Source: Alphaproteobacteria bacterium
GTDB taxonomy: Bacteria; Pseudomonadota; Alphaproteobacteria; SP197
Direction: 5' to 3'
Assembly: GCA_964291415.2 (NCBI GenBank)
Contig: OZ219917.1
Coordinates: 1,024,001-1,088,000 of the forward strand
DNA length: 64,000 nucleotides
Part shown: piece by piece, positions 1-64,000 of the stretch
How the letters are laid out: every line of letters starts with the position of its first letter
How positions within the stretch are numbered: the first letter of the stretch is position 1
The notes under the pieces: generated by a model
What the model saw: the letters and a program-made list of their open reading frames with translations, nothing else
Databases searched by the model: none
Told to the model about the DNA's origin: nothing
Position numbers and translations under genes: made by a program

Positions 1-81
1 CTGTTTGCCTCGTTGTTCATCTGGTATCTGGTGCAGGAGGTGTTGGGCATTTTCCTTCGCCCCCTGCCGTGGTTTTTCTGA
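1..81 (+). CDS. tctB: Tripartite tricarboxylate transporter small membrane subunit, C-terminal fragment (runs off the window)
   Basis: Frame 1 reads LFASLFIWYLVQEVLGIFLRPLPWFF*, a hydrophobic TctB-like C-terminus directly upstream of tctA. Confidence 0.7.
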   Translation: MFASLFIWYLVQEVLGIFLRPLPWFF

Positions 82-93
82 GGAGCCCGGCCG

Positions 94-1614
94 ATGCTTG
101 AGGGAATCCTGAGCGGTCTTGAGACGGCGTTCTCCTTTCAAAACCTGCTCATGGTGGTGGCCGGCTGCCTGATTGGCACACTGATCGGCATGCTTCCGGG
201 TCTTGGTCCGATGTCGATCATCGCGATCATGATCCCGATCGCCATCAAGATCGGGGATCCGTCGGCGGCGCTGATCCTGCTTGCCGGGGTCTATTACGGC
301 GCCATCTTCGGCGGCTCCACCTCGTCCATTCTGATCAACGCGCCGGGAGTCGCCGGTACCGTCGCCTCGTCTTTTGACGGATACCCCCTGGCGCGCCAGG
401 GGCAGGCCGGCAAGGCGCTGACCATCGCCGCCATCGCGTCCTTTGCCGGCGGCACGGTGGGCGCCCTTCTCCTGATGGGATTTGCGCCCGGCCTCGCAAC
501 CGTCGCCTTGCTATTCCATTCGGCGGAATACTTCGCCCTCATGATTGTCGGCTTGGCCGCCGTTGCGGCCTTCGCAGGCACCGGACAGATCGCCAAGGCG
601 CTGATGATGACCGTGCTGGGCGTGATGCTGGCGACCCTGGGCGAGAGCGCGCTGTTCAACGCACCGCGTTTCACCATGGGCATCCAGGACCTTCAGAGTG
701 GAATCAGCTTCATCACGCTCGCCATGGCGCTGTTCGCCCTGCCGGAAGCCCTGTATCTGGTTCTCGACCCGAAGCGCTCGAAGCGGGGCAGCGGAAATGG
801 AGGCGCCATAGAGAACCTGCGCATCTCGCGCTCCGAAGCCAGGGAAATCGCGCCGGTCATAGGTCGCCAGTCGCTCCAGGGGTTCTTTGTCGGCGTGATG
901 CCGGGGGCGGGGGCAACGATTGCGTCCTTTCTCGGCTACGCCGTCGAACGCAACATCGCCAAGGGCGAGGACCAGGCCAAATTCGGCAAAGGGTCGATCA
1001 AGGGCCTCGCGGCCCCGGAGACCGCCAACAACGCGGCCTGCACGGGATCGTTCGTCCCTCTCCTGACATTGGGGATTCCGGGCTCCGGCACAACCGCGAT
1101 CCTGATGGGCGCGCTGATCGCCCTCAATGTCGCACCGGGTCCCAGGCTCATGGCGGACAATCCGTCGATTTTCTGGGCCGTGATCATTTCGATGTATATC
1201 GGCAATGTGGTGCTGCTAATCATCAATCTTCCGCTCATTCCCTACATCGCGAAACTGCTGCAGGTTCCCCGAAACTACCTGATCCCGTTCATCCTGTTCT
1301 TCACCATGATGGGCAGCTATATCGGCCAGAACAATGCGACCGAGCTCCTGCTGCTGACCGGGATGGGAATTGCGGCGACGATCATGCGTTTCGCCGGCTT
1401 CCCCCTGGCGCCATTGCTCATCGGGTTCATTCTGGGGCAGCTTCTGGAGGACAATTTCGCGCGCGCCATGAATCTGACCGACGGCATCAGTTTCATGTGG
1501 GATCGACCGATGACCGCCGGCCTGCTGCTGTTCTCCGTGGTGCTGATCCTCCTGCCCGCGATGCGGGCCCGGCTCGCAAAGTGGCAGCGGCGGGGCGTTG
1601 CGCCCGGCGACTGA
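94..1614 (+). CDS. tctA: Tripartite tricarboxylate transporter large permease
   Basis: 506 aa, highly hydrophobic. TctA motifs GMLPGLG, YYGAIFGGSTSSILINAPG, AAPETANNA and PLLTLGIPGS. GGAG RBS upstream. Confidence 0.95.
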   Translation: MLEGILSGLETAFSFQNLLMVVAGCLIGTLIGMLPGLGPMSIIAIMIPIAIKIGDPSAALILLAGVYYGAIFGGSTSSILINAPGVAGTVASSFDGYPLARQGQAGKALTIAAIASFAGGTVGALLLMGFAPGLATVALLFHSAEYFALMIVGLAAVAAFAGTGQIAKALMMTVLGVMLATLGESALFNAPRFTMGIQDLQSGISFITLAMALFALPEALYLVLDPKRSKRGSGNGGAIENLRISRSEAREIAPVIGRQSLQGFFVGVMPGAGATIASFLGYAVERNIAKGEDQAKFGKGSIKGLAAPETANNAACTGSFVPLLTLGIPGSGTTAILMGALIALNVAPGPRLMADNPSIFWAVIISMYIGNVVLLIINLPLIPYIAKLLQVPRNYLIPFILFFTMMGSYIGQNNATELLLLTGMGIAATIMRFAGFPLAPLLIGFILGQLLEDNFARAMNLTDGISFMWDRPMTAGLLLFSVVLILLPAMRARLAKWQRRGVAPGD

Positions 1615-1853
1615 CGCCGGCTGACCCGGCTTCGGACTGGTAGCGACGGGCGCGGCCTCGGCCGACGGATCCGCGTCGGGCGTTGCGGCCTTCCGGTCCC
1701 GGAGCGCCATCAATGGCTGTGGACATCGCCTCGCCCACAGAGCAGGGATGTTGCAATTGCCCGCCAGTTCTTTCTGCGCCCGTGCCTTGAGGCGGACGAA
1801 ACCGGACAGGCATCCGATATCCACCGGATTTCTTCTTCAGGCGAGCGCATCGA

Positions 1854-2657
1854 GTGTCAGTTCCGACCGAAAACTGCGCACTTTCGCCGCTCCCGACCAT
1901 CGCCGAGAACTGGCAGCGCCTCATCCAGGGCCGACCCCTCATCAATCTCGCCGACGTGCTGAAGTGGGTCGGCGTGAAGCCGGAGGCCGTCTACAGCGCG
2001 GACACGCTTGTTTCCGGCGACGAGGGCAAGCTGCCGATCTCGCGCGGTGTGCCGATTGCCAAGGCCATGACCGGAAACGTGCTCATCGCCTTCGCCATGA
2101 ACGGCGGACCGCTGCACAGGCACAATGGCGCACCGCGCCGCCTCGTGGTGCCGGGTTCGCCGGGTGCCTGTTCCCGGAAGTGGCTGCACCGCGTCGAGAT
2201 CCGCGACCAGGTGCATGACGGACCGAAGATGACCGGCACCTCCTACCGGGCGCCGCGCTACCCGGTCGCTCCGGGTGAAGAGGTGCCGGAAGAGGATTTC
2301 GACATCATCGCGCGCATGCCGGTGAAGTCCCTGGTGACCTCGCCGGAACACGGTGCCGTGGTCACCCGCGAAACCGAGGTGCGCGGTCGTGCCTGGTCGG
2401 GCGACCGGACCGTTTCCGCGGTGGACATCTCCATCGATCTCGGCAGGAGCTGGGTGACGGCCGAGCTCGAAGGGCCGGTCAACCCGGGCGCCTGGCAGAA
2501 CTGGCGCCGCAGGATCGCCGTCCCCCAGGCCGGGTACTGCAAGGTCTGGTCACGAGCGACCGACAGTGCTGGCGACGTGCAGCTCTTCGCAGTCGACTGG
2601 AACCCGAGAGGCTATCTCAACAACTCCGTGCACCGGATTGCGTTGCGCGTGGCCTGA
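1854..2657 (+). pseudogene. 5'-truncated sulfite oxidase family (SorA/SoxC-like) molybdoenzyme
   Basis: Homology starts only at about 1947 (LADVL...ISRGVPI.KA...AFAMNG.PL...NGAP.RLVVPG...KWL, then the dimerisation domain W.RATD..G..Q...WNPRGYLNN). The N-terminal half with the Mo-ligating Cys and any signal peptide is absent. Confidence 0.7.
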
Positions 2658-3077
2658 TCGCAACGGCTCTCCATGGATCTCGCCTTCCCGGGGGGTTGCT
2701 GACATGCCCGTGTTGCACATGCGTCGATTGTCAGATTGACAATCGCAGTTCGGTTCAGCGGTGATCTCAAGCACCAGGAAGGACGCCGGAAAACCGGCGC
2801 GGACATGCCACGTCCCGATCGATGGTCCGCTTTCGTCACCTGCACCTCGGCAGGCTGTCGCTATGGGAGCGTGGAATTCCGCCGGTTCCCGGAGGAAAGA
2901 GTCTTCCCTGGAGCTTTTGCGGTGCAGGATTGCGCCGCTGCCCTGCCGCCGCGGGTAAGCCTTTGACCCAACCGCCGAGAGCCCGAGACCGATGCTGGCC
3001 TGCGGCCACCGAACTGAGTCCCGGAACTCGGCACGGTGTGGACCGGGTCTCATCCGGTCCCCCTGTCGAGTCGTCGC

Positions 3078-3788
3078 CTACCGCGCGCCGAGGATCGTGG
3101 CCAGGTCGGTCGAGTTCGATCCCGCAGGCGAGAGGTCGAGGTTCGCCTCGATCAGTGCGAGATGTGTTCGAATCAGCGTCTCCGCCCGGTCGCCGTCCTT
3201 GGACTCGAGAGCGCCGAGAATGTCGGCGTGCTCGTGCTCCGGGCAATTCGAGGCTCCTGAACTGCCAAACAACCCAATGATCACCGAGGTCCGTGTCACC
3301 AGTTCTCGCATCATCCGGGTCACGACATCGTTGCCGGTAGCCGTCGCCAGCCGCACGTGGAACTCACCGGAAAGCCGGATCGCCTCGCGCCTTTCGCCTC
3401 CGCGTCGTGCTTCCTCCTCGCGCTCAATGTGGCGCGCCAGCGCATCAAGGTCGGCCGACCGCGCGCCGCTTGCCAACTGGCGCACAATGCTTGGCTCGAG
3501 CATCATCCTGGCGTTGAAGACGTCGCGCGCTTCCTTGGCGTCGGGGCTGGCGACGAACGCACCGCGATTCGAATGCAGGTCGACGATTCCCTGGCTGGCG
3601 AGCAGCAGCAGCGCGCGGCGGACACGCATCCGTCCAACGCCGAACGCCTTGCACAGCATCGACTCGCTGAGCTTCGTGCGCGGCGCGAGCCGCTGCTCCA
3701 TCACGGCTTCGTAGATGCGCTCAACGATCTGCTGCTCGCTCCAGCCGTCCCGCTCCGGGTGCATTTCCACTTTGTCCATCGACGTCAT
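3078..3788 (-). CDS. GntR/FadR-family transcriptional regulator (FCD domain)
   Basis: wHTH IYEAVMEQRLAPRTKLSESMLCKAFGVGRMRVRRAL and FCD motifs FH..LA..TGN and EH..IL.AL. Start taken at ATG 3788. Confidence 0.9.
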   Translation of the reverse strand: MTSMDKVEMHPERDGWSEQQIVERIYEAVMEQRLAPRTKLSESMLCKAFGVGRMRVRRALLLLASQGIVDLHSNRGAFVASPDAKEARDVFNARMMLEPSIVRQLASGARSADLDALARHIEREEEARRGGERREAIRLSGEFHVRLATATGNDVVTRMMRELVTRTSVIIGLFGSSGASNCPEHEHADILGALESKDGDRAETLIRTHLALIEANLDLSPAGSNSTDLATILGAR

Positions 3789-3850
3789 TATACCTTGCGA
3801 CTCCCTGAATATGGGACTCTCCGGGCAGTCGCACCGACCAGGTTGTTGAA

Positions 3851-3896
3851 ATTGTCGACAGAATACGCCTTTTCTGTTGACGAGATTGTTAACGAT
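3851..3896. promoter_or_regulatory. Putative GntR operator boxes in the divergent promoter
   Basis: Near-palindromes ATTGTCGACAGA (3851), CTGTTGACGA (3874) and ATTGTTAACGAT (3885) in an AT-rich gap between gntR and the ABC operon. They match the TGT-N-ACA pattern of FadR-subfamily sites. Confidence 0.55.
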
Positions 3897-3964
3897 CAAT
3901 TGAATAACCCTGTTCAGGTTCGGGTGAAACCCGAATGCGACACTGGAAAGGAAGGACTACACTC

Positions 3965-5149
3965 ATGCGCAGATTCACCGTACTCAAAACTGCTGCCGTG
4001 GCGCTGACGTCGCTGACGCTCGCCACCGCGGCTTACGCTGAGAACGACACGCTGAAGATCGGCTTTGTCGGCGTCACCAGCGGCCCGGCGGCCGCCTGGG
4101 GCATCTCGAACGTCCGCTCCATGGAAACCCGCGCTGCCTGGATCAACGAGACCGGTGGTGTCGAGATCGGCGGCAAGGTCTACGACATCGAGATCGTCAC
4201 ATTCGACGATCAGAAGGACCCGAAGCGTGCCATCGCCGGCATGGAAAAAATGGCACAGGAAGGAATCCGCTACGTCGTCGGGCCGAATGTCGATGACGGT
4301 GCCGCCGCGGTGCGTCCGGTCGCGGAAGCGAACGGCATCGTCTACTTCCCCTATGCGTTCCCGAAGGAGCTCTACAGTCCGCCGGCCTCAAACGCGGTTC
4401 TCGGAATGGTGGCCAACTACCAGTCCGGACCGGCCATCTACAAGTACCTTGTGGAGAACGAGGGCGTGAAGACCGTGGCCTTTGTCGCGGCCAACGAATC
4501 GGACCCGCTCAGCCAGCGCGACGGCGGTGTCATGGCCGCGAACGAACTGGGGATGGAAGTGGTATCGGACAACGTCACCTACCAGGTTGACACCTCCGAC
4601 TTCACCCCGGTGATCACCCCGGTCATCCAAACCCAGCCCGACCTGCTGGTGCTCTCGGGCGTCTCGCCGGCTCACGCCCCGCAGCTCATCCGGTCGGCGC
4701 GCGAACTCGGCTACGAGGGCCTGATCTCGACGGAGACCGCGCAGGACGCGACCGTGCTGCGCGAGGGCGCAGGCGATCTCGCCAACGGCTTCATCTCGGT
4801 CGGCGGCGCGTCGACGCCTGAGATCGCCTCGGACGCGATGAGGGAGTTCGTGGACCGCTACACCGAGATGTTCGGCGAATACAACGACGAATCGAACACC
4901 AAGGTCTACGCCCTCGAGTACATCCTCGAGACGATCAAGGCCCACCCGGAGGCGATCGACGACGTCGAGGTCTTCAAGGCGGCCATGGACGACTTCGAGG
5001 CGCCCAACCCGTTCATGGTGGGCGATGCCGTGTTGAAGTATGTTGGCATGTCCTCGTTTGGCCAGAAGCGTCAGGTCTCGGTCCCGCTGGTGGTCAACGT
5101 TTATCGCGACGGCGCGTTCGAGACGCTGTTCGTGGCCGAGGTGGACTGA
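3965..5149 (+). CDS. HAAT/branched-chain-type ABC transporter substrate-binding protein (probably ureide/allantoin-related)
   Basis: Signal peptide (MRRFTVLKTAAVAL...AYA), LKIGFVGVTSGPAA and INETGGV...DDQ motifs. First gene of a livKHMGF-like operon. Confidence 0.9.
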   Translation: MRRFTVLKTAAVALTSLTLATAAYAENDTLKIGFVGVTSGPAAAWGISNVRSMETRAAWINETGGVEIGGKVYDIEIVTFDDQKDPKRAIAGMEKMAQEGIRYVVGPNVDDGAAAVRPVAEANGIVYFPYAFPKELYSPPASNAVLGMVANYQSGPAIYKYLVENEGVKTVAFVAANESDPLSQRDGGVMAANELGMEVVSDNVTYQVDTSDFTPVITPVIQTQPDLLVLSGVSPAHAPQLIRSARELGYEGLISTETAQDATVLREGAGDLANGFISVGGASTPEIASDAMREFVDRYTEMFGEYNDESNTKVYALEYILETIKAHPEAIDDVEVFKAAMDDFEAPNPFMVGDAVLKYVGMSSFGQKRQVSVPLVVNVYRDGAFETLFVAEVD

Positions 5150-5241
5150 GTTCCTCCCGGGACAGGTGACCCGCCTGTCCGCAGTCGGCTGCCCCGGGCT
5201 CGTGCGCGGTGCGGGGCAGCCGACCCGTAGCAAAGTGAGCC

Positions 5242-6111
5242 ATGGAACAGATTCTGGCCAACGGCATCTATCTTGGCGCCCAGTACGCGATGATCGCCCT
5301 CGGGCTGACGCTGATTTTTGCGTTGATGAACGTGCTCAATTTCGCCCACGGGCAGATGTACGTGCTGGGAGGTTTTGTCACCTACACGTTCTACGGACAG
5401 TTCGGTTTGCCGTTCGTCCTGGCGCTGACGATGTCCTGCGTCACGCTGGCGATCGTGGGTGCCCTTGTCGAGCGCTTTCTCTTCGCTCCGGTGCTTCGAC
5501 GATCCGCGCGCGAAGAGAGCACGATGCTCCTCGCAGCGGCGATTGCCTTCCTGTTCGATGCGATCATCTTGCTGGTGTTCGGCGAAAAGCAGCGCGGCGT
5601 TCCCAAGATAGTCGACGGCGTCCTCAACTGGGATTTCCGGGTCATCATGCCCTACGACCGGATCCTGATTTGTTTCCTGGCGATCTCTCGATCGTCGCCT
5701 TCATCTCGTACATGCAGTTCACCAAGACCGGGCGAGCTCTGCGGGCGTTGGCGCAGGACCGCACCGCAGCGCAGCTGATGGGCGTCAACGCCGCGCGCTA
5801 CTCGATGATCGGATTCGCGACTCGGCGCCATGTTGGCGGGGTTGGTGGGCGGGCTTCTGGTGACGATCACCGGCGTCAACCTTGGCATGGGCGGACCGAC
5901 CTCGATCAAGGCCTTCATGATGGTCATGATCGGCGGCGCCGGCGTCATCTCGGGTGCGATCGCAGGCGGCATCATCCTCGGCTTCCTTGAAGCGATCGGA
6001 CTGGCGGTACTCTCGCAGTACGGCGACATCACCTATCTCGTAATCTTCATCTCGCTGATGATCTTTCTGGCCATCCGCCCGCAGGGTCTGATGGGAAAAC
6101 CCTGGGGTTGA
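5242..6111 (+). CDS. livH: ABC permease (LivH-like) carrying two compensating frameshifts
   Basis: N-terminus YAMIALGLTLIF...NFAHG. The middle (TKTGRALRALAQDRTAAQLMGVN) is in another frame between about 5688 and 5820. The C-terminus (5830-6111, RPQGLMG) returns to the first frame. Confidence 0.8.
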
Positions 6112-6115
6112 AGGG

Positions 6116-7138
6116 ATGAGCACTGTGGACGGCTCCGGATCCACGAGTGTCCGGCACGGCATCGACGGGAAGACGCTTGTCGGCGTCGCCGTCTTTCTTC
6201 TCGCGGTCTTCGTGGCGATTCCTCTCTTGATTGCTGCCTCCGGGCGCGTCGACTTCTACTACACGCTGACCTCGGTCGCGTTGCTCAGCATCGCCAGCGC
6301 CGGGGTCTGGCTGATGTTCTACATTGGCCGGATCAACATCGGCCAGGGCGCCTTCGCGCTGATCGGCGCCTATGTCTCGGCCATTCTCGTGACCAAGGCA
6401 GGCGTCTCCTTCTGGCTGTCGCTGCCCATCGCGGGGTTCTTCGCCGCTGGCGTCGCGGTGCTGATAGGCCTGCCGATCCTGCGCCTCAAGGGCGTCTACT
6501 TCGCGATGATCTCGCTGGTGTTGACCCAGGTCGTGACGCTCGCCGCGCTGGCGCTGCCGATCACCAACGGCGCCAAGGGCATCACCTCGATTCCGCTGCC
6601 GGGCGAGGTCTCGATTCTCGGACTGACGCTGATCCCCGACTTCGCGACCATGGAGAACTCGAGGCCGGCATTCTATTACACGGCCTGCGTTCTGATGGTG
6701 CTGACGTTCGCGGCGATGTACCGGTTGGTCAACTCGCGGCTTGGCCACATCTGCCGCTCGATGCAGCAGAACGAGGAGCTCGCCTCGTCGATCGGCATCA
6801 ACATCGCCTATATCCGCGTCATCGTCTTCGCCATATCGTCCTTTCTGGGCGGAATCGGTGGCGCAATGTTCGGGGCGATTGCCCAGTCGGTCTATCCGTC
6901 CAGTTTCCAGGTCGCCGACTCGATCAACTTCATGCTCAATTGTTTCCTCGGCGGTCTCGGCTATGTCTTCGGGCCGATGCTCGGCACCCTCGTGCTCTAC
7001 TTCGGCTGGGACCTCCTGTTCGAGTCCGGCAAGTACCAGCTGCTGATCTACGCGAGTCTGCTGATACTCCTGATGCTGGTGCTGCCGAACGGCCTGCTCA
7101 GCATCCGGCTCGACAAGGTGTGGCGGGTCCGGGGATGA
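6116..7138 (+). CDS. livM: ABC permease (LivM-like)
   Basis: IGQGAF, LRLKGVYFAMISL, TNGAKGI, LGGLG..FGP and LPNGL motifs. Confidence 0.9.
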   Translation: MSTVDGSGSTSVRHGIDGKTLVGVAVFLLAVFVAIPLLIAASGRVDFYYTLTSVALLSIASAGVWLMFYIGRINIGQGAFALIGAYVSAILVTKAGVSFWLSLPIAGFFAAGVAVLIGLPILRLKGVYFAMISLVLTQVVTLAALALPITNGAKGITSIPLPGEVSILGLTLIPDFATMENSRPAFYYTACVLMVLTFAAMYRLVNSRLGHICRSMQQNEELASSIGINIAYIRVIVFAISSFLGGIGGAMFGAIAQSVYPSSFQVADSINFMLNCFLGGLGYVFGPMLGTLVLYFGWDLLFESGKYQLLIYASLLILLMLVLPNGLLSIRLDKVWRVRG

Positions 7139-7917
7139 GCAGCCTCCTTGAAGTCAGGGACGTCTCCAAGCGCTTCGGCGGGCTGACGGCCAACCACAAC
7201 ATCACCTTCGACGTCGCCGAGAACGAAATCGTCTCGGTGATTGGCCCGAACGGTGCGGGCAAGTCCACGCTCTTCAAGATGATCTCGTCCTTCCTGCGGA
7301 CGACCTCGGGCGAGGTACGCTTCAAGGGCGAGCGAATCTCGAACCTCAAGCCCCATGTGGTGGCCCGCAAGGGCGTTGTGCGGACCTTTCAGGAGACGAC
7401 GATCTTCAAGAACATGACCGTGCGCGAGAGTGTCATCGTCGCCCAGCACCTGCGTGCCAGGGCATCGTTGGCGGGCTACTTCTGGGGATCGAGGGCGGCC
7501 CGCGCCGATGTGCATGCCTTTGGCAGGCATGCTGACGAGCTGATTGACTTCCTCGGCCTTTCGAACATCCGCAACGAACTTGCCTCGAACCTGCCGCATG
7601 GGCATCTGCGGGCACTCGGCGTCGCCATCGGACTCGCCACCGACCCGAAGCTCCTGTTGCTCGACGAGCCCTTCGCCGGCATGAATCACGATGAAACCAT
7701 GAGCATGGTCCAGTTGGTGCGCAAGGTCCGTGACGACCGCGGGGTCACGGTCCTTCTGGTCGAGCACGACATGTCGGCCGTGATGTCGATCTCGGACCGC
7801 ATCGTGGTGCTGAATTTCGGCGAGATGATTGCCGAGGGCACGCCAGCCGAGATTCAGGCCAACGAGAGGGTCATCGAGGCCTATCTCGGCAGCGAAGACG
7901 ACGCGATCGGGATCTGA
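7135..7917 (+). CDS. livG: ABC ATPase (LivG-like)
   Basis: Walker A GPNGAGKST, RTFQ, LLLLDEPFAG, VEHDM and EAYLG. ATGA overlap with livM. Confidence 0.92.
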   Translation: MSSLLEVRDVSKRFGGLTANHNITFDVAENEIVSVIGPNGAGKSTLFKMISSFLRTTSGEVRFKGERISNLKPHVVARKGVVRTFQETTIFKNMTVRESVIVAQHLRARASLAGYFWGSRAARADVHAFGRHADELIDFLGLSNIRNELASNLPHGHLRALGVAIGLATDPKLLLLDEPFAGMNHDETMSMVQLVRKVRDDRGVTVLLVEHDMSAVMSISDRIVVLNFGEMIAEGTPAEIQANERVIEAYLGSEDDAIGI

Positions 7918-7920
7918 GCC

Positions 7921-8643
7921 ATGAGCAAGATGCTGGAGTTCAATGACGTCGAACTCTTCTACGATCATGTCTACGCGCTGAAAGGTGTCTCGATCGACCT
8001 CGAAAAGGGCGAGACCGTCGCCCTGATTGGCGCCAACGGCGCAGGCAAGTCGTCAATTCTGCGCGCCATCACGGGCCTGGCGGCGATACGCTCGGGCTCG
8101 ATCCGATTCGAGAACGAGGACATCACCGGCCGTCCGGCCTTCGAGATCGTCGAGCGCGGCATTGCCATGGTGCCCGAGGGCCGCCGCGTCTTCCCCTACA
8201 TGTCCGTCAAGGACAATCTCCTGATGGGCGCGTTCACCCGTTCGGACAACGTGGCCATCAGGCAGACGCTGGACGGCATCCTCGAACGCTTTCCACGGCT
8301 GAAGGAGCGCTACGGCCAGGCCGCCGGTACGCTCTCGGGCGGCGAGCAGCAAATGATGGTGATCGGCCGCGCCCTGATGGCGCGGCCACGGCTGCTGCTG
8401 CTCGACGAACCCTCGCTCGGCATGGCGCCCAAGCTTGTGCAGGATATCGCCCGCTCGATCGTCGCCATCAGCCGCGACGAGAACGTCTCGGTGTTGCTGG
8501 TCGAGCAGAATTCGCGCATGGCACTCAGCATCTCGCACCGCGCCTACGCGCTCAGCACAGGCAGGGTTGCGATTGAAGGCGTGTCGAAGGAACTGCTCGC
8601 TGACGAGCGCGTCAAGAGGCTCTATCTCGGCGGCGAACTATGA
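7921..8643 (+). CDS. livF: ABC ATPase (LivF-like)
   Basis: GANGAGKS, VPEGRRVF, LSGGEQQM, LDEPSLG and VEQN. Confidence 0.92.
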   Translation: MSKMLEFNDVELFYDHVYALKGVSIDLEKGETVALIGANGAGKSSILRAITGLAAIRSGSIRFENEDITGRPAFEIVERGIAMVPEGRRVFPYMSVKDNLLMGAFTRSDNVAIRQTLDGILERFPRLKERYGQAAGTLSGGEQQMMVIGRALMARPRLLLLDEPSLGMAPKLVQDIARSIVAISRDENVSVLLVEQNSRMALSISHRAYALSTGRVAIEGVSKELLADERVKRLYLGGEL

Positions 8644-9341
8644 CGGCGATGCGCCTCCTGCTGGTCAACCCCAACAGCACCGCGTCGATGACCGACAAGG
8701 CGGTGGCCGCTGCCCGCAGGGTCGCACGCCCCGACACCGAGATCATCCCGGCCACGTCCGCTGACAACCCGCCGAGCATACAGGGATTCTACGACGTCGC
8801 CATGAGCCTCCCGGGGCTGCTGGACCAGATCGAGAAGCAGTGTCCGGGTGTCGACGCGATCGTCATCACGTGCTTCGACGACACCGGTCTCGATGCTTCG
8901 CGCGCTGCCGTCGACGTGCCCGTCATAGGCATCGGTGAGGCGGCGTTTCACGCCGCGAGCTTTCTCTGCTGCCGTTTCTCGGTCGTCACCACCCTTGGGC
9001 GTTCCGTCCCCGGAATCGAGGCCAATCTCCAGCGATATGGGCTGGCGGCGCGCTGCGCCCGGGTGCGGGCGTCCGAGGTTCCGGTCCTCGACCTCGAACG
9101 CGGCGACCCCGCAGTCGTCGAGAGGGTCGCCGAACAGATCGAATCCGCGATGCGGGACGATGGCGCCGAGGCCATCGTGCTCGGTTGCGCAGGCATGACC
9201 GAAATGACGACCTATCTCTCCGGACGCTTCGGCATCCCCGTCATCGACGGTGTGGCGAGCGCCGTGACGTTTGCCGAGGCGCTGGTGGCGGCTGGTTACA
9301 AGACCTCGAAGATCGGCGGTTACGCCCGACCCATCCGTTGA
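8640..9341 (+). CDS. Asp/Glu/hydantoin racemase family (allantoin racemase-like)
   Basis: VNPNSTASMT, catalytic cysteines in ITCFDD and LGCAGM, PVIDGV and TSKIGGY. Confidence 0.9.
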   Translation: MTAMRLLLVNPNSTASMTDKAVAAARRVARPDTEIIPATSADNPPSIQGFYDVAMSLPGLLDQIEKQCPGVDAIVITCFDDTGLDASRAAVDVPVIGIGEAAFHAASFLCCRFSVVTTLGRSVPGIEANLQRYGLAARCARVRASEVPVLDLERGDPAVVERVAEQIESAMRDDGAEAIVLGCAGMTEMTTYLSGRFGIPVIDGVASAVTFAEALVAAGYKTSKIGGYARPIR

Positions 9342-9520
9342 ATGGAACTGGTGGCAGTCGAGAGAACCGAAAGTCGAACTGCCGGACAACGGCGACCGTC
9401 AGTCCTGCTCCATCCTGCGCCTTGCGGTTGAAAGGCACGTGTGTGGCGTCAGCGGCCTCGAACGCCTCTCCGCGCAGCACGCAGGCTTCGCCGTCAGTGA
9501 CTGGATGACGGTCTCTCGGG

Positions 9521-10381
9521 TCATTCGGCCGGCCTCGGTCCCGCGAGGCAGGCGTGCCGGTTCACGTCCTTGTAGAGCAGGTAACGGAACCGCCCGGGGC
9601 CACCTGCATAGCAGGCTTGCGGACAAAACGCGCGCAACCACATGAAGTCGCCGGCCTCGACCTCGATCCAGTCGCTGTTGAGCTTGTAGACCGCCTTGCC
9701 TTCGAGCACGTAAAGCCCGTGCTCCATGACGTGGGTCTCCTCAAAGGGGATCAGGCCCCCGGGCTCGAAGGTGACGATGTTGACATGCATGTCGTGGCGC
9801 AGGTCGTTCGGATCGACGAAGCGCGTCGTCGCCCAGCGGCCATCCGTGTCCGGCATCGGTGTGGGCAGGATGTCCTGCTCGTTGGCGAACACCGGATCCG
9901 GCGCCTTGAGCCCCTCGACCTGTTCGTAACGTTTGCGAATCCAGTGGAATCGGGCGGGTTCGTCCCCGGTGTTGGACACCGCCCATGATGCGCATGGCGG
10001 AAGATAGGCATAGCCGCCAGGGCCCAGTGTGCGGGTCGTGCGATCCAGCATGATGTCCAGCCTTCCGCCGGTGACAAAGATCACGCCTTCCGCCTCGTGT
10101 TCCGGTTCCGGGCGGTGGCTGCCGCCGCCGGGCGCCACCTCCATCACATACTGCGAGAACGTCTCGGCGAAGCCGGACAGCGGCCGGGCGATGACCCAGG
10201 CTCTCGTGTCTTCCCAATCCGGCAGCAGGCTGGCGACGATGTCGCTGAAGACGCCACGCGGTATCACCGCATAGGCTTCGGTGAAGATGGCCCGGCCCGT
10301 CATCATGGCGGATTGCGGCGGAAGTCCGCCTCGGGGCGCGTAATAGCTGCGCCCGGTTGTCGGCGTATCCGGGGGCGTCAT
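9521..10381 (-). CDS. (S)-ureidoglycine aminohydrolase (bicupin)
   Basis: YYAPRGGLP, RAIFTEAYAVIP, ARPLSGFAETFSQY, DMHVNIVTF, ETHVMEHGLYVLEG and YLLYKDVNR. ATG at 10381. Confidence 0.92.
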   Translation of the reverse strand: MTPPDTPTTGRSYYAPRGGLPPQSAMMTGRAIFTEAYAVIPRGVFSDIVASLLPDWEDTRAWVIARPLSGFAETFSQYVMEVAPGGGSHRPEPEHEAEGVIFVTGGRLDIMLDRTTRTLGPGGYAYLPPCASWAVSNTGDEPARFHWIRKRYEQVEGLKAPDPVFANEQDILPTPMPDTDGRWATTRFVDPNDLRHDMHVNIVTFEPGGLIPFEETHVMEHGLYVLEGKAVYKLNSDWIEVEAGDFMWLRAFCPQACYAGGPGRFRYLLYKDVNRHACLAGPRPAE

Positions 10382-10712
10382 GTCGGCAATATCTCCTTCG
10401 GGCGTGACCCTGCAATCCACTCGACTTGGGCGCACGACTCGGCAATCTCGGTCTCGTACTCTCTTCGATCCGGAGTTCGAAGAGTGCCAGGATGTCGATC
10501 TTGCCAAGGTCGCACAGCTCGATCGTGAAGGGGAAGCCGAACTTCTCGGTGTAACGGATGTCGAGGGCGGCGTGATCCTCGTCAGTCGGTGCGCCCAGGC
10601 CCGCGTTCGCCCGCTCCTCCGTCGAGCGCTTGGCGACAGCCGGACGGCCGGCGAGACCAGGGTGCGCGGTCGACATGCCGAGCCGCTCGTCCCGCCATTC
10701 CTTCACACGCAA
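10378..10712 (-). pseudogene. uraD: Degraded OHCU decarboxylase fragment
   Basis: AHPGLAG...AGL...Y.EKFGFPF.I...K.DIL..F..RI, then after a frameshift near 10460 E.AESCAQVEWIA...ILPT*. The stop overlaps the downstream ATG (ATGA). N-terminus missing. Confidence 0.7.
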
Positions 10713-10735
10713 AGTTCTCCATTGCCGAGCATCAA

Positions 10736-11014
10736 CTACCTGCTCTGCCGCTCAAGCAGTTGTCGCCGTACATCCGTCCCTTCGAGCGCCGAATTCCTCT
10801 GCCATGCATCCAGAGCGGTTTCGCCGAAATCGGTCCGGGCAGCGAGATCCGCGCCGGCATCCAGCAGAAGCGTCAGGATCAGAGGGGTCTCCGCAAACCC
10901 GGTCGCCAGGAAGAGGGTCGTGGCGTCGGCGCGCAGTGCGAGAGGGTCATTGGTGTACACGTGCCTGCCAACACCGCGACAGGCATGAAGCGCCACATCC
11001 TCCTGATCTGTCAT
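10736..11014 (-). pseudogene. Ankyrin-repeat protein remnant
   Basis: LLLDAGADLAARTDFGETALD is one ankyrin repeat. A signal-like MWRFMPVAVLA lies in another frame just upstream. Confidence 0.55.
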
Positions 11015-11105
11015 CGTCGACCGGTCCGGTCTCGATTCTCGTATGTTGATGGCTTGCTCGTCCCATGACCCGGCGATGATCCAGTCGACGGGAAGAGATC
11101 AGTTC

Positions 11106-12254
11106 TCAGGCTTGGCGCCGGCAGCGGTCGATGGCGTGGGTGAGGCGCTCGATGGCGAAGGCGATGTCGTCGGGTGTGGTGAAGCGGCCGATGCCGAGGC
11201 GGATGGATGAGGCGGCTTGTTCAGGCGTGAGGCCGATGGCGCGCAGCACGTAGGAGGGCTCGACAACGGCAGACGTGCAGGCCGACCCGGTGGAGAAGGC
11301 GAGTTCGGGAACCTGGGATATCAGGTGTCCGGCATCGACGCCCTCGATGGCGAGATTGAGATTGCCTGGCAGGCGGTTCTCGAGCGGCGGTCCGTTGAGG
11401 GAGGTTCCGGGGAGGCCTTCGATGAGGGCGTGCGCCAGGGTGTTGAGCCTTGCCGCTTCCCCGTCCTGGCTGGCCGCCGCAAGGCTCGCTGCCTTGCCGA
11501 AGCCTATTGCCAGGGGCGCCGGCACGGTGCCCGAACGCAGGGTGCGTTCCTGGCCGCCACCGGAAAACAGAGGTTCGATGCGTGCCCGCGGCCGGCGGCG
11601 CACGAAGAGGACGCCGATGCCCTTCGGTCCGTAGACCTTGTGGCCGGAGAGACTCATCAGATCGATGGCTGCCGTGTTGACATCGAGCGGAATCCGTCCG
11701 GCGGCCTGGGCCGCGTCGCAATGGAAGAGGGCGCCGCAGGCGCGGGCCATGGCGCCGATGTCGGCGAGGGGCTGCAGGGTGCCGATTTCGTTGTTGGCTG
11801 CCATCACCGATACCAGGATGACGTCATCATCGAGAGCGTGTGCGAGGCGTTGGGTATCCACCATGCCATCGCTCCCGACCGGCAGCACGTCCGTGGTGAA
11901 CCCTTCCGCGGCAAGTGCCTTCACGCTCTCGAGAACGCACTTGTGCTCGCTGGCCACGGTGATGATCCGGTTGCGGCGTCCCTTCATTCGCCTCTCGAAC
12001 CGGGCCGCACCCTTGATTGCCAGGTTGTTGGACTCCGTGGCTCCGGACGTGAAGATGATCTCCCGCGCATCGGCGCCGACGAGACGGGCGATGGACCGGC
12101 GGGCGTCCTCGACCGCAGCAGCGGCATCGGTCCCGAAAGCGTGGTTGACCGAGTGGGGATTGCCGAACTGCTCGTGGAACCAGGGCATCATGGCATCGAC
12201 GACCACGGGGTCCACCGGCGTGGTGGCGTTGCAGTCGAGATACAGGGGTGTCAT
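11106..12254 (-). CDS. iscS: Cysteine desulfurase
   Basis: YLDCNATTP, FTSGATESNN, SGHKVYGPKG (PLP Lys), GGGQE and STGSACTS (catalytic Cys). ATG 12254 overlaps the upstream stop. Confidence 0.93.
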   Translation of the reverse strand: MTPLYLDCNATTPVDPVVVDAMMPWFHEQFGNPHSVNHAFGTDAAAAVEDARRSIARLVGADAREIIFTSGATESNNLAIKGAARFERRMKGRRNRIITVASEHKCVLESVKALAAEGFTTDVLPVGSDGMVDTQRLAHALDDDVILVSVMAANNEIGTLQPLADIGAMARACGALFHCDAAQAAGRIPLDVNTAAIDLMSLSGHKVYGPKGIGVLFVRRRPRARIEPLFSGGGQERTLRSGTVPAPLAIGFGKAASLAAASQDGEAARLNTLAHALIEGLPGTSLNGPPLENRLPGNLNLAIEGVDAGHLISQVPELAFSTGSACTSAVVEPSYVLRAIGLTPEQAASSIRLGIGRFTTPDDIAFAIERLTHAIDRCRRQA

Positions 12255-13771
12255 CGCGCTGCCTGCCTTCGTGTCCGGTGCCGGACATCGGCGGCCTTCC
12301 ATGCTCTCACCGCGGCGTCGCAGTCTTGCGCAGTACTCGACCAACCGAGGCTGAGGCGCACCGCGTGGCGGCTGAGTGACGGAAACCCCATGGCCTCGAT
12401 GACAGCGGAGGGTTCCATCCTGCCGGAGGAGCACGCGGCTCCGGCGCTGATCGCGACAGAATCCAGATCGAAGCTCATCACCATGGTCTCGGCATCGATT
12501 TCAGGGTGGGCGATGGCCAGCGTGTTGTCGAGGCGTCTGGTCTCACCCGAGAACACCACGGCGTCCGGCACGGCATCCAGCATGCGCGCCTCCATGTCGT
12601 CGCGAAGCTGCCGCAAGCGTGTCGCATCGTCACCGGATGCGGCAGTCACGGCCGCGCCGAAGGCAGCAATGGCGGCGAGCGACTCGGTGCCGGCGCGCAA
12701 TCCGTATTCCTGGCCGCCACCCCGTGAACGGGCGGCAAGGGGAACACCATCCCGCACGATCAGCGCTCCGGCACCGGCCATGCCACCGAACTTGTGTGCC
12801 GAAAGACTGACGAGGTCCGCCTCCTGCCAGGCGCCGCAGTAGCGTCCGGCGGCCTGCACGGCATCACAGTGAACCAGGGCGCCGTGCCGGCGGGCGATAT
12901 GCATGACATCGGCCAGAGGCTGCACGACTCCGGTTTCGTTGTTGGCTGCCATCACCGAGACCAGGGCCGGACCGGCATCATGGTCAAGCTCGGCCTCGAG
13001 AACTGCCAGATCGACGCATCCTTGGTGGTCGACGGGAATGGTGACGGTACCGCGGACGGCCTTGGCCACCGACGGATGCTCGACGGCCGAGATCAGGACG
13101 CGCCTCAAGTCCGGGCCGAGGAGCGCCAGATTGTTGGCCTCCGTTCCGCCCGAGGTGAAGATCACCTCAAGGGGGCTGCACCCGACATATGACGCCACGG
13201 TCTCACGGGCGTCCTCGATGAGCGCCCGGGCACGGCGGCCATGGCGGTGAACCGAAGAGGCATTGCCGGCGCACGCCATCGCCCGGGAGGCCGCCTTGCG
13301 TGCTTCCACACGCAAGGGTGACGTGGCGTTGTGATCGAGATAGTGGGTCGCGGGACGCTGCGGTCCCCGGCACATGTCCTCGAGGGTGACGCCATCCAGG
13401 TAGGTTTCAATGTGGTCGCCAAGTCCGGCCCACAGGTCGTGGGTGTGACAGCGGGTCCGGTTCGCCATGCAGCCTCTTGAAGGGCCTTCGTTGCGGCACC
13501 GCGTGATCCGTGTCGATTCATCCACCGCCGCCACCACGTCCATGATCGAGATGTGGTGGGCAGGATGGGCAAGCAGGTATCCCCCACCGGGTCCACGGAC
13601 GCTGTTGACGATCCCGTGTCGGCGCAACCGGGCGAACAGTTGCTCAAGGTAGGAGAGCGGGATTTCCTGCCGGCGGGAGACGTCCGCAAGACGAACAGGG
13701 TGTGCTCCGGCGTTGAGGCCAAGGTCGACCATGGCCATCACGGCATAGCGTCCCCGGGATCCAAGCTTCAT
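12251..13771 (-). CDS. iscR: IscR (Rrf2) regulator fused to a NifS-like cysteine desulfurase
   Basis: Residues 1-135 are Rrf2 ([28 protein letters not shown] ligands in RC...GC...RCHTHDLW). They continue in frame into [16 protein letters not shown] and SAGAACSSG. Confidence 0.9.
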
Positions 13772-14511
13772 GGATCGCCAGCCCGGGTGTTGCCATCGTC
13801 GCCGGCTGCCGCCGGACTGTCTTGAGGAGGTTGCGGATTCCGGGTGCCGGCAGGGTCTCCGGGGTCCTCGATCCGGGCAAGGCGTGACTCGAGATCGTCG
13901 ATGTGGTCAAGAACGCTCTTCAGCGCCTTGCTGACCGGGTCGGGCATGTCGGCCGAGGAAACACCGTAGGCGGCGAAGAACGAGTCGCGCCTTTGGGCGC
14001 CGGAGTCGACGGCGCGTGCAGGGATTCCGACAACCGTGGTTCCCGGAGCGACGTCCTTGACGACAACGGCATTGGAACCGATCAGGGCGCCCTTGCCGAC
14101 GACGACAGGTCCGAGAATCTTGGCGCCGGCGCCGACGACGACATTGTCGGCCAGCGTCGGATGCCGCTTGCCCTGATTCCAGGTCGTCCCGCCGAGCGTG
14201 ACGCCGTGATAAAGTGTGACGTCATCGCCGATTTCGGAGGTTTCGCCAATCACGACGCCCATGCCGTGGTCAATGAAGAATCCGCGCCCGATGGTAGCGC
14301 CTGGATGGATCTCGATACCGCTCAGGAATCGGCCGACGTGGGAGATGAACCGTCCGGGCAGCTTGAAGCCGCGGATCCACAGCCAGTGGCTGATCCTGTA
14401 GACGGCGAGGGCATGAAAACCGGGATAGCACAGCACCACTTCCAGCAGATTGCGCACGGCAGGGTCGCGCCCGAAGGGTGCGCGCAGGTCCTGCTTGAGG
14501 GTCTTGAACAT
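13768..14511 (-). CDS. cysE: Serine O-acetyltransferase
   Basis: [41 protein letters not shown] and VGIPAR. Confidence 0.96.
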
Positions 14512-14583
14512 GGTGCCTTCCAGCTATTCTTGTGTGTGACGGGACTTGATGCCCGTCTTCGAAGGGCCGGCACTGAGAGATAG

Positions 14584-14608
14584 ATAGCCGACCTCAGGAG
14601 TCAAGTAT
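14584..14608. promoter_or_regulatory. IscR type-1 binding site
   Basis: ATAGCCGACCTCAGGAGTCAAGTAT matches the 25-bp ATASYYGACT-N5-AGTCRRSTAT consensus at both arms. It lies upstream of the cysE-iscR-iscS operon. Confidence 0.75.
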
Positions 14609-14635
14609 ATCCGGTGCGCCGCGAAGGAGGACACC

Positions 14636-15268
14636 ATGCCTGAACTCTTCGTCCCCGGTCCCCGGGGCCGGCTCGAAGCCCGTCTTGCCGGCGCGGCCGA
14701 TCCCGCCTGCCCGGTGGCTGTCGTCCTTCATCCCCATCCGCTTCATGGCGGCACCATGAACAACAAGGTGGCCTACGCCATCTTCCGCAGTCTCGTCGAG
14801 GCCGGATGCCACGCGATTCGCTTCAACTTCCGGGGTGTCGGACGCAGTTGTGGGGAGCATGACGGCGGCGATGGAGAGGTCGAGGACGCGCTGGCCGTCG
14901 TCGACTGGATGCAGCGCCGGCACCCCCAGTCATCGGCGACGTGGATCGCCGGATTCTCCTTTGGAGCCTGGGTCGCCGCCAGGGTCCTGGCGAGGCGCCG
15001 CGACATCGGCCGGTTCGTGCTGGTGGCTCCCGACGCGACCACGCGCGACTGGTCGTTCCTCGAAGAGGTCCCTGCCGATGGTCTCGTCATCCAGGGCAAT
15101 GCCGACACCGTCGTCGCTCCCGATGATGTGGCGGCACTGGCCGGAACCCTGGTCTCTCTCACGCGATCACTGCGTTTCGAGATGATCGAAGGCGCGGGAC
15201 ATTTCTTCGAGAACGACATGGAGGCCGTAAGGGGGCTGGTCCGTGATCATGCCCTCCGGCCACGATGA
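14636..15268 (+). CDS. Alpha/beta hydrolase typically divergent from cysE/isc
   Basis: GPRGRLEAR, HPHPLHGGTMNNKV, RFNFRGVGRS, GFSFG nucleophile and GAGHFF. Confidence 0.9.
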   Translation: MPELFVPGPRGRLEARLAGAADPACPVAVVLHPHPLHGGTMNNKVAYAIFRSLVEAGCHAIRFNFRGVGRSCGEHDGGDGEVEDALAVVDWMQRRHPQSSATWIAGFSFGAWVAARVLARRRDIGRFVLVAPDATTRDWSFLEEVPADGLVIQGNADTVVAPDDVAALAGTLVSLTRSLRFEMIEGAGHFFENDMEAVRGLVRDHALRPR

Positions 15269-16317
15269 AATGCACCCCCCGTGACCGGTTCGCGGCAACC
15301 GGTGGTCGACGGCTGGCTGAGCGGCAGACCGGCAAGGGAGCGCACGGCAAGGTAGGCGAAGGCCTCGGCTTCGAGGCTGTCTCCGTCCCAGCCGACATCT
15401 TCGGCCACCCTCACTTCCGCAGGGAGGCGGTGCTGCAATTCGGCGATGAGATGTCGGTTGTGACGGCCGCCGCCGCAGACGATCCAGAGCACCGGGTCGC
15501 GCGGCATGAAGCGGCGGGCCCGTTCCACGGCCCCGGTCGTGAGGTCGACGAGAGTGGCGGCGCCGTCCGCCGCAGACAAATCGGCGATGTCGATGGCGAT
15601 CGAATCACGGTCCAGAGACCGGGGAGGCGGACGATCAAACCACGCGTTGGTGTCGAAGACGGCCGCCACTCGGTCGCGATGGGACTGTCCCCGGGCAGCG
15701 AGACCTCCGTCCCTGTCGAAAGGTTCCCCGGTCCGCGCCAGGATCCAGTCGTCAAGCAGGGCTCCCCCGGGTCCGGTATCGAAGGCGATCAGCTTCCCGT
15801 CGCCAATCCACGTCGCGTTCGCCACGCCACCGACATTGAGGACGCAGACGGGAGACTGGCCCAGGGCGGCAGAGAGGACAGCATGGTAGAGGGGCGCCAA
15901 CGGCGCTCCCTCGCCACCCGACGCCATGTCCCGGCTGCGAAAGTCGCAGATGACATCGATACCGGTGGCCTCGGCCAGGAGGGCGCCGTTGCCGATCTGC
16001 CACGTCAGCCCTTCGGCAGGCCGGTGGGCGATGGTCTGCCCGTGAAAGCCGATTACATCGATGTCGCCCGGCTGCATGCCGGCTCTGTCGAGCAGGCGAT
16101 CGACAGCCCCTCGGGCCATCAACGTGAGGTGGTGCGCCGTGGCCGGAACATCGCCGCCACCGCCGAGACAGGCCTTGAGAGCGCTGCGAAGAGCGGTGTC
16201 GAAGGGACATGTCAGGGCCACACCGCGGCGCACGGTCGTCATGCCGTCAGTCTCGATGAGCGCGGCGTCGATCCCGTCGAGAGAGGTGCCGCTCATCAGT
16301 CCGATGGCTCTCTTCAA
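15247..16317 (-). CDS. anmK: Anhydro-N-acetylmuramic acid kinase
   Basis: GLMSGTSLDGID, GFHGQT, DFRSRD..GGEGAPL, FDTGPG, CGGG and EAEAFAYLA. Confidence 0.95.
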   Translation of the reverse strand: MKRAIGLMSGTSLDGIDAALIETDGMTTVRRGVALTCPFDTALRSALKACLGGGGDVPATAHHLTLMARGAVDRLLDRAGMQPGDIDVIGFHGQTIAHRPAEGLTWQIGNGALLAEATGIDVICDFRSRDMASGGEGAPLAPLYHAVLSAALGQSPVCVLNVGGVANATWIGDGKLIAFDTGPGGALLDDWILARTGEPFDRDGGLAARGQSHRDRVAAVFDTNAWFDRPPPRSLDRDSIAIDIADLSAADGAATLVDLTTGAVERARRFMPRDPVLWIVCGGGRHNRHLIAELQHRLPAEVRVAEDVGWDGDSLEAEAFAYLAVRSLAGLPLSQPSTTGCREPVTGGAFHRGRRA

Positions 16318-16427
16318 CAGCCTCGAGCCCCCCGGGCGACCGTTACGGCGCCAGTCTATTCCGGTGCTCCCGTCGCCCGCAATGTGACGCTTGCCTTATC
16401 CGGTGAGCGGCGGCAGATTGCGCCATC

Positions 16428-17681
16428 ATGAACAGTCCCGCCTCCGAATTCCTGCGGACGATCATCGACCGCGGGTTCATGCACCAGTGCACCGACACGC
16501 AGGCCCTCGACGAGAAGGCCGCGGCCGGCACGGTGGTCGGCTACATCGGTTTCGATTGCACGGCGCCCAGTCTCCACGTCGGCAGCATGGTCCCGATCAT
16601 GCTGCTGCGGCACCTGCAGCGTTGCGGTCACAAGCCCATCGTTCTCATGGGTGGAGGGACCACGAAGGTCGGCGATCCCTCGTTTCGCGACGAGGTGCGG
16701 CCACTGCTCGACGACGCGGCGATCGCCGCCAACAAGGCGAGCATCAGGAAAGTGTTCTCGAGGTACCTTTCGTTCGGCGACGGAACCACGGATGCGGTGA
16801 TGGTCGACAATGACGAATGGCTTTCGGAGCTTCTCTACGTTCCGTTCCTGCGCACCGTCGGGCGCCATTTTTCGGTCAACCGCATGCTGTCGATGGATTC
16901 GGTGAAGTCCAGGCTGGAACGCGAACAGCCCCTGTCGTTTCTCGAGTTCAACTACATGATCCTCCAGGCCTACGATTTCGTGGAACTGCAGCGGCGTTTC
17001 GGATGTACGCTGCAGATGGGCGGATCTGACCAGTGGGGCAACATCGTCAACGGTGTCGAACTTGGACGCCGCCTCGTGGATGCACCGCTCTTCGGCCTGA
17101 CGACGCCGCTCATCACGACAGCAACGGGCGCCAAGATGGGCAAGACGGCAAAGGGCGCCGTGTGGCTCGACGCGGGCATGCGTTCGCCCTGGGATTTCTG
17201 GCAGTTCTGGAGGAACACCGAGGACGGTGACGTCGGCCGCTTTCTTCGCCTGTTTACCGATCTTGAATTGGACGAAATCGTCCGTCTCGAGAGTCTCGAG
17301 GGTGCGGAGATCAACGAGGCCAAGAAGGTTCTCGCCAACGAGGCAACCCGCCTGTGTCACGGGGAGGCCGAGGCGCGTCGCTGCGCAGCGACCGCCCGAA
17401 GCACCTTCGAGGAGGGAGGAATGTCGCGGGGCCTGCCCGTGACGACGCTTCCGCAGGCCTGTTTCGATGACGGGTTGGTGGCCTTCGAGGCGTTCCATCG
17501 CGTAGGTCTCGCCGCGACCCGCTCGGATGCCCGCCGACTCATCCGGGGTGGCGGCGCCCGCCTCAACGACGCGGTCATTTCCGACGAGTTTCTGAAGATA
17601 ACCCGTACCGATCTCAATGACGGCGCGGTCAAGCTCTCCGCCGGCCGCAAGCGTCACGCACTCATCGTGCCTGACTCCTGA
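16428..17681 (+). CDS. tyrS: Tyrosine--tRNA ligase
   Basis: [42 protein letters not shown] and a C-terminal S4 domain. Confidence 0.97.
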
Positions 17682-17747
17682 CCCCTGAGGGCAGGCGACG
17701 GACCTGCGCATTGGCAGGGTGCATCGCGCGCGTTCCCGGTCAGGGGG

Positions 17748-20700
17748 CTATTTGTCACCCGGCGACTCGGTAAAGAGCTTGCGCAGAATGCCAGGTGCGA
17801 GGATAGAGAGAGGATTGACACGGACGTCCGGATCGTCGGCCGGTCCGTCAACGTTGAAGGTGAAGGCAAAGATGCCGCCGTCGTCTTCGGTCCCGGTGAT
17901 GATGTCGCCCAGCAGGGGGATGTCCTCGAACACGGTGTTGAGGGGGTTCGTCGGCACCATTGTGCCGGCGAAACTGACCTGTTCCTGATCGGAGCGGATG
18001 TGGCCATCGAGGAGAATTCTGATCCCCCGTCCGTAGAGACGTCCATCCGAAACGGTGAGGTGTTCGCCTTCCTGGCGGAAGGGAAGCAGGGCCGCATCGA
18101 AAACGAGGCCTTCGTTGCCCAGGAGGTCTGCCAGACCGGGCAGGGAAGCGGCGGCAAAGAGGTGCGCCAGGACGGGCGCGTCATGCACGGCGAAGCGGTC
18201 GGCCTTGACGGTACCGATGACAACCGACGGAGTGCGTGATTCATCGAACCAGCCCTTGATCACCAGTTCACCCCCGTCGATGTTGTTCATTCCGACAAAC
18301 GCTCGCACGGTGTCGCCCATGTTCTCGGCGCGGTAGTCGAACCGGCGTTCATCCTGTGACACCCGCCAGATCTGCAGGGCCACCAGCGATCCACCCTCGA
18401 TCTCTCCGGCGGCATTGAGGCTTTCGAACCTGTCGCCGTCATAGTCGGCGTCGATGACAAGGTTGCGCACCAGCCGGTCGTCCTTCGTCCACAGGCGGTT
18501 GACCGTGCCCGCGATCTTGAGGCGAGGCATGATCCCGTTCGTTCCGTCGTTGTCGCCCAGCGGGACCATGTCGATCGATCCCGCATCGACCGTGATGGAA
18601 TAGAGGCCGTCCGGTGAGATGTGGAGCGTGCCAGTGACATCCGTACGACCGAACGCCAGCTTTTCCACATCAAGATGGACGGAATGCGGCGCGACGGTGC
18701 CGGCTGCACGGGCCACGATGTTTCCCGCCTGGACATCGAGCGCGCGGATCGCGAAAGTGCCGTCTTCCACGTTTGCAAGAAGGTGGGCGGATCCAGGTTC
18801 GCCTGCAGACTTGGCGCCGACAGGGAGTGAGGGCCGAAGGCGAGATGCCGAAGGTCCGCATCCATGCGCCATGTGATCGCACCGTTCCCAGAAACGGTTC
18901 GCGTGGCGGTGACGTCTACATCCCCGGTGGACGCGAAGGGATCGACAAGTCCGAGCGCGGTACGGTGAATCTCATCCATGCGGGCGGTGATCTCCAGCCT
19001 CTCGCGTACCTCTTCGTCGCCGGCGAGGGCCAGCTGCCAGGCGCCAGCCATCGGCACGCCGTTGAGCTGCAGGTCTCCGTTGACGTCAATCAGACCGGGC
19101 TCCGTAAAGGAGAATGTGCCATTGCCTCCAGTGACCCGATAGCCGGCGACGGGAAGGCCGAGACCGTCAAGGCTGCCTGCAAACTGATAGCCAATGTCGT
19201 CTGTTCCGGGCGCGACCAGGTCAGCGACGGTGACGTCCAGGGTGCCGGACAGCGATCCGCTGATCGTGTCGGGATCAAACCGTTCATGTGACGAAAAGGA
19301 CAGCGGTTCATGGGCGGTGACGGTCAGTACGTCCCGGATCGGGCCGGTGAGATCGACGCGGATTTCCAGCACGCCATCGAATCCGTCCAGTGTGACGAGA
19401 CCCCGACCGGCCGTGATCGCGCCGATGCTGCCGCCGGACGTTTCGATGGCGACCGCGTCTCCGGCAATTGAGACATCGCCGTCGACGTCTGCCAGGGATG
19501 GCATACCACGCAGATAGTCGATCGTGACACCGTCGACATCGACCGTGATGTCCAGGCCTGCCGTCGAGGGGTCACCCGAAGCGAGGTCGCCAAGCGTGGA
19601 GCGCATTCCCAGTGTGCCTTGTCTGATGACGCCGTTCGAGAGGTTGTTGACGATCCAGTGCCGGGCCGGCGGCGCGGCGACGACGGGCCAGTACCGGGAA
19701 AGATGGTCGACCGGCAGGTCGGCGACGGCGAGGGCCCATTCGATGGTGGAGTCATCGGTCCAGCCGTTCAGTGTCAGGTCCGCCTCGAGGCTGCCCTCCT
19801 CGATGCCTGCCACAAGGTGGCTGATCTCCAGCCCCCCGAAGGCGGGCAGGAGGCGTCCCGCCAGCGTCGTGGGACCCAGCTCGACCGGATGCCCAAAGAC
19901 GCCCGGCATGGCGAGACGTCCGCCCCCGGTGCCGAGAACGAAAGATCCCTCCGCCAGCTCCAGTTCATCGTCGAGGGCAAGTTGGAAAGAGACGTCAAGC
20001 AACAGCATCGAACCGGAGAGATCACCCAGCGAAGGCGTGATTCCCGGAAGCGATGCGAGGTCGAGATTCATCAACTCGCCGGACACGTCGATGCGCGACG
20101 TTCCTCGCTGGTGAACCGCGGCGAGTTCGAGGGGAAGCGACCCGGCTTCGGAGATGAGAACGGTCTCGAGGTTGATGCGCATGGCGTCGTCGTCGCGCGC
20201 GATGACAAGAAAGGACTCGGGCGCATCCCAGGAATGACCGCTGCCCAAGTCTTCAAGGGAGATGTCGGCTCCATCGAACCGGACATGGTGCAACCGGTCC
20301 AGGGGCGGCTTGGAACCGGCGTGGAGAAACCAATCGAGAAAGGAGGCTTCCGGCGATGCTTCTGTCAGCGAGTCGGCCAGCGCATAGTTGATGGTGCCGT
20401 TGATTTCCCGGACCAACAAGATCCTGGCCCCGTCGATCGTGATGCCAACAGGCCGCAACTCCGCCTCGATCAGTGACGGCAGGGACATGTCAAGGTCGAT
20501 GTTGCGTGACTCGAAGACGATTCCACCTTCGTTGTCGAGGACCTGGACGTCAGAAAGACTGAGGCCGTAGGTTGTCCGCCAATCGCCTCCGGAAAGAGCG
20601 GCATCGGATGCCCGAAAGGAGAAGTCCGGGACGCTCCTTTCGATCATCCCCATCACCCAGGGCGTTGCCGGACCGAGAACGATCGGTCCGTCCTGGAGCC

Positions 20701-20815
20701 TCCAGGCAAGACCCAGGAGCACCAGAACGACCAGTCCTGCGAGAATCCCCAGACCGTGGATGAGGGTCCGCAGCAGGCGACGGCCTACAATTGCGGCATA
20801 CCGCACGGGAGCCAC
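17748..20815 (-). CDS. YhdP/AsmA2-like (DUF3971) envelope protein with one frameshift at about 18830
   Basis: N-terminal TM (ILAGLVVLVLLGLAWRLQDGPI), YWP....P.R.WI..N in the middle, C-terminal GT.VP...LN.....IPLLGDII.G...GGIFA.TF...GP..DP.V.VNPLS.LAPGILR.LF. The two ORF-track pieces join at ggccctcactccct. Start approximate. Confidence 0.8.
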
Positions 20816-20869
20816 TTGACCGCACCGGCCAGTCTGACCACGGTTGACGAAGTGCTTGCTGGTGCCGAC

Positions 20870-23602
20870 ATGACCTTCCGGACCCTTGAAAAGATCACCA
20901 CCCTGCCGGAGCCATACGACAGGGAACAGGCAATCGTGCGGCGGGAACGCTGGCTGGCTGCCTGCGATCTCCTGCCCGAAGTCAGGGAAGTGTCGCATGA
21001 GTTGAGCCGTGATGCCACCGGAAGTGCCCTTCTCGATGCCGTGCTCGGCAACAGCCCCTACCTGGCTCGCTGTCTCGTGCGGCATCCGGGAGTCGTCTCG
21101 CTCTGGGCGAGCGAAGGTCCCGAGGCCAGCGTGCGAGCCGCTCTCGCAGGGCTCGCCCGGGATGGGGCAGGAAACGACCTCGCGCGCCGGCTCCGCCATG
21201 CGCGGGCCATGATCGCGGTGGCGGTGGCGCTGGGCGACATATCCCGTTTGTGGCGTTGGCGGGAGGTCACTCAAGCCCTCTCCGAATACGCCGAAACCGC
21301 CTGCCGTGTCGCCACGGCCCACCTGCTCGCCGGCATCCCGGGTGGTGACGCCCGGAGCGACGATCCTGCGAGGGAGAGTGGCTTCATCGTTCTTGCTCTG
21401 GGCAAGCTCGGAGGTCGCGAGCTGAACTACTCAAGCGACATCGATCTCATAGCGCTGTGGGACGATGAGCGGTTTGCCCGCTTTGGCCCCGATTCTCTTG
21501 CGGTCTCGGTGCGTCTCGTCAGGAGTTTCATCAGGCTGCTCCAGGAACCCACGGCCGACGGTTTCGCCTTGAGGACGGATTTCAGACTGCGCCCCGACCC
21601 TCGCGCCACGCCGCTCGCCATGTCGGTTGATTCCGCGGAACTCTACTACGAGAGTCTTGGTCAGAACTGGGAACGCTCGGCGATGATCAAGGCGCGTCCG
21701 GTCGCCGGTGATCTGGAAGCGGGCGAGGCCTTCCTGGCACGGCTCAGGCCCTTCGTGTGGCGCCGCCATCTGGATTTCGAGGCGATCAGGGACATTCACT
21801 CGATCCGGAGGAAGATTCATGTGTCGAGAGGTGGAGACGTAGTCCGGGTCCCTGGTCACAACCTCAAGCTCGGCCGCGGCGGCATTCGGGAGATCGAATT
21901 TCTCACTCAGGCACACCAGCTGATCTTTGGTGGTCGCAACCCCGACCTGCGCAGGCGGGCAACCTGCGATGCCCTTGAAGCCCTCTGTGAGGCGGCGCTC
22001 ATCGATCGCCAGACTCGCATGGACCTCACAGAGGCGTACGGCGAACTGCGCCGCGTCGAGCATCGCCTGCAGATGATCGACAATGCGCAGACACACGAGG
22101 TTCCCGGCACCCCGGGAAGGCTCGATCACATCTCAACGTTCCTCGCATATCGTGACAGCACCGCGTTCGCCGATCATCTCAAGGATGTCCTGCAGTCGGT
22201 CGAATGTCACTACAGCCGCTTCTTCGAATCGGACGACGAGGCCCGGCCGGCGCCTGCGGCCCAGGGAGGAGAGCTGGTCGCCGCATTGCAGGGCATGGGG
22301 TTTGTGGACTGCGCCGGGATGGCCGCCCGTCTCGGTGCCTGGCGCACCGGCGAGGTTCGTGCCCTGCGTCACGAACGGTCACGGGAACTTGTCGAATCGC
22401 TGCTCCCGCGTCTGCTGGCCGGACTGGCAGCGACAGGGGATCCTGACAGGGCCTTTCGGGCATTTCATGACTTTCTCTGCCACCTGCCCGCCGGCGTGCG
22501 GATCTTTTCCCTCCTGGAGCGTCATCCGCATCTCATCGATCTCGTGGCGGGTATCATGGCAACGTCTCCACGCCTTGCTGCCATGCTCGGCGCGACTCCG
22601 GTTCTCCTTGACTACGCCCTCGCCAGCGAATTCAGCGAACCGCTACCCACGAAGCCCCTTCTCGATGAAGACCTCGCAACCAACCTCCAGATGGCGGAGC
22701 ATGAGGAGGATCTGCTCGATCGGGTCCGTCGCTGGTTTCATGATCGCGAGTTTCGCCTGGCAGTCCGTCTCATCGAAGGCGACTGCGATCCCGCAGGAGT
22801 CCTGAACGACCTTGCCAACCTGCGCGATGTGGTCATCAGTCAGCTCTTCTGCCGCTCGGTTGCCCGGTTCGGCGAGCGGCACGGGTGCTTGCCGGGCGGC
22901 GCGCTGGCCATTCTGGCAGCGGGACGTTACGGCAGACGCACGCCGTCCTTCGGAGCGGCGATCGATCTTGCCATCGTTCACCACCACGACGATCCGGAGG
23001 CACGCTCCGACGGGCCGAGACCGCTCGGTGCGCGGGCATGGACTGACAAGCTGGTGCAACGCCTGATGACTGCGTTGACGGTCACCACCAACGCAGGCTC
23101 CCTGTTTCAGGTCAGGCTGGTCCTTGTTCCGCCGGGCGGTGCCGACACGCGGACGTCGAGTCTCGGGAGACTGCAGGAACTCTGCGACGCGGATGCGTCC
23201 GCGGTGAACAGGTTCGCTCTGGCCGGCGCCAGGGTTGTCGCGGCGACGGAGTCCCTTGGCGACGAGGTCGACCGGGCCATTGCCCGTGCCCGTTCCGGGT
23301 CCGCAATCGACGTGCTTGCAGTGGACGGGGAGTTGATCGATCTGCCGGACTGGCTCTTCGGCACGACGTCGCTTTCCTCTGACCTTTCCGCTGCGAGGAA
23401 CCTGCTGCTCTGCGTCCGTGCGTTCAGAGAGTGCGCCCTAGGCGACGCGTCCCTGGATCCGTCCGGCGCCTTTGCTGAACGACTTGTCAGGCTCACCGGG
23501 TCGACGGACGCCGTCGACCTGCAGGGTCGCCTCGACCGCGCACGGCGCGACATGGAATCTGCAGCCACCCGCCCTCATCGTCTGCAGTCGGGGTCGGCCT
23601 GA
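20870..23602 (+). CDS. glnE: Bifunctional GS adenylyltransferase/removase with a degenerate C-terminal domain
   Basis: N-domain LGKLGGRELNYSSDIDL, D.RLRP, WERSAMIKAR and KLGRGGIREIEF. The equivalent C-domain motif reads AGRYGRRTPSFGAAIDL. Confidence 0.9.
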   Translation: MTFRTLEKITTLPEPYDREQAIVRRERWLAACDLLPEVREVSHELSRDATGSALLDAVLGNSPYLARCLVRHPGVVSLWASEGPEASVRAALAGLARDGAGNDLARRLRHARAMIAVAVALGDISRLWRWREVTQALSEYAETACRVATAHLLAGIPGGDARSDDPARESGFIVLALGKLGGRELNYSSDIDLIALWDDERFARFGPDSLAVSVRLVRSFIRLLQEPTADGFALRTDFRLRPDPRATPLAMSVDSAELYYESLGQNWERSAMIKARPVAGDLEAGEAFLARLRPFVWRRHLDFEAIRDIHSIRRKIHVSRGGDVVRVPGHNLKLGRGGIREIEFLTQAHQLIFGGRNPDLRRRATCDALEALCEAALIDRQTRMDLTEAYGELRRVEHRLQMIDNAQTHEVPGTPGRLDHISTFLAYRDSTAFADHLKDVLQSVECHYSRFFESDDEARPAPAAQGGELVAALQGMGFVDCAGMAARLGAWRTGEVRALRHERSRELVESLLPRLLAGLAATGDPDRAFRAFHDFLCHLPAGVRIFSLLERHPHLIDLVAGIMATSPRLAAMLGATPVLLDYALASEFSEPLPTKPLLDEDLATNLQMAEHEEDLLDRVRRWFHDREFRLAVRLIEGDCDPAGVLNDLANLRDVVISQLFCRSVARFGERHGCLPGGALAILAAGRYGRRTPSFGAAIDLAIVHHHDDPEARSDGPRPLGARAWTDKLVQRLMTALTVTTNAGSLFQVRLVLVPPGGADTRTSSLGRLQELCDADASAVNRFALAGARVVAATESLGDEVDRAIARARSGSAIDVLAVDGELIDLPDWLFGTTSLSSDLSAARNLLLCVRAFRECALGDASLDPSGAFAERLVRLTGSTDAVDLQGRLDRARRDMESAATRPHRLQSGSA

Positions 23603-23623
23603 GTCAGGTCTGTCCCGTTGCCG

Positions 23624-24274
23624 TCAGGACCTGTGGTCCGTGGCGGGAGTGATCCGGTAGCAGCAGCGATCACTCCCGGACAACAGGTGGTCAATGCGTT
23701 CGACCTTCACCTTGCGGCCGAGGATGTTCTGGAACATGAAGAGTTCCGCCGTGCACAGTTCGCCGCACGTGCGCGCGGCAGCTGCGATGGAACAGTGGCT
23801 CTCGATGAAGATGTGGCTGCCGCCATCTTCCCGGTGCCACTCCGCCATGAAACCGTCGGCTGTGCGCTGATCGGCGAGGACGGCGAGGCGGTCCTCCGTG
23901 GAACTGCCGGGCTCGATGAAGGAACGGTACCTCTCCGTCGTCTCACGGCGATAGGCCGTGATCAGCTTTCTCAACCCCGACGCGCCGAAGACCTTGCGGA
24001 TGCCACGAAGGAGGGCTTCGGAAAGATCGAGATGGTTGTCCGGAAACTCGCCGTTCCCTCGCGACGTGAGGGCCCAGATCCGTGCCGGACGACCGACGCC
24101 TGACCAGGATTCCCGGTAGTCGGTCAGGCGATCCGTATGCAGACGCCTGAGGTGCTGGCGAACGGCGACGGTGCTGATGTCCAGATGCGAAGCAAGGGTC
24201 GATGCCGACATCGGTCCCTGCGTCTTCAGCAGAAACAGGATCCTTTGCCGTGAATGTCTCCTGATCTGCGCCAT
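23624..24274 (-). CDS. SufR-like wHTH (ArsR/DeoR-type) regulator with C-terminal Cys ligands
   Basis: ILFLLK...LA..L.IS..AVRQHL..L, GRP...W.LT..G...FP and HC.I..AA..C..LC..E...F...H...G..RC.Y.I. Confidence 0.75.
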   Translation of the reverse strand: MAQIRRHSRQRILFLLKTQGPMSASTLASHLDISTVAVRQHLRRLHTDRLTDYRESWSGVGRPARIWALTSRGNGEFPDNHLDLSEALLRGIRKVFGASGLRKLITAYRRETTERYRSFIEPGSSTEDRLAVLADQRTADGFMAEWHREDGGSHIFIESHCSIAAAARTCGELCTAELFMFQNILGRKVKVERIDHLLSGSDRCCYRITPATDHRS

Positions 24275-24348
24275 AAGGCACAGTGATGCATGCGCTCATA
24301 ACGGTCAAGGCGCCGGCGCAGGCATGCCCCGGCCTGCCTCCCGATATG

Positions 24349-25665
24349 TCAGGAGCCCAGGCGGGGAAGCCAGAGCACCAGATCGGGGATGGCGAAGAGG
24401 AGGCCGATGCGCACCAGTTCGATGGCAATGAAGGGAATGAGACCGCGAAAGGTGTCGCTGAGCGCCACGCTCCTTGCGAGGCCGTGGATGACGTAGACGT
24501 TCATGCCGACAGGAGGGGTGATGAGGCCGAGTTCAATGACCACAAGGGCGAGAATGCCGAACCAGATGGCCGTGTCGTCGGCCGTCATTCCGAGATCCAG
24601 CGCCAGGAGGATGGGCAGGAACACCGGCATGGTCAGCAGGATGACGGAGAGCGAATCCATGAAACAGCCGGCGGCGAGATAGAAGAGCAGCATCAGGAAG
24701 ACCACGAGCCAGGGCCCGGTGCCGGCTCCTGTCAGCCAGGCGCCCAGTTCCTGGGGCAGCCGGGTGAAGGCAAGACCGGCACTGAAGAGTTCGGCGCCCA
24801 GGAGAATGAGAAAGATCATCGCCGAAGTCTGCCCTGTGGCCAGCAGCGCGGTCACGAGGCCCCGCATTCGCATGCCGCGTGCCAGGGCCAGGAAGAACGT
24901 CGCAACAGCCCCCACCGATGCCCCTTCGACAGGCGTGAACCAGCCGATGTAGATACCGCCGATCACCACCACGAAGACACCAACGACCACCCATACGCTG
25001 GCCAGGGCCCGCCGCCTGTCTTGACGGTCGGCACGGGCCTCGAGGGGCGCGATCGAAGGCCGGAGCCAGACCGACACCTGGATGGCAACGACAAACCCCA
25101 ACACCGCGAGGAGACCGGGAAGGAGTGCTGCAAGGAACATGTCGCCGATCAGCTGTTCGCTCAGGATGGCGTAGATCACCAGCACGAAACTCGGCGGAAT
25201 GAGAATGCCCAGCGTGCCGCCGGCAGCCAGTGTCGCGGTGGCGAAGGACCCGGCGTAGCCGGCACGACGCATTTCCGGCCAGGCTGCCTGGCCCATCGTG
25301 GCGGCCGTGGCGAGTGACGAACCGCAGATGGCGCCGAACCCCGCTGCGCCGGTGACGGAGGCGAGAGCGAGACCGCCGCGCCGGTGGCCCATCCAGGCGC
25401 GCGCCGCAGCGAAGAGGGCCAGGTTCATGCCCGACTGCGTGGCGAACTGGCCCATCAGGAGAAAGAGCGGGATGACGGCCAGACTGTGGGTGGAGGCGAG
25501 AAAGAAGGGCGTCGTCTGCAGGTGAAAGAACAAGGGGTCGACACCACGCACGACGGCATAGGCGACACCACCGGTGACCAGCATGGCAAGTCCCACCGGG
25601 ACCCTGAGAACGATCAGTCCGAGCAGGCCGGCCAACATGGCAAGGCCGGTCTCGACACCGCTCAA
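24349..25665 (-). CDS. dctM: TRAP transporter large permease
   Basis: IPLFLLMG, FGAICGSSLAT, AGGTLGILIPPS and ELGLITPPVGMN. Confidence 0.93.
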   Translation of the reverse strand: MSGVETGLAMLAGLLGLIVLRVPVGLAMLVTGGVAYAVVRGVDPLFFHLQTTPFFLASTHSLAVIPLFLLMGQFATQSGMNLALFAAARAWMGHRRGGLALASVTGAAGFGAICGSSLATAATMGQAAWPEMRRAGYAGSFATATLAAGGTLGILIPPSFVLVIYAILSEQLIGDMFLAALLPGLLAVLGFVVAIQVSVWLRPSIAPLEARADRQDRRRALASVWVVVGVFVVVIGGIYIGWFTPVEGASVGAVATFFLALARGMRMRGLVTALLATGQTSAMIFLILLGAELFSAGLAFTRLPQELGAWLTGAGTGPWLVVFLMLLFYLAAGCFMDSLSVILLTMPVFLPILLALDLGMTADDTAIWFGILALVVIELGLITPPVGMNVYVIHGLARSVALSDTFRGLIPFIAIELVRIGLLFAIPDLVLWLPRLGS

Positions 25666-25756
25666 GGGTCACCTCGCCAGCCGTTCGTCACGACCGGGCC
25701 GAACCCGGCCTGTTGCACCGGCAGCGGGCCAGCCGGAACGGTGGGCGCGTGGGCTG

Positions 25757-26221
25757 TCACCGGTCGGCGTGGGAGACGCTGACGAGACTGACGGCAGCGA
25801 GCAACACCAGGGAGAAGACGATCGCCGGAAACAGCCACCACAGGGCGAGTCCGAGGACCATTGTCGATTCCTGCCACGCTCTCAGATCCTCGCCTCCCAG
25901 GTACATGCGCCAGGCGAGCAGCAGCGCCACCACCACCAGGAGGCACGCTGCTGCGGCATCGAGCCAGGCGACGGCGCGTGGCGCCAGCCAACGCCGCGCC
26001 AGGGCGACGGTGACATGACCACGCTGTACCTGGCACCAGGGCAGACCGGCAAAGAAGGCGAGCGCGCTTCCCAACGCCACCAGTTCCGTATCGCCGGGAA
26101 CCGGCCCCCAGCCGAGATTTCTGCCGGCGATGGAAAAAACCGACACCAGGGCGACGGCCATCAGGGCGGCGGCACCGACAAGGGCCCAGGCCGCGGCCAG
26201 GCGGTGGAGAAGGCGTGTCAA
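25757..26221 (-). CDS. dctQ: TRAP transporter small permease
   Basis: Four TM segments, GR...PVPGD.ELV and RGHVTV. Probable TTG start at 26221. Confidence 0.8.
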   Translation of the reverse strand: MTRLLHRLAAAWALVGAAALMAVALVSVFSIAGRNLGWGPVPGDTELVALGSALAFFAGLPWCQVQRGHVTVALARRWLAPRAVAWLDAAAACLLVVVALLLAWRMYLGGEDLRAWQESTMVLGLALWWLFPAIVFSLVLLAAVSLVSVSHADR

Positions 26222-26234
26222 GGGAAGGCCGGGG

Positions 26235-27251
26235 TCATTCCCCGTAGTGGTCGACGAGACTCTTCGCCTCGTCCAGGAGCGCCTGGCCGTCGAGGCCCGA
26301 CTCGTCCATGGCTGCGACCCAGGCATCGATTATCGGCTGCGTGGCCTGGCGCCAGCGCTCCTGTTCGGCGGCATCGAGAACGATGATGTTGCCGCCGCCA
26401 TCGGCCACGATCCTGCGCGCCTCGATCTCGTTCGCATCCCAGATGGCGCCTGCCCGGCGCGCCGCCTCCACCCCCGAGTTGTCGTCGATCACCTGCTTGA
26501 GGGCATCGGGCAGGCCGTCGTAGACGTCCCGGTTCATCGCCAGGAGGAACACCGCGGTGTAGAGACCGCTTTCGGTGTGATGACGGGTGAGTTCCGGCAG
26601 ACGCAGGGCGAGGGTGACCTCGTACGGAACGAGGGCGCCCTCGACAACGCCCCTGGAGACGGCCTCGGGCACCTCCGGCACGGGCATCCCCACCGGGACG
26701 GCCCCCAGAGCCCCCAGTGCTGCGTTGATCTGGCGGGACGGTGCCCGCAACCTGAGCCCGGCGAAATCCTCGATCGAGGCAACCGGTGTCGAGCGCGTGT
26801 GAATGACGCCAGGAGCGTGGGCATGGAGGATGAGGGGCTTCACCCCATCGAACTCCTCGACGAGATGGTCATCATGGAAGTCCATGACCGCCTGACTCGT
26901 CGCTTCGGCGGAACCGGCGACGAAGGGCAGTTCGAAGACCTCGGCAACGGGAAAGCGGCCGGGGGTGTAGCCGGGCAGGGTCCAGATGATGTCAGCAATG
27001 CCCGTGCGCGCCTGATCGAAGAGCTGGGGCGGTTTGCCGCCCAGCGTCATCGACGGGTAGATCTCGATGGCGATGCGGCCCCCGGACTGCTCCTCCACCC
27101 TTTCTGCCCAGGGTGCCAGAAAGGTCTTGTGGGTGTTGGACTGGGGCGACAGGAAATGGTGCAGGGTGAGCGTGACATCCTGTGCCGGAGAGGGCAGCGT
27201 TCCGGCGGCGAGAAGGACGAGGCTGGCGAGGAGTGCCGGTCGCATGTCCAT
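26235..27251 (-). CDS. dctP: TRAP transporter substrate-binding protein
   Basis: Signal peptide, HHFL.P, SGGRI.IEIYP.M.LGG, YTPGRFP..E.FELPF and GL.LR. The longer ORF-track start is an antisense extension over xth. Confidence 0.92.
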   Translation of the reverse strand: MDMRPALLASLVLLAAGTLPSPAQDVTLTLHHFLSPQSNTHKTFLAPWAERVEEQSGGRIAIEIYPSMTLGGKPPQLFDQARTGIADIIWTLPGYTPGRFPVAEVFELPFVAGSAEATSQAVMDFHDDHLVEEFDGVKPLILHAHAPGVIHTRSTPVASIEDFAGLRLRAPSRQINAALGALGAVPVGMPVPEVPEAVSRGVVEGALVPYEVTLALRLPELTRHHTESGLYTAVFLLAMNRDVYDGLPDALKQVIDDNSGVEAARRAGAIWDANEIEARRIVADGGGNIIVLDAAEQERWRQATQPIIDAWVAAMDESGLDGQALLDEAKSLVDHYGE

Positions 27252-27371
27252 GACGGATCTCCGATCTCGGGGCGGGCGGACCATTAGAGTGGAAAGGCGG
27301 CCCATGCAACGCCGAAATTGGCAGCAACGGCGTGGACGATGTGCTGCGCCCCGGCTAGTTTGCGCGCCGTC

Positions 27372-28182
27372 ATGACGCGCTTCACTATCGCCACCTGGAA
27401 CATCAACTCGGTCCGTCTGCGGATCGAGCAGGTGCTGGGGTTTCTGGACAAGTACCGGCCGGACGTGCTGTGTCTCCAGGAAACCAGAACGGCCGACGCC
27501 ACCTTTCCCGGCGACGCGTTCGCGGAAGCGGGCTGGCCGCACGCCATGATTGCCGGGTTCAAGGGCCGCAACGGTGTGGCGATCCTGAGCCGCCACCCCT
27601 TTGCCGCCAGCCGCGTGCTGTCGTGGTGCGGCAGGGACGATGGTCGCCACGTCCAGGTGACATTTCCCGACGGCCTCCAGCTCGACAACATCTACGTGCC
27701 GGCAGGCGGCGCCATTCCGGATCCGGAGATCAACGAGCTGTTCGCCCACAAGCTCGACTTCCTGGAGGAGGTGACGAAGTGGATCGTCGGAGAGCAGGAA
27801 ACGGGCTCGCGACGAATTCTTGTCGGCGACTTCAACATCGCGCCACTGGAAAACGACGTGTGGTCGCACAAGAAGCTCATTCGCGCCGTCTCCCACACCC
27901 CGGTGGAGGTGGCTGCACTGGGGCGTCTCTACGCGTCCCATGACTGGACCGACAGTGCCCGACATTTCGTGCCGGCCTCCGAGAAGCTCTATTCCTGGTG
28001 GCCCTACAGGAGTGGCCGGGACTGGTCCGCAAGGGACCATGGCCGGCGCCTCGATCACGTCTGGGTGACCCCGGCCCTTGGTGTCGTCGCTGCGGAGTTG
28101 CGAGACACTGCGTCACATGCGCGGACACGACCAGCCAAGCGATCATGTTCCGGTGATCGTCACCCTGGAGTTCTCCGGATGA
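27372..28182 (+). CDS. xth: Exodeoxyribonuclease III with one frameshift at about 28080
   Basis: ATWNINSVR, LCLQE, N.Y.P.G, GDFNIAP, YSWW.Y and RLDH. The terminal PSDHVPV...FSG* is in the +1 frame and its TGA overlaps the next ATG. Confidence 0.88.
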
Positions 28183-28943
28183 GCGCGGACAAGGCCTGGC
28201 ATGTCTCCGTCGAGGGCGCCATCGTCACACTGACGCTCGATCGGCCGGACAAGCACAATCTGCTGAAAATGTCCGAGGTCGACGATCTGATCGGCGACCT
28301 CGATGCCCTTGATGCCGACACCTCGCTCAGGGTGATCGTGATCACGGGCACGGGTAGCAGGACGTTCTCGGCCGGAGTCGACCTCGGCGACATCCTGACC
28401 CGGGACTGGACCGACAATCCCGTGGAGCGCCTTGCCGACCGCATCGAGGAGCTGCGCCCGGTGACCGTCGCGGCGCTCAACGGCAACGTCTACGGTGCGG
28501 CCGCCGATCTTGCCCTGGCTTGCGATTTCCGCATCGGCGTCGAGGGCATGAGGCTGGTCATGCCACCGGCGCGCTATGGGCTCGTCTTCCATGAATCGGG
28601 TCTGCGCCGTTTCATCGAGAAGCTGGGCCCCGGAACCGCGCGTCAGCTTTTCCTTGCGTCTTGCGACATGCCCGCCCGGCGCCTCCTCGAGACCGGGTAT
28701 CTCGACCAGTTGTGCGCCCGCGACGACTTTGCCGACACGGTGAAGGCGTTCGCCGGGCACCTTGCGTCCCTCTCCCCGCTGTCTCTTGCCATCACCTCGC
28801 AGGCGATCACGGACATCTCGCGGGGCACGCTCGATTCCGCCAGGCTCAAGCGTGAGACGGTGGCGTGTTTTTCCACCGACGATGCCCGCGAAGGCATGGC
28901 CGCGGCACGGGAGAAGAGACCTCCCCGATTCACCGGCCGCTGA
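28179..28943 (+). CDS. Enoyl-CoA hydratase/isomerase family protein
   Basis: LTLDRP.K.N, FSAGVDL, AALNG...G....LALACDFRI and EG..A.REKRPP.F.GR. Confidence 0.88.
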   Translation: MSADKAWHVSVEGAIVTLTLDRPDKHNLLKMSEVDDLIGDLDALDADTSLRVIVITGTGSRTFSAGVDLGDILTRDWTDNPVERLADRIEELRPVTVAALNGNVYGAAADLALACDFRIGVEGMRLVMPPARYGLVFHESGLRRFIEKLGPGTARQLFLASCDMPARRLLETGYLDQLCARDDFADTVKAFAGHLASLSPLSLAITSQAITDISRGTLDSARLKRETVACFSTDDAREGMAAAREKRPPRFTGR

Positions 28944-29170
28944 CGGGGCGCGGAACGGCGTTCGACGAGTCGCCAGCCTCTCGCGGTCGGGTCATGTCGG
29001 TGTCAACGGGGAACCGATCTTCCGGGAGAACCGGTCGCCGGCGCGGAGATGCTGGCTGACACCGGACGGAGGGCAGCACGAATCCGTCCTGGCCCTGTGC
29101 CACAGTGAACTCACGCTCCGGTTCCCGTACCCGATGCAGCAGACGACAAGCGGGGGCCTTCCCGCTGGGG

Positions 29171-29947
29171 TCACGGGCCGCCTGTCGTGTTGCCGTCCAC
29201 GAACTCTGCGGCCCGGAAAGACAGTTCCTTGTAAAGGACCATGAGGACGTCGTCCTTGAAGAAGTGGTACCGGCACGGCTCCTCACCCCAGGCGACGACG
29301 TGCCAGCAGACCCCTCCTTCGTCATCGATGCTCCAGGTGCCGGTCTGGTGAACGCCGTTCCACACGGTCGTCAGGGCGAAATCGGGCGCGTGGTAGACCG
29401 CGCCATAGGCGTCGGCGTCGAGGATCGCGGTCTTGTCCGAGACCAGTGCGAGGGTCTCCTCCGGCGTGAAGAGCTCCAGGGCAAAGTTCGGATCGATGTC
29501 TTCGGCGGAATCCGGCGCTTCGACACCGGCCTGCAGGTAATCAAGGGTGTTGCCTTCCTGGAGCTCGGGAGCGGGTCCCGAGTCACCCTGGTAGGCGTAC
29601 ATGATGGCTCCGGCGCTGTGATAGTAGGCCTCGCAAGGAAGCTCGCCCCAACTGTCGATGTGCCAGCACAGTTCACCGTGCTCCGTAGTCGACCATGTTC
29701 CGCTGTCGCGCGCACCGTCCCACAGGGTCTGAAGGGTTCCGTCCTCTGCATAATGGGCCCCACCGTTCGGGTCCCAGACCTGGGTGTTGCCGGCGAGATA
29801 CGCATAGAGTTCACCGCGGGTGAAGCGCGTCGCATTCTCGGGCAAGTCGGGGTTGTCCTGGGCGGACGCAAGCGTTGCGAGCGAAGTAGCTGCAAGAAAC
29901 AGCAGCAGAGCCAGCATCGCTTGCACGGATCTTGTCCATGTTGTCAT
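29171..29947 (-). CDS. Secreted protein with two tandem DUF995-like repeats
   Basis: Signal peptide. The repeat T..E....(G/D).T...GA.Y..D......W.G....GTWS....G..CWH...WGE.PC occurs twice. Confidence 0.7.
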   Translation of the reverse strand: MTTWTRSVQAMLALLLFLAATSLATLASAQDNPDLPENATRFTRGELYAYLAGNTQVWDPNGGAHYAEDGTLQTLWDGARDSGTWSTTEHGELCWHIDSWGELPCEAYYHSAGAIMYAYQGDSGPAPELQEGNTLDYLQAGVEAPDSAEDIDPNFALELFTPEETLALVSDKTAILDADAYGAVYHAPDFALTTVWNGVHQTGTWSIDDEGGVCWHVVAWGEEPCRYHFFKDDVLMVLYKELSFRAAEFVDGNTTGGP

Positions 29948-30093
29948 GGTGTTTGCTCCCGTCTGCCGCTGGCAGGATCTTCAGTCTTTCCACAGGACGC
30001 CCACTGACGACATGCGCCGCGCACGCCATCGCAGGAGCTCATCGTTGGACCTGCCACAGCATGGCTCCAGTGACAGGATAGGGCAGGGACGCC

Positions 30094-31083
30094 CTACTGC
30101 GCGGTGAGCTGTGCGCTTTCCATGTCATCGTTCGGATCCGGCATCTGGCCATAGGAGTCCGGTGGCCATGCGAGACAACGGCCCTCACTGTCCCCGGTCA
30201 GGAAGCCGCCCGCACCGCCGTCGGGGCCACCCCAGCGATCGGACTGCCCGTTGTCACGGTAGTTGAAGAAGAGATACTCGGTTTCGAGGTCATAGCCCAT
30301 CGCAATGGCTTCCTCGGTGAGGGCGCCGTCTTCATCGACCCAGGCAATGCCATTGGCGTCAAGGAAGTAGTCGTCTGCCATCACGCCTTCCAGCATCTTG
30401 TTGCACCTGTCGCCATGGCCGAAGTCACGATTGGCGAGCGTGCGGCCGATACGCGCGTTGCAGTCGGTCCGGATCTGGTTGAGGCCGTAGAACGACGATT
30501 CCATGAAAGGCGAGCCGTCCCACTCGATCAGATGGCCCTTCTCGTCGGTCGCGAAGTGGCCACCGGCAAAGTGCAGCATCAGCCACCAGCCGTCGGCGTT
30601 CTCCGAGGCGACCGTTCGGATGTAGTCCCGGTACCATTCGACGTAGTAGCCGTAGGCGTCCCAGGGCCAGTCGGTCACGCCGGTCAGGGACTGGCAGTCA
30701 TAATCGTCGTGGGCGCAGGTTCCGCCCCGTGCCCCTTCGGTGTTGTAGTAGGCCCAGCAGATGGTCGACTGGCCGAGGTCGGAGTTGCTGTATCGATGTT
30801 GCAGATCGTAGAGATGCGCGTGGATTGTGGGGTAGCGGATGCTGTCGAGCAGTTCCTGTGACGGTTCCAGTGACAACAACCCCTTTTCCGCATCGATGGT
30901 CAGCGTCATCTCGCCATTGACCGTGGGATCGCCGTGGGGCACCCAGCCGGGCTCGTAGCTGTTGGGCGCTCCGCATACCGGAAAGGTGTAGGTCAGGATC
31001 TCGGCGTGGCCGCTCGAGGGAACCGTGCAGGCCGTGAAAAGGGCTGTCACGGCGAAGAGGGCATGGCGGTGTTTCCTGAACAT
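30094..31083 (-). CDS. Secreted acidic hypothetical protein
   Basis: GGAG RBS, signal peptide (MFRKHRHALFAVTALF...GHA), 329 aa rich in D/G/Y/W with several Cys. No confident family. Confidence 0.7.
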   Translation of the reverse strand: MFRKHRHALFAVTALFTACTVPSSGHAEILTYTFPVCGAPNSYEPGWVPHGDPTVNGEMTLTIDAEKGLLSLEPSQELLDSIRYPTIHAHLYDLQHRYSNSDLGQSTICWAYYNTEGARGGTCAHDDYDCQSLTGVTDWPWDAYGYYVEWYRDYIRTVASENADGWWLMLHFAGGHFATDEKGHLIEWDGSPFMESSFYGLNQIRTDCNARIGRTLANRDFGHGDRCNKMLEGVMADDYFLDANGIAWVDEDGALTEEAIAMGYDLETEYLFFNYRDNGQSDRWGGPDGGAGGFLTGDSEGRCLAWPPDSYGQMPDPNDDMESAQLTAQ

Positions 31084-31149
31084 GGCACAAGATCCTCCGT
31101 TGCACTCGGAAGCAACTGTGTCAGTCCGGAACCGCCTTGTCCACCTGAA

Positions 31150-31171
31150 ACTGACTGACCAGTCAATCAGT
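31150..31171. promoter_or_regulatory. Palindromic putative repressor (TetR-like) site
   Basis: ACTGACTGAC-CA-GTCAATCAGT (9 of 10 pairs), about 70 bp upstream of the 31083 start. Confidence 0.4.
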
Positions 31172-31243
31172 CAGCCGCAGGCGAGACCCTGGAGACCGTT
31201 CCGCATCACGGGAGGATGGCCGCGAGCGGGAAAGCTCTCCGGT

Positions 31244-32098
31244 TCAACCGTGTTCGGCGATGAGCGAGGCGAGAAATGCGTTGACGGTCCGCGGAGCATG
31301 GCGGTTGAGCGACACGTGTCCGAGACCGGGTAGTTCGTGGTAGTGGCCGTGTCGCGCCGCCTCGGCCACGCGCCGGACGAGGCGCGGCGGCGTCTGGATA
31401 TCCTCCGAGAAGGCAACCGCATGAATGGGCACGGGACAGTCGGCGAGGGCGGCCGTCACGTCGTAGTCAAGGCACGCCTGCCATTGGGCGACCAGCATCT
31501 GCGGGTCACGGTCGGCGAAACGGGGCGTGTAGGCAGCCTTGATCCGTTCCCACAGGGCATCGTCCTCCAGGGCATTCGCAGGATAGGCGAAGGCAGCGTA
31601 GTGGCAGGCGGCAAAGTCAGCAGGCATGGCCAGGGTGCCGTTGATCCGGGCCTGAATTTCCGCCGCCATCCAGTCGCGCGTGAAGCCGGTTATTCTGGCC
31701 GACGTCCCCATGACGATGGCAAGACGGACCAGATGGGGGTGATCGATGGCGACCTGCTGGGTAATGAGCGAACCCATGGACAGTCCGGCAAGGATGACGG
31801 GTGGCGAACAGAAGGCCTCGATGATGCCGGCGCAGTCGTCACCGAACTGCTTCATCGACCAGGGTGGCGGCGTGCTCGTGGTCTCCCCCGCGCCACGTGG
31901 ATCGTAGGCCGTCGATCTGAGGTCATGGCAGAAGAACTCGAACTGCTCGGCCCAGTAATGTGCCGGACTGTCCCCTCCGGGAACCCAGACGATGTCGGGT
32001 CCGCTGCCGCCCTGCAGCACCCGGAACCGCGCATCCGCCGTCTCGTGGAACCGCACACTGGCCATGTCGGCAAACGTCGTCATCCGCAACGCCTCCAC
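31244..32098 (-). CDS. Alpha/beta fold hydrolase
   Basis: YDPRGAGET, GLSMG nucleophile, D..TPP and GLGH. Confidence 0.88.
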   Translation of the reverse strand: MEALRMTTFADMASVRFHETADARFRVLQGGSGPDIVWVPGGDSPAHYWAEQFEFFCHDLRSTAYDPRGAGETTSTPPPWSMKQFGDDCAGIIEAFCSPPVILAGLSMGSLITQQVAIDHPHLVRLAIVMGTSARITGFTRDWMAAEIQARINGTLAMPADFAACHYAAFAYPANALEDDALWERIKAAYTPRFADRDPQMLVAQWQACLDYDVTAALADCPVPIHAVAFSEDIQTPPRLVRRVAEAARHGHYHELPGLGHVSLNRHAPRTVNAFLASLIAEHG

Positions 32099-32336
32099 CG
32101 TGATGGCTGCGGACGGTAGAAGGCCCGGTTCTCTCCGGCAACCGAAAGACGGGTGAGCCGCCCACCTGGTGCTGTCGGCCAGTCTGACCTGCGATCAGGC
32201 GAACGCCCCAAAGCAATCCCTGCGGCGTAACCTCGGAGTGACCGCCCGGGGTGGACCCCTCTGGAGCGCGCACCGGATCGACTGGCAGTGTTCCGGTGCG
32301 CAAAGGCCGGTCGAACCTGGCGTCAACCCGCCGGGT

Positions 32337-32753
32337 TCAACTCCAGGGGTTGATCACTTCGGCGCCCATGTCAAGAAAGGGGGCCGTGTCGCGGGTGGCG
32401 ACGTGGAACCCGGCGGCGACTGCGATTGCCGCGATCGCCGCGTCGGCGAATCCGACCCGCCGACCGTTGCGCTGGGCGGTCGCCGCCCGGTCCGCGAAAG
32501 CCCGAACCGCCGGTTCGTCGAGGTGCTTGATTCGGCCCCTGAACACCCGGTCCACAGTTTCATCGATGCCGTTCTCGAGAATTTGCCGACGCGCGCCCGG
32601 CGCCAACAGGGCAGCGCCGAACCGGAGTTCCATGACGGTGATCACCGACAGCCAGAGCGACTCCAGATCCTGTTGGTTCAACCATTCCATGACTCCTGGA
32701 TCCGGTTCCGGTCTCATGGTTTCAGAGACCACGTTCGTGTCCAGCAGGATCAT
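32337..32753 (-). CDS. vapC: VapC/FitB PIN-domain toxin
   Basis: ILLDTNVVSE, IT..EL..G, D..IAAIA, ATRD..PF and INPW. Confidence 0.93.
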   Translation of the reverse strand: MILLDTNVVSETMRPEPDPGVMEWLNQQDLESLWLSVITVMELRFGAALLAPGARRQILENGIDETVDRVFRGRIKHLDEPAVRAFADRAATAQRNGRRVGFADAAIAAIAVAAGFHVATRDTAPFLDMGAEVINPWS

Positions 32754-32989
32754 TCGAACGAAGCCGGGTCGATCGGTGCACGATCGCGCTCAAAAGATAC
32801 GTCAGCGAAGTGGGCGTCCTTCCAGATGGACCGGAGCAGGTCGCCCGGGCGCGCGCGGTCGGCGGGGAACAGCCCGCGCCGCAGGATGTTCCTCGCCAGC
32901 GCCTCGGCGCTCTTCCCCTCGGCCCGGGCCTGTGCTTTCAGCGCCCGGTGGACCTCGTCGGGGATTTGCCGGATGGTGATTTGCGCCAT
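32750..32989 (-). CDS. FitA-like ribbon-helix-helix antitoxin
   Basis: MAQITIRQIPDEVHRALK..A...G.S.EA..R.IL, AAGGAG RBS, ATGA overlap with the toxin. Confidence 0.88.
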   Translation of the reverse strand: MAQITIRQIPDEVHRALKAQARAEGKSAEALARNILRRGLFPADRARPGDLLRSIWKDAHFADVSFERDRAPIDPASFE

Positions 32990-33028
32990 GGCTGACTCCT
33001 TGGTGGCAAACCAGAAGCGTCGCCCAAG

Positions 33029-33055
33029 TGATAGCACTCGTTGAATTTGCTATCA
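33029..33055. promoter_or_regulatory. Antitoxin operator inverted repeat
   Basis: TGATAGCA-N11-TGCTATCA, a perfect 8-bp IR 40 bp upstream of the antitoxin. Same half-site as the known FitAB operator. Confidence 0.65.
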
Positions 33056-33331
33056 AGTACGGATTTGCAGCCGCAATGCTGAGTAGGCGAAAGGCATGCC
33101 CCCCTGTGAAGCCCCTCACATTGCCCGAGAATCTTGAGCACATCGGACCGATGTGTTGACTGCATGGAGGTCCGTCAACTTTCATGTGCAAGTCCCTGTT
33201 CATTCACGTGCGGTTCACATCAACTGTCGCAGGTTAAGAAGGCTCCGGCTCTCCGCGGCAACCGCTTGGACTTCCGCCGGGCCCGGCGATAGAGTGCCGC
33301 TCCGCAACGCATCCCGGGAGGACTGAGTGCC

Positions 33332-34636
33332 ATGGTCGCCGTATCGAAGATCGCCCGCGAGAAGGGTATCAGGTACTTCCTGATCAGCTTTTCGGACCTT
33401 GCTGGGGTGGCTCGCTCCAAGCTGGTGCCGGCCGCCGCGATCGATGGCATGGTGGCCGACGGCGCCGGGTTCGCCGGGTTCGCCACTCACCTCGACATGA
33501 CGCCGGCACATCCGGACATGTTTGCCGTGCCCGATCCCGGGTCTCTCATCCAGCTCCCCTGGAAGCCGGAGGTCGGCTGGATGGCGGGCAACCTCATGAT
33601 GGACGGCAACGAGGTCGACCATGGTCCGCGCAACGTGTTGCGGCGCATGATTGCGCGTGCCGGGGATCAGGGCATGCGGTTCCGGACCGGTGTGGAGTGC
33701 GAGTTCCACCTGATCAACGCCGACGGCAGCGACATCCACGATTCCCGCGACATCATGGACAAGCCTTGCTACGACCAGCAGGCGCTCATGCGCCGCTATG
33801 ACGTCATCGCCGAAATCTGCGACGCCATGCTGTCGCTGGGCTGGGGTCCCTACCAGAACGACCACGAAGACGCCAACGGCCAGTTCGAGATGAACTGGGA
33901 CTACGACGACGTCCTGGTGACCGCCGACCGCCACACTTTCTTCAAGTTCATGGTGAAATCGATCGCCGAGAACCACGGGCTGCGAGCCACGTTCATGCCC
34001 AAGCCGTTCTCGAACATCACCGGAAACGGCTGTCATACCCATGCCAGCATGTGGGATTCAGGGGGCGACACCAACCTGTTCCACGATCCGGACGGGGAAC
34101 TCGGCATCTCCCGGATGGGCTACCACTTCCTCGGGGGCGTGCTCAAGCATGCGCGGGCGCTGACCGCGATCTTCAATCCGGTGGTCAACAGCTACAAGCG
34201 GATCAACGCCCAGGTCACGGCATCGGGAGCGACATGGTCGCCCAACACGGTCTCCTACACGGGCAACAACCGCACGCACATGGTGCGGATTCCCGACGAG
34301 GGGCGGTTCGAGTTCCGCCTGATGGACGGGGCGACCAACCCCTATCTCGCCCAGGCCGCCCTGCTCGCCGCCGGACTTGACGGCATTGCCGGCGAGGTGG
34401 ATCCCGGCAAGCGTCTTGATGTCAACATGTACGAGACCGATCCCGAATCGCTGGATGTCGAGCGCCTGCCGCTCAATCTCCTCGACGCGGTTCGGGTGGC
34501 CGAATCCAACACGATGCTGCGTGACTACCTCGGCGACGAGACCGTCAATGCCTTCCTGTCCATGAAGAAGCGGGAATGGCTCGACTACACGCGTCACCTG
34601 ACCCAGTGGGAGCGCGACCACACCCTCGATTGCTGA
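33332..34636 (+). CDS. glnT: Type III glutamine synthetase / gamma-glutamylmethylamide synthetase (GmaS)
   Basis: YFLISF.DL.G..R.KLVP, GAGFAGFA, YQNDHEDANGQFEMNW, TFMPKPF, SGATWSP, NNRTH.VR and WER..TLDC. Confidence 0.9.
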   Translation: MVAVSKIAREKGIRYFLISFSDLAGVARSKLVPAAAIDGMVADGAGFAGFATHLDMTPAHPDMFAVPDPGSLIQLPWKPEVGWMAGNLMMDGNEVDHGPRNVLRRMIARAGDQGMRFRTGVECEFHLINADGSDIHDSRDIMDKPCYDQQALMRRYDVIAEICDAMLSLGWGPYQNDHEDANGQFEMNWDYDDVLVTADRHTFFKFMVKSIAENHGLRATFMPKPFSNITGNGCHTHASMWDSGGDTNLFHDPDGELGISRMGYHFLGGVLKHARALTAIFNPVVNSYKRINAQVTASGATWSPNTVSYTGNNRTHMVRIPDEGRFEFRLMDGATNPYLAQAALLAAGLDGIAGEVDPGKRLDVNMYETDPESLDVERLPLNLLDAVRVAESNTMLRDYLGDETVNAFLSMKKREWLDYTRHLTQWERDHTLDC

Positions 34637-34678
34637 ACGCGCCTCCCTCCCGTTCCCCTGACGAGGGAGTGTGAACCG

Positions 34679-35590
34679 GTGATTGTCGTCTTCGGCTCGC
34701 TCAACATGGACTTCATTCTTCAGGTGGAGCACCTGCCGGAGCCGGGGGAGACCGTGCTGACACCGGAACACGCCACGGCCCCTGGCGGCAAGGGAGCGAA
34801 TCAGGCCGTGGCCGCCGCCCGCGCCGGTGGAGACGTGGCCATGGCGGGCTGTGTCGGGCCGGACGAGTTTGGACGCGAACTGATCGCCGTCATGACCGGC
34901 GAAGGCATCGACATGACTCTTGTCGCCACGGCGACACGGCCGACGGCGCTGGCAATTGTCACGGTCGATCACGAAGGCGCCAACCAGATTGTCGTATCGA
35001 GCGGGGCCAACCGCGAGGCCCGGCAGGCATGTGTCGGGGATGGTGTGCTGAACGCCGCGACGACCCTGCTGCTGCAGCGTGAAGTGCCGGTTGACGAGTG
35101 CGTCGCCCTGGCCCGCCGGGCCCGGGACGCAGGTATGCGTGTCATTCTCAATGCCGCACCGGCGGGTCCGGTTGATTGCGATGCGCTTGATTTCCTGATC
35201 GTCAACGAGGTCGAGGCGGCAGCCGTGGCGAGGGAAACGGGCCTGGACGGCATGGCGCCGGTCGATCTTGCACACCACCTGGCGAGTCGCGATGGCGTGA
35301 CGACCGTGGTGACACTGGGTGAGCGCGGTGCAGTCGCCGTTGGCCCCGGAGAGACCTGGAGAATCGGCAGTCTCGCGATCCGGCCGGTTGACACCGTCGG
35401 GGCCGGTGACGCCTTTTGCGGCACCCTCGCCGCGGCTCTCGACATGGACATGCCGCTCCCCCGGGCCTTGCGCCGTGCCTGCGTCGCCGGCGCCCTTGCC
35501 TGTCTGGAACCGGGTGCCATGCCGGCACTGCCGCGTTCCGGGGCGATTGATGCCCGCCTGGAGGAACTGGCGCCGGCGGTTGCCGTGTGA
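34679..35590 (+). CDS. rbsK: Ribokinase (PfkB family)
   Basis: FGSLNMD, PGGKGANQAVAAAR, NE.EA, TLG..G and DTVGAGDAF. Confidence 0.9.
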   Translation: MIVVFGSLNMDFILQVEHLPEPGETVLTPEHATAPGGKGANQAVAAARAGGDVAMAGCVGPDEFGRELIAVMTGEGIDMTLVATATRPTALAIVTVDHEGANQIVVSSGANREARQACVGDGVLNAATTLLLQREVPVDECVALARRARDAGMRVILNAAPAGPVDCDALDFLIVNEVEAAAVARETGLDGMAPVDLAHHLASRDGVTTVVTLGERGAVAVGPGETWRIGSLAIRPVDTVGAGDAFCGTLAAALDMDMPLPRALRRACVAGALACLEPGAMPALPRSGAIDARLEELAPAVAV

Positions 35591-36912
35591 TGGCCGGCCC
35601 GCCGGCTGACCGGCGACGAGCCGGCCTCCCGCGGCTGGTGGCTCTTGATGCCATCGTGGCATGTCTCGAGGACCGGTGTCCGCTCGATCGTGCGCTGGAG
35701 CGGGACAGGCGGTTCGACCTCCTCGAATTCCGCGACCGTGCGCTGGTTCATACAGTGACCACGGAGACCTGCCGCCGACTGGGCCAGATCGATGCGCTGA
35801 TCGCCGCCAGCCTCGAGCGCCCGCTGCCGGCGCGCGCGCGCAACGTGCGCGCCATCCTGCGCCTTGGCATTGCCCAACTTCTGTTTCTCGGATTTGCGCC
35901 CCATGCTGCCATCGACAGTTCGGTACGCCTTGCCCACGCCCGCGCCAAGGGCATGGCGCCTCTCGTCAACGCGGTTCTTCGGAGACTGCAGAGAGACGGA
36001 ACGAATATGGTCGCCAGTCAGGATCCACCGGCGTTGAACACTCCTTCCTGGCTCTACCGGTCATGGCTGGACGCCTGGGGAGGCACGACCGCGTCCGCCA
36101 TTGCAAAGGCGAACCTGGACCGTCCGGAGCTCGATGTCACCGTGGTGGACGATGCTGAAGCATGGGCGACACGGCTGGGCGGGCGCATCCTTTCGACCGG
36201 CAGCATCAGGGTACCTTCAGGCGGCGCCGTCAGGGATCTTCCCGGGTTTGAATGCGGACGCTGGTGGGTCCAGGACACGGCGGCCTCGTTTCCGGCCCGC
36301 CTGCTTGGCGACGTTGCCGGAAAGCGGGTTCTTGACCTGTGTGCGGCGCCGGGCGGCAAGACGGCGCAGCTTGCGCTCGCCGGGGCCCGTGTCACGGCTG
36401 TCGATATCTCCGGGCCACGCATGGAAAGATTGCAGGCCAACATGGAGCGCCTCGGCTGCACCATCGAGACCCGTATCGCAGATGCCTCCACCTGGCGTTC
36501 GGCGACGCCGTTCGACGCCGTGCTGCTCGATGCGCCGTGCAGTGGCACCGGCACCATACGGCGGCATCCTGACATACCGTGGATCAGGAACCGGGAGGAC
36601 GTCCGCCGTCTCGCCCGCCTGCAGCGGCAGATGATTGCCAATGCCCTCGCCAACCTTTCACGGCAGGGGGTCCTCGTCTACGCGGTATGTTCCCTGGAGC
36701 CGGAGGAAGGCGAAGCCCACCTGCGTGACCTGGAGCCGGGCTGCCACATCGATGCCGTCCATCCCGACGAGGTTCCCGGCCTGGCGGAGGCCCTGACTGA
36801 GGAGGGATGCCTGAGGATTCTGCCCACGCACCTCGCCCACGAGGGGGGGCTTGACGGCTTTTTCGTCATGCGCTTGCGACAGTCGGGTGAAGCTGGTACC
36901 TCAATCGTGTGA
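35587..36912 (+). CDS. rsmB: 16S rRNA m5C967 methyltransferase (NusB + RsmB/NOP)
   Basis: VNAVLR, WWVQD, DLCAAPGGKT, LDAPCSGTG..RRHPD, Y..CSL...EGE and DGFF. Confidence 0.93.
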   Translation: MMAGPPADRRRAGLPRLVALDAIVACLEDRCPLDRALERDRRFDLLEFRDRALVHTVTTETCRRLGQIDALIAASLERPLPARARNVRAILRLGIAQLLFLGFAPHAAIDSSVRLAHARAKGMAPLVNAVLRRLQRDGTNMVASQDPPALNTPSWLYRSWLDAWGGTTASAIAKANLDRPELDVTVVDDAEAWATRLGGRILSTGSIRVPSGGAVRDLPGFECGRWWVQDTAASFPARLLGDVAGKRVLDLCAAPGGKTAQLALAGARVTAVDISGPRMERLQANMERLGCTIETRIADASTWRSATPFDAVLLDAPCSGTGTIRRHPDIPWIRNREDVRRLARLQRQMIANALANLSRQGVLVYAVCSLEPEEGEAHLRDLEPGCHIDAVHPDEVPGLAEALTEEGCLRILPTHLAHEGGLDGFFVMRLRQSGEAGTSIV

Positions 36913-37568
36913 AGCAGTCTCTCCGCATTGCTCCTTCCATCCTGTCGGCCGACTTTTCCAGGCTCGGCCAGGAAATCCGCGCCATTGACGATGCCGGGTG
37001 TGACCGTATCCACATCGACGTGATGGACGGTCACTTCGTGCCCAACCTGACACTGGGCGCTCCGATCATCGCGGCGTTGCGGGGATGCAGCACGAAGCCC
37101 TTCGACGTTCACCTGATGGTGAGCGCTCCTGATCATCTCATCGGGGATTTCATCAGTGCCGGCAGCGACATGGTGACCGTGCATGTCGAGGCGTCTCCGC
37201 ATGTCCATCGCACGCTGCAGGTCATCCGCGACTCAGGCATCAGTGCCGGTGTTTCCCTCAATCCCCAGACTCCCGCCGTTGCCGTCGCATCGCTCCTCGA
37301 TCAGGTTGATCTCATCCTTGTCATGACCGTCAATCCGGGATACGCCGGACAGACGTTCATCAAGGGTGTCCTGCCGAAGATCGCGGAACTGAGGGCGATG
37401 ATTGACACCGGGGGACATGACATCGATCTCGTGGTCGACGGTGGCATCACTCCAGCCACCGCGCGCCTCGCTGTGGCGGCCGGCGCCGACGTCCTGGTGG
37501 CCGGCACGGCCGTCTTTTCCGGCGGTCCCGAACTCTATGCCGACAACATCCAGGCGCTCCGGGTCTAG
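36909..37568 (+). CDS. rpe: Ribulose-phosphate 3-epimerase
   Basis: IAPSILSADF, HIDVMDGHFVPN, DVHLM, MTVNPG, VDGGI and VAGTAVF. Confidence 0.96.
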   Translation: MKQSLRIAPSILSADFSRLGQEIRAIDDAGCDRIHIDVMDGHFVPNLTLGAPIIAALRGCSTKPFDVHLMVSAPDHLIGDFISAGSDMVTVHVEASPHVHRTLQVIRDSGISAGVSLNPQTPAVAVASLLDQVDLILVMTVNPGYAGQTFIKGVLPKIAELRAMIDTGGHDIDLVVDGGITPATARLAVAAGADVLVAGTAVFSGGPELYADNIQALRV

Positions 37569-37570
37569 CG

Positions 37571-39268
37571 GTGGTGCATCAGGCGAGTGAACCACGTTTC
37601 GTGTCCGATCCGCTGGAAGGCCTTCGTTCCGCCCTCTTTACCAGCCGGCTCTATCGCTTCTTTCTGGCGCGGGAAGTACCGGACAATCTTCTGCAGAGCC
37701 TCAACGATCCGTGGCCAGGAGATGCCGGAAGGGGTCACGCCATCAGCGAGGGGCACTGGAAACTGGCAAACCAGACATTCGTCTTCGATCACCGGCTGGG
37801 GCCGCCCGAATGGTATCCTCCGGGAGCCTGGAACGGCTGGCTCGAGGAACTGCACGGCTTCACATGGTTGCGTGACCTCCAGGAAGCGGGAGGGCACGCC
37901 CGCCAGATCGCCCAGACCGCCCTCGCCGGGTGGATGTCGGATTGCGGGTCCTGGAACCGCTTTGCCTGGCGTCCCGACATTCTGGGACGGCGCCTTGCCT
38001 CGTGGCTGACACACCACGGATTTCTCATCGGCGATGCCGATCCCCGGTTCCGCCAGCAGTTCTTCAGGAGCCTCACGGAACAGACGCGGCACCTTGCCCG
38101 CGTGGCGACGCGCGGTTCTCCGGGCCTGGGCAGGATCGCGGTTCTGCGTGCCCTCATCTTCGCCGGGATCACCCTGCCGGGGTCGGCGCGGCGCATGCCC
38201 CAGGTCATGCGCCTGCTCAAGCAGGAACTGGATCACCAGATGTTGCCGGATGGCGGCCAGCGAGAACGCAATCCCAGCATCCAGTATCTCCTGCTGCGCG
38301 ATCTCGTGGACATTCGCCTGGCCTTGATCCAGGGCCGCCAGCCTGTTCCCGGCTGGCTCCAGCAGACCATCGATCGTGCCGCTCCGATGCTCCGTTTCTA
38401 TCGACACGGAGATGGCGGACTGGCGCTGTTCAACGGGTCACGGGAGGAATCGCCCCATCTGATCGACAATGTGCTGGCCATCGGTCAGGCCACCGGACGG
38501 CCGTTGCGGCGCACACCGTACACGGGCTTCGAACGTCTCGAAGCGGGCAGCACCGTCGTTCTCGTCGATGCAGCCTGGCCACCGGCGGCCGAATGGACCG
38601 CACGGGCCCATGCCGCCCCCCTTGCCTTCGAGATGAGCTACGGCAGGGAACGGCTGATAGTCTCGATGGGCTCCTGGCATGGCCCGGACAGCGACTGGCA
38701 ACAGGCTGCCCGCGAGACCGCGGCCCACTCGACCATCACGGTGGACGATCGAAGCCTGGCGGAGTTCAGAAAGGATGGATGCCTCGGCCGGGGACCGCGC
38801 GACGTGAGGGTGGAGCGACGCGAACAGCAGGGCAATGCAACCCTCGTCATGAGTCAAGATGGCTATCATGCGCCGTTCCGCCTGACCCATCACCGCACGC
38901 TCGCCCTCGCTGCAGATGGCCATGTGCTGAAGGGAGAGGATGTTCTCGACGGTCCTGGCGGTGAACGGTTTTCGCTGCGCTTCCACCTTCACCCGGATGT
39001 CCGGGCAGCGGTCGTGCACGACAGCCAGAGTGTTCTCCTGAGTCCGAAGTCCGGCAAGGGATGGCGGTTGAGCGTCAGGGGTGGTGTTCTGGAACTGGTG
39101 GGCAGTGTCTACCTGGGCTCGGGCGCCATGCGAGCGTCCCAGCAGGTGGTGGTATCCCGGGGACTGAATGGGGTCAGGAACGTCATCACGTGGGAACTCG
39201 AACGCATCGAGTCGAGACCGAAAAGGAAACGGAAGCGTTCGCACGGTGAAGAGCTGGCTCTCGTTTGA
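37571..39268 (+). CDS. Heparinase II/III-like protein (conserved alphaproteobacterial gene)
   Basis: LHGF.WLRDL, DGG..ERNP, HGDGGLALFNG, HA.PLAFE.S, TAAHST and RFHLHP. Usual neighbour of rsmB/rpe. Confidence 0.85.
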   Translation: MVHQASEPRFVSDPLEGLRSALFTSRLYRFFLAREVPDNLLQSLNDPWPGDAGRGHAISEGHWKLANQTFVFDHRLGPPEWYPPGAWNGWLEELHGFTWLRDLQEAGGHARQIAQTALAGWMSDCGSWNRFAWRPDILGRRLASWLTHHGFLIGDADPRFRQQFFRSLTEQTRHLARVATRGSPGLGRIAVLRALIFAGITLPGSARRMPQVMRLLKQELDHQMLPDGGQRERNPSIQYLLLRDLVDIRLALIQGRQPVPGWLQQTIDRAAPMLRFYRHGDGGLALFNGSREESPHLIDNVLAIGQATGRPLRRTPYTGFERLEAGSTVVLVDAAWPPAAEWTARAHAAPLAFEMSYGRERLIVSMGSWHGPDSDWQQAARETAAHSTITVDDRSLAEFRKDGCLGRGPRDVRVERREQQGNATLVMSQDGYHAPFRLTHHRTLALAADGHVLKGEDVLDGPGGERFSLRFHLHPDVRAAVVHDSQSVLLSPKSGKGWRLSVRGGVLELVGSVYLGSGAMRASQQVVVSRGLNGVRNVITWELERIESRPKRKRKRSHGEELALV

Positions 39269-39305
39269 CGGCGGCGGCCCACCGCGAATCGCCGGGCGAA
39301 CACAT

Positions 39306-39400
39306 GGAGGGGGATCGGTTCCGGTGGACCGCCCGGTCTTCAAAACCGGTGAGGGGCGCAAGGCGTGCCTGGTGGGTTCGACTCCCGCCCCCTTCCGCCA
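39306..39400 (+). tRNA. selC: tRNA-Sec (UCA)
   Basis: 95 nt. 8-bp acceptor GGAGGGGG/CCCCTTCC, anticodon loop CTTCAAA, long variable arm, 5-bp T stem GTGGG-TTCGACT-CCCGC, G discriminator and encoded CCA. This is the bacterial 8/5 Sec fold, 12 bp before selD. Confidence 0.95.
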
Positions 39401-39412
39401 TCGCGGGGACTC

Positions 39413-41602
39413 ATGGACATCGTTCTGATCGGCGGCGGCCATGCCCATGTCGAGGTTTTGCGCAGTGCCCTCATGACACCCGTGGCCGGCGTGCGCCTCA
39501 CCCTGGTCACGCGGGATGTCGCGACGCCCTATTCTGGAATGATCCCCGGATATCTCGCGGGTCACTACACCTGGGCCGAGGCACATATCGATCTTGTGCC
39601 CCTTGCCGCGCGGGCCGGAACCCGGCTGATCCATGCTGCCGCGACCGGCCTTGATCCCGAAGCGCGCCAGGTGCACTTCGAGGACCGTCCGCCCCTTGGT
39701 TTCGATGTCGTCTCGCTCGACATCGGTTCCCGCCCGGCGAGCGATGGAATCGCCGGAGCAGGGACGCATGGTCTGCCGGTCAAGCCGGTCGACCGCTTTC
39801 TCGAACGCTGGACGGACGTGGAGGCGGCGGCATGTGCGGCCACAGGGCCCTACCGGGTGACGATGGTCGGTGGTGGTGCCGCCGGAGTCGAAGTCACCCT
39901 GGCCCTCCATCGCCGACTCACCAACCACATGGTCGAGGCCGGTTGCGATCCGGCATCGCTCGTCTTCAGGGTCGTGACCGCGGATGCGGCCTTGCTGACA
40001 GATCACGCAGCCCGCACCGGCAGACGGCTTGGCCGGGTCCTCGCCGAGGCCGGAATCGGCGTTTGTCTGAATGCGCCTGTCGTCGCGCTTGAGGATGGAG
40101 AAGTCCGTCTGGCCGACGGCTCCGTTCTGGAAAGTGATGTCACTGTCCTCGCCACCGGGGCCGCGGCGCCGGAGTGGATTCGCCGGACCGGACTAGCCGT
40201 CGACGGGAATGGGTTCGTCGCCGTTGACGGTTGCCTGCGCTCGACATCCCATGCCTGCGTGTTCGCCGTTGGTGACATCGCCAGCTTTGCACCCAGGGAG
40301 CTGCCCAAGAACGGCGTCCACGCCGTGCGCCAGGGACCGGTTCTGGACAGCACACTCAGGCGCCTTGCGGAGGGTCGGGAACCGGTTCCCTACAGACCCC
40401 AGCAACGCACGCTGGCGATTGTCTCGACCGGCAGCGGGCACGCGGTGGCTTCACGAGGACCAGTCGCGATGTCCGGGCGCTGGGCGTGGTGGTGGAAGGA
40501 TCGCATCGACCGGCGGTGGATGCGCCGCTATCAGGACTTGCCGGGGATGGCTGAAACCCATCCCATGCGGTGCGGCGGGTGCGGCGCCAAGGTGCCGTCG
40601 CGGGTTCTGGAACGGGCTTTGGCCCGACTTGATGTTCCTGCCATGCCCGGTGTCCTGGTTGGTCTCGACGCAGCCGACGACGCGGCCGTTCTCGCACCGG
40701 TCCCGGGCAGTGTGATGGTGCAGACGGTCGATCAGTTCCCGGCGTTCGTGGACGATCCCTGGCTGTTTGGCCGCATTGCGGCCGTCCACGCGCTTTCCGA
40801 TATCCACGCCATGGGAGCCGAACCTCATGCCGCCATGGCGCTCGTTGGTCTGGTGCCCGGCGATGCCGATGCCATGGAAGACGACCTGGTGCACATGCTC
40901 GAGGGGATCCTTTCGATCCTTCGCGATGAAGGCTGCGCCCTGGTGGGCGGCCATACCGGCGAGTCGGACCGTGCCGCCCTGGGTCTGGCCGTCACCGGCC
41001 ATGCCGACGAATCGGCACTCATTCACCTGTCGGGCCTCGAAGAGGGCGACGTTCTTCTGCTGACCAGGCCGCTTGGCACCGGGGCGCTGCTGGCTGCCAA
41101 CATGCGTGGCGAGGCCGAGGGTGCATGGATCGGAACAATTCTTGACGCAATGCAGCGCAGCAACGGACCGGCTGCACGCCTTCTCGCCAACGCCGGCGCC
41201 CGGTCGATGACGGACGTAACCGGCTTCGGGCTTGCCGGACACCTGTGGGATATGGCGCGGGCCTCAGGGGTCACCATCGAGATTGGCAGGGTCCCTGCCT
41301 ATGCCGGGGCGGTGGAACTCCTCGCGCGGGGCCGGACCAGCACGCTTCATCCCGGCAACGTTGCAGCGTTGAAAGGCATCCTCGATGCCGATGCGGCCGA
41401 CCCGATTCTCTTCGATCCGCAGACAGCCGGAGGGCTTGTCGCCGGCCTTCCGGAGGACAGGGCGGACGAGGCGATCGCCCTCCTGCACGAAGCTGGCGAG
41501 ACCGGCGCCGCGCTGATCGGACGGGTGACCGGTTCGGGGAGCGCCGCCCTCTCGCTCGAGCCGCGTGCTCAGCCGTCCACGTATTCGGGCACGAACATGT
41601 AG
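39413..41602 (+). CDS. selD: FAD-dependent pyridine-nucleotide-disulfide oxidoreductase fused to selenophosphate synthetase
   Basis: N-part GGGHAH, YSGMIPG, GGGAAGVE and FAVGD..K.GV.AVRQGP. C-part MRCGGCGAKV, DDAAV, QTVD, LSDI.AMG, GGHT, TDVTGFGLAGH and DPQTAGGL. Confidence 0.93.
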   Translation: MDIVLIGGGHAHVEVLRSALMTPVAGVRLTLVTRDVATPYSGMIPGYLAGHYTWAEAHIDLVPLAARAGTRLIHAAATGLDPEARQVHFEDRPPLGFDVVSLDIGSRPASDGIAGAGTHGLPVKPVDRFLERWTDVEAAACAATGPYRVTMVGGGAAGVEVTLALHRRLTNHMVEAGCDPASLVFRVVTADAALLTDHAARTGRRLGRVLAEAGIGVCLNAPVVALEDGEVRLADGSVLESDVTVLATGAAAPEWIRRTGLAVDGNGFVAVDGCLRSTSHACVFAVGDIASFAPRELPKNGVHAVRQGPVLDSTLRRLAEGREPVPYRPQQRTLAIVSTGSGHAVASRGPVAMSGRWAWWWKDRIDRRWMRRYQDLPGMAETHPMRCGGCGAKVPSRVLERALARLDVPAMPGVLVGLDAADDAAVLAPVPGSVMVQTVDQFPAFVDDPWLFGRIAAVHALSDIHAMGAEPHAAMALVGLVPGDADAMEDDLVHMLEGILSILRDEGCALVGGHTGESDRAALGLAVTGHADESALIHLSGLEEGDVLLLTRPLGTGALLAANMRGEAEGAWIGTILDAMQRSNGPAARLLANAGARSMTDVTGFGLAGHLWDMARASGVTIEIGRVPAYAGAVELLARGRTSTLHPGNVAALKGILDADAADPILFDPQTAGGLVAGLPEDRADEAIALLHEAGETGAALIGRVTGSGSAALSLEPRAQPSTYSGTNM

Positions 41603-42726
41603 GATCCGGCGTCGCGAAGCGCCGCATCGTCGCTGGCGAGACACTTCGAGCGAACATCCTGAATGATCCGGCCGGCCGCTGTCGCTGTCCAGAACCAGTT
41701 GGTCACGGCTCCGGTATCCGTGGCGCCGGTGTGCCCTGCGGCAGACTCCATGTAGTAGGTCTTCAGGTCTTCCGAAGCGAGGCGGAGCTGGTCGATTTCG
41801 GCGCCCTCAGCCATGGTGTCGCCATTGAGCCAGGCGGTGAGCAGCCGGGCGGCACCGGGGGCGTCCATGCCCGATCCACCCAGTGTGGTGCGGCCGCGCC
41901 GTGCGACGCTTGTTTCGTACCACGCGCGCAGGCCGTCAACTTCCTCGATGAGCGGGCCGTCGCGGTTGACGACAAGGCGGTCGAGAACATCCCGGTCCTC
42001 CCCCTCAGGCGGCGCCTCGTCGGTGAAGTCCTCCAGCACGGGTCCGGCGGGCCTGGCGAAGAGATCGAAGAGAGCCATGAGGACGCGCCGCTGGAACGAC
42101 GCATTGCCTGCAGCACCGAAGGGCCTGCCCAGCGGAAACGGCACCCAGAGGGAGCGTGGCGGCCTCACCTCTTCGGCCTGGCGTCGCACCAGTGCGATGA
42201 GTGCCGTCGCCAGTCCCTCGTCCTCCATGAACTTTGCCAGTCCGCTCACGGCGCACGTGCAAAGGGGTCATACGGGGGCGAGGATGACCGTGTTGACTCC
42301 CTCCGCCTTCATCCTGCCGGCAAGGTGGCGCGCCGAACTTTCCATGGCGAGGGGATCGGTCGCTCCCATGAACGAGTAATGGGTCTTCGCCACCGATCCA
42401 ATCGCGCCTTCATCGGCGATCTCCAGGAGCCTTTGCAACGGGAAGACGACATTGATGTCTTCCTGAAAGCCGGTCCGGTCGTGTGAGACCGAAACATGGT
42501 CCTGAACGACATCTGCCGCGCCCTCGACAGGAATACTCCGGTAGTCCGCCGAGCCTTCGCTGAACGCCTGGTCGCCGCGCAGCCGCAGTCCGGCCGAGGA
42601 TACGAGCGACACCCGTCGCATGGATGGTGGCGCCGGCTCCGTCCATGGTGAGCCTGGCACATCGGGACTGGTGAACTCAGTCAGAAACTCCGCCATGTCC
42701 GGGTTGAGGTCAGTTATGCGTACCAA
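41569..42726 (-). CDS. PrdB/GrdB-like (glycine/betaine/proline reductase selenoprotein B family) selenoprotein, 385 aa, Sec153
   Basis: ORF-track pieces 42268-42726 and 41569-42249 are in the same frame, joined by GTA TGA CCC CTT TGC = V-U-P-L-C. Family motifs LVSSAG, D.N.VFP..RL.E, YSFMG and RPPR.L.VPFPLGRP.G. Confidence 0.9.
42232..42264 (-). promoter_or_regulatory. Putative bacterial SECIS hairpin
   Basis: Immediately 3' of the UGA: CTTTGC..GT(G)CGC-CGTGA-GCG(G)AC..GCAAAG. The apical loop starts 18 nt after the UGA with G in its second position. Confidence 0.7.
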
Positions 42727-42737
42727 GGCGCGCCTCC

Positions 42738-44189
42738 TCAGGGTCGGTCAACATCGTCAACGGTATCCAGCATCATCGGAGCAAGAGCATCGACCGTGCG
42801 TCCCGCCCAGTCAATCTGTGGCACCGCGGCCATCATCGCCTTCTGTCCTGCTTCCAGGCGATCCAGTTCGGCCGCAAGGTCGACTGTCACGATCTTTCCA
42901 TCGGCCACCACACGTTCTCCGTCCACCCAGACATCCCTGACCGCACGTTCGGCGGCGACGACGATGAGCGTACGCAAGGGTTCGCGGACCGGCCGCATCG
43001 ACGGGTGGGCGAGATCGATCGCCACCAGGTCCGCCTTGGCCCCGACGCTGATCCTCCCCAGGTCATCGCGCCCGAGGGCTGCGGCGCCGCCGACCGTGGC
43101 GGCATGAAAGATGTCGCTGTAGTCGAGATCGGCGACGCTGCCGGCCACGTGGCGGGCAGCGGCGGCGGCCGTGCGCATCTCGTCCAGCATGTTGTGCGGA
43201 TAGGTGTCCGTACCCATCCCCAGGGCCACCCCGTGCCGCAAGTAGCCGCCGATGGTGTTGAGAGCGATGCCGCGGCGCGAAAACACGGTCGGACAGTGGG
43301 CCACGGCGGCGCCGCTGTCGCGCATCAGATCGAGATCCCGGCGTGTGGTCCAGTGCAGCCACGGGTGATGGTCGAGGAAGATGCAATGGGCGATCGTGCT
43401 TCGTTCATCGAGCACCCCGATGTCGTGCATCCACTGGATCGGCGATGCGCCGTGGCGCCGTTGCATCTCGTGGAATTCGGTGACGGATTGCGCGGCGTGT
43501 ATTGTCCACGGGAGGTTGCGTTCCCTGGCGGCAGCGTGGCTGTCGCGCAGGGTTTCCTCGGTACAGGTGTCGACCTGGGAGGGGGCAACCATGCCCGAAA
43601 GCCGGCCCGAGGGATGCTGGCGCGCCAGCTCGATGACGGTCAGCGCCCGTTCCAGGCCCCGGGCGCCGGCACCGGGTGTCCAGTCGTAGTCAAGGCTGTG
43701 TCCGTCCGCCGTCGACCAGCGCGCATCGCGGAACATCGGGGCGGCGACTCCGCGGATGCCGCTCGCCGCAAGGGCGTCGAGCCAGCCGTCGTAGGGCATG
43801 GAGAGATCGACCGCCGTGGTGACACCCGACAGCAGCAATTCGGCGAGCGCCACCTTGAGACAGGCTTCACGCCCTTCTTCGTCCGTGGGATTGAAGACCG
43901 GCAGGTGTTCGTAGAGCGAGCTGTGCCAGAAGCCCGGGGAATGTGTCTCGTCGGTGATTCCCTTGCGCATCGCCTCGCTCTGGGCATGGGTGTGGATGTT
44001 GACGAGGCCGGGCATGACGAGGAGTCCCGAGCCGTCGATGCGTCGCCCTGCCGGAGCGTCCCGGCCCTTGCCCACATGGGTGATGCTGCCGTTCGCGAAG
44101 GCAAGGTCGGCATGCCGCAAATAGACATGCTTCGTCCCGTCCCAGGCCACGAGCCAGGCAATATCGTGGATGAGAGTTGTGTCATTCAT
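42738..44189 (-). CDS. Amidohydrolase superfamily protein (chlorohydrolase/deaminase-like)
   Basis: MPGLVNIHTH, LLSGVTT, IHAAQ, IAHC, HCP, GTD and G.I.VGAKADL. Ends 11 bp upstream of the selenoprotein gene. Confidence 0.88.
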   Translation of the reverse strand: MNDTTLIHDIAWLVAWDGTKHVYLRHADLAFANGSITHVGKGRDAPAGRRIDGSGLLVMPGLVNIHTHAQSEAMRKGITDETHSPGFWHSSLYEHLPVFNPTDEEGREACLKVALAELLLSGVTTAVDLSMPYDGWLDALAASGIRGVAAPMFRDARWSTADGHSLDYDWTPGAGARGLERALTVIELARQHPSGRLSGMVAPSQVDTCTEETLRDSHAAARERNLPWTIHAAQSVTEFHEMQRRHGASPIQWMHDIGVLDERSTIAHCIFLDHHPWLHWTTRRDLDLMRDSGAAVAHCPTVFSRRGIALNTIGGYLRHGVALGMGTDTYPHNMLDEMRTAAAAARHVAGSVADLDYSDIFHAATVGGAAALGRDDLGRISVGAKADLVAIDLAHPSMRPVREPLRTLIVVAAERAVRDVWVDGERVVADGKIVTVDLAAELDRLEAGQKAMMAAVPQIDWAGRTVDALAPMMLDTVDDVDRP

Positions 44190-44241
44190 GGTTCTGAGCC
44201 GCCATCATAGAATAACCGTGACACGGGAACACCCGGCAGGC

Positions 44242-45300
44242 ATGCGCACACTTCACGAAGACGACATCACGCCGCTGGCCACCGGCGCCTGGATCCTGGG
44301 TTCCGGCGGTGGAGGCAGTCCCTATGACGGTTGGCTCAATCTCACTGCACTCTACCGTGATGGTGTCGCCATCGATCTCGTCGATCCCGGAGAGCTCGGC
44401 GATGACGATCTCGTTGCCGTGGTCTCGACCATGGGAGCGCCGCTGGCCGGCCAGGAGCGTCTCGCCGACCCCGAGCTCTCGGCGGCGCCCGTGCGAGCGC
44501 TCGAGGACTGGCTGGGACGCCGCTTCCAGGCGGTCATGGCCGTCGAGATCGGCGGCGGCAACGGGATCGAGCCTTTTCTGGTCGGCGCCACCCTGGACCT
44601 GCCGGTGGTCGACGCCGACGCCATGGGCCGGGCCTTCCCGGAAGCCCAGATGACCAGCTTCGCCATTCACGATCTTGCCATGTTTCCCCTGGCGCTGGGC
44701 GATGTGCGTGACAACACCGTCATCGTCGCCCGTGCGGCAAGCTGGCAGTGGATGGAACGACTGTCACGGGCCGTCACCACGGCGCTTGGCTCGACCGCGC
44801 CGACCGCCAAGGCGCCGCGCAGCGGCCGCGAGGTCAAGGCTTTCGCCATTCACGGTTCCGTGAGCCGGGCGATCAGGATCGGCCGCGCCGTTCACAATGC
44901 GCAGGAACAACTCGCCGACCCCGTGGCGGCCGTGATCGACAGCGAGGGTGGGCGGTTGCTCTTCACTGGCAAGGTGAACGATGTCAGGCGACGCACCAGC
45001 GAGGGGTTCTTGAGGGGCCGCGCCGTGCTGGAAGGAACGGGAGCTTTCGAGGTCGACTTTCAGAACGAGTACCTGACCGGCCGTCACGACGGTGTGCCGG
45101 TGGTGATGACGCCCGACATCATCTGTCTCATGGATGTCGAATCGGGTGAGGCCGTGGGCACCGAGACCCTGCGCTATGGTCAGAGAATCGCCGTCGTTGC
45201 CCTTCCCGTTCCGGCCATCCTGACCACGCGGCGCGGGCTTGAACTCGTCGGCCCCCGCGCCTTCGGCTATGACTTCGACTACAGGAGTGCCTTCGCCTGA
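44242..45300 (+). CDS. DUF917 family protein (S-methyl thiohydantoin desulfurase-like), copy 1
   Basis: GA.ILGSGGGG.P, MGAP, EIGGGN, VDADAMGRAFPE.QM, FQNE, PD.IC, TE.LRYG and GPRAFG. Confidence 0.88.
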   Translation: MRTLHEDDITPLATGAWILGSGGGGSPYDGWLNLTALYRDGVAIDLVDPGELGDDDLVAVVSTMGAPLAGQERLADPELSAAPVRALEDWLGRRFQAVMAVEIGGGNGIEPFLVGATLDLPVVDADAMGRAFPEAQMTSFAIHDLAMFPLALGDVRDNTVIVARAASWQWMERLSRAVTTALGSTAPTAKAPRSGREVKAFAIHGSVSRAIRIGRAVHNAQEQLADPVAAVIDSEGGRLLFTGKVNDVRRRTSEGFLRGRAVLEGTGAFEVDFQNEYLTGRHDGVPVVMTPDIICLMDVESGEAVGTETLRYGQRIAVVALPVPAILTTRRGLELVGPRAFGYDFDYRSAFA

Positions 45301-45491
45301 TGCCCGCCCTTCACCCCAACAGAACCTCCCGGGCGGCCGTAGCGGGTAGATGGCGGGTCGGCATGCCGGAGAATGAAATGCTTCGTCCCGTCCCTGGCAA
45401 CGGGCCGGTCAACATCGTTGATGACCGTTGAGTCATTGTTGGTTCAGGCCGCCATCTTGGAGCAACCGCGACAAGGGAACACCCGGCAGAG

Positions 45492-46550
45492 ATGCGCACA
45501 CTTCATGAAGACGACATTACGCCGCTGGCTACCGGCGCCTGGATCCTGGGCTCCGGTGGTGGAGGCAGTCCCTATGACGGCTGGCTCAATCTCCAGGCGC
45601 TCTATCGTGACGGTGTCACCATCAATCTCGTCGATCCCGGAGAGCTCGGCGACGACGATCTCGTTGCCGTGGTCGCGACCATGGGAGCGCCGCTTGCCGG
45701 CCAGGAGCGTCTCGCCGACCCCGAACTCTCGGCGGTGCCGGTGCGGTCGCTCGAGGACTGGCTGGGACGCCGCTTCCAGGCGGTCATGGCCGTCGAGATC
45801 GGCGGCGGCAACGGAATCGAACCCTTTCTGGTCGGCGCTGCCCTGGACCTGCCGGTGGTCGATGCCGACACCATGGGCCGCGCGTTTCCGGAAGCCCAGA
45901 TGACGAGCTTCGCCATCCACGATCTTGCCGTGTTTCCCATGGCGCTGGGCGACGTGCGTGACAACACCGTCATCGTCGCCCGTGCGGCGAGCTGGCAGTG
46001 GATGGAGCGACTGTCACGTGTGGTCACCACGGCGCTGGGTTCGACCGCGCCGACAGCCGAGGCGCCGCGCAGTGGCAGCGAGGTGAAGGCCTTTGCCATT
46101 CACGGTTCCGTGAGCCGGGCGATCAGGATCGGCCGCGCAGTTCATAATGCGCAGGAACAACTCGCCGATCCCGTGGCGGCCGTGATCGACAGCGAGGGGG
46201 GACGGTGGCTCTTCACCGGCAAGGTGAACGACGTCAGGCGGCGCACCAGCGAGGGGTTCCTGAGAGGCCGCGCCGTGCTGGAGGGAGCGGGCACCTTCGA
46301 GGTCGACTTCCAGAACGAGTACCTGATTGGCCGTCACGACGGTGTGCCGGTGGTGATGACGCCCGACATCATCTGTCTCATGGATGTCGAATCGGGTGAG
46401 GCCGTAGGCACCGAGACCCTGCGCTATGGTCAGAGAATCGCCGTCGTCGCCCTTCCCGTTCCGGCCATCCTGACCACGCGGCGCGGACTTGAACTCGTCG
46501 GCCCCCGCGCCTTCGGCTACGACTTCGACTACAGAAGTGCCTTTGCGTGA
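45492..46550 (+). CDS. DUF917 family protein, copy 2
   Basis: Same length as copy 1 (352 aa). I count 17 substitutions by eye. Confidence 0.88.
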   Translation: MRTLHEDDITPLATGAWILGSGGGGSPYDGWLNLQALYRDGVTINLVDPGELGDDDLVAVVATMGAPLAGQERLADPELSAVPVRSLEDWLGRRFQAVMAVEIGGGNGIEPFLVGAALDLPVVDADTMGRAFPEAQMTSFAIHDLAVFPMALGDVRDNTVIVARAASWQWMERLSRVVTTALGSTAPTAEAPRSGSEVKAFAIHGSVSRAIRIGRAVHNAQEQLADPVAAVIDSEGGRWLFTGKVNDVRRRTSEGFLRGRAVLEGAGTFEVDFQNEYLIGRHDGVPVVMTPDIICLMDVESGEAVGTETLRYGQRIAVVALPVPAILTTRRGLELVGPRAFGYDFDYRSAFA

Positions 46551-46709
46551 CCCCAACAGCACCTCCCGGTCGGCCGCGACGGGTTGATGGCGGGTTGGTA
46601 CCGTAGGGTGACACTCAGCCACCAGCCGCGGCCGTTTCGTGCAGCCTGAGCGAGTCTGCCAAGTGAAGGAGTCGGGGCGTCGCGCGTCCGCGATGCACCG
46701 GGGCCGGGT

Positions 46710-47747
46710 TCAGTTCGTCTCGACCTTGCCGCCGGCCTCGCGCCAGGCGGCGATGCCGCCGATCATGTGGCAGACATTGCCGACGCCACTCTGGCGCGAG
46801 CTCTCCACCGCCATCGCCGAGCGCTCGCCGAAAGCGCAGTAGTAGACCAGCCGGTGGCCGGGACGGCCGGCGAGCGCGCGCAGCGCTCCGCCAGGCTCGA
46901 TCATCTCCGCGAGACGATCGTAGGGCGCATGCACCGAGCCGGGGATGGTGCCCTCGCGGGCCCGCTCGCCGGCCTCGCGCAGGTCGACGAGGATGTCGTC
47001 GGGCCGGTGGCCGTGCATCACTTCGCGTGCGCTCATCGCGCACTCAGGATGTGCCTCGTCCTCCTGGCCGCGGCCAACGCTCAGGTTCGCGGGCACGGCC
47101 ACGTCCATCATCTTGGGGTCGGCGAGATTCAGGCCGTCCATCAGCACCGCGTACTCTGCGGGCGAGGCGACCTGGAGGCGGGGATTGAAGCGCCTTTCCT
47201 CGCCGATGGTGCTCACCGTGTCGCCCTTGTAGTCGTGGCCGGGGTAGACCAGGGTCTCGTCGGGCAGGGTCAGCAACTTTCCGAAGAGCGAGTCGTACTG
47301 CTGCAGCGCGTCGCCGTTCTGGAAGTCGGTGCGGCCTGTGCCCCGGATCAGCAACGTGTCGCCGGTGAAGACGCGGTCCTCCATCACAAAGCTGTAGGAC
47401 TCCGCGGTGTGCCCCGGCGTGTAGAGCGCGCTCAGGCTCACGCCCTCGATCTCGATCAGGTCGCCGTCGCCGACGCGCATCGAGACCACGTCCACCGGCG
47501 CCTCCCGGCCCATCACGGTGACGCAGCGGGTGCGGTCGCGCAGTTCCGCCATGCCGCTGATGTGGTCGGCGTGGACATGGGTATCGAGCACCTTGGCAAG
47601 CGTGAGGTCGAGTTCGTCCAGCAGCGCGAGGTAGCGCTCCACCCGCTCCTCGACCGGGTCGATGATGAGCGCCTCGCCGCCGGCGCGTCCGCCCAGCAGA
47701 TAGGTGTAGGTGCCCGAATCCTGATGGTAGAGCTGGCGAAAGATCAT
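46710..47747 (-). CDS. Persulfide dioxygenase (ETHE1-like MBL fold) fused to rhodanese
   Basis: MIFRQL, TYTYL, DTHVHADHISG, TPGHT, FTGDTLLIRG.GRTDFQ and YPGHDY. Rhodanese part VDLRE..E...G.IPG and YC.FG.RS. Confidence 0.92.
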   Translation of the reverse strand: MIFRQLYHQDSGTYTYLLGGRAGGEALIIDPVEERVERYLALLDELDLTLAKVLDTHVHADHISGMAELRDRTRCVTVMGREAPVDVVSMRVGDGDLIEIEGVSLSALYTPGHTAESYSFVMEDRVFTGDTLLIRGTGRTDFQNGDALQQYDSLFGKLLTLPDETLVYPGHDYKGDTVSTIGEERRFNPRLQVASPAEYAVLMDGLNLADPKMMDVAVPANLSVGRGQEDEAHPECAMSAREVMHGHRPDDILVDLREAGERAREGTIPGSVHAPYDRLAEMIEPGGALRALAGRPGHRLVYYCAFGERSAMAVESSRQSGVGNVCHMIGGIAAWREAGGKVETN

Positions 47748-47948
47748 CGTCGGTCTCCGCCCTCTTGGTTTTCCGGACGCCATTGTAGAGCCTTGCGGCC
47801 GCGTCCGGCCAGCGTCATCCGGAGTTTCATCGCGCTGTTCCGGTCTCGCTGGTCCTTCGGCTACGATGGCGTTGGCAGGGGCCACCTGGCCTCCATCGCA
47901 ACGGCGCCCCGCGGGCGGTCGGAGCCCGTGGGTTGCGGGGGGCGGAAC

Positions 47949-49055
47949 ATGAAGATCAGGCGCATCAGCGTCTACCGGATCGATCTGCCACTGAAGGAAT
48001 CGTACGGCCTCTCGGGCGGGCGACTTGTGACCGAACGCCTTGACAGCACGTTTGTCAGAATTGACACCGACTGCGGTCTCGAAGGGTGGGGCGAGGGGTG
48101 TCCCTGGGGCCATACATACCTTCCGGCCCACGGCCAGGGGCTGAGGGCCTCGCTCGAGGTGCTGGCACCCTCTCTGCTGGGACGGGACCCGCGCGCTGTC
48201 GAAACCGTCAACCGGGCGATGGACGCCTGTCTCCCCGGTCACCTCTACGCCAAGTCGCCCATCGACATGGCCTGCTGGGATCTTGTAGGCAAGGCGACGG
48301 GTGAGCCGCTGTGGCGACTCTTCGGCGCAGAGGAGCCCGCTGCGGTCGAGATCAACTCATCGATTCCCACCGGCACGCCAGCGGCCATGGTGGCGGGAAT
48401 CGAACGGGCCCGCAGGGAAGGATACCGTACCCACTCGGCCAAGCTGGGCGGACATGATGCGGCAGCCGACATCGAGCGGATCGAAGCCATCGAAGATGCC
48501 CGGGTGGCAGGGGAACAGATCACCTGGGACATCAACCGGGCGTGGACGCCTGCGATTGCTTTCGAGGTGCTGAACACCGTCCCGTCCATGGCATGGGTGG
48601 AGCAGCCCTGCGAGACCCTCGAGGAGTGCGCCATGGTGGCACGCAAGGTCCGCCAGCCGGTGTTGCTGGACGAATGCCTGCATGACGTCAGGGATCATCT
48701 CCTGGCCTGGCGTGCCGGCGCCTTCGCCGGCATCAAGGTCAAGCCCAACCGCCTCGGCGGCCTGACGCGGGCGCGGCGCATCCGCGATCTCGCCATGGAC
48801 GTTGGCTGGAGGATGCACATCGAGGATGTTGGCGGCAGCGCGCTCGCCGACACCGCTGCGGTTCACCTCGCCGCCTCCACGCCACAGCCGTACCGCATGG
48901 CCAGCTGGCCGGCCCATGCCCACCTGGCTCGTGATCCCGTGCCCGGCCAGGGGGTACGCAATCGCGGCGGGTTCCTGGCGCCCACGGGGTGTCCCGGAAC
49001 CGGAGTGGTTCCCGATGAGGAGCACACGGGACCGCCGGTCGCTGTCTACGGTTGA
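47949..49055 (+). CDS. Mandelate racemase/MLE (enolase superfamily) enzyme, hydroxyproline/proline-betaine subgroup-like
   Basis: MKI..I..Y..DLPL, GWGE.CP.G..YLP, AKS.IDMACWD, D.N, EQP, LDE and K..R.GGLT. The true start is 47949, not the ORF-track 46767. Confidence 0.85.
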   Translation: MKIRRISVYRIDLPLKESYGLSGGRLVTERLDSTFVRIDTDCGLEGWGEGCPWGHTYLPAHGQGLRASLEVLAPSLLGRDPRAVETVNRAMDACLPGHLYAKSPIDMACWDLVGKATGEPLWRLFGAEEPAAVEINSSIPTGTPAAMVAGIERARREGYRTHSAKLGGHDAAADIERIEAIEDARVAGEQITWDINRAWTPAIAFEVLNTVPSMAWVEQPCETLEECAMVARKVRQPVLLDECLHDVRDHLLAWRAGAFAGIKVKPNRLGGLTRARRIRDLAMDVGWRMHIEDVGGSALADTAAVHLAASTPQPYRMASWPAHAHLARDPVPGQGVRNRGGFLAPTGCPGTGVVPDEEHTGPPVAVYG

Positions 49056-49099
49056 GGTCTGAATCAGCGGCACCGAACCGCAGGCCGCCGTTGCACCGC

Positions 49100-49127
49100 T
49101 TGACGGGTAGTCGCTGGGGCACACAAT
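49100..49127 (+). promoter_or_regulatory. Possible sigma70 promoter of the RiPP maturase genes
   Basis: TTGACG-N16-CACAAT upstream of the 49161 start. Confidence 0.3.
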
Positions 49128-49160
49128 GACGGGGTACTCCTTCGAATGAGGGCGCCAGTC

Positions 49161-51518
49161 ATGGCAACAATCGGGACCGAACCGGGAGGCGTGGGCGTTG
49201 CCGAGACGAACGTGATTCAACCGACGTTCTGGAATGCTCTTCCCCATTTTCTTCCCATCACCATCTTCCCCCTCATCATCGTGGCGGCGTTGCTGGGAGG
49301 CTGGTGGATCCTTGCCCCCTTCGTTTTCTTCGGGCTCGCCGGCCCGCTCGACCTTGCCTTCGGCATGGACGGGCGGAACATGGATCCGGCGAAGACACCC
49401 GAGCGGCGCCTTTTCTGGCACAATCTCCCGGTCTGGCTGTGGGCCGTTCTGTGGCCTGCAACCTTTGTCTTCACGGCCTGGCAGATTCTTGTTTCCGGCC
49501 ACCTGACCGACTTGGAAGGCGCGTTGATGGTGTTCGTCCTGGCCATGGAGGCCCAGGCGGTCTTCATCGTCGGCCACGAGCTCATCCATCGCCGACGGCA
49601 ATGGGAACGCCGCCTCGGCGAGTTCCTGCTCGCTTCGGCTTCCTATCCGCAGTACGCCACGGAACATGTCTACATTCACCATGCCTTTGTCGGAACACCG
49701 CTGGATGTGGGATCGGCTCCAAGGGGTGAAAGCCTGTGGCACTACTTCCCTCGCGAGGTTGCCAACAACCTTCTCGGTTCGTGGCGTGTGGCGCGCGAGC
49801 GTCTGGCGCGCAAGGGACTGCCGGTCTGGCACCGCAGCAACCCGTTCTGGCGCTATGGCCTGGCGACGGCGTTCTGGTATGCCGTCGTCTTCGCGTTGGG
49901 CGGACCATGGGCGATTCCGGTCTACATGGCGCTCTGTCTCGGCGTTGTCTTCTCGATGAAAGTGTCCAACTACATCCAGCACTATGGGTTGCGGCGCGTG
50001 CGTGTGGCCGGAGGGCGTTTCGAGAAGATCCTGCCCCGGCATTCGTGGAGTGTGGACTACAGGTTCAGCAACTGGATGTTCTTCAACATGCAGCGTCATG
50101 CGGATCATCATGCCGTCTGGGGGCGCCGCTATCCCCTCCTGCAGTTCCGTGGCGCCGACGAGTCGCCGCAGCTGCCCGGGAGCTACGGCAAGATGTTCGG
50201 GCTGGCCGTGCGACCGAAACGCTGGTTCGAGACGATGGATCCGCTGGTCGACGAGTGGCGGGCGCGGTTCTATCCGCACATCGACGACTGGAGTGCCTAC
50301 GACAGCCCGGTGTCCGCCACGCGACCGGAGTCCTTTGACGCAATCGTTGAAATCTACGCCGCGGCGCCGCGGCTTGCCGGCTGGATAGAACGTCAGCCGG
50401 ATCTTCTCGACGAGTTGCGCAGCAAGGAGTTCACCGATCTTGATCTCCCGAAGGGATTCGGCCCCGACGCCGGGGCCGAGACAATCGCCCGGCAGGGCCT
50501 GACACGCCTCTACTGGACCCACGAGTTCGGGGTCGCCGACATGAAGGAGGAAATTGCCGAAACACCGGTTCAGGATGCCGGAGACCTCGTGGAACTCGTC
50601 CGCGGCTGGTCGAACCGCAAGGCCTTCCAGGTCGGCATGCACACGTTGCGGGGCAACCTCACGCCGGTGGAGGCAGGCGGGGCACTGGCCAGCATCGCCG
50701 AAGCGGCGATCGCCGCGATTCTCCAGGCTGTCGTGATCGACACGACCGAGCGCACCGGCGCGCCTTTCGATGGCGGCATCGCCGCGCTGGTTCAGGGCGA
50801 CCTTGCCACCCGGGAGGTGGCGCCGGACACCCCGATGGAGGTCATGTTCGTCCGCGACGGGGATTCCAGGGCCAGTCACGAAACGCTCTGTCGGGAGTTC
50901 CGCGACGCTCTTGGGGAACTCGCGCAGGACAGCCTGCTGTTCGCACCCGCAGGGGCCGGCGACGCGGGGAAGGACGTGTGGTCCCTCGAGGAGTTTGTCG
51001 CGTGCCACAGTGAGCCGGGTGAGGACCTTGCGCGCCTCGCCCGTGCGCGGTGCGTGTTCACCGGCGGCGAAACGGACCTTGGCGAGCGAATCGCGGCAGC
51101 AAGACGGGAGCTTCACGTTCCGAAGGGCGCGGGCACCGATGATCCTGCCGACATCGAAGAGGCGGCGCTCATCCTGCAGCTGACCCTCGCCATGGAGGAA
51201 CCCGCGCCTGCGGCCGGTTCGGTCTTCCGGCGTGCCAGGGAAAAGGGACTGCTTGCGGCCGCGGCCGCCGATGATCTGTGTGAAGCCGCCGCTCTCTGGC
51301 GCAACCTGAATGGAATCCAGCGCCTGGTGATTGAGGGGGGTGTTGTGGACGACGCCGTGCCGGAAAGGGTCAGGGCCGTCATCGCGCGCTCCTGCGGCAT
51401 GGCGGGATACGATGCCCTTGAAGCCGCCATGGCCGACGTGACGTCAAGGGCAGGTCATGCCGTCGCGTCGCTCCCTTCTCTGGCCGATGGCGAAGCGCCC
51501 GCGGACGAGTCCGGCTGA
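49161..51518 (+). CDS. AlkB-type membrane diiron hydroxylase/desaturase fused to a degenerate GlnE-like C-terminal domain
   Basis: His boxes HELIH, EHVYIHH, NYIQHYG and QRHADHH plus TM helices. From about 50320 it aligns by eye with the second half of the GlnE in this window. Confidence 0.85.
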   Translation: MATIGTEPGGVGVAETNVIQPTFWNALPHFLPITIFPLIIVAALLGGWWILAPFVFFGLAGPLDLAFGMDGRNMDPAKTPERRLFWHNLPVWLWAVLWPATFVFTAWQILVSGHLTDLEGALMVFVLAMEAQAVFIVGHELIHRRRQWERRLGEFLLASASYPQYATEHVYIHHAFVGTPLDVGSAPRGESLWHYFPREVANNLLGSWRVARERLARKGLPVWHRSNPFWRYGLATAFWYAVVFALGGPWAIPVYMALCLGVVFSMKVSNYIQHYGLRRVRVAGGRFEKILPRHSWSVDYRFSNWMFFNMQRHADHHAVWGRRYPLLQFRGADESPQLPGSYGKMFGLAVRPKRWFETMDPLVDEWRARFYPHIDDWSAYDSPVSATRPESFDAIVEIYAAAPRLAGWIERQPDLLDELRSKEFTDLDLPKGFGPDAGAETIARQGLTRLYWTHEFGVADMKEEIAETPVQDAGDLVELVRGWSNRKAFQVGMHTLRGNLTPVEAGGALASIAEAAIAAILQAVVIDTTERTGAPFDGGIAALVQGDLATREVAPDTPMEVMFVRDGDSRASHETLCREFRDALGELAQDSLLFAPAGAGDAGKDVWSLEEFVACHSEPGEDLARLARARCVFTGGETDLGERIAAARRELHVPKGAGTDDPADIEEAALILQLTLAMEEPAPAAGSVFRRAREKGLLAAAAADDLCEAAALWRNLNGIQRLVIEGGVVDDAVPERVRAVIARSCGMAGYDALEAAMADVTSRAGHAVASLPSLADGEAPADESG

Positions 51519-51535
51519 CGCATCCCGCATGTCAC

Positions 51536-52864
51536 ATGGCCCGCGATACTGGATATCCCCTGCAGAGCCCCATCGACGCGACAGACAAGCTCGCGGCGCG
51601 GGCCGGCTCTGACAGGGACTTTCGCCAGCGTCTCCTGGCACATCCCAGGGAGACCATCGAATCGGAACTCGGTGTGACCCTCGACGCAGATCAGGAAATC
51701 CATGTGCACGAAGAGTCGTGCACGGCCACCCACGTGGTGCTGCCACCGCTGGACAGGTACTCCAGGGCTGAGCGCGAGGAAGCGAAGACCGGCGCCGGAT
51801 CGTTGGAGTTCCTCCGCAGGACACTCCATGATCCGGCGCCGCCCGCGCGCGCCGCTGCCCCTGACCCGGCGAGACGCCGCGGAACCACGGCCTCTCCCCG
51901 GGCGCTTGCAGGAGAGGGCCGGCAGAGCATCCGCCGGGGTCTCGCGTTTCTCGAGACGACCATGGACGAACGGGGGGCATGGCACTGCATCCGGTTCAAC
52001 ATCGCCGATCCGGCGATACCGCGGCACTTTGAACGGCCGCCCTTCATCTCGGCGCTGTGCGCACTCGCCCTCGAGGCGTGCACTGAAGAGCGGGCCAGTT
52101 CCATCCGCGCGGCGACCAGGAGATATCTCGTCCACTCCATGGAGTACCCGGGGCTGTGGCGCTACTACCGCCACCTTCCCGCGGATCTGGACAGCACGTC
52201 GCTGTGCTCCCTTGCCCTCTCCGGTCATTCGTGGATCGCTCTGGGCAGGAATGTTCCGCACATGCTGGCGAACCGCGACGCCGATGGCCTTTTCCAGACC
52301 TGGCTGCTGTCGGAAGACGAACCCGATGTCGCGTCGGACTTCCGTATCGAGGCCGACCCCGTTGTCAATGCGAATGTCATCGCCTGCCTTGGCTGTCACC
52401 CCGCGACCAGGGAAGCCCGGCACTGGCTGGAGAACAAGGTCGTCGAAGACCGGCTTGAGAACGCGTCCAAGTGGTATCCCGACACGATCACGGCCTACTA
52501 CGCGATCGGCCGCGCCATGGTCCGGGCCGCCCCGGCCCTTGAGGGACTGCGCCCGGTTCTCGTTGAACGCATCCTGGCGCTCTGCGATGACGAGGGGGGA
52601 TGCGGCAATCTCCTGCAGACCTCCCAGGCCGTCACGGCGCTTCACACCATCGGGGGTCTTGAAGCCATTGACGTGACGCGCCAGGTGGAACGCTTCGTCG
52701 ATGCGCAACGGGACGATGGCAGCTGGCCGGAGTATCTGGCGTTTGGCGATCAGTCGCTGCGGTGGGGTGCGATCGGGCAGATCGGTCACGGTTCCGAGTC
52801 CGTGACTTCCGCGTTCTGCATCGAGGCCCTGGGGCACATGATCAACATCCTCGAGGGACGATGA
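51536..52864 (+). CDS. NHLP-leader-like domain fused to a prenyltransferase/class II terpene cyclase-like alpha/alpha-barrel domain
   Basis: N-terminus D.DFRQRLLA.P..TI..ELG.....I.VHE.....H.VLPP parallels the precursor leader. C-part has GLWRY, ADLDST, D.VVNANV and the QW motif AQRDDGSW. Confidence 0.8.
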   Translation: MARDTGYPLQSPIDATDKLAARAGSDRDFRQRLLAHPRETIESELGVTLDADQEIHVHEESCTATHVVLPPLDRYSRAEREEAKTGAGSLEFLRRTLHDPAPPARAAAPDPARRRGTTASPRALAGEGRQSIRRGLAFLETTMDERGAWHCIRFNIADPAIPRHFERPPFISALCALALEACTEERASSIRAATRRYLVHSMEYPGLWRYYRHLPADLDSTSLCSLALSGHSWIALGRNVPHMLANRDADGLFQTWLLSEDEPDVASDFRIEADPVVNANVIACLGCHPATREARHWLENKVVEDRLENASKWYPDTITAYYAIGRAMVRAAPALEGLRPVLVERILALCDDEGGCGNLLQTSQAVTALHTIGGLEAIDVTRQVERFVDAQRDDGSWPEYLAFGDQSLRWGAIGQIGHGSESVTSAFCIEALGHMINILEGR

Positions 52865-53024
52865 AGGGGAAGGGGCGCGTTTGGGCACCTGACGCCTGCC
52901 GGTTCTTCATGTTGCCGGCCATGCGGGCGAGTTCCTGCCTTGCGCCGGCGGCCCTGCTCGACAGACGGGTTCCGGCGCATGCAGGATCCCTGGAATCGAG
53001 TCGTTTCCGGGGACGTTCGCGGGT

Positions 53025-55346
53025 GTGGACGACAGCACCGTGACCGCAGGCACGACCCCACAGGGGATCCTGACCAGGTGGACTCCCGGGGATCGGGGTT
53101 CCGTCAGGACACCCTTGCTCACTCCGCACCTTGAGTTCCGCGCGATTGGTGACGATCGGGCGCTGCTGGTCTCCGAATCCTTCAACACCCTGCTGCATGG
53201 CAGACTGTGCTGCGATCTGATGCCTCTTCTCGACGGACGGCGCGAGGAGGATGGCATCATCGCGGCTCTCGACGGGATCCACGACGCCCGCGACGTTCGT
53301 TCCACCATCTCCTCGCTTTCCGAAAAGGGCTACGTTGTTTCAGGCGAACATGCGATGGACCGGCAGCGGGCGGCCTGGTGGACGTCGCTTGGTGCATCCC
53401 CACGCTGGGTCGAGGAACAGCTGGCGCTCTCGCGGGTTGTGGTCGAGGGAGATGAGGGAGAACTGGCCGCCTGCCTTGCCGTGTGCGGTGCCGTTTCGGG
53501 AGCCGAGGGGAAGGCCAGTCTCAGGATTGTTGTCTGCAACGATTATCTGGAACCGCGCCTCGAGGAGGTGAACCGGAGACAGCGCGAGGCGGACGAGCCG
53601 TGGATGCTTGCGCGGCCCCATGGCGTGCAGGCGCTCTTCGGTCCCGTCTTCCGGCGCCAGGGGCCCTGCTGGGAATGTCTGGCCAGCCGCATGCGCAGCC
53701 ACCAGGAAGTCCACGCGTTCCTTCGCAATGTGGCCGGAGAGGACGCCGCCTTCAGACCATTTGCCTCGGAAGGCGTGGTGCGGGACGGATTGTTGAGGCT
53801 GATTGCCGCAGAGATCGTCAAGTGGCTGGTCCTTGGCGAGACGGCTGCCGTCCATGATGAAGTGATCGCCGTCGATACCGGCGACTTTGCTGTTTCACGG
53901 CATCGGGTCATGCGCCGGCCGCAGTGCCGCGCCTGTGGAGACGATGGGTTGCACAGATCCGACCGTGCGCCGGTACCGGTGTGCCTGAACGCAAGTCCAA
54001 AGGCTGTTCGGACCAGTGGCGGTGCACGCTGCGTGGCGCCGGAAGCGACCCTGGCGACCTACCGGCACCTGGTCAGTCCGGTCAGTGGTGTCGTGACCTG
54101 GCTGTCGCGTACCACCGATGAAAGCGACCCGTGGCTTCATGTCGACTGGGCCGGAAGCAACCTGGGCATGAGGAGCCGCAGCCTGGCCTCCCTCAGGCGC
54201 AGTCTTCGCAGCAAGAGCGCCGGCAAGGGGAGCACGCCGGTGCAATCCAGGGTCTCTGCCCTTTGCGAGGCGATCGAGCGCCATAGCGGAACCCGGTCAG
54301 GTGACGAGATCCGCATTCGCAGGACATTCAACGGGTTCGACGGGAACGAAAGCGCGATTCACCCCAACGACGTGCAGTTGTTCAGCGACAACCAGCTCGA
54401 CAACGCAAAAGACATCAACGAGAAGGGTCACCCCTACAACATCGTGCCGGCCCGCTTCGACCCTGACGCGGCGGTCGACTGGACTCCGGTGTGGTCGCTG
54501 ACCCAGCGGCGACATCGCTATCTGCCGACGTCGATGCTTTACAGCATGGCGGCCGAGGAGCGTGGTCCGGCGGACCTGATCGCCGATTCCAACGGTTGCG
54601 CTGCCGGCAACACCCTGGAAGAGGCCATCCTGCAAGGCTTCTATGAACTCGTCGAACGCGATGCCTTCGCCATCTGGTGGTACAACCGGCTCAACATGCC
54701 GGCGGTCGATCCCTGCGCCTTCGATGACCCGTACCTTCTCGATGCAACGGCCGTCTACGCCCGCCACGGGAGGGAAGTGTGGATGCTCGACATCACGTCC
54801 GATTTCGGTATCCCAACCTTCGTGGCACTCTCTCGCAGAGTCGACGCCGCCAGCGAGGACATCATCTACGGCGCCGGGACCCATGCCGTTCCGCGACTGG
54901 CCGCCCTGCGGGCGGTGTGCGAACTGAACCAGTGTCTGACGTGGCTGCCGCGGCCCGGAAGCCGCGACGGCCGGCCGACGATCGATGACCCGTTTGTGCT
55001 GTCATGGTGGAGAACCGCGCGCCTTGCCGGATGCCCGTGGCTGGCGCCGGCAACCGAGGGGACGGCTGGCAGGGCGTCGCAGCCTTCCATCGCAGACTCG
55101 GCGGATACGCGCGACGATGTGGAAAGCTGCCGCGCGCTTGTGGAAGCCAGGGGCATGGAGTTCCTGGTGCTTGACCAGACCCGCCCCGACATCGGAATGC
55201 CGGTTGTCCGTGTCATCGTGCCGGGGATGCGCCACTTCTGGGAACGCTTTGCCCCGGGCCGTCTCTACGAGGTGCCTGTCAGCCTGGGATACCGGGCGCA
55301 TCCGCCTGGTGAATCCGACCTCAACACCGCGCCTGTCATTGCCTGA
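53025..55346 (+). CDS. Fused TOMM leader-binding/YcaO cyclodehydratase (SrpC-like)
   Basis: E1-like part (GPVF...GPCWECL..R, RPQC.ACG). YcaO ATP motifs SAGKG, SALCEAIER and SNGCAAGNTLEEAILQGFYELVERD, then PVVRVIVPG.RHFW.RFAPGRLY. Confidence 0.93.
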   Translation: MDDSTVTAGTTPQGILTRWTPGDRGSVRTPLLTPHLEFRAIGDDRALLVSESFNTLLHGRLCCDLMPLLDGRREEDGIIAALDGIHDARDVRSTISSLSEKGYVVSGEHAMDRQRAAWWTSLGASPRWVEEQLALSRVVVEGDEGELAACLAVCGAVSGAEGKASLRIVVCNDYLEPRLEEVNRRQREADEPWMLARPHGVQALFGPVFRRQGPCWECLASRMRSHQEVHAFLRNVAGEDAAFRPFASEGVVRDGLLRLIAAEIVKWLVLGETAAVHDEVIAVDTGDFAVSRHRVMRRPQCRACGDDGLHRSDRAPVPVCLNASPKAVRTSGGARCVAPEATLATYRHLVSPVSGVVTWLSRTTDESDPWLHVDWAGSNLGMRSRSLASLRRSLRSKSAGKGSTPVQSRVSALCEAIERHSGTRSGDEIRIRRTFNGFDGNESAIHPNDVQLFSDNQLDNAKDINEKGHPYNIVPARFDPDAAVDWTPVWSLTQRRHRYLPTSMLYSMAAEERGPADLIADSNGCAAGNTLEEAILQGFYELVERDAFAIWWYNRLNMPAVDPCAFDDPYLLDATAVYARHGREVWMLDITSDFGIPTFVALSRRVDAASEDIIYGAGTHAVPRLAALRAVCELNQCLTWLPRPGSRDGRPTIDDPFVLSWWRTARLAGCPWLAPATEGTAGRASQPSIADSADTRDDVESCRALVEARGMEFLVLDQTRPDIGMPVVRVIVPGMRHFWERFAPGRLYEVPVSLGYRAHPPGESDLNTAPVIA

Positions 55347-55355
55347 GGGAGTGTC

Positions 55356-56534
55356 ATGGACACAGACAAGGCCATCGCACTGACCCAGGACCTTCTGGCC
55401 CAGGAGGGCGGGACCATGGGCGACCTGCTCGGTCACTTCCGGAACAGGGTGTCGCCGACCCTCATCGATGACGCTGAATGGGATCGTGTCCTGGCATGCG
55501 CCCGAACCCTTCCCATCACGATGGGCGCGCTTCCCTTCGGTTTTGAACTGCCGCTGCATGTGCCGGAGCCACAGGCGGATCTAGGCGTATCCATGGCGAG
55601 TGGAACCAGATCGGCGGAGTTCTTCCGGGAGCGCGCCCGGGTTCACAGGACCGATGATACCCTCGGCACACTCATGCGACTCTTCGATCACATGGAAGGC
55701 GGGGTCTCACCCTTGCGCGACATTGTCGGCCGCAAGGTGATGCTGGAGTACGACATCGGCTCGGCTGAAGGCGGTACGCCTTCGCGTCCGGCCTTGTTCC
55801 TGAGGCCCGGTGAACGACCGATCGTCGGCGCGGGCGGCCAGGTCGATGATGTCCTGCTGGTGGGCGATGCCCTTGTTTCGAGTCACGGCTGGACGATGGG
55901 TGCAGGCCAGCGCAAGGCACTCTCGCAGGCCTACCTGGCGCAGCCGGAGGATACGCGCATGGACTCGTTCGGGATGTTCCCGTCCCGCTCACGCGCCGTC
56001 CGGCTGGCCATCATGGGGTTCGCAAACCGCCGGCAGATCGAAACCTACCTGGACAAGGCGGGGTGGCCAGGCGAAGCCGCGGCCGTCGATGCGGTCATGG
56101 CACGTTTCATGGAACGCGTGAACATCGTCAGGACCGGGGTGAACATTGACGTGACGGAAGAGGGGCTGGGCCCCGCCCTCGGTCTGACGCCGATCGTCCG
56201 GCAGAGGTACACCAAGGATTCACGGTACTGGCTCGATGGCCTGACCGACTGGGCGCCGTTCCTGGACGCCCTGAGTCACGAGGACATTGTCGTGCCCGGC
56301 AAGCTGGAAGCGCTGGCAGGCTGGGTCTCGAAACCGGAACACCTGTTCGCACGGTCCGGACGCTACGTGCTGCTGCGAGGCATCCACCATGTCAAGCTGG
56401 TCATTTCGGCGAACCGGCTCTGCAAGGCCAAGGCCTATGTCTTCATGGTGCTTGTCGGGCGCCGTGTCACTCTGACGCCGAACACAACGGCCCCCGATCC
56501 GGATCGAACCGGGGCAATCCTCGCAGGTTCTTGA
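55356..56534 (+). CDS. Conserved hypothetical RiPP-associated protein (possible prenyltransferase)
   Basis: 392 aa, GGGAG RBS, 9 bp after ycaO. Motifs FGFE..L, LEYD, GWPG and HHVKL..AKAY. Function inferred only. Confidence 0.7.
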   Translation: MDTDKAIALTQDLLAQEGGTMGDLLGHFRNRVSPTLIDDAEWDRVLACARTLPITMGALPFGFELPLHVPEPQADLGVSMASGTRSAEFFRERARVHRTDDTLGTLMRLFDHMEGGVSPLRDIVGRKVMLEYDIGSAEGGTPSRPALFLRPGERPIVGAGGQVDDVLLVGDALVSSHGWTMGAGQRKALSQAYLAQPEDTRMDSFGMFPSRSRAVRLAIMGFANRRQIETYLDKAGWPGEAAAVDAVMARFMERVNIVRTGVNIDVTEEGLGPALGLTPIVRQRYTKDSRYWLDGLTDWAPFLDALSHEDIVVPGKLEALAGWVSKPEHLFARSGRYVLLRGIHHVKLVISANRLCKAKAYVFMVLVGRRVTLTPNTTAPDPDRTGAILAGS

Positions 56535-56535
56535 G

Positions 56536-56559
56536 GGCGCGCCGCCGTCACGGCGCGCC
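56536..56559. terminator. Hairpin between convergent genes
   Basis: GGCGCGCCG-CCGTCA-CGGCGCGCC, 9-bp stem, no U-tract. Confidence 0.45.
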
Positions 56560-56570
56560 GACAACGGCAG

Positions 56571-56822
56571 TTACCAGCAGCAGCACAGACCGGCCGAGAC
56601 CGCTTCGAGCTGCTCTTCGGTAATGTTCGGGTCGGGCGGCAGTGCAACATGCACCGTCTGCATGTCACTCTGATGAACCACGACGTTCATCGAGTCTGGA
56701 ATCGTGATTCCAAGTTCGTTGCAGATGGTCCCTTTCGGATCTGCAAGAAGCTCTTGCCTGAAACCGGCGTCGACAGCGGATTTGTCGACAATCTGCTGCA
56801 ACATCTCATTGCCGTTTCTCAT
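56571..56822 (-). CDS. srpE: Proteusin/NHLP RiPP precursor, 83 aa, core LCCCW (SrpE-like)
   Basis: GGAGAG RBS then MRNGNEMLQQIVDKSAVDAGFRQELLADPK...VHVALPP...TEEQLEAVSAG-LCCCW*. NHLP leader with a double-glycine-type (AG) cleavage site. Confidence 0.9.
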   Translation of the reverse strand: MRNGNEMLQQIVDKSAVDAGFRQELLADPKGTICNELGITIPDSMNVVVHQSDMQTVHVALPPDPNITEEQLEAVSAGLCCCW

Positions 56823-56908
56823 GGCCACTCTCCACTGATCTACCTTAATTGTGCCGGCGAGTATGCCGGAATCCTCATTGAAAAAGTGTACAGGCCGGAT
56901 TTGCCGGG

Positions 56909-59215
56909 TCAAGCATTTCCGTTCGTGTTGTTGCCGCGGTCAACCATCCGCAACAGTGCGGGCAGGAGCGTCAGGTCGGCAAGGAGTGCAAAGGCGATGA
57001 TCAACGCCGTCAGGATCCCCACCTGTGCGGTGGGAATGAAGGGAGAGAAGGCGAAGATCAAGAAGCCGGCCACCAGGACGAGAGTCGTCGTGAAGACGGC
57101 GCGGCCGGCAGTGTCGAAGGCGTAGCGCACGGACTCCCCGCTGTCCTTGCCATGGTCGAGGCGCGCTTTGCGGTACTTGCTGAGAAAGTGCACCGTATCG
57201 TCGACAACGATACCGACCGTCATGGCCACGACGACCGACAGGGAGAGTCCCACCTGCCCCACCGTCAATCCCCAGACGCCGAAACCCAGCACGGCCGGGA
57301 GCAGGTTGGGAATGATGCTGATCAGGCCCAGTCGCAAGGATCTGAGGGCGAAGAGGAGTATGGCGGAAATCGCGAGCAGCACGACCATGGTTCCGACCAG
57401 CATGGCCCGGATATTGCGTTGACCGATCCAGGCGAACAGCACCGCCGGTCCGGTGCTGTTGACGCCGGCCACGTTGGGTGCGTTGTCGCTCAGCCAGGCC
57501 CTGGCCCGTGCGTTCAGTTCAAGCAGTTCCTGAGAGCCGAGAGACTGGGCCTGGACCGATACGCGTGTTGCCGACTTTGACCAGTCGATCTGGTTGTTCA
57601 CGTCCAGGCCCTGAGGCAGGGAGAGCTCGTAGAGCAGCAGGTACTGTGCGGCCAGCTCCCGGCTTTCGGGGAGGCGGTAGGCATCAGGGTCGTCACCATG
57701 CATGGTCTGGTTGAGACGCCGGAAGGTATCGGTGATGACGGCGACGTGGCGCACTCGCGGCTGGTCGCGGTACCAGTCGGCGAACGCGGCGACATCGGTG
57801 AGGAACGCCGGGTCCGTGACGCCGCCTTCGGCGGGAGCTTCCAGCGAATACTCGAGCAGGGTGTTGCCGCTCAGCCGCTCGTCCATGAAGTCCGTGTCCT
57901 GGCGGAACTCGACACTCTCGTCGAAGAAGTGGACCAGGACATCGTTGAGCTCGTTTCGCGGGATCGCGAGGATCATCGCAATGACGAGCACCAGCCATCC
58001 AAGGATGATCAGCTTTCCGTGCTTGATCACAACGTCGGCCAGGTGGTGCATTGTCGGCGCCTGCGGCCGCCTGTTCCTTGGCGCGCGAACGGGGAGCAGC
58101 GACAGCATGGCCGGAAGAAAGGTCACGGACAGGATGAAGGACGTGACGATTCCGATGGCGACAAAGCAGCCGAGTTCACGATAGGGGGGCACCTCGGAAA
58201 AGTTCATGCCCAGGAATCCAAGGGCGGTCGTGAGGCTCGCAAGGAAGATCGGGTGCAGGTTGAGCCTGATGGCTTCGACGATGGCATCGTGTTTCGAATC
58301 GCCCGCGCGCAGACGTTGCTGCAGGGCAACCAGCAGGTGAACGCAGTTGGCCACGACAATCATGAGGATGATGGTTGGCGCCGGGGCGATGGGCGGAGAA
58401 AACTCCAGGCCGATCCAGGCCCCCAGGCCCATGGAGGCCAGTATGGAAAAGATGATGACAAGGCCGGTGGTCACCACGCCCGGCCAGCCCCGGACGAGAA
58501 TGCCGAGAATCAAGGCCATGAGAAGGAGGCTGGCCGGCAGGAAGATCATCTGGCTTTCAACCGAAGCCTCGAGAAAGGTCTGGTTGACCATCACCGTACC
58601 GACGATGCGAAGATCAACGCCGGGGAAACGCGTCTCTGCCTCGGCGGCTATCGTTCGGGCGAATTGCGCCACTTCGGCCACGGCTTCCAGCTGGTCGCCT
58701 TCAGGCATTTCCAGAGTGACATTGACAACGCTGACATCGCCATTGCGGGCCAGCATGCTGCCGGCGATGCGGGGGTCGAGGAGGGCAATGTCACGGATGC
58801 GTGACCGTGCTTCAACCCGCGTCAGTTCCTGCGGATCGACCAGGTCCTGAACCACCAGGTCATCGCCGTCGGCCGTCGTGTACTGGAAGTTGGCCAGGGA
58901 GTCGACGCGCCGTGACCAGGGTGTCTGCCAGGCAGCCTCGGTCAGCCAGACGGCGGCAGAGAGCGCCTCGGTGGAGGTCGCATCGCCGTCGTCGGGAACA
59001 ATCAGGAAGACGACATTCTCGTTCTTTCCATAGGTGTCTTCCAGGTCTTCCAGCGCCAGAAGCTGCGGATTGTCGTCATCAAAGAAAATGCGGTAGTCGG
59101 CGGAGAATTCCAGCAGGAGCATGCCGACGGAGGCAAGAGCGACCAGGATGGGCGCAACGAGGATGACCAGCCAGCGGTTGGCGAGCACCCGTTCCGCATA
59201 ACGTTCAGCCGTCAT
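56909..59215 (-). CDS. MMPL/RND-family exporter
   Basis: Two repeats of TM + periplasmic loop + 5 TM. LTTALGF, GIVVDDTVHF and LLPALL. Confidence 0.9.
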   Translation of the reverse strand: MTAERYAERVLANRWLVILVAPILVALASVGMLLLEFSADYRIFFDDDNPQLLALEDLEDTYGKNENVVFLIVPDDGDATSTEALSAAVWLTEAAWQTPWSRRVDSLANFQYTTADGDDLVVQDLVDPQELTRVEARSRIRDIALLDPRIAGSMLARNGDVSVVNVTLEMPEGDQLEAVAEVAQFARTIAAEAETRFPGVDLRIVGTVMVNQTFLEASVESQMIFLPASLLLMALILGILVRGWPGVVTTGLVIIFSILASMGLGAWIGLEFSPPIAPAPTIILMIVVANCVHLLVALQQRLRAGDSKHDAIVEAIRLNLHPIFLASLTTALGFLGMNFSEVPPYRELGCFVAIGIVTSFILSVTFLPAMLSLLPVRAPRNRRPQAPTMHHLADVVIKHGKLIILGWLVLVIAMILAIPRNELNDVLVHFFDESVEFRQDTDFMDERLSGNTLLEYSLEAPAEGGVTDPAFLTDVAAFADWYRDQPRVRHVAVITDTFRRLNQTMHGDDPDAYRLPESRELAAQYLLLYELSLPQGLDVNNQIDWSKSATRVSVQAQSLGSQELLELNARARAWLSDNAPNVAGVNSTGPAVLFAWIGQRNIRAMLVGTMVVLLAISAILLFALRSLRLGLISIIPNLLPAVLGFGVWGLTVGQVGLSLSVVVAMTVGIVVDDTVHFLSKYRKARLDHGKDSGESVRYAFDTAGRAVFTTTLVLVAGFLIFAFSPFIPTAQVGILTALIIAFALLADLTLLPALLRMVDRGNNTNGNA

Positions 59216-59385
59216 GTGCCATCTCTCCACGGCTGTCCCTCACCACCGTGTCGGACACGACCACACTCGACGCTCGCGGACGGATCGTCGAAAGCAGGGA
59301 ATCATGGGGAAGGGCGCTCATTGCGGCAGGTCGCAAAACAAGGTTGGGCCGGCCCGAATGCCATGTCAACGGTCCGCTTCACGGG

Positions 59386-62306
59386 TCAGGCGATCTGGCG
59401 TCTGACCAGATTCCGGAAGACGCCATCGATGTCCATGAGTTCGCTGAAGGAGCCGCTCTCCACAATCTTCCCGGCTTTCAGCACATGGATGCAGTCAGCC
59501 TTCTCCAGCGTCGACAACCGGTGCGCGATGACAAGTCTCGTTGTGGTCAGAAGGGCGAGGTTCTGCATGACCTCGGCCTGGCTGTCGTTGTCGAGCCAGT
59601 TGGTTGCCTCGTCGAGGAGCATGATTCGCCGGTCGCCGATGAGGGAGCGGGCAATGGTGACACGCTGGCTCTCTCCGCCGGAGAGAACCGAACCGCTGCC
59701 CCCGACCATCGTCATCATTCCCATGGGCATGGCCTTGATTCCGCTTTCTATTCCGGCCGCCCGGGCAGCCTCCCAGACCTCTGCAGGCCCCACTCCCTCG
59801 TGGTGCGCGACAATGTTGTCCCAGATGTCCTGGGGGTGCAGCCGCACCGCCTGGGGTACGGTGCCTATCTTGCGGCGCACCTGCTTGAGATTGAGGTGCT
59901 TGAGGTCCCGTCCGTCGTAGTAGACGGCCCCGGACGTCGGCTGGTCGATACCAAGCGCCAACTGGAAGAGCGTGCTCTTTCCGGCACCGGATTCACCGGC
60001 AATCGCGACGAATTCGCCGGGACGGACATGGATTGTGACATCATCGAGAACCAGGGGCCCTTCGGGTTCGTATCGGAATGACACATGGTCGAACAGGATC
60101 TCGCCGCCGAGACGCTCGACCAGCGCACCCTCTTCCCCGGCTTCGGGAACCGCGGCAAGCAAGGGGCGCATCTGCCTGAATGCCGGCACCAGGGCAGCCA
60201 CGGCGCCGACCGATTCACCAAGACGGGCCACAGCCGATTGAGACGCGATGAACACCATGAAGACGACGAGGAAATCGCCGACCGGAAGCGTCCGCGTTTC
60301 GAATGCCGCCACCGCAAACAGCAGCACCGCTCCGGCGAAGAACGGAAGAGCGGCGCCAAAGGCACGGACGTGCTCCTCGATACGGTGGACTTCGAGCTCC
60401 GCGCGCTTTTGCTGGCGATAGTCCCCGGCCCATATGGCGAAAGCCGATCCTTCCGCACTTTCCACACGCAGCTTGGCGATGCCGCCGATGATCTGGAACA
60501 GCCGTCCGGTCACGCGTCTGGCCGCGCTGATCATTCGTCCCTGGGGTACGAGCTGGCGCAGCCCCAGCACGACGGTCACGAGAAGCGAGAGGAGGCTGAA
60601 AGCGAGAACGACAAGACCCAGAGAGGTATCGTAGAAGAAGGTGATCCCGAGAACCGGAACGAGAAACAGGATTGACAGCAGGCTGTCGGACACGACTCCC
60701 TGCAAGCCGTCACGAACATTCTGGAATGTCATGCCCGACATCGCCAGGTCACCGGTTGGCTGGCGACGCAGGACAGCGGGCGGAAGGCGCATGAGGCGGT
60801 CCCAGAAGGCTGCTTCGACCCGCGATGCCGAACGTCCTTCCAGGCGCATCAGAATCGTGCTTTGCAACAGCTGAAGCAAAGCGCCCAGAAGACCGAATCC
60901 CGCCAGTGTCACAGCCACGACATAGAGGATGCCGACGGTTCCGCCGGCCGTGGCCTGGTGAGCCACAAAACCAAGCGCCAGCACCGGCAACAGCTTGATC
61001 AGGCCGCCGAAGAACCCGGTTGCCAAGAGCCGGGCAAGATCGGCGCCCGACCCCTTGAAGGCGATGTCCAGGAGATCGGCCGGCTTGACGGACCTTGACG
61101 GCAATGGCCGATAGAACATCCAGGCTTCAGCCTTCAGCCGCCGGCGCGCTCGCCTGCGATCCGGACGCTGCGTCCGCTCGCCGGGTCGACCTCACGATAG
61201 TGCCCGAACAATCCCGGCAGCAGGACGACAGGCCTGTCGTCGTCGGACCGGAATGCCAGAATTGCGCTGCTGTCTCCACGCCACCATGCATTGTCCGGGG
61301 AGATCCTGAGGCGGCGGGCACGGACGCCGGACGCATCGAGAATGTCCGTGAGAGCGGGCGCGGAACCGGAGGCGTGGCGTGGCGGGATCCTGAAATCGAT
61401 TCCCTGGTGGCGGCCGATGATCTTCAGTGCGTCCGCAAGTGCCGTGTCGCCGATGTCCTCGCCGATCGGCATGTCGTACATGTTGAACAGCTTCTGGCGC
61501 GCGTCGCGCTCGGCCGTGCGCCGGCTGGCGATCCGCGCGCGTTCCAGGTTTGCCTCATCGACCACCGCCAGTTGCCGGTTGAGCCGCTCAAGCGCGAGAG
61601 CGGCAGCATGAAACGTGGCCAGTGCCGGCAACAGGGTGCCCTGTTCGGCCAGTGACCGGCTCGATGTGCCGGACACGGTGACCCCTGCATGGAAGGTGAG
61701 CCAGCTTGTCCGGGTCAGCGGCACCAGGGTTTCGCCGCGACCGCCTTCCTCCGGTTCGATCATGTCCATGTAGAGACCGGCGCCGTGCGAGGGAATGGAT
61801 ACCCACACAACGCCCTGGCGTACGGAAAGAATGCAGGACTCCAGGGACCGGGTCACACCGGGTTCGGCGAGGGCAGTGGCGTATGGAATGCTGCCGACGA
61901 ATCGCGACAGGGTTTCGGTGATGGCCTGCAACCACGTGTCCGTCTGTTGCGCCAGTTCAGCCGGATCGACTTCGTGGAGCAGGGACACCGGCAGACGCAT
62001 CAGAAGGGTGTCCGGCAGTCCCTTCGCCAGCAGGCCAAGTGTCGTCTCCTTGCCGTCGCCTTCAGAATCCGGCGCGACACCGGGCAACAGTTCACCTGCC
62101 TCGCGGCGAAGCAGGTGTTGTGGTGACGCCTGCTCCACTCCGTCCCTGAATTCCACCAGGAAGAGATCGACGCTGCCCCTGGCAATGAACCACACGTGAT
62201 CGGGTTCATCGAGCGGCACCGGCAGGTTACCGGCGCAGGGACAGGGCTTGCCGGCGCGTTGCGCGAGTTCGGCAATCGATGTGTATGGAGGCGACTGATC
62301 GCGCAT
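59386..62306 (-). CDS. NHLP bacteriocin system ABC transporter ATP-binding/permease subunit with one frameshift at about 61140
   Basis: N-piece has a cyclic-nucleotide-like domain (VWFI..G.VDLF) and WWRGD...LAF...PV.LLP. C-piece has FYRPLP, GESGAGKST, LSGGE.QR and LDEAT. Adding one base at gccgg|cggctg restores RLKAEAWMFYRP. Confidence 0.85.
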
Positions 62307-64000
62307 CAGCCTGACCTGGTCAGTCGCGAGTAGACGCCATCGGCATTGGCGATCAGTTCGTCGTGGGTGCCCCGCTCCACTTCACGGCCCCCGTCGAGCA
62401 CGATGATCTCGTCGCAGTCACGCACCGCGCTCAACCGGTGCGCCACGATCAGGCACGTGACGCCACGCCGACGCAAGGCATCGTCGACATACTCTTCCGT
62501 TGCCGCGTCAAGGGCGCTGGTTGCCTCGTCGAGCACGAGCACGGTCGGATGACCCACCAGGGCACGGGCAATCTCCAACCGCTGGCGCTGGCCGCCGCTG
62601 AAGTTCATGCCGCCCTCCTCGACAAGGGTGGCGTACCCGAGAGGGCGTTTCAGAATGTCCTCATGGATGCAGGCGTCCCTTGTCGCATCGACGATGACCT
62701 CATCCGGAACGGCCGGGTTCCACAGGGTGATGTTGTCGCGCAAGGTTGCGGAAAAGAGCACGGTTTCCTGGTTCACCATGGAAATGGACCGCCGCAGCAC
62801 CTCCTCGGGAATCTCCTGGCGAGGGTGGCCGTCAAACAGGATCTCACCCGACCAGGGTTGATAGAGTCCCGCAACCAGATGCGCCAGGGTCGACTTGCCG
62901 GAACCGCTGGCTCCCACCAGAGCGACCCGCTGCCCGGGATTCAGGATGAGGTTGAAGTCAGAAATCAGGGGTGGCCGGCTCCTGTTGAAACCGAAGGTGA
63001 CGTTTCTCAGTTCGACCTTTCCTGCAAGCTGGAGGCGCCTGTTGAACGTCGTGATGGAAACCCGGTCCGGTTCCCGGCGGCTGAACACGGGATCCTCCGT
63101 GGCCCTGGCAACGTCTTCCAGCCTCTGCAAGTCGGTTTCGAGAGCCTGCCGCCTGTCGGCGAACTCCAGGAATCGCCCGACAGGCGCGAGAAACATCTCC
63201 GCCAGGATGTAGAAGGCGACCAGTGTCCCCAGGGTCATGGAGCCGGTCATGACCATGGTGCCGCCGATCAACAGGATTGTCGCGCTGCGCAGAGCGGCGA
63301 TCAGGTCCGGCAGGGCGCCATTGAGCGCACCCAGTTCGAAGTGGGCCTGGCGCGCACGAAGTTCGCGGGCCTGATGACCGCCCCAGCGTGCAAAGAACCG
63401 GTCGTCGGACCCGGTCATGCGCAGGTTGTCGGCATGGTTGAGCATCTGCATGCCGATGCCGAGCAGAAGTCCCTGTTCGCGCCGCATGGCCTGGCTGCGC
63501 ACGGCGCGCCGGATATTGAAGACGTGGGCGAGTCCCGCATGGATGAGAGCCAGCGACAGCACGACCAGTGCCAGCACGGGATCGTAGGCGAGCAACACCG
63601 CGAACAGCACGGCGCTCGTGGCCATGTCGATGATGAGCACCAGAAACTGCTCTGTCAGGGTTTTCGCCACCCGGTCGAAGGATGACACCCGGTCCGTCAG
63701 GTCGCCGGCAAGCCGGTGTTCGAAGAACTCGACGGGCAGGCGCAGCAGCTTCGTCAGTCCACGGCTGTAGCCGGTTACCGATATGCGGATGGCGAGCCGC
63801 TTGAGAAACCTGTGCTTGAGCAGGGTCAGCAGGTAGACGAGCACACCGCCGCCGATGAGCGCGGCCACAAGGCCAATCCAGGTTCCCTGGTTCAACAGGA
63901 CATGGTCGACGAAGGCGCCAAGGACTGCCGGCACAACCAGCGACAGCAGTGTCAGCATGAGCGCGCAGGCCGCCACTCCGGCAAGCGAACTCCACAGTCC
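62306..64000 (-). CDS. NHLP bacteriocin export ABC transporter (peptidase/permease/ATPase), 5' end outside the window
   Basis: LRLPV.FF..R..GD, GASGSGKST, F..TLRDNITLWN, NFSGGQRQRLEIARAL and LDEATSALD. The C39 domain is expected upstream but not visible. Confidence 0.88.
   Translation of the reverse strand, partial: GLWSSLAGVAACALMLTLLSLVVPAVLGAFVDHVLLNQGTWIGLVAALIGGGVLVYLLTLLKHRFLKRLAIRISVTGYSRGLTKLLRLPVEFFEHRLAGDLTDRVSSFDRVAKTLTEQFLVLIIDMATSAVLFAVLLAYDPVLALVVLSLALIHAGLAHVFNIRRAVRSQAMRREQGLLLGIGMQMLNHADNLRMTGSDDRFFARWGGHQARELRARQAHFELGALNGALPDLIAALRSATILLIGGTMVMTGSMTLGTLVAFYILAEMFLAPVGRFLEFADRRQALETDLQRLEDVARATEDPVFSRREPDRVSITTFNRRLQLAGKVELRNVTFGFNRSRPPLISDFNLILNPGQRVALVGASGSGKSTLAHLVAGLYQPWSGEILFDGHPRQEIPEEVLRRSISMVNQETVLFSATLRDNITLWNPAVPDEVIVDATRDACIHEDILKRPLGYATLVEEGGMNFSGGQRQRLEIARALVGHPTVLVLDEATSALDAATEEYVDDALRRRGVTCLIVAHRLSAVRDCDEIIVLDGGREVERGTHDELIANADGVYSRLTRSG

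Follow-up and report, generated by a model that had tools for sequence, protein, structure and literature searches.

An srp-type proteusin gene cluster with three candidate isoprenoid genes

What could the three conserved genes that stand beside the YcaO gene of a proteusin cluster add to its peptide product? This question is raised by the 64,000 nucleotides of DNA analysed here (the whole stretch is called the window), for which a sequence-only reading had proposed a peptide pathway with an added isoprenoid arm. The best explanation of the locus as a whole is an srp-type cluster in which genes A, B and D give the peptide an isoprenoid. We assign it a probability of about 0.58.

Composition and identity of the cluster

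The cluster spans positions 49146-64000 of the window and runs on to about 66658 of the contig. Hydroxyproline-catabolism genes flank its insertion site. The gene coordinates given before were correct to within one alternative start codon, and the following features were assigned:

49146..51518, + strand: gene A, 790 aa, AlkB-type membrane di-iron oxygenase (about residues 28-369) with C-terminal GlnE-like region
51536..52864, + strand: gene B, 442 aa, NHLP leader-like domain and putative class II terpene cyclase domain
53025..55346, + strand: gene C, 773 aa, fused winged-helix (RRE-like), E1-like and YcaO cyclodehydratase protein, counterpart of SrpC
55356..56534, + strand: gene D, 392 aa, putative peptide prenyltransferase, ABBA (PT-barrel) fold in the predicted structure
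56571..56822, - strand: gene E, SrpE-type NHLP (proteusin) precursor, leader ...NITEEQLEAVSAG, core LCCCW
56909..59230, - strand: gene F, 773 aa, MMPL/HAE3-family RND transporter, nearest to the HpnN hopanoid-transporter type
59386..62306, - strand: NHLP ABC2 exporter (permease/ATPase) in two ORFs, 61134-62306 and 59386-61119
62306..64000 (gene to 64516), - strand: NHLP ABC1 exporter with N-terminal C39 peptidase
64518-65060, - strand, past the window end: short HlyD-like gene, 180 aa, matching the HlyD of a second cluster
65159-66658 (extrapolated window coordinates), - strand, past the window end: Trp halogenase (PF04820, 1.5e-44)

The back-translated LCCCW pattern had a single match, at 56574-56588 on the minus strand (0 of 100 shuffles matched). 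It terminates the ORF 56571-56912(-), whose end reads ...NITEEQLEAVSAGLCCCW and which reached 60.2 bits on TIGR03793 (leader_NHLP; cut-off 50.9). Thus, the proposed NHLP precursor ending in SAG-LCCCW was found. Translation probably begins at the ATG at 56822, for a precursor of 83 aa. Among solved structures, MprE7 NHLP (8tb1) comes closest in sequence (3.4e-9), and gene E agrees with the SrpE core and leader motif described in the available part of PMC10858898.

The fused YcaO protein at 53025-55346(+) was recovered with PF02624 (1.1e-95), PF21084 (5.9e-7) and TIGR03882 (6e-38), its winged-helix domain being present; TIGR03604 scored 260 bits (cut-off 219). As had been noted, the 64-kb window holds no halogenase, and 0 matches to a SagB-type dehydrogenase were obtained in the whole genome. 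Past 64000, the contig carries the three expected features, namely the halogenase, the C39 domain and a short gene of HlyD type. Genome-wide, PF04820 had only two matches, both parts of the single halogenase gene 65159-66658(-), and the ORF matched RebH and PrnA at about 1e-24. The 180-aa ORF matched both ends of the HlyD from the second NHLP cluster of this genome (1e-6 and 3e-4).

Both expected NHLP ABC exporters were detected, the first split by a frameshift and the second exceeding the window. TIGR03797 matched ORF 59386-61119(-) at 1.9e-173, under its curated cut-off; model positions 111-686 correspond to this downstream ORF and positions 2-102 to the end of the upstream ORF. A run of G near 61139 is one base short, as seen against the related loci L010 and L012, which shifts the frame; in 58 of 59 related loci the halves form a single open frame. 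Hence, this copy of the cluster may be impaired, or the assembly may contain an error. ABC1 (TIGR03796, 1.5e-188, also under the curated cut-off) has a full contig ORF of 736 aa with the C39 domain PF03412 (5.7e-34). For the MMPL exporter predicted at 56909-59230(-), matches to PF03176 (1.2e-34), TIGR00921 (HAE3, 9.1e-41) and TIGR03480 (HpnN-like, 1.3e-39) were obtained, all under curated cut-offs. Gene F occurs in 24 of 56 related loci with 10 kb on either side of the gene D relative (full-flank loci).

The gene letters srpA, srpB and srpD are used in srp clusters. These clusters were reportedly described by Nguyen et al. in JACS in 2021. Judged by its sequence, the present region is a full srp-type (sponge-derived RiPP proteusin) biosynthetic gene cluster, as proposed, since LCCCW core, SrpC-type YcaO and SrpI-type halogenase fit the account in the available text of PMC10858898. 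It shares with known srp clusters an NHLP precursor whose leader has the (I/L)TEEQL motif and whose core is LCCCW, as well as a YcaO for three thiazolines and the Trp halogenase. Relatives of about 65-70% identity are scattered over many phyla; no structural difference is demonstrable and the cluster looks like an ordinary member.

Fold-level reading of genes A, B and D

The three further genes on the YcaO strand lie at 49146-51518, 51536-52864 and 55356-56534, as claimed. For the first, proposed before as the oxidising enzyme at 49161, the AlkB type was supported by PF00487 (1.2e-26) and by matches of residues 28-369 to alkane 1-monooxygenase structures (8f6t, 2.7e-43; 8sbb, 1.8e-39). The membrane di-iron domain with every His box is shared with these enzymes. 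In an alignment of 68 relatives the His-box residues were at least 97% conserved, and the AlkB-specific boxes NYIxHYGL and QRHxDHH are present. In contrast to AlkB, gene A is about 420 residues longer C-terminally, with a GlnE-like region carrying no conserved nucleotidyltransferase motif. No rubredoxin gene was noticed in the cluster. Residues 520-790 showed low conservation and no DxD among the 68 relatives, and the GlnE matches were weak (25.7 bits in Pfam; 58.9 bits in NCBIfam against a cut-off of 724). This tail appears to be degenerate.

Gene A could alternatively oxidise the thiazolines to thiazoles in place of an FMN dehydrogenase, being a di-iron enzyme of the desaturase superfamily, and would then have no role in terpene chemistry. 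The genome-wide lack of SagB-type matches, the joint occurrence with YcaO in Trp and non-Trp clusters alike, and the range of PF00487 over desaturases and hydroxylases fit this explanation. We regard it as doubtful, since the best matches are alkane 1-monooxygenases, both AlkB-specific boxes are kept, and 16 of 56 loci have no gene A within 10 kb. Furthermore, to our knowledge, azoline oxidation by the AlkB/desaturase-type family is not known.

Gene B consists of a leader (about residues 16-90), a conserved linker SLEFL..DPAPP and a single-barrel cyclase domain (about 120-442) with the motif DLDST at residues 217-221. The assignment of 51536 as a cyclase stood with regard to the class II fold and the retained catalytic Asp, but a full NHLP leader had been overlooked. 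Best Foldseek matches of the model (pLDDT 65.5; below 50 in the DLDST stretch, residues 203-218 and beyond) were MstE (2e-8) and AsDMS. With VIA, Z scores of 25.4 to AsDMS and 23.6 to MstE were obtained; the top 32 rows were class II cyclases (lowest Z 18.3), and the first unrelated barrel followed at 17.0. A profile of gene B matched AsDMS at 1.7e-5, with DLDST on the catalytic DLDTT; the D333N mutant chain has DLN at this place. DLDST was invariant in 33/33 and 32/32 sequences. The single alpha/alpha-barrel class II fold and the acid motif D-x-D-[ST]-T are shared with MstE and the drimenyl cyclase AsDMS/SsDMS, but identity to gene B is 15-20%, gene B has an N-terminal NHLP domain and its substrate would be a peptide conjugate. 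MstE is the merosterolic acid synthase of Scytonema; going by its PDB entry titles, it cyclises a prenyl chain that an aromatic ring already bears.

Residues 16-71 of gene B scored 43.9 bits on TIGR03793, under the cut-off of 50.9. The leader aligns collinearly with true precursors up to the cleavage position (marked by a slash), with TGAG/SLEFL in gene B against VSAG/LCCCW and GSGG/YY. Gene B might thus be cargo, its leader cut by C39 at GA[GAT] and the cyclase exported to act outside the cytoplasm. This agrees with the collinearity to the exact cleavage position and with the high conservation of the linker past it. Nevertheless, we hold it to be very improbable. A C39-ABC exporter would hardly accept a folded barrel of 35 kDa. 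In addition, gene B has charged residues (YSRAEREEAKTGAG) in place of the hydrophobic LxxxxL/-4,-7,-12 pattern, which the available part of PMC10858898 gives as the contact for the double-Gly leader protease LahT. We read the leader nucleus as a docking domain which would place the cyclase in a leader-recognising enzyme assembly.

Gene D matched no Pfam or NCBIfam family, and a search of its 91-sequence profile against the PDB found no prenyltransferase by sequence. The earlier prenyltransferase assignment of 55356 is supported at fold level: the AlphaFold2 model (pLDDT 78.9) has five beta-beta-alpha-alpha repeats, aromatic prenyltransferases were its sole Foldseek matches, and the best 50 VIA rows were aromatic prenyltransferases throughout, with Z 18.0 to the indole prenyltransferase MpnD over 301 aligned residues. 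Trp_DMAT (0.90) and PTase_Orf2 (0.88) were the nearest named Atlas clusters. The true length is probably 372 aa, with the start at 55416; among the matches listed, most relatives are 370-373 aa long, with 93-94% of the query covered. A search for fused longer forms found none, which is weak evidence. The cluster holds no prenyl diphosphate synthase, and the genome has only one FPP-synthase-type and one octaprenyl-type enzyme.

A RiPP pathway with a comparable pairing is that of NctPC, in which a monodomain class II cyclase partners an ABBA-fold prenyltransferase that resembles cyanobactin enzymes only slightly. Maturases of this type were reportedly presented by Hubrich et al. in Chem in 2024. 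In the available part of the review PMC13290415, NctPC unites an ABBA prenyltransferase and an MstE-like cyclase in one fused protein, which first transfers geranylgeranyl to Trp and afterwards cyclises the chain. As described, NctPC resembles the present pair, but here prenyltransferase and cyclase are separate genes on either side of the YcaO gene, an NHLP leader is the fusion partner of the cyclase, and the pathway adds thiazolines, bromination and an AlkB-type enzyme.

Linkage, core type and the prenyl acceptor

The three genes had been regarded as extras, but the 56 full-flank loci show them to belong to the conserved core of the family. Gene B was present in 55/56, YcaO in 51/56, the precursor in 48/56 and gene A, within 10 kb, in 40/56 (missing from 16/56); these counts are not independent events, as the loci share descent and transfer. 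The hosts of related loci include Alpha- and Gammaproteobacteria, Acidobacteriota, Gemmatimonadota, Opitutales, Binatia and others. Co-occurrence with LCCCW precursors, on which the sequence-only reading had staked its proposal, was observed: an SrpE-like precursor accompanied the gene D relative in 67 of 80 loci, and 67 of 68 precursor matches ended in LCCCW.

Alternatively, B and D might be scaffold or binding proteins, or make a separate small meroterpenoid, the product being the brominated tris-thiazoline pentapeptide (computed mass of the 79Br tris-thiazoline core about 650.08 Da). Gene D lies outside every known prenyltransferase sequence family, no prenyl diphosphate synthase is encoded in the cluster, and SrpC and SrpI sufficed for the modifications published heterologously (available parts of PMC10858898 and PMC10286304). 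However, the catalytic Asp motif of gene B is invariant (33/33), a precursor-type leader is fused to it and its presence tracks the core sequence. That B and D stay linked in 55/56 loci from different phyla, with about 65-70% identity, argues for selection on the function of both genes. We therefore consider this alternative quite improbable.

Thirty metagenome loci, 16 with LCCCW and 14 with non-Trp cores (LCCCGF, LCCCGI, LCCCG, RCCC, LCCCT, LSCCL, LCCCL, LCCCI), were compared. Cyclase and halogenase are restricted to the LCCCW loci of this set, with 11/16 against 0/14 for the cyclase (Fisher p 8.7e-5) and 8/16 against 0/14 for the halogenase. The five LCCCW loci without cyclase have less than 2.6 kb of sequence upstream of gene D. 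Gene D relatives were found in all 14 non-Trp loci (34-50% identity; short match in L131), and gene A accompanies YcaO in both cluster types. In the second NHLP cluster of the same genome the precursor ends in GGYY; one gene D paralogue adjoins it and another lies beyond the exporter genes.

Since gene D relatives occur with Trp-less cores, often without a nucleophilic side chain (LCCCGI, LCCCL, LSCCL), the indole is not the acceptor family-wide. This weighs against the earlier proposal of Trp as the prenylated residue. The isoprenoid arm may be real with another acceptor, Trp being the partner of cyclase and halogenase only. Candidates common to CCC-type cores are the C-terminal carboxylate, an uncyclised Cys sulfur and the new N-terminus after leader removal. 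The distribution of D, A and YcaO over non-Trp cores, where B and halogenase are missing (0/14), favours such an acceptor. Cyanobactin-type enzymes prenylate the azole peptide muscoride at its termini, which points the same way. SrpC in E. coli yielded mixtures of partially cyclised SrpE (available part of PMC10286304), which also counts for another acceptor. On the other hand, the acceptor often changes between ABBA enzymes of 35-50% identity, so that subfamilies may diverge, the nearest structural neighbours of gene D are indole prenyltransferases, and Trp is the acceptor in NctPC (PMC13290415, available part). Altogether, a non-indole acceptor seems rather unlikely.

Proposed pathway

In the favoured isoprenoid pathway, the steps of YcaO, halogenase and C39-ABC exporter are shown by homology, whereas those of A, B and D are inferred from fold, conserved motif and gene linkage. 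The fused YcaO would convert the three Cys of LCCCW to thiazolines, and the C-terminal Trp would be the target of the flavin-dependent halogenase. Gene D would place a chain of one or more prenyl units on the core, at its C-terminal end or close to it. Gene B would protonate the distal double bond via Asp219 and cyclise the chain, probably ending on or beside the indole. Gene A, in the membrane, would oxygenate the hydrocarbon part. The C39-ABC exporter would cleave the peptide behind SAG and transport the product out, and the HpnN-like MMPL pump may handle its lipid-like form.

In the available part of a 2025 survey (PMC11832590) the three conserved genes are still "several genes of unknown function". 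The addition made here is the model-based, fold-level reading of the srp genes A, B and D. The srp-type cluster is widespread in sponge microbiomes, and if these are isoprenoid genes, its product may be a terpene-decorated peptide.

Content of the cluster and affiliation to srp

The genes from 49146 to the end of the window are arranged in two convergent operons, and the cluster continues on the same contig beyond the window, with an extent of about 49146-66658. Its precursor core motif, LCCCW, occurs only once, and none of 100 shuffles gave such a pattern. The GC content is 0.62-0.68 over the whole window.

Genes of the cluster in window coordinates (positions above 64000 lie past the window)
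49146-51518, + strand: gene A, AlkB-type oxygenase with GlnE-like tail, 790 aa
51536-52864, + strand: gene B, NHLP leader fused to a putative class II cyclase, 442 aa
53025-55346, + strand: gene C, winged helix, E1-like and YcaO parts, 773 aa (PF02624, 1.1e-95; TIGR03604 above cut-off)
55356-56534, + strand: gene D, predicted ABBA-fold protein, 392 aa
56571-56822, - strand: gene E, NHLP precursor ending SAG-LCCCW
56909-59230, - strand: gene F, MMPL/HAE3 pump
61134-62306 and 59386-61119, - strand: ABC2, NHLP exporter in two ORFs
62306 to beyond 64000, - strand: ABC1, NHLP exporter extending past the window edge
64518-65060, - strand: short HlyD-like ORF, 180 aa, both ends matching an authentic HlyD of another NHLP system in this genome
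65159-66658, - strand: tryptophan halogenase (PF04820, 1.5e-44), 643 bases beyond ABC1

All elements of an LCCCW proteusin cluster named by the sequence-only reading were borne out by the ORFs, the pattern and the Pfam or NCBIfam matches. That reading had proposed to look on the contig past 64000 for the C39 peptidase, HlyD and halogenase. A C39 domain, the short HlyD-like gene and the halogenase were all found there. The C39 peptidase domain is the N-terminal part of ABC1, which has 736 aa on the contig. The halogenase gene at 65159-66658 is the sole tryptophan halogenase gene of the genome.

According to excerpts of two publications (PMC10858898, PMC10286304), the sponge-derived RiPP proteusin (srp) precursor SrpE has the core LCCCW and the leader motif NLTEEQL, the YcaO protein SrpC forms three thiazolines and the C-terminal Trp is the target of the brominase SrpI. 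The steps described there as reconstituted are cyclodehydration and bromination only. Passages of a preprint (10.1101/2023.06.09.544420) report the leader variant ITEEQL in sponge bins and high transcription of srp clusters in sponges. The precursor E carries NITEEQL in its leader and LCCCW as C-terminal core, as expected for srp. The further srp features are a predicted YcaO gene adjoining the precursor and a PF04820 halogenase in the cluster, which was likened to SrpI by description only. On the whole, we regard it as a standard representative of the srp family.

For gene D more than 800 relatives were obtained; among the matches listed most have 370-373 aa and about 70% identity, with many phylum labels. 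The titles of 80 loci with D relatives cover at least six phyla, thus a distribution over many phyla was found. A sponge origin of these loci is suggested by a few record titles only. An SrpE-like precursor was present in 67 of the 80 loci, and 67 of 68 precursor matches end with LCCCW.

Relative to two related loci, L010 and L012, a single base is missing from a G run in the ABC2 gene (window 61119-61140, - strand), which splits it. In 58/59 related loci both parts form a single open frame. Either ABC2 is a true pseudogene here or the assembly contains a homopolymer error.

No SagB-type azoline dehydrogenase was detected in the genome with TIGR03605. A nitroreductase-like ORF (E 4.4e-6) about 5.5 kb past the halogenase, at 10152-10904 of the contig part following the window (L001), was set aside as dehydrogenase of the cluster, because it lies beyond an oligopeptide ABC importer and the TIGR03605 search was blank genome-wide.

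Genes for amino acid catabolism were found on both flanks. The left flank (window 44170-49055) has two genes resembling S-Me-THD and one resembling cis-3-hydroxyproline dehydratase; the right flank (L001 4604-11992) has a DAO oxidoreductase, the oligopeptide ABC importer and a gene of the proline racemase family. The cluster resembles an insertion within a region for hydroxyproline use. The dehydratase ORF (46767-49055, + strand) is listed with 762 aa. Homology to dehydratases is confined to residues 395-759, its real start is probably near 47950, and a long ORF on the minus strand (46710-48242) overlaps the 5' part.

Putative prenyltransferase, leader-fused cyclase and oxygenase

The model of D (AlphaFold2, 31 sequences, pLDDT 78.9) contains five beta-beta-alpha-alpha repeats. 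It predicts the ten-strand antiparallel barrel of alpha-beta-beta-alpha repeats that defines the ABBA or PT-barrel fold. Foldseek returned aromatic prenyltransferases only (6-DMATS, EpzP, CloQ, IptA, LimF and NphB). With VIA-align a Z score of 18.0 over 301 residues was obtained to the indole prenyltransferase MpnD; the best 50 rows were all aromatic prenyltransferases, and 129 chains reached Z of at least 8. A protein-language search gave Trp_DMAT with 0.90. At the sequence level, no Pfam or NCBIfam family was matched by D, and 19 distant relatives gave chance-level matches only in Pfam, with no prenyltransferase family. No prenyltransferase was detected in the PDB with a 91-sequence profile of D, the sole row being PomB at chance level (E 0.64). 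D does not belong to the sequence families Trp_DMAT, PTase_Orf2 or cyanobactin prenyltransferases. Hence, it is classified as a protein that works like a prenyltransferase, not as a member of a known family. Candidates for the basic and Tyr residues that line the barrel of ABBA enzymes and hold the diphosphate may be found among R191, R196, K327, K339, Y341 and E44, which are conserved family-wide and are placed on or next to strands in the model.

An NHLP leader match (43.9 bits) covers residues 16-71 of B. As far as the site of cleavage (TGAG|SLEFL vs VSAG|LCCCW) this leader is collinear with those of real precursors, and the LxxxxL of the precursors is replaced by charged residues. The part beyond the leader is modelled as a single alpha/alpha barrel, for which Foldseek gave MstE and the drimenol synthase AsDMS as best matches. 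VIA yielded Z scores of 25.4 to AsDMS (268 residues, rmsd 3.0) and 23.6 to MstE; class II cyclases took the first 32 rows, and unrelated glycosidase barrels appeared from Z 17 on. A class II alpha/alpha-barrel fold is thus predicted for B from a model of moderate confidence. AsDMS was also found by sequence with a profile of the B domain (1.7e-5), LPxDLDST of B standing opposite FPDDLDTTS. The motif DLDST (residues 217-221) would represent the DxD(D/T)T general acid. Since the D333N mutant chain reads N opposite Asp219, this residue is located at the position of the catalytic acid. DLDST is invariant in the relatives of B (33/33 and 32/32 sequences), and the model is weak right around it. Regarding the SQHop_cyclase/Prenyltrans models of Pfam, PF13243 remained below its cut-off (20.5 vs 26.1 bits) with one repeat at residues 361-400. 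PF28380, listed for some relatives of B, was absent on rescanning of two relatives and B itself at E up to 10.

Gene A matched structures of alkane 1-monooxygenases (2.7e-43, 8f6t). In an alignment of 68 relatives its His-box residues are conserved to at least 97%, as expected for AlkB. In the GlnE-like tail, conservation extends no further than about residue 520. A nucleotidyltransferase activity of the GlnE type was rejected, as residues 520-790 are poorly conserved and contain no DxD. Scanning of ORFs of the cluster revealed no rubredoxin or ferredoxin partner.

The sequence-only reading had assigned prenylation to the gene at 55356, terpene cyclisation to 51536 and oxidation to 49161. For the prenyltransferase (D) support was obtained at the fold level by the model, Foldseek and VIA-align, for the cyclase (B) at the fold level by Foldseek and VIA together with the invariant DLDST, and for the oxidising gene (A) by AlkB-type homology with the 8f6t match and the His boxes.

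A comparable system is NctPC, in which, according to an excerpt of PMC13290415 (citing Hubrich et al. 2024), an ABBA prenyltransferase is fused to an MstE-like cyclase; it geranylgeranylates Trp and cyclises the product. In contrast to NctPC as described there, the prenyltransferase-like protein and the putative cyclase of the window are encoded separately, a leader is part of the latter, and an AlkB-type partner is also present. A search for longer, fused forms of D found none, which is weak evidence. The predicted complex of D and the cyclase domain of B scored 0.00 vs a mark of 0.32, a result that counts neither way.

Linkage and core types in related clusters

The linkage was examined with 56 loci comprising 10 kb on either side of a D relative. 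Near the D relative, B and ABC2 were found in 55 loci each, the YcaO gene in 51, ABC1 in 50, the precursor in 48, A in 40, the short HlyD-like gene in 35, the halogenase in 25 and the MMPL gene in 24. Gene order differs among the loci, with B, C and D remaining near one another. As these loci are kin, the counts indicate linkage and not independent events. A, B and D had been regarded as extra genes; by these counts they are instead conserved members of srp clusters.

A metagenome scan with distant D relatives yielded 39 loci, 30 of them with a readable precursor core (16 LCCCW and 14 non-Trp). Identity to the D of the window is 60-73% for the LCCCW loci and 34-50% for the non-Trp loci, the short locus L131 giving no scorable match.

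Gene content of loci by core type (LCCCW; non-Trp)
Cyclase B: 11/16; 0/14
Halogenase: 8/16; 0/14
Gene A: 10/16; 10/14
YcaO: 12/16; 12/14

In the five LCCCW loci without B, the sequence upstream of D is shorter than 2.6 kb. Among the non-Trp loci the cores are LCCCGF, LCCCGI (3), LCCCG, RCCC (3), LCCCT, LSCCL (3), LCCCL and LCCCI. With the loci treated as unrelated, Fisher p is 8.7e-5 for cyclase against core type. The counts thus indicate that cyclase and halogenase go with Trp. Sister clusters with these non-Trp cores (L095-L099, L105, L114, L116, L121, L122, L124, L125, L127, L130 and L131) keep the YcaO gene, a diverged gene for an ABBA-fold protein and an AlkB-like gene, and lack cyclase and halogenase. 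The D-like and AlkB-like genes thus extend across the wider family with CCC cores, which excludes indole as an acceptor common to all its members. One locus (L113) contains both LCCCW and MCCCGI precursors.

A second NHLP cluster was identified in the same genome (L092, G000:C1:734001-754000, at about 3072-15720 of this locus). Its precursor ends with GSGGYY. Two D paralogues (31% identity) are present, one adjoining the precursor and the other beyond the exporter genes, together with two P450s, a methyltransferase, HlyD, a C39-ABC1 and a 982-aa ABC2; YcaO and cyclase are missing. The D family is thereby connected, in an independent setting, with proteusin precursors whose aromatic cores are very short. 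The product may be a prenylated Tyr-Tyr. At G000:C4:1350466-1350858 (- strand) two tandem NHLP-like matches were observed within one 310-aa frame, which is probably a nitrile hydratase alpha-type protein and no precursor.

Proposed product and its significance

As homology indicates, the YcaO protein would form three thiazolines (-54 Da), the halogenase would act on the core Trp, and the C39 domain would cleave after SAG during export. D would transfer an isoprenoid onto the leader-bound core, and B could cyclise it by protonation via Asp219, with the indole probably joining or terminating the cascade. A may then oxygenate the hydrocarbon part, and the HpnN-like pump F may move the lipid-like product. 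The leader nucleus of B most likely docks the enzyme to a partner recognising the folded part of NHLP leaders, which is a conjecture. The prenyl synthases of the genome are of the FPP-synthase and octaprenyl types only, and the closest sequence relatives of B are farnesyl-acting; hence, we lean weakly towards a C15 chain.

In view of the fold-level assignments and the linkage, we consider a terpene-peptide product somewhat favoured, with a probability of about 0.58. A more extensive proposal is tentative and, in our estimate, falls somewhat short of an even chance. Peptide clusters of the srp type rank among the most widespread in sponge microbiomes, and their end product has long been cryptic. 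In this proposal it would be a brominated tris-thiazoline pentapeptide with a cyclised, hydroxylated sesqui- or diterpene. This product would be made by a stand-alone ABBA prenyltransferase of a new sequence family and a cyclase recruited through the proteusin leader that forms part of it, as a natural fusion of leader and enzyme. The non-Trp sister clusters would lead to linear prenylated analogues.

In our literature search, including PMC12537861, no link of srp to prenylation or terpene cyclisation was found; papers of 2021 and 2024 may cover part of it. If the JACS 2021 or Chem 2024 work already assigns these functions, the cluster is simply one more representative of an established family. 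For proteusin clusters of the LCCC type, an excerpt of a 2025 survey refers to the accessory genes as 'several genes of unknown function' (PMC11832590).

If the terpene-peptide reading is true, product masses of 854.268 Da (79Br, C15) and, with one added oxygen, 870.263 Da would be expected, and a defined enzyme set would be available for co-expression. The new catalysts would be a family of prenyltransferases for which Pfam has no model, and a leader-carrying cyclase, which would bear on the recruitment of enzymes by large NHLP leaders.

Follow-up and report, generated by a model that had tools for sequence, protein, structure and literature searches.

Two described enzyme families bear on the gene analyzed here. 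In the solved structures of the membrane diiron oxygenase AlkB from Fontimonas thermophila (AlkB-AlkG, 8f6t; FtAlkB, 8sbb), nine His ligands are accompanied by one carboxylate iron ligand only, Glu271 of FtAlkBG (E281 in FtAlkB), which binds Fe2 according to the consulted sections of the structural papers (PMC10113152, PMC10110569). The consulted part of a review of AlkB fusions lists rubredoxin and ferredoxin/reductase as the only fusion partners (PMC8918992), in agreement with an earlier sequence-only reading of our locus, which had set known AlkB fusions apart from GlnE. The second family, GlnE, contains tandem nucleotidyltransferase halves, characterized by a G-K-L-G-G loop and an S-D-x-D metal-binding pair; the C-terminal half is the adenylylation half.

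The third point of reference is the srp RiPP cluster. srp clusters are reported, in the portions of the literature consulted, to be ubiquitous in sponge species and to be highly transcribed in sponge-associated bacteria from several phyla. Their precursors are marked by NHLP character, an LCCCW core and an (I/L)TEEQL motif (consulted parts of PMC10858898 and bioRxiv 10.1101/2023.06.09.544420). Among the srp genes covered there, only SrpE, SrpC and SrpI have assigned roles (Nguyen et al. 2021, cited in PMC10858898), and the published chemistry in these portions consists of thiazolines and brominated Trp, with no lipid. The same portions of the srp literature make no mention of an srp-related desaturase, and some of them were also checked for a hydroxylase, an alkane or an adenylyltransferase and contain none; the founding paper and its supplements, which lie outside them, may already name the gene. 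srp is not treated in PMC12426817 or bioRxiv 10.64898/2026.08.03.742642, and our literature searches returned nothing joining YcaO, AlkB and sponge, and nothing relevant on AlkB with GlnE. The gene described below belongs to this already published srp cluster of sponge bacteria, and the cluster itself is not new. New here are the purifying selection on the GlnE-like part of the gene, the lack of rubredoxin in 23 genomes of the genus, the near-intact motif in non-srp paralogs and the resemblance of conserved neighbors to an indole prenyltransferase and a class II terpene cyclase.

A fusion gene in an srp cluster

The window, the whole 64,000-nucleotide stretch of contig OZ219917.1 that was analyzed, encodes an AlkB-type domain and a GlnE-like domain in a single open frame of 790 aa without a stop (49146..51518, plus strand). 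The likely start is Met6 (49161), which gives a protein of 785 aa, the same length as its copy in the database. NCBI records label members of the family "fatty acid desaturase". A genome search returned at least 579 confirmed matches to the fusion in many phyla, and 308 protein clusters matched the fusion protein at E ≤ 1e-3 in a protein database search. The best 120 of these 308 clusters are mostly about 800 aa in length, with both Pfam families present. In 78 of 80 loci, no internal stop precedes the fusion's own stop. The fusion is a real, widely shared gene and no artefact.

The downstream neighbors on the plus strand are a 442-aa protein with an NHLP-like N-terminal region and a class II terpene-cyclase-like domain (51536..52864), an SrpC-type fused YcaO cyclodehydratase (53025..55346) and a 392-aa protein with an ABBA aromatic (indole) prenyltransferase-like fold (55356..56534). 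The cyclase domain is drimenol-synthase-like (E 1.8e-5), with a D-L-D-S motif that is invariant in 24 sequences. The SrpC-type protein matched YcaO with an E-value of 1.1e-95, together with TOMM cyclodehydratase models. For the 392-aa protein, a profile search against PDB sequences gave no matches, and only the fold search on its model was informative (6zry, E 4.6e-6; TM against DMATS1 up to 0.53 by query length and 0.56 by target length). On the minus strand lies the SrpE-type NHLP precursor (56571..56822; 83 aa plus stop), which ends in ...ITEEQLEAVSAGLCCCW and has the LCCCW core and an ITEEQL motif, as expected of an srp precursor. It is followed on the same strand by an MMPL/RND-type transporter with a sterol-sensing-like domain (56909..59230; 40 of 81 loci) and by two ABC exporters, between which lies a 390-aa protein without a Pfam match (59386..63976; 50, 48 and 41 of 81 loci). 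LolA-like exporters and MMPL are among the conserved neighbors. An SrpI-type Trp_halogenase match, a predicted Trp halogenase, was located 1.3-2.4 kb past the end of the window (G000:C1:1089330-1090406, minus strand). The window thus shares SrpE, with ITEEQL and LCCCW, and YcaO with the srp clusters described in the consulted literature, with the Trp halogenase just beyond its end. Pfam gave no match for six clusters of short conserved ORFs (150-190 aa), which were taken as shadow frames of real genes.

The arrangement is conserved. YcaO is syntenic with the fusion in 71 of 81 loci, the SrpE precursor in 61 and the prenyltransferase-like protein in 60, which bears out the link to RiPP biosynthesis in the sequence-only reading. 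The cyclase-like protein occurs in 57 of the 81 loci and adjoins the fusion in 47 of these 57. Within the genus, an orthologous fusion and a YcaO of at least 60% identity occur in exactly the same set of 10 genomes, and the two genes are always side by side. The fusion is absent from related NHLP/YcaO clusters that have a different core. In six loci for which the 10-kb flanks are complete, no YcaO lies near the fusion. Five loci with cores that lack Trp (LCCCGV/GL/GI, LSCCL) have kept the fusion in the absence of the halogenase and the cyclase-like gene; thus, the role of the fusion cannot depend on either.

The AlkB-type domain

Residues 20-380, approximately, comprise the AlkB-type membrane diiron oxygenase domain (49203..50285, plus strand), as identified from AlkB structures and from Pfam FA_desaturase (residues 129-351, E 1.2e-26). 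Residues 50-369 align with positions 46-363 of the solved AlkB 8f6t_A (E 2.7e-43), and a second solved AlkB, 8sbb_A, matched with an E-value of 1.8e-39. At the level of sequence, the alignment to 8f6t_A indicates full-length homology to the six-helix AlkB membrane domain. The closest relatives are alkane 1-monooxygenases, at 36-44% identity. All nine His ligands common to AlkB are present in four motifs on the plus strand: HELIH (H144/H148; 49575..49589), EHVYIHH (H174/H178/H179; 49662..49682), NYIQHYG (H279; 49968..49988) and HADHH (H318/H321/H322; 50097..50111). They align with those of solved AlkB and are invariant in 28 aligned family members.

The third motif departs from the usual NYxEHYG. 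Gln278, also invariant in the 28 aligned members, occupies the position of the Fe2 ligand Glu271 of FtAlkBG. This substitution of the sole carboxylate near the irons could signify chemistry other than hydroxylation, judging from the consulted sections of PMC10113152. The Glu is kept in the closest unfused relatives and in 3 of 14 representatives of at least 700 aa (P0257-P0259), two of which contain Pfam GlnE. Gln278 is not a unique mark of the fusion, as some unfused AlkB-like proteins have Gln. Nor do we count short homologs above 50% identity as true unfused forms, since the four with Gln that were inspected seem to be truncated or frame-shifted; for one short homolog, P0131, the status is uncertain.

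None of 23 genomes from the genus, our genome included, gave a match to rubredoxin (PF00301) in a profile search that, as a control, detected it in 7 of 14 well-known genomes. Thus, the usual AlkB electron path is missing in the genus. R150, R155, R291 and K294 of the fusion align with the rubredoxin-docking patch of FtAlkB, by reading of the alignment against the patch described in the consulted part of PMC10113152. The fusion further differs from AlkB in its setting, a RiPP cluster and not an alkane-degradation operon.

The GlnE-like domain

Where AlkB-AlkG has rubredoxin, the C-terminal partner in the fusion is a GlnE-like pseudo-enzyme. The domain spans residues 385-780, approximately (50298..51485, plus strand), and was identified by Pfam, NCBIfam and fold. 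Pfam GlnE covers residues 466-542 with 25.7 bits (cut-off 24), and positions 633-734 of the NCBIfam GlnE model match residues 476-577 (E 2e-16). BLASTP against the GlnE-like ORF of the window itself, the C-half motif of which is also degenerate, gave 22% identity (E 7e-7) and recovered the residue pairs that had been quoted from that comparison in the sequence-only reading. The second GlnE of the same genome is canonical and encoded on another contig than the window; its C-half shares 36% identity with the GlnE-like domain (E 1.7e-29). The AlphaFold model of residues 380-790 (pLDDT 85.8) superposes on both GlnE halves of E. coli, characterized by a Z-score of 28.6 and an RMSD of 3.3 Å over 365 residues for 1v4a_A, and a Z-score of 26.3 and an RMSD of 3.4 Å over 346 residues for 3k7d_B (Foldseek E 5.5e-10 and 3.5e-8, respectively). 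The predicted structure has the GlnE-type nucleotidyltransferase fold with flanking helical subdomains. The family profile matched 3k7d with an E-value of 1e-16, versus 1.6e-4 for 1v4a, and by sequence the adenylylation (C-terminal) half is the part of GlnE to which the domain is most similar. A similar fold outside nitrogen control is found in the AMPylation domain of DrrA/SidM (6yx5_B, Z 18.4), which is catalytically active and matches the GlnE-like domain by fold only (8% identity).

The whole-domain fold is held in common with E. coli GlnE, but the ORF contains a single half of about 400 aa instead of a tandem, positioned behind a membrane enzyme, and the Gly-rich loop and catalytic Asp pair are gone. 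The segment GDLATREVAPDTPME (residues 551-565) aligns to the E. coli GlnE-domain motif, and in the degenerate nucleotidyltransferase motif GDLATREVAPDTPMEV (50796..50843, plus strand) the places of the two catalytic Asp residues are taken by P563 and E565. The window protein thereby reads GDLAT...TPMEV in place of the G-K-L-G-G loop and S-D-x-D pair, and across the srp subfamily GKLGG...SDLDL is replaced by GDLA(S/T)...x-x-h-x-h. Both Asp positions are variable among orthologs (TPMEV, AALDI, VAIRI). GlnE-specific motifs are retained elsewhere (EFTDL, ARRGL, W-x-N-x-K-x-FQ-x-G-x-H and TRAR). In the model, the whole fold of the half is preserved, whereas its sequence no longer has the triphosphate loop or the two metal-binding Asp residues.

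The four His boxes with NYIQHYG, the in-frame continuation into about 400 aa of GlnE type and the eroded motif had all been proposed from the letters alone; profiles, alignments and predicted structure uphold this anatomy, and the erosion extends to the whole srp subfamily. The C-terminal position of the extra domain is shared with rubredoxin-fused AlkBs (consulted part of PMC8918992). The partners in rubredoxin- and ferredoxin-fused AlkBs described there carry electrons, whereas the GlnE-like domain contains no metal-cluster motif, C636 and C750 being its only near-invariant Cys residues. In eight pairs, dN/dS was 0.25-0.44 for the GlnE-like part versus 0.06-0.21 for the AlkB part; the GlnE-like part is thus under purifying selection, and we take it to be still functional.

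Paralogous fusions outside srp clusters have near-canonical motifs, GRLGDRR...SDVEL in L105, L107 and P0263 and GDLGVRD...SDVEL in P0258. RND pumps and a P450 are found beside them, and a YcaO is not.

Possible roles of the fusion in srp maturation

Beyond the domain anatomy, all function is inferred, including the effect of the fusion on the srp peptide product. The explanation that we favor, and to which we give about an even chance, is that the fusion is an srp tailoring oxygenase that acts at the membrane on a lipid (isoprenoid) part and carries a non-catalytic adaptor domain. The AlkB domain would use O2 to oxidize, most likely hydroxylate, a hydrophobic portion of the peptide under maturation that reaches into the inner leaflet. 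This portion would probably be an isoprenoid chain, attached by the neighboring ABBA prenyltransferase-like protein and then, in most clusters, shaped by the terpene-cyclase-like protein. The conserved MMPL and LolA-like exporters fit this lipid theme, and leader-dependent Trp geranylation of a RiPP has a precedent (consulted part of PMC12715784). The electron donor would be something other than rubredoxin. The cytoplasmic GlnE-like domain would transfer no nucleotide and may act as an adaptor, holding the leader-bearing substrate or soluble enzymes, SrpC foremost, at the membrane enzyme. Binding of the leader or substrate by this domain, as proposed in the sequence-only reading, is a guess. 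A complex prediction for the GlnE-like domain (46-row alignment) with SrpE (31-row alignment) scored 0.00 in two runs without control pairs, a score that tells neither for nor against such binding. Against the lipid part of this proposal stand the published descriptions of srp products, which contain no lipid in the portions consulted.

The gene points to srp chemistry that has yet to be described: a step at the membrane, an oxygenase whose iron site is altered and, probably, a lipid moiety. Should the adaptor idea prove right, it would provide a concrete reason for the reported poor activity and hard purification of SrpC alone, and a way to reconstitute the srp pathway. More tentatively, the true srp product may be, instead of the small brominated thiazoline peptide reported to date, a lipopeptide that is prenylated, cyclized in its chain and oxidized by the fusion, with the pseudo-GlnE domain nucleating a membrane maturation complex with SrpC, and with the SD-x-E paralogs potentially coupling hydroxylation to O-nucleotidylation of the new hydroxyl. 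A lipopeptide product would make the fusion the first membrane diiron oxygenase of the AlkB type to take part in RiPP maturation. The GlnE-like domain is also a clear case of a catalytic domain retained as a pseudo-enzyme under purifying selection, and the sister fusions, which by sequence still look active, permit a direct comparison with it.

Alternatively, the AlkB-type domain may act on the peptide core, such as in the oxidation of thiazolines to thiazoles or of Cys or Trp, a reading that we consider unlikely. Electrons would here be drawn from the substrate, so rubredoxin would be unneeded, consistent with its absence from the genus, and the enzyme would take the place of an FMN azoline dehydrogenase, which is apparently missing from srp clusters. 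No nitroreductase-type dehydrogenase was among the Pfam-scanned neighbor families present in at least 19 of 81 loci. In 57 of 71 loci the YcaO start falls within -60 to +150 nt of the stop of the fusion, Gln replaces the proton-relay Glu in 28 of 28 aligned members, and the fusion persists without the halogenase and cyclase-like genes, all of which are in keeping with action on the core. However, its nearest kin are alkane 1-monooxygenases, the substrate tunnel of which opens into the membrane (consulted part of PMC10113152), and the paralogous fusions beside RND pumps and a P450 have no YcaO nearby. Nor did the literature searched contain a membrane diiron azoline oxidase, or a report of a RiPP with an alkane hydroxylase and YcaO.

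The database name of the family and the existence of paralogs outside RiPP clusters would also suit a lipid or alkane hydroxylase of the ordinary kind, which is only carried along with the srp cluster and leaves the product untouched. We regard this as quite improbable, given the tight synteny with srpC across many phyla, the shared set of 10 genomes in the genus in which fusion and YcaO orthologs lie side by side, and the related NHLP clusters that do without the fusion.

Two further proposals concern the GlnE-like domain. The sequence-only reading had suggested a nitrogen-status sensor, binding PII or glutamine and gating the oxygenase. Descent from the GlnE adenylylation half and the several GlnE-specific motifs kept are in its favor, but these motifs may be purely structural, and the protein contains a single GlnE half, not both. 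A PII gene was found within 10 kb of the fusion in 0 of 81 loci, the single PII match of the genome is about 580 kb away, and nitrogen metabolism is not represented in the cluster. Nitrogen sensing thus gained no support, and we hold it to be very improbable. We are equally doubtful that the domain is still an enzyme that nucleotidylates the AlkB-made hydroxyl or a peptide residue. The SDVEL motif of the non-srp paralogs implies that the ancestral fusion may have worked in this way, and in some srp-type members both positions are acidic (e.g., AELDI). The window protein, however, has Pro and Glu there and GDLAT as its Gly-rich loop, and the positions range in orthologs from E/D to neither (VAIRI, VAVGM), which a catalytic site would not tolerate.

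Finally, the possibility that two genes were joined by misassembly or are read through, for which the sequence-only reading had named the region near 50270-50320 as a check, is refuted by the open frame, the many genomes of the same architecture and the bridging of this junction by single contigs in 4 of 4 sequencing runs. Read-mapping joints at 85% likeness were ignored as copies from other organisms in the metagenomes. Run X1 is possibly the source sample, and runs X2, X3 and X5 represent relatives, because their copies differ by about 5-9%.

The AlkB/GlnE-like fusion in the window and in other genomes

The ORF at 49146-51518 (+) encodes 790 aa in a single open frame without a stop, and position 49161 corresponds to its Met6, the residue at which a 785-aa database copy also starts. 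Pfam FA_desaturase matches residues 129-351 (E 1.2e-26), and the fusion also matches the solved AlkB structures 8f6t_A (E 2.7e-43, residues 50-369) and 8sbb_A (E 1.8e-39). From these matches, we assign residues 1-380 to the AlkB family of membrane diiron oxygenases. The GlnE assignment of the C-terminal part, made in the sequence-only reading, is borne out by profile searches: Pfam GlnE scores 25.7 bits, barely over the cut-off of 24, and positions 633-734 of the NCBIfam GlnE model match with E 2e-16.

Used as a protein query, the C-terminal part retrieved 308 clusters at E <= 1e-3, of which the top-ranking 120 are mostly ~800 aa and contain both Pfam families. A genome scan gave at least 579 confirmed of 600 pattern matches, and 80 loci (53-92% identity) were kept, 78 of which reach a stop codon without an internal stop. 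The junction at 50270-50320, where a stop or chimera had been considered, is spanned unbroken by contigs from all four sequencing runs. One run (X1) may be the source sample; the others (X2, X3 and X5) show ~5-9% differences and are therefore from relatives. The open loci, the genome matches and the bridging contigs rule out an artefact. The AlkB/GlnE-like observation is confirmed and its anatomy is secure.

The earlier claim that known AlkB fusions are to rubredoxin or ferredoxin and not to GlnE agrees with the consulted portions of a review, in which only rubredoxin and ferredoxin/reductase partners appear (PMC8918992); the srp-type fusion (srp being a published RiPP cluster of sponge bacteria) differs from these in having a GlnE-like partner. 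A literature search for AlkB together with GlnE found no relevant report. Another non-redox partner was seen in P0383, a 647-aa protein of the representative library, which combines an AlkB-like domain carrying NYVQHYG with a C-terminal TPR repeat region.

The C-terminal domain is a GlnE half with a degenerate motif

We predicted the structure of residues 380-790 from 46 homologues (pLDDT 85.8, pTM 0.88). Each of the two E. coli GlnE domains can be superposed on the model: 1v4a_A with Z 28.6 (rmsd 3.3 Å over 365 residues) and 3k7d_B with Z 26.3 (3.4 Å over 346 residues). The next-ranked match was DrrA (Z 18.4), and Foldseek gave a concordant result. The family profile favors the adenylylation half (3k7d, E 1e-16, versus 1v4a, 1.6e-4). 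The C-terminal part is 36% identical (E 1.7e-29) to a canonical second GlnE on another contig of the same genome (G000:C4, L002:733-3537), in which both motifs are intact, and shares with it the GlnE-specific motifs EFTDL, ARRGL, W-x-N-x-K-x-FQ-x-G-x-H and TRAR. Identity to the GlnE-like ORF of the window itself is 22%. This 948-aa ORF at 20756-23602 (+), the comparison sequence of the earlier reading, has an intact N-half motif (GKLGGRELNYSSDIDL) and a degenerate C-half motif (GRYGRRTPSFGAAIDL), and scores slightly below the NCBIfam cut-off (717.9 versus 724).

In the 3k7d alignment, the E. coli catalytic motif pairs with lgdlAsrevapgvaleilf of the family. The motif in the window, GDLATREVAPDTPMEV, places Pro563 and Glu565 at the two catalytic Asp positions, and in orthologues these positions range from E/D to none (AELDI, AALDI, VAIRI, VAVGM). 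The erosion of the nucleotidyltransferase motif noted earlier was thus read correctly. Because both positions are replaced, and variable among orthologues, we interpret the domain as a GlnE half that lacks a conserved active site. Purifying selection acts on it, with Nei-Gojobori dN/dS of 0.25-0.44 in the GlnE-like part versus 0.06-0.21 in the AlkB part over eight pairs, which are not independent. The proposed nitrogen-sensing (PII/glutamine) role gained no support, a PII gene being found within 10 kb in 0 of the 81 loci (the 80 kept and the window).

The AlkB/GlnE architecture predates the srp subfamily: representative proteins at 37-45% identity (P0254, P0258, P0259, P0263 and P0265) also have a Pfam GlnE domain. 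Four paralogous fusions, 31-35% identical and encoded in two genus genomes, all lie outside the srp context (L105:9491-11998, L106:8534-10978, L107:8533-11073 (-) and L108:8787-11237 (-)). Those of L105 and L107 adjoin a ~400-aa protein and an AcrB-type RND pump, with a P450 near L107, and keep the near-canonical motif GRLGDRR...SDVEL. These two paralogues may be active nucleotidyltransferases, and so the ancestral fusion may have been one as well, with the srp type a later pseudo-enzyme.

The AlkB-type domain carries a Glu-to-Gln change

All nine His ligands are present in the AlkB-type domain and are invariant across 28 aligned family members. The unusual NYIQHYG box had been read correctly, and its Gln278 is invariant in 28 of 28 aligned sequences. 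The corresponding Glu271 of FtAlkBG, which precedes the His, is described as the sole carboxylate ligand of Fe2, lies 3.2 Å from the substrate methyl and is proposed to be a proton donor; the same Glu in the second structure paper, E281, adjoins the irons (PMC10113152, PMC10110569). The change to Gln may mean different chemistry. Gln as a unique mark of the fusion is ruled out, since short AlkB-like representatives also carry it: the 150 best-ranking representatives for the AlkB part include 11 proteins of at least 700 aa with Gln and 3 with Glu and, among short proteins that contain the motif, some of them fragments, 77 with Glu and 17 with Gln. The nearest unfused relatives (36-44% identity, mostly Rhodobacterales 'alkane 1-monooxygenase') keep the Glu. 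Rubredoxin (PF00301) was found in none of the 23 genus genomes, though 11 of them, including that of the window, carry the srp-type fusion; a control search recovered this family from 7 of 14 well-known genomes.

The fusion belongs to the published srp cluster

A DNA search for LCCCW gave one match, versus none expected, and the ORF there ends ...NITEEQLEAVSAGLCCCW. LCCCW is the core of the NHLP precursor SrpE, in which the YcaO SrpC forms three thiazolines and SrpI brominates the C-terminal Trp; srp clusters in sponges are described from many phyla, with high transcription (PMC10858898, PMC10286304, bioRxiv 10.1101/2023.06.09.544420, PMC9426513). With a YcaO at 53025-55346 and a Trp halogenase 1.3-2.4 kb beyond the window end, the cluster of the fusion is the published, already known srp cluster. 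No desaturase tied to srp was found in the consulted portions of these four sources. The gene may have a letter name in the literature.

By tblastn over the 81 loci, YcaO was found in 71, SrpE in 61, the 392-aa and 442-aa neighbors described below in 60 and 57, ABC exporters in 50 and 41, an MMPL transporter in 40, the halogenase in 36 and a LolA-like protein in 21. The YcaO start lies -60 to +150 nt from the fusion stop in 57 of 71 loci. Six of the ten loci lacking YcaO have full flanks; the sequence stops within ~1.1 kb of the fusion in L071, L074 and L091, and 2.8 kb past it in L025, with a cyclase-like gene in between. Ten other genus genomes have an orthologous fusion, and the same ten have an adjacent YcaO of at least 60% identity. 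In two genomes, the clusters have a more distant YcaO (51-53%) and other NHLP cores, and the genes for the fusion, the prenyltransferase-like and cyclase-like proteins and MMPL are all absent there.

The 392-aa protein (55356-56534, +) has no Pfam match and no PDB sequence match. Its predicted structure (pLDDT 86.2) resembles ABBA aromatic prenyltransferases, the best matches being indole prenyltransferases (6zry, E 4.6e-6; IptA; DMATS1, TM reaching 0.53 when scaled to the query length and 0.56 when scaled to the target length); PatF and LimF, both cyanobactin enzymes, are among the other matches. The 442-aa protein (51536-52864, +), whose gene lies immediately upstream of the fusion in 40 of 57 loci and immediately downstream in 7, the window among these, begins with a domain resembling NHLP/nitrile hydratase (E ~1e-7). 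Drimenol synthase (9mhs_B, E 1.8e-5), through its class II terpene cyclase domain, and, only weakly, squalene-hopene cyclase match the C-terminal part of the protein, and D-L-D-S is invariant in 24 aligned family sequences. It looks like an enzyme carrying a 'leader'. Together with the MMPL/RND and LolA-like exporters, these neighbors point to a product with a lipid, probably isoprenoid, moiety, for which leader-dependent geranylation of a RiPP Trp is a precedent (PMC12715784). Oxidation of such an isoprenoid chain would be a fitting role for an AlkB-type enzyme.

In five loci (L030, L035, L041, L043 and L045), the precursor ends in LSCCL or LCCCG(L/V/I) rather than LCCCW; the fusion, YcaO and MMPL genes are kept and the halogenase and cyclase-like genes are absent. 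These non-LCCCW loci, the absent rubredoxin and the Glu-to-Gln change point against a simple picture.

The region upstream of the fusion (44170-49055, +) contains a tandem pair of S-Me-THD (DUF917-type) paralogues and an enolase-family gene resembling hydroxyproline dehydratase, whose listed 762-aa ORF is probably over-extended at the 5' end; none of these was seen among the conserved neighbor families. In four loci from Paracoccaceae/Amylibacter MAG records (L036, L037, L038 and L040), genes for a LolA-like protein and a Trp halogenase come after the fusion, and YcaO, prenyltransferase-like and MMPL genes are all absent within 10 kb. In one genus genome, the srpC orthologue beside the fusion (G014:C1:1877970-1880275) consists of two overlapping frames, matching residues 8-499 and 499-773, which looks like a frameshift.
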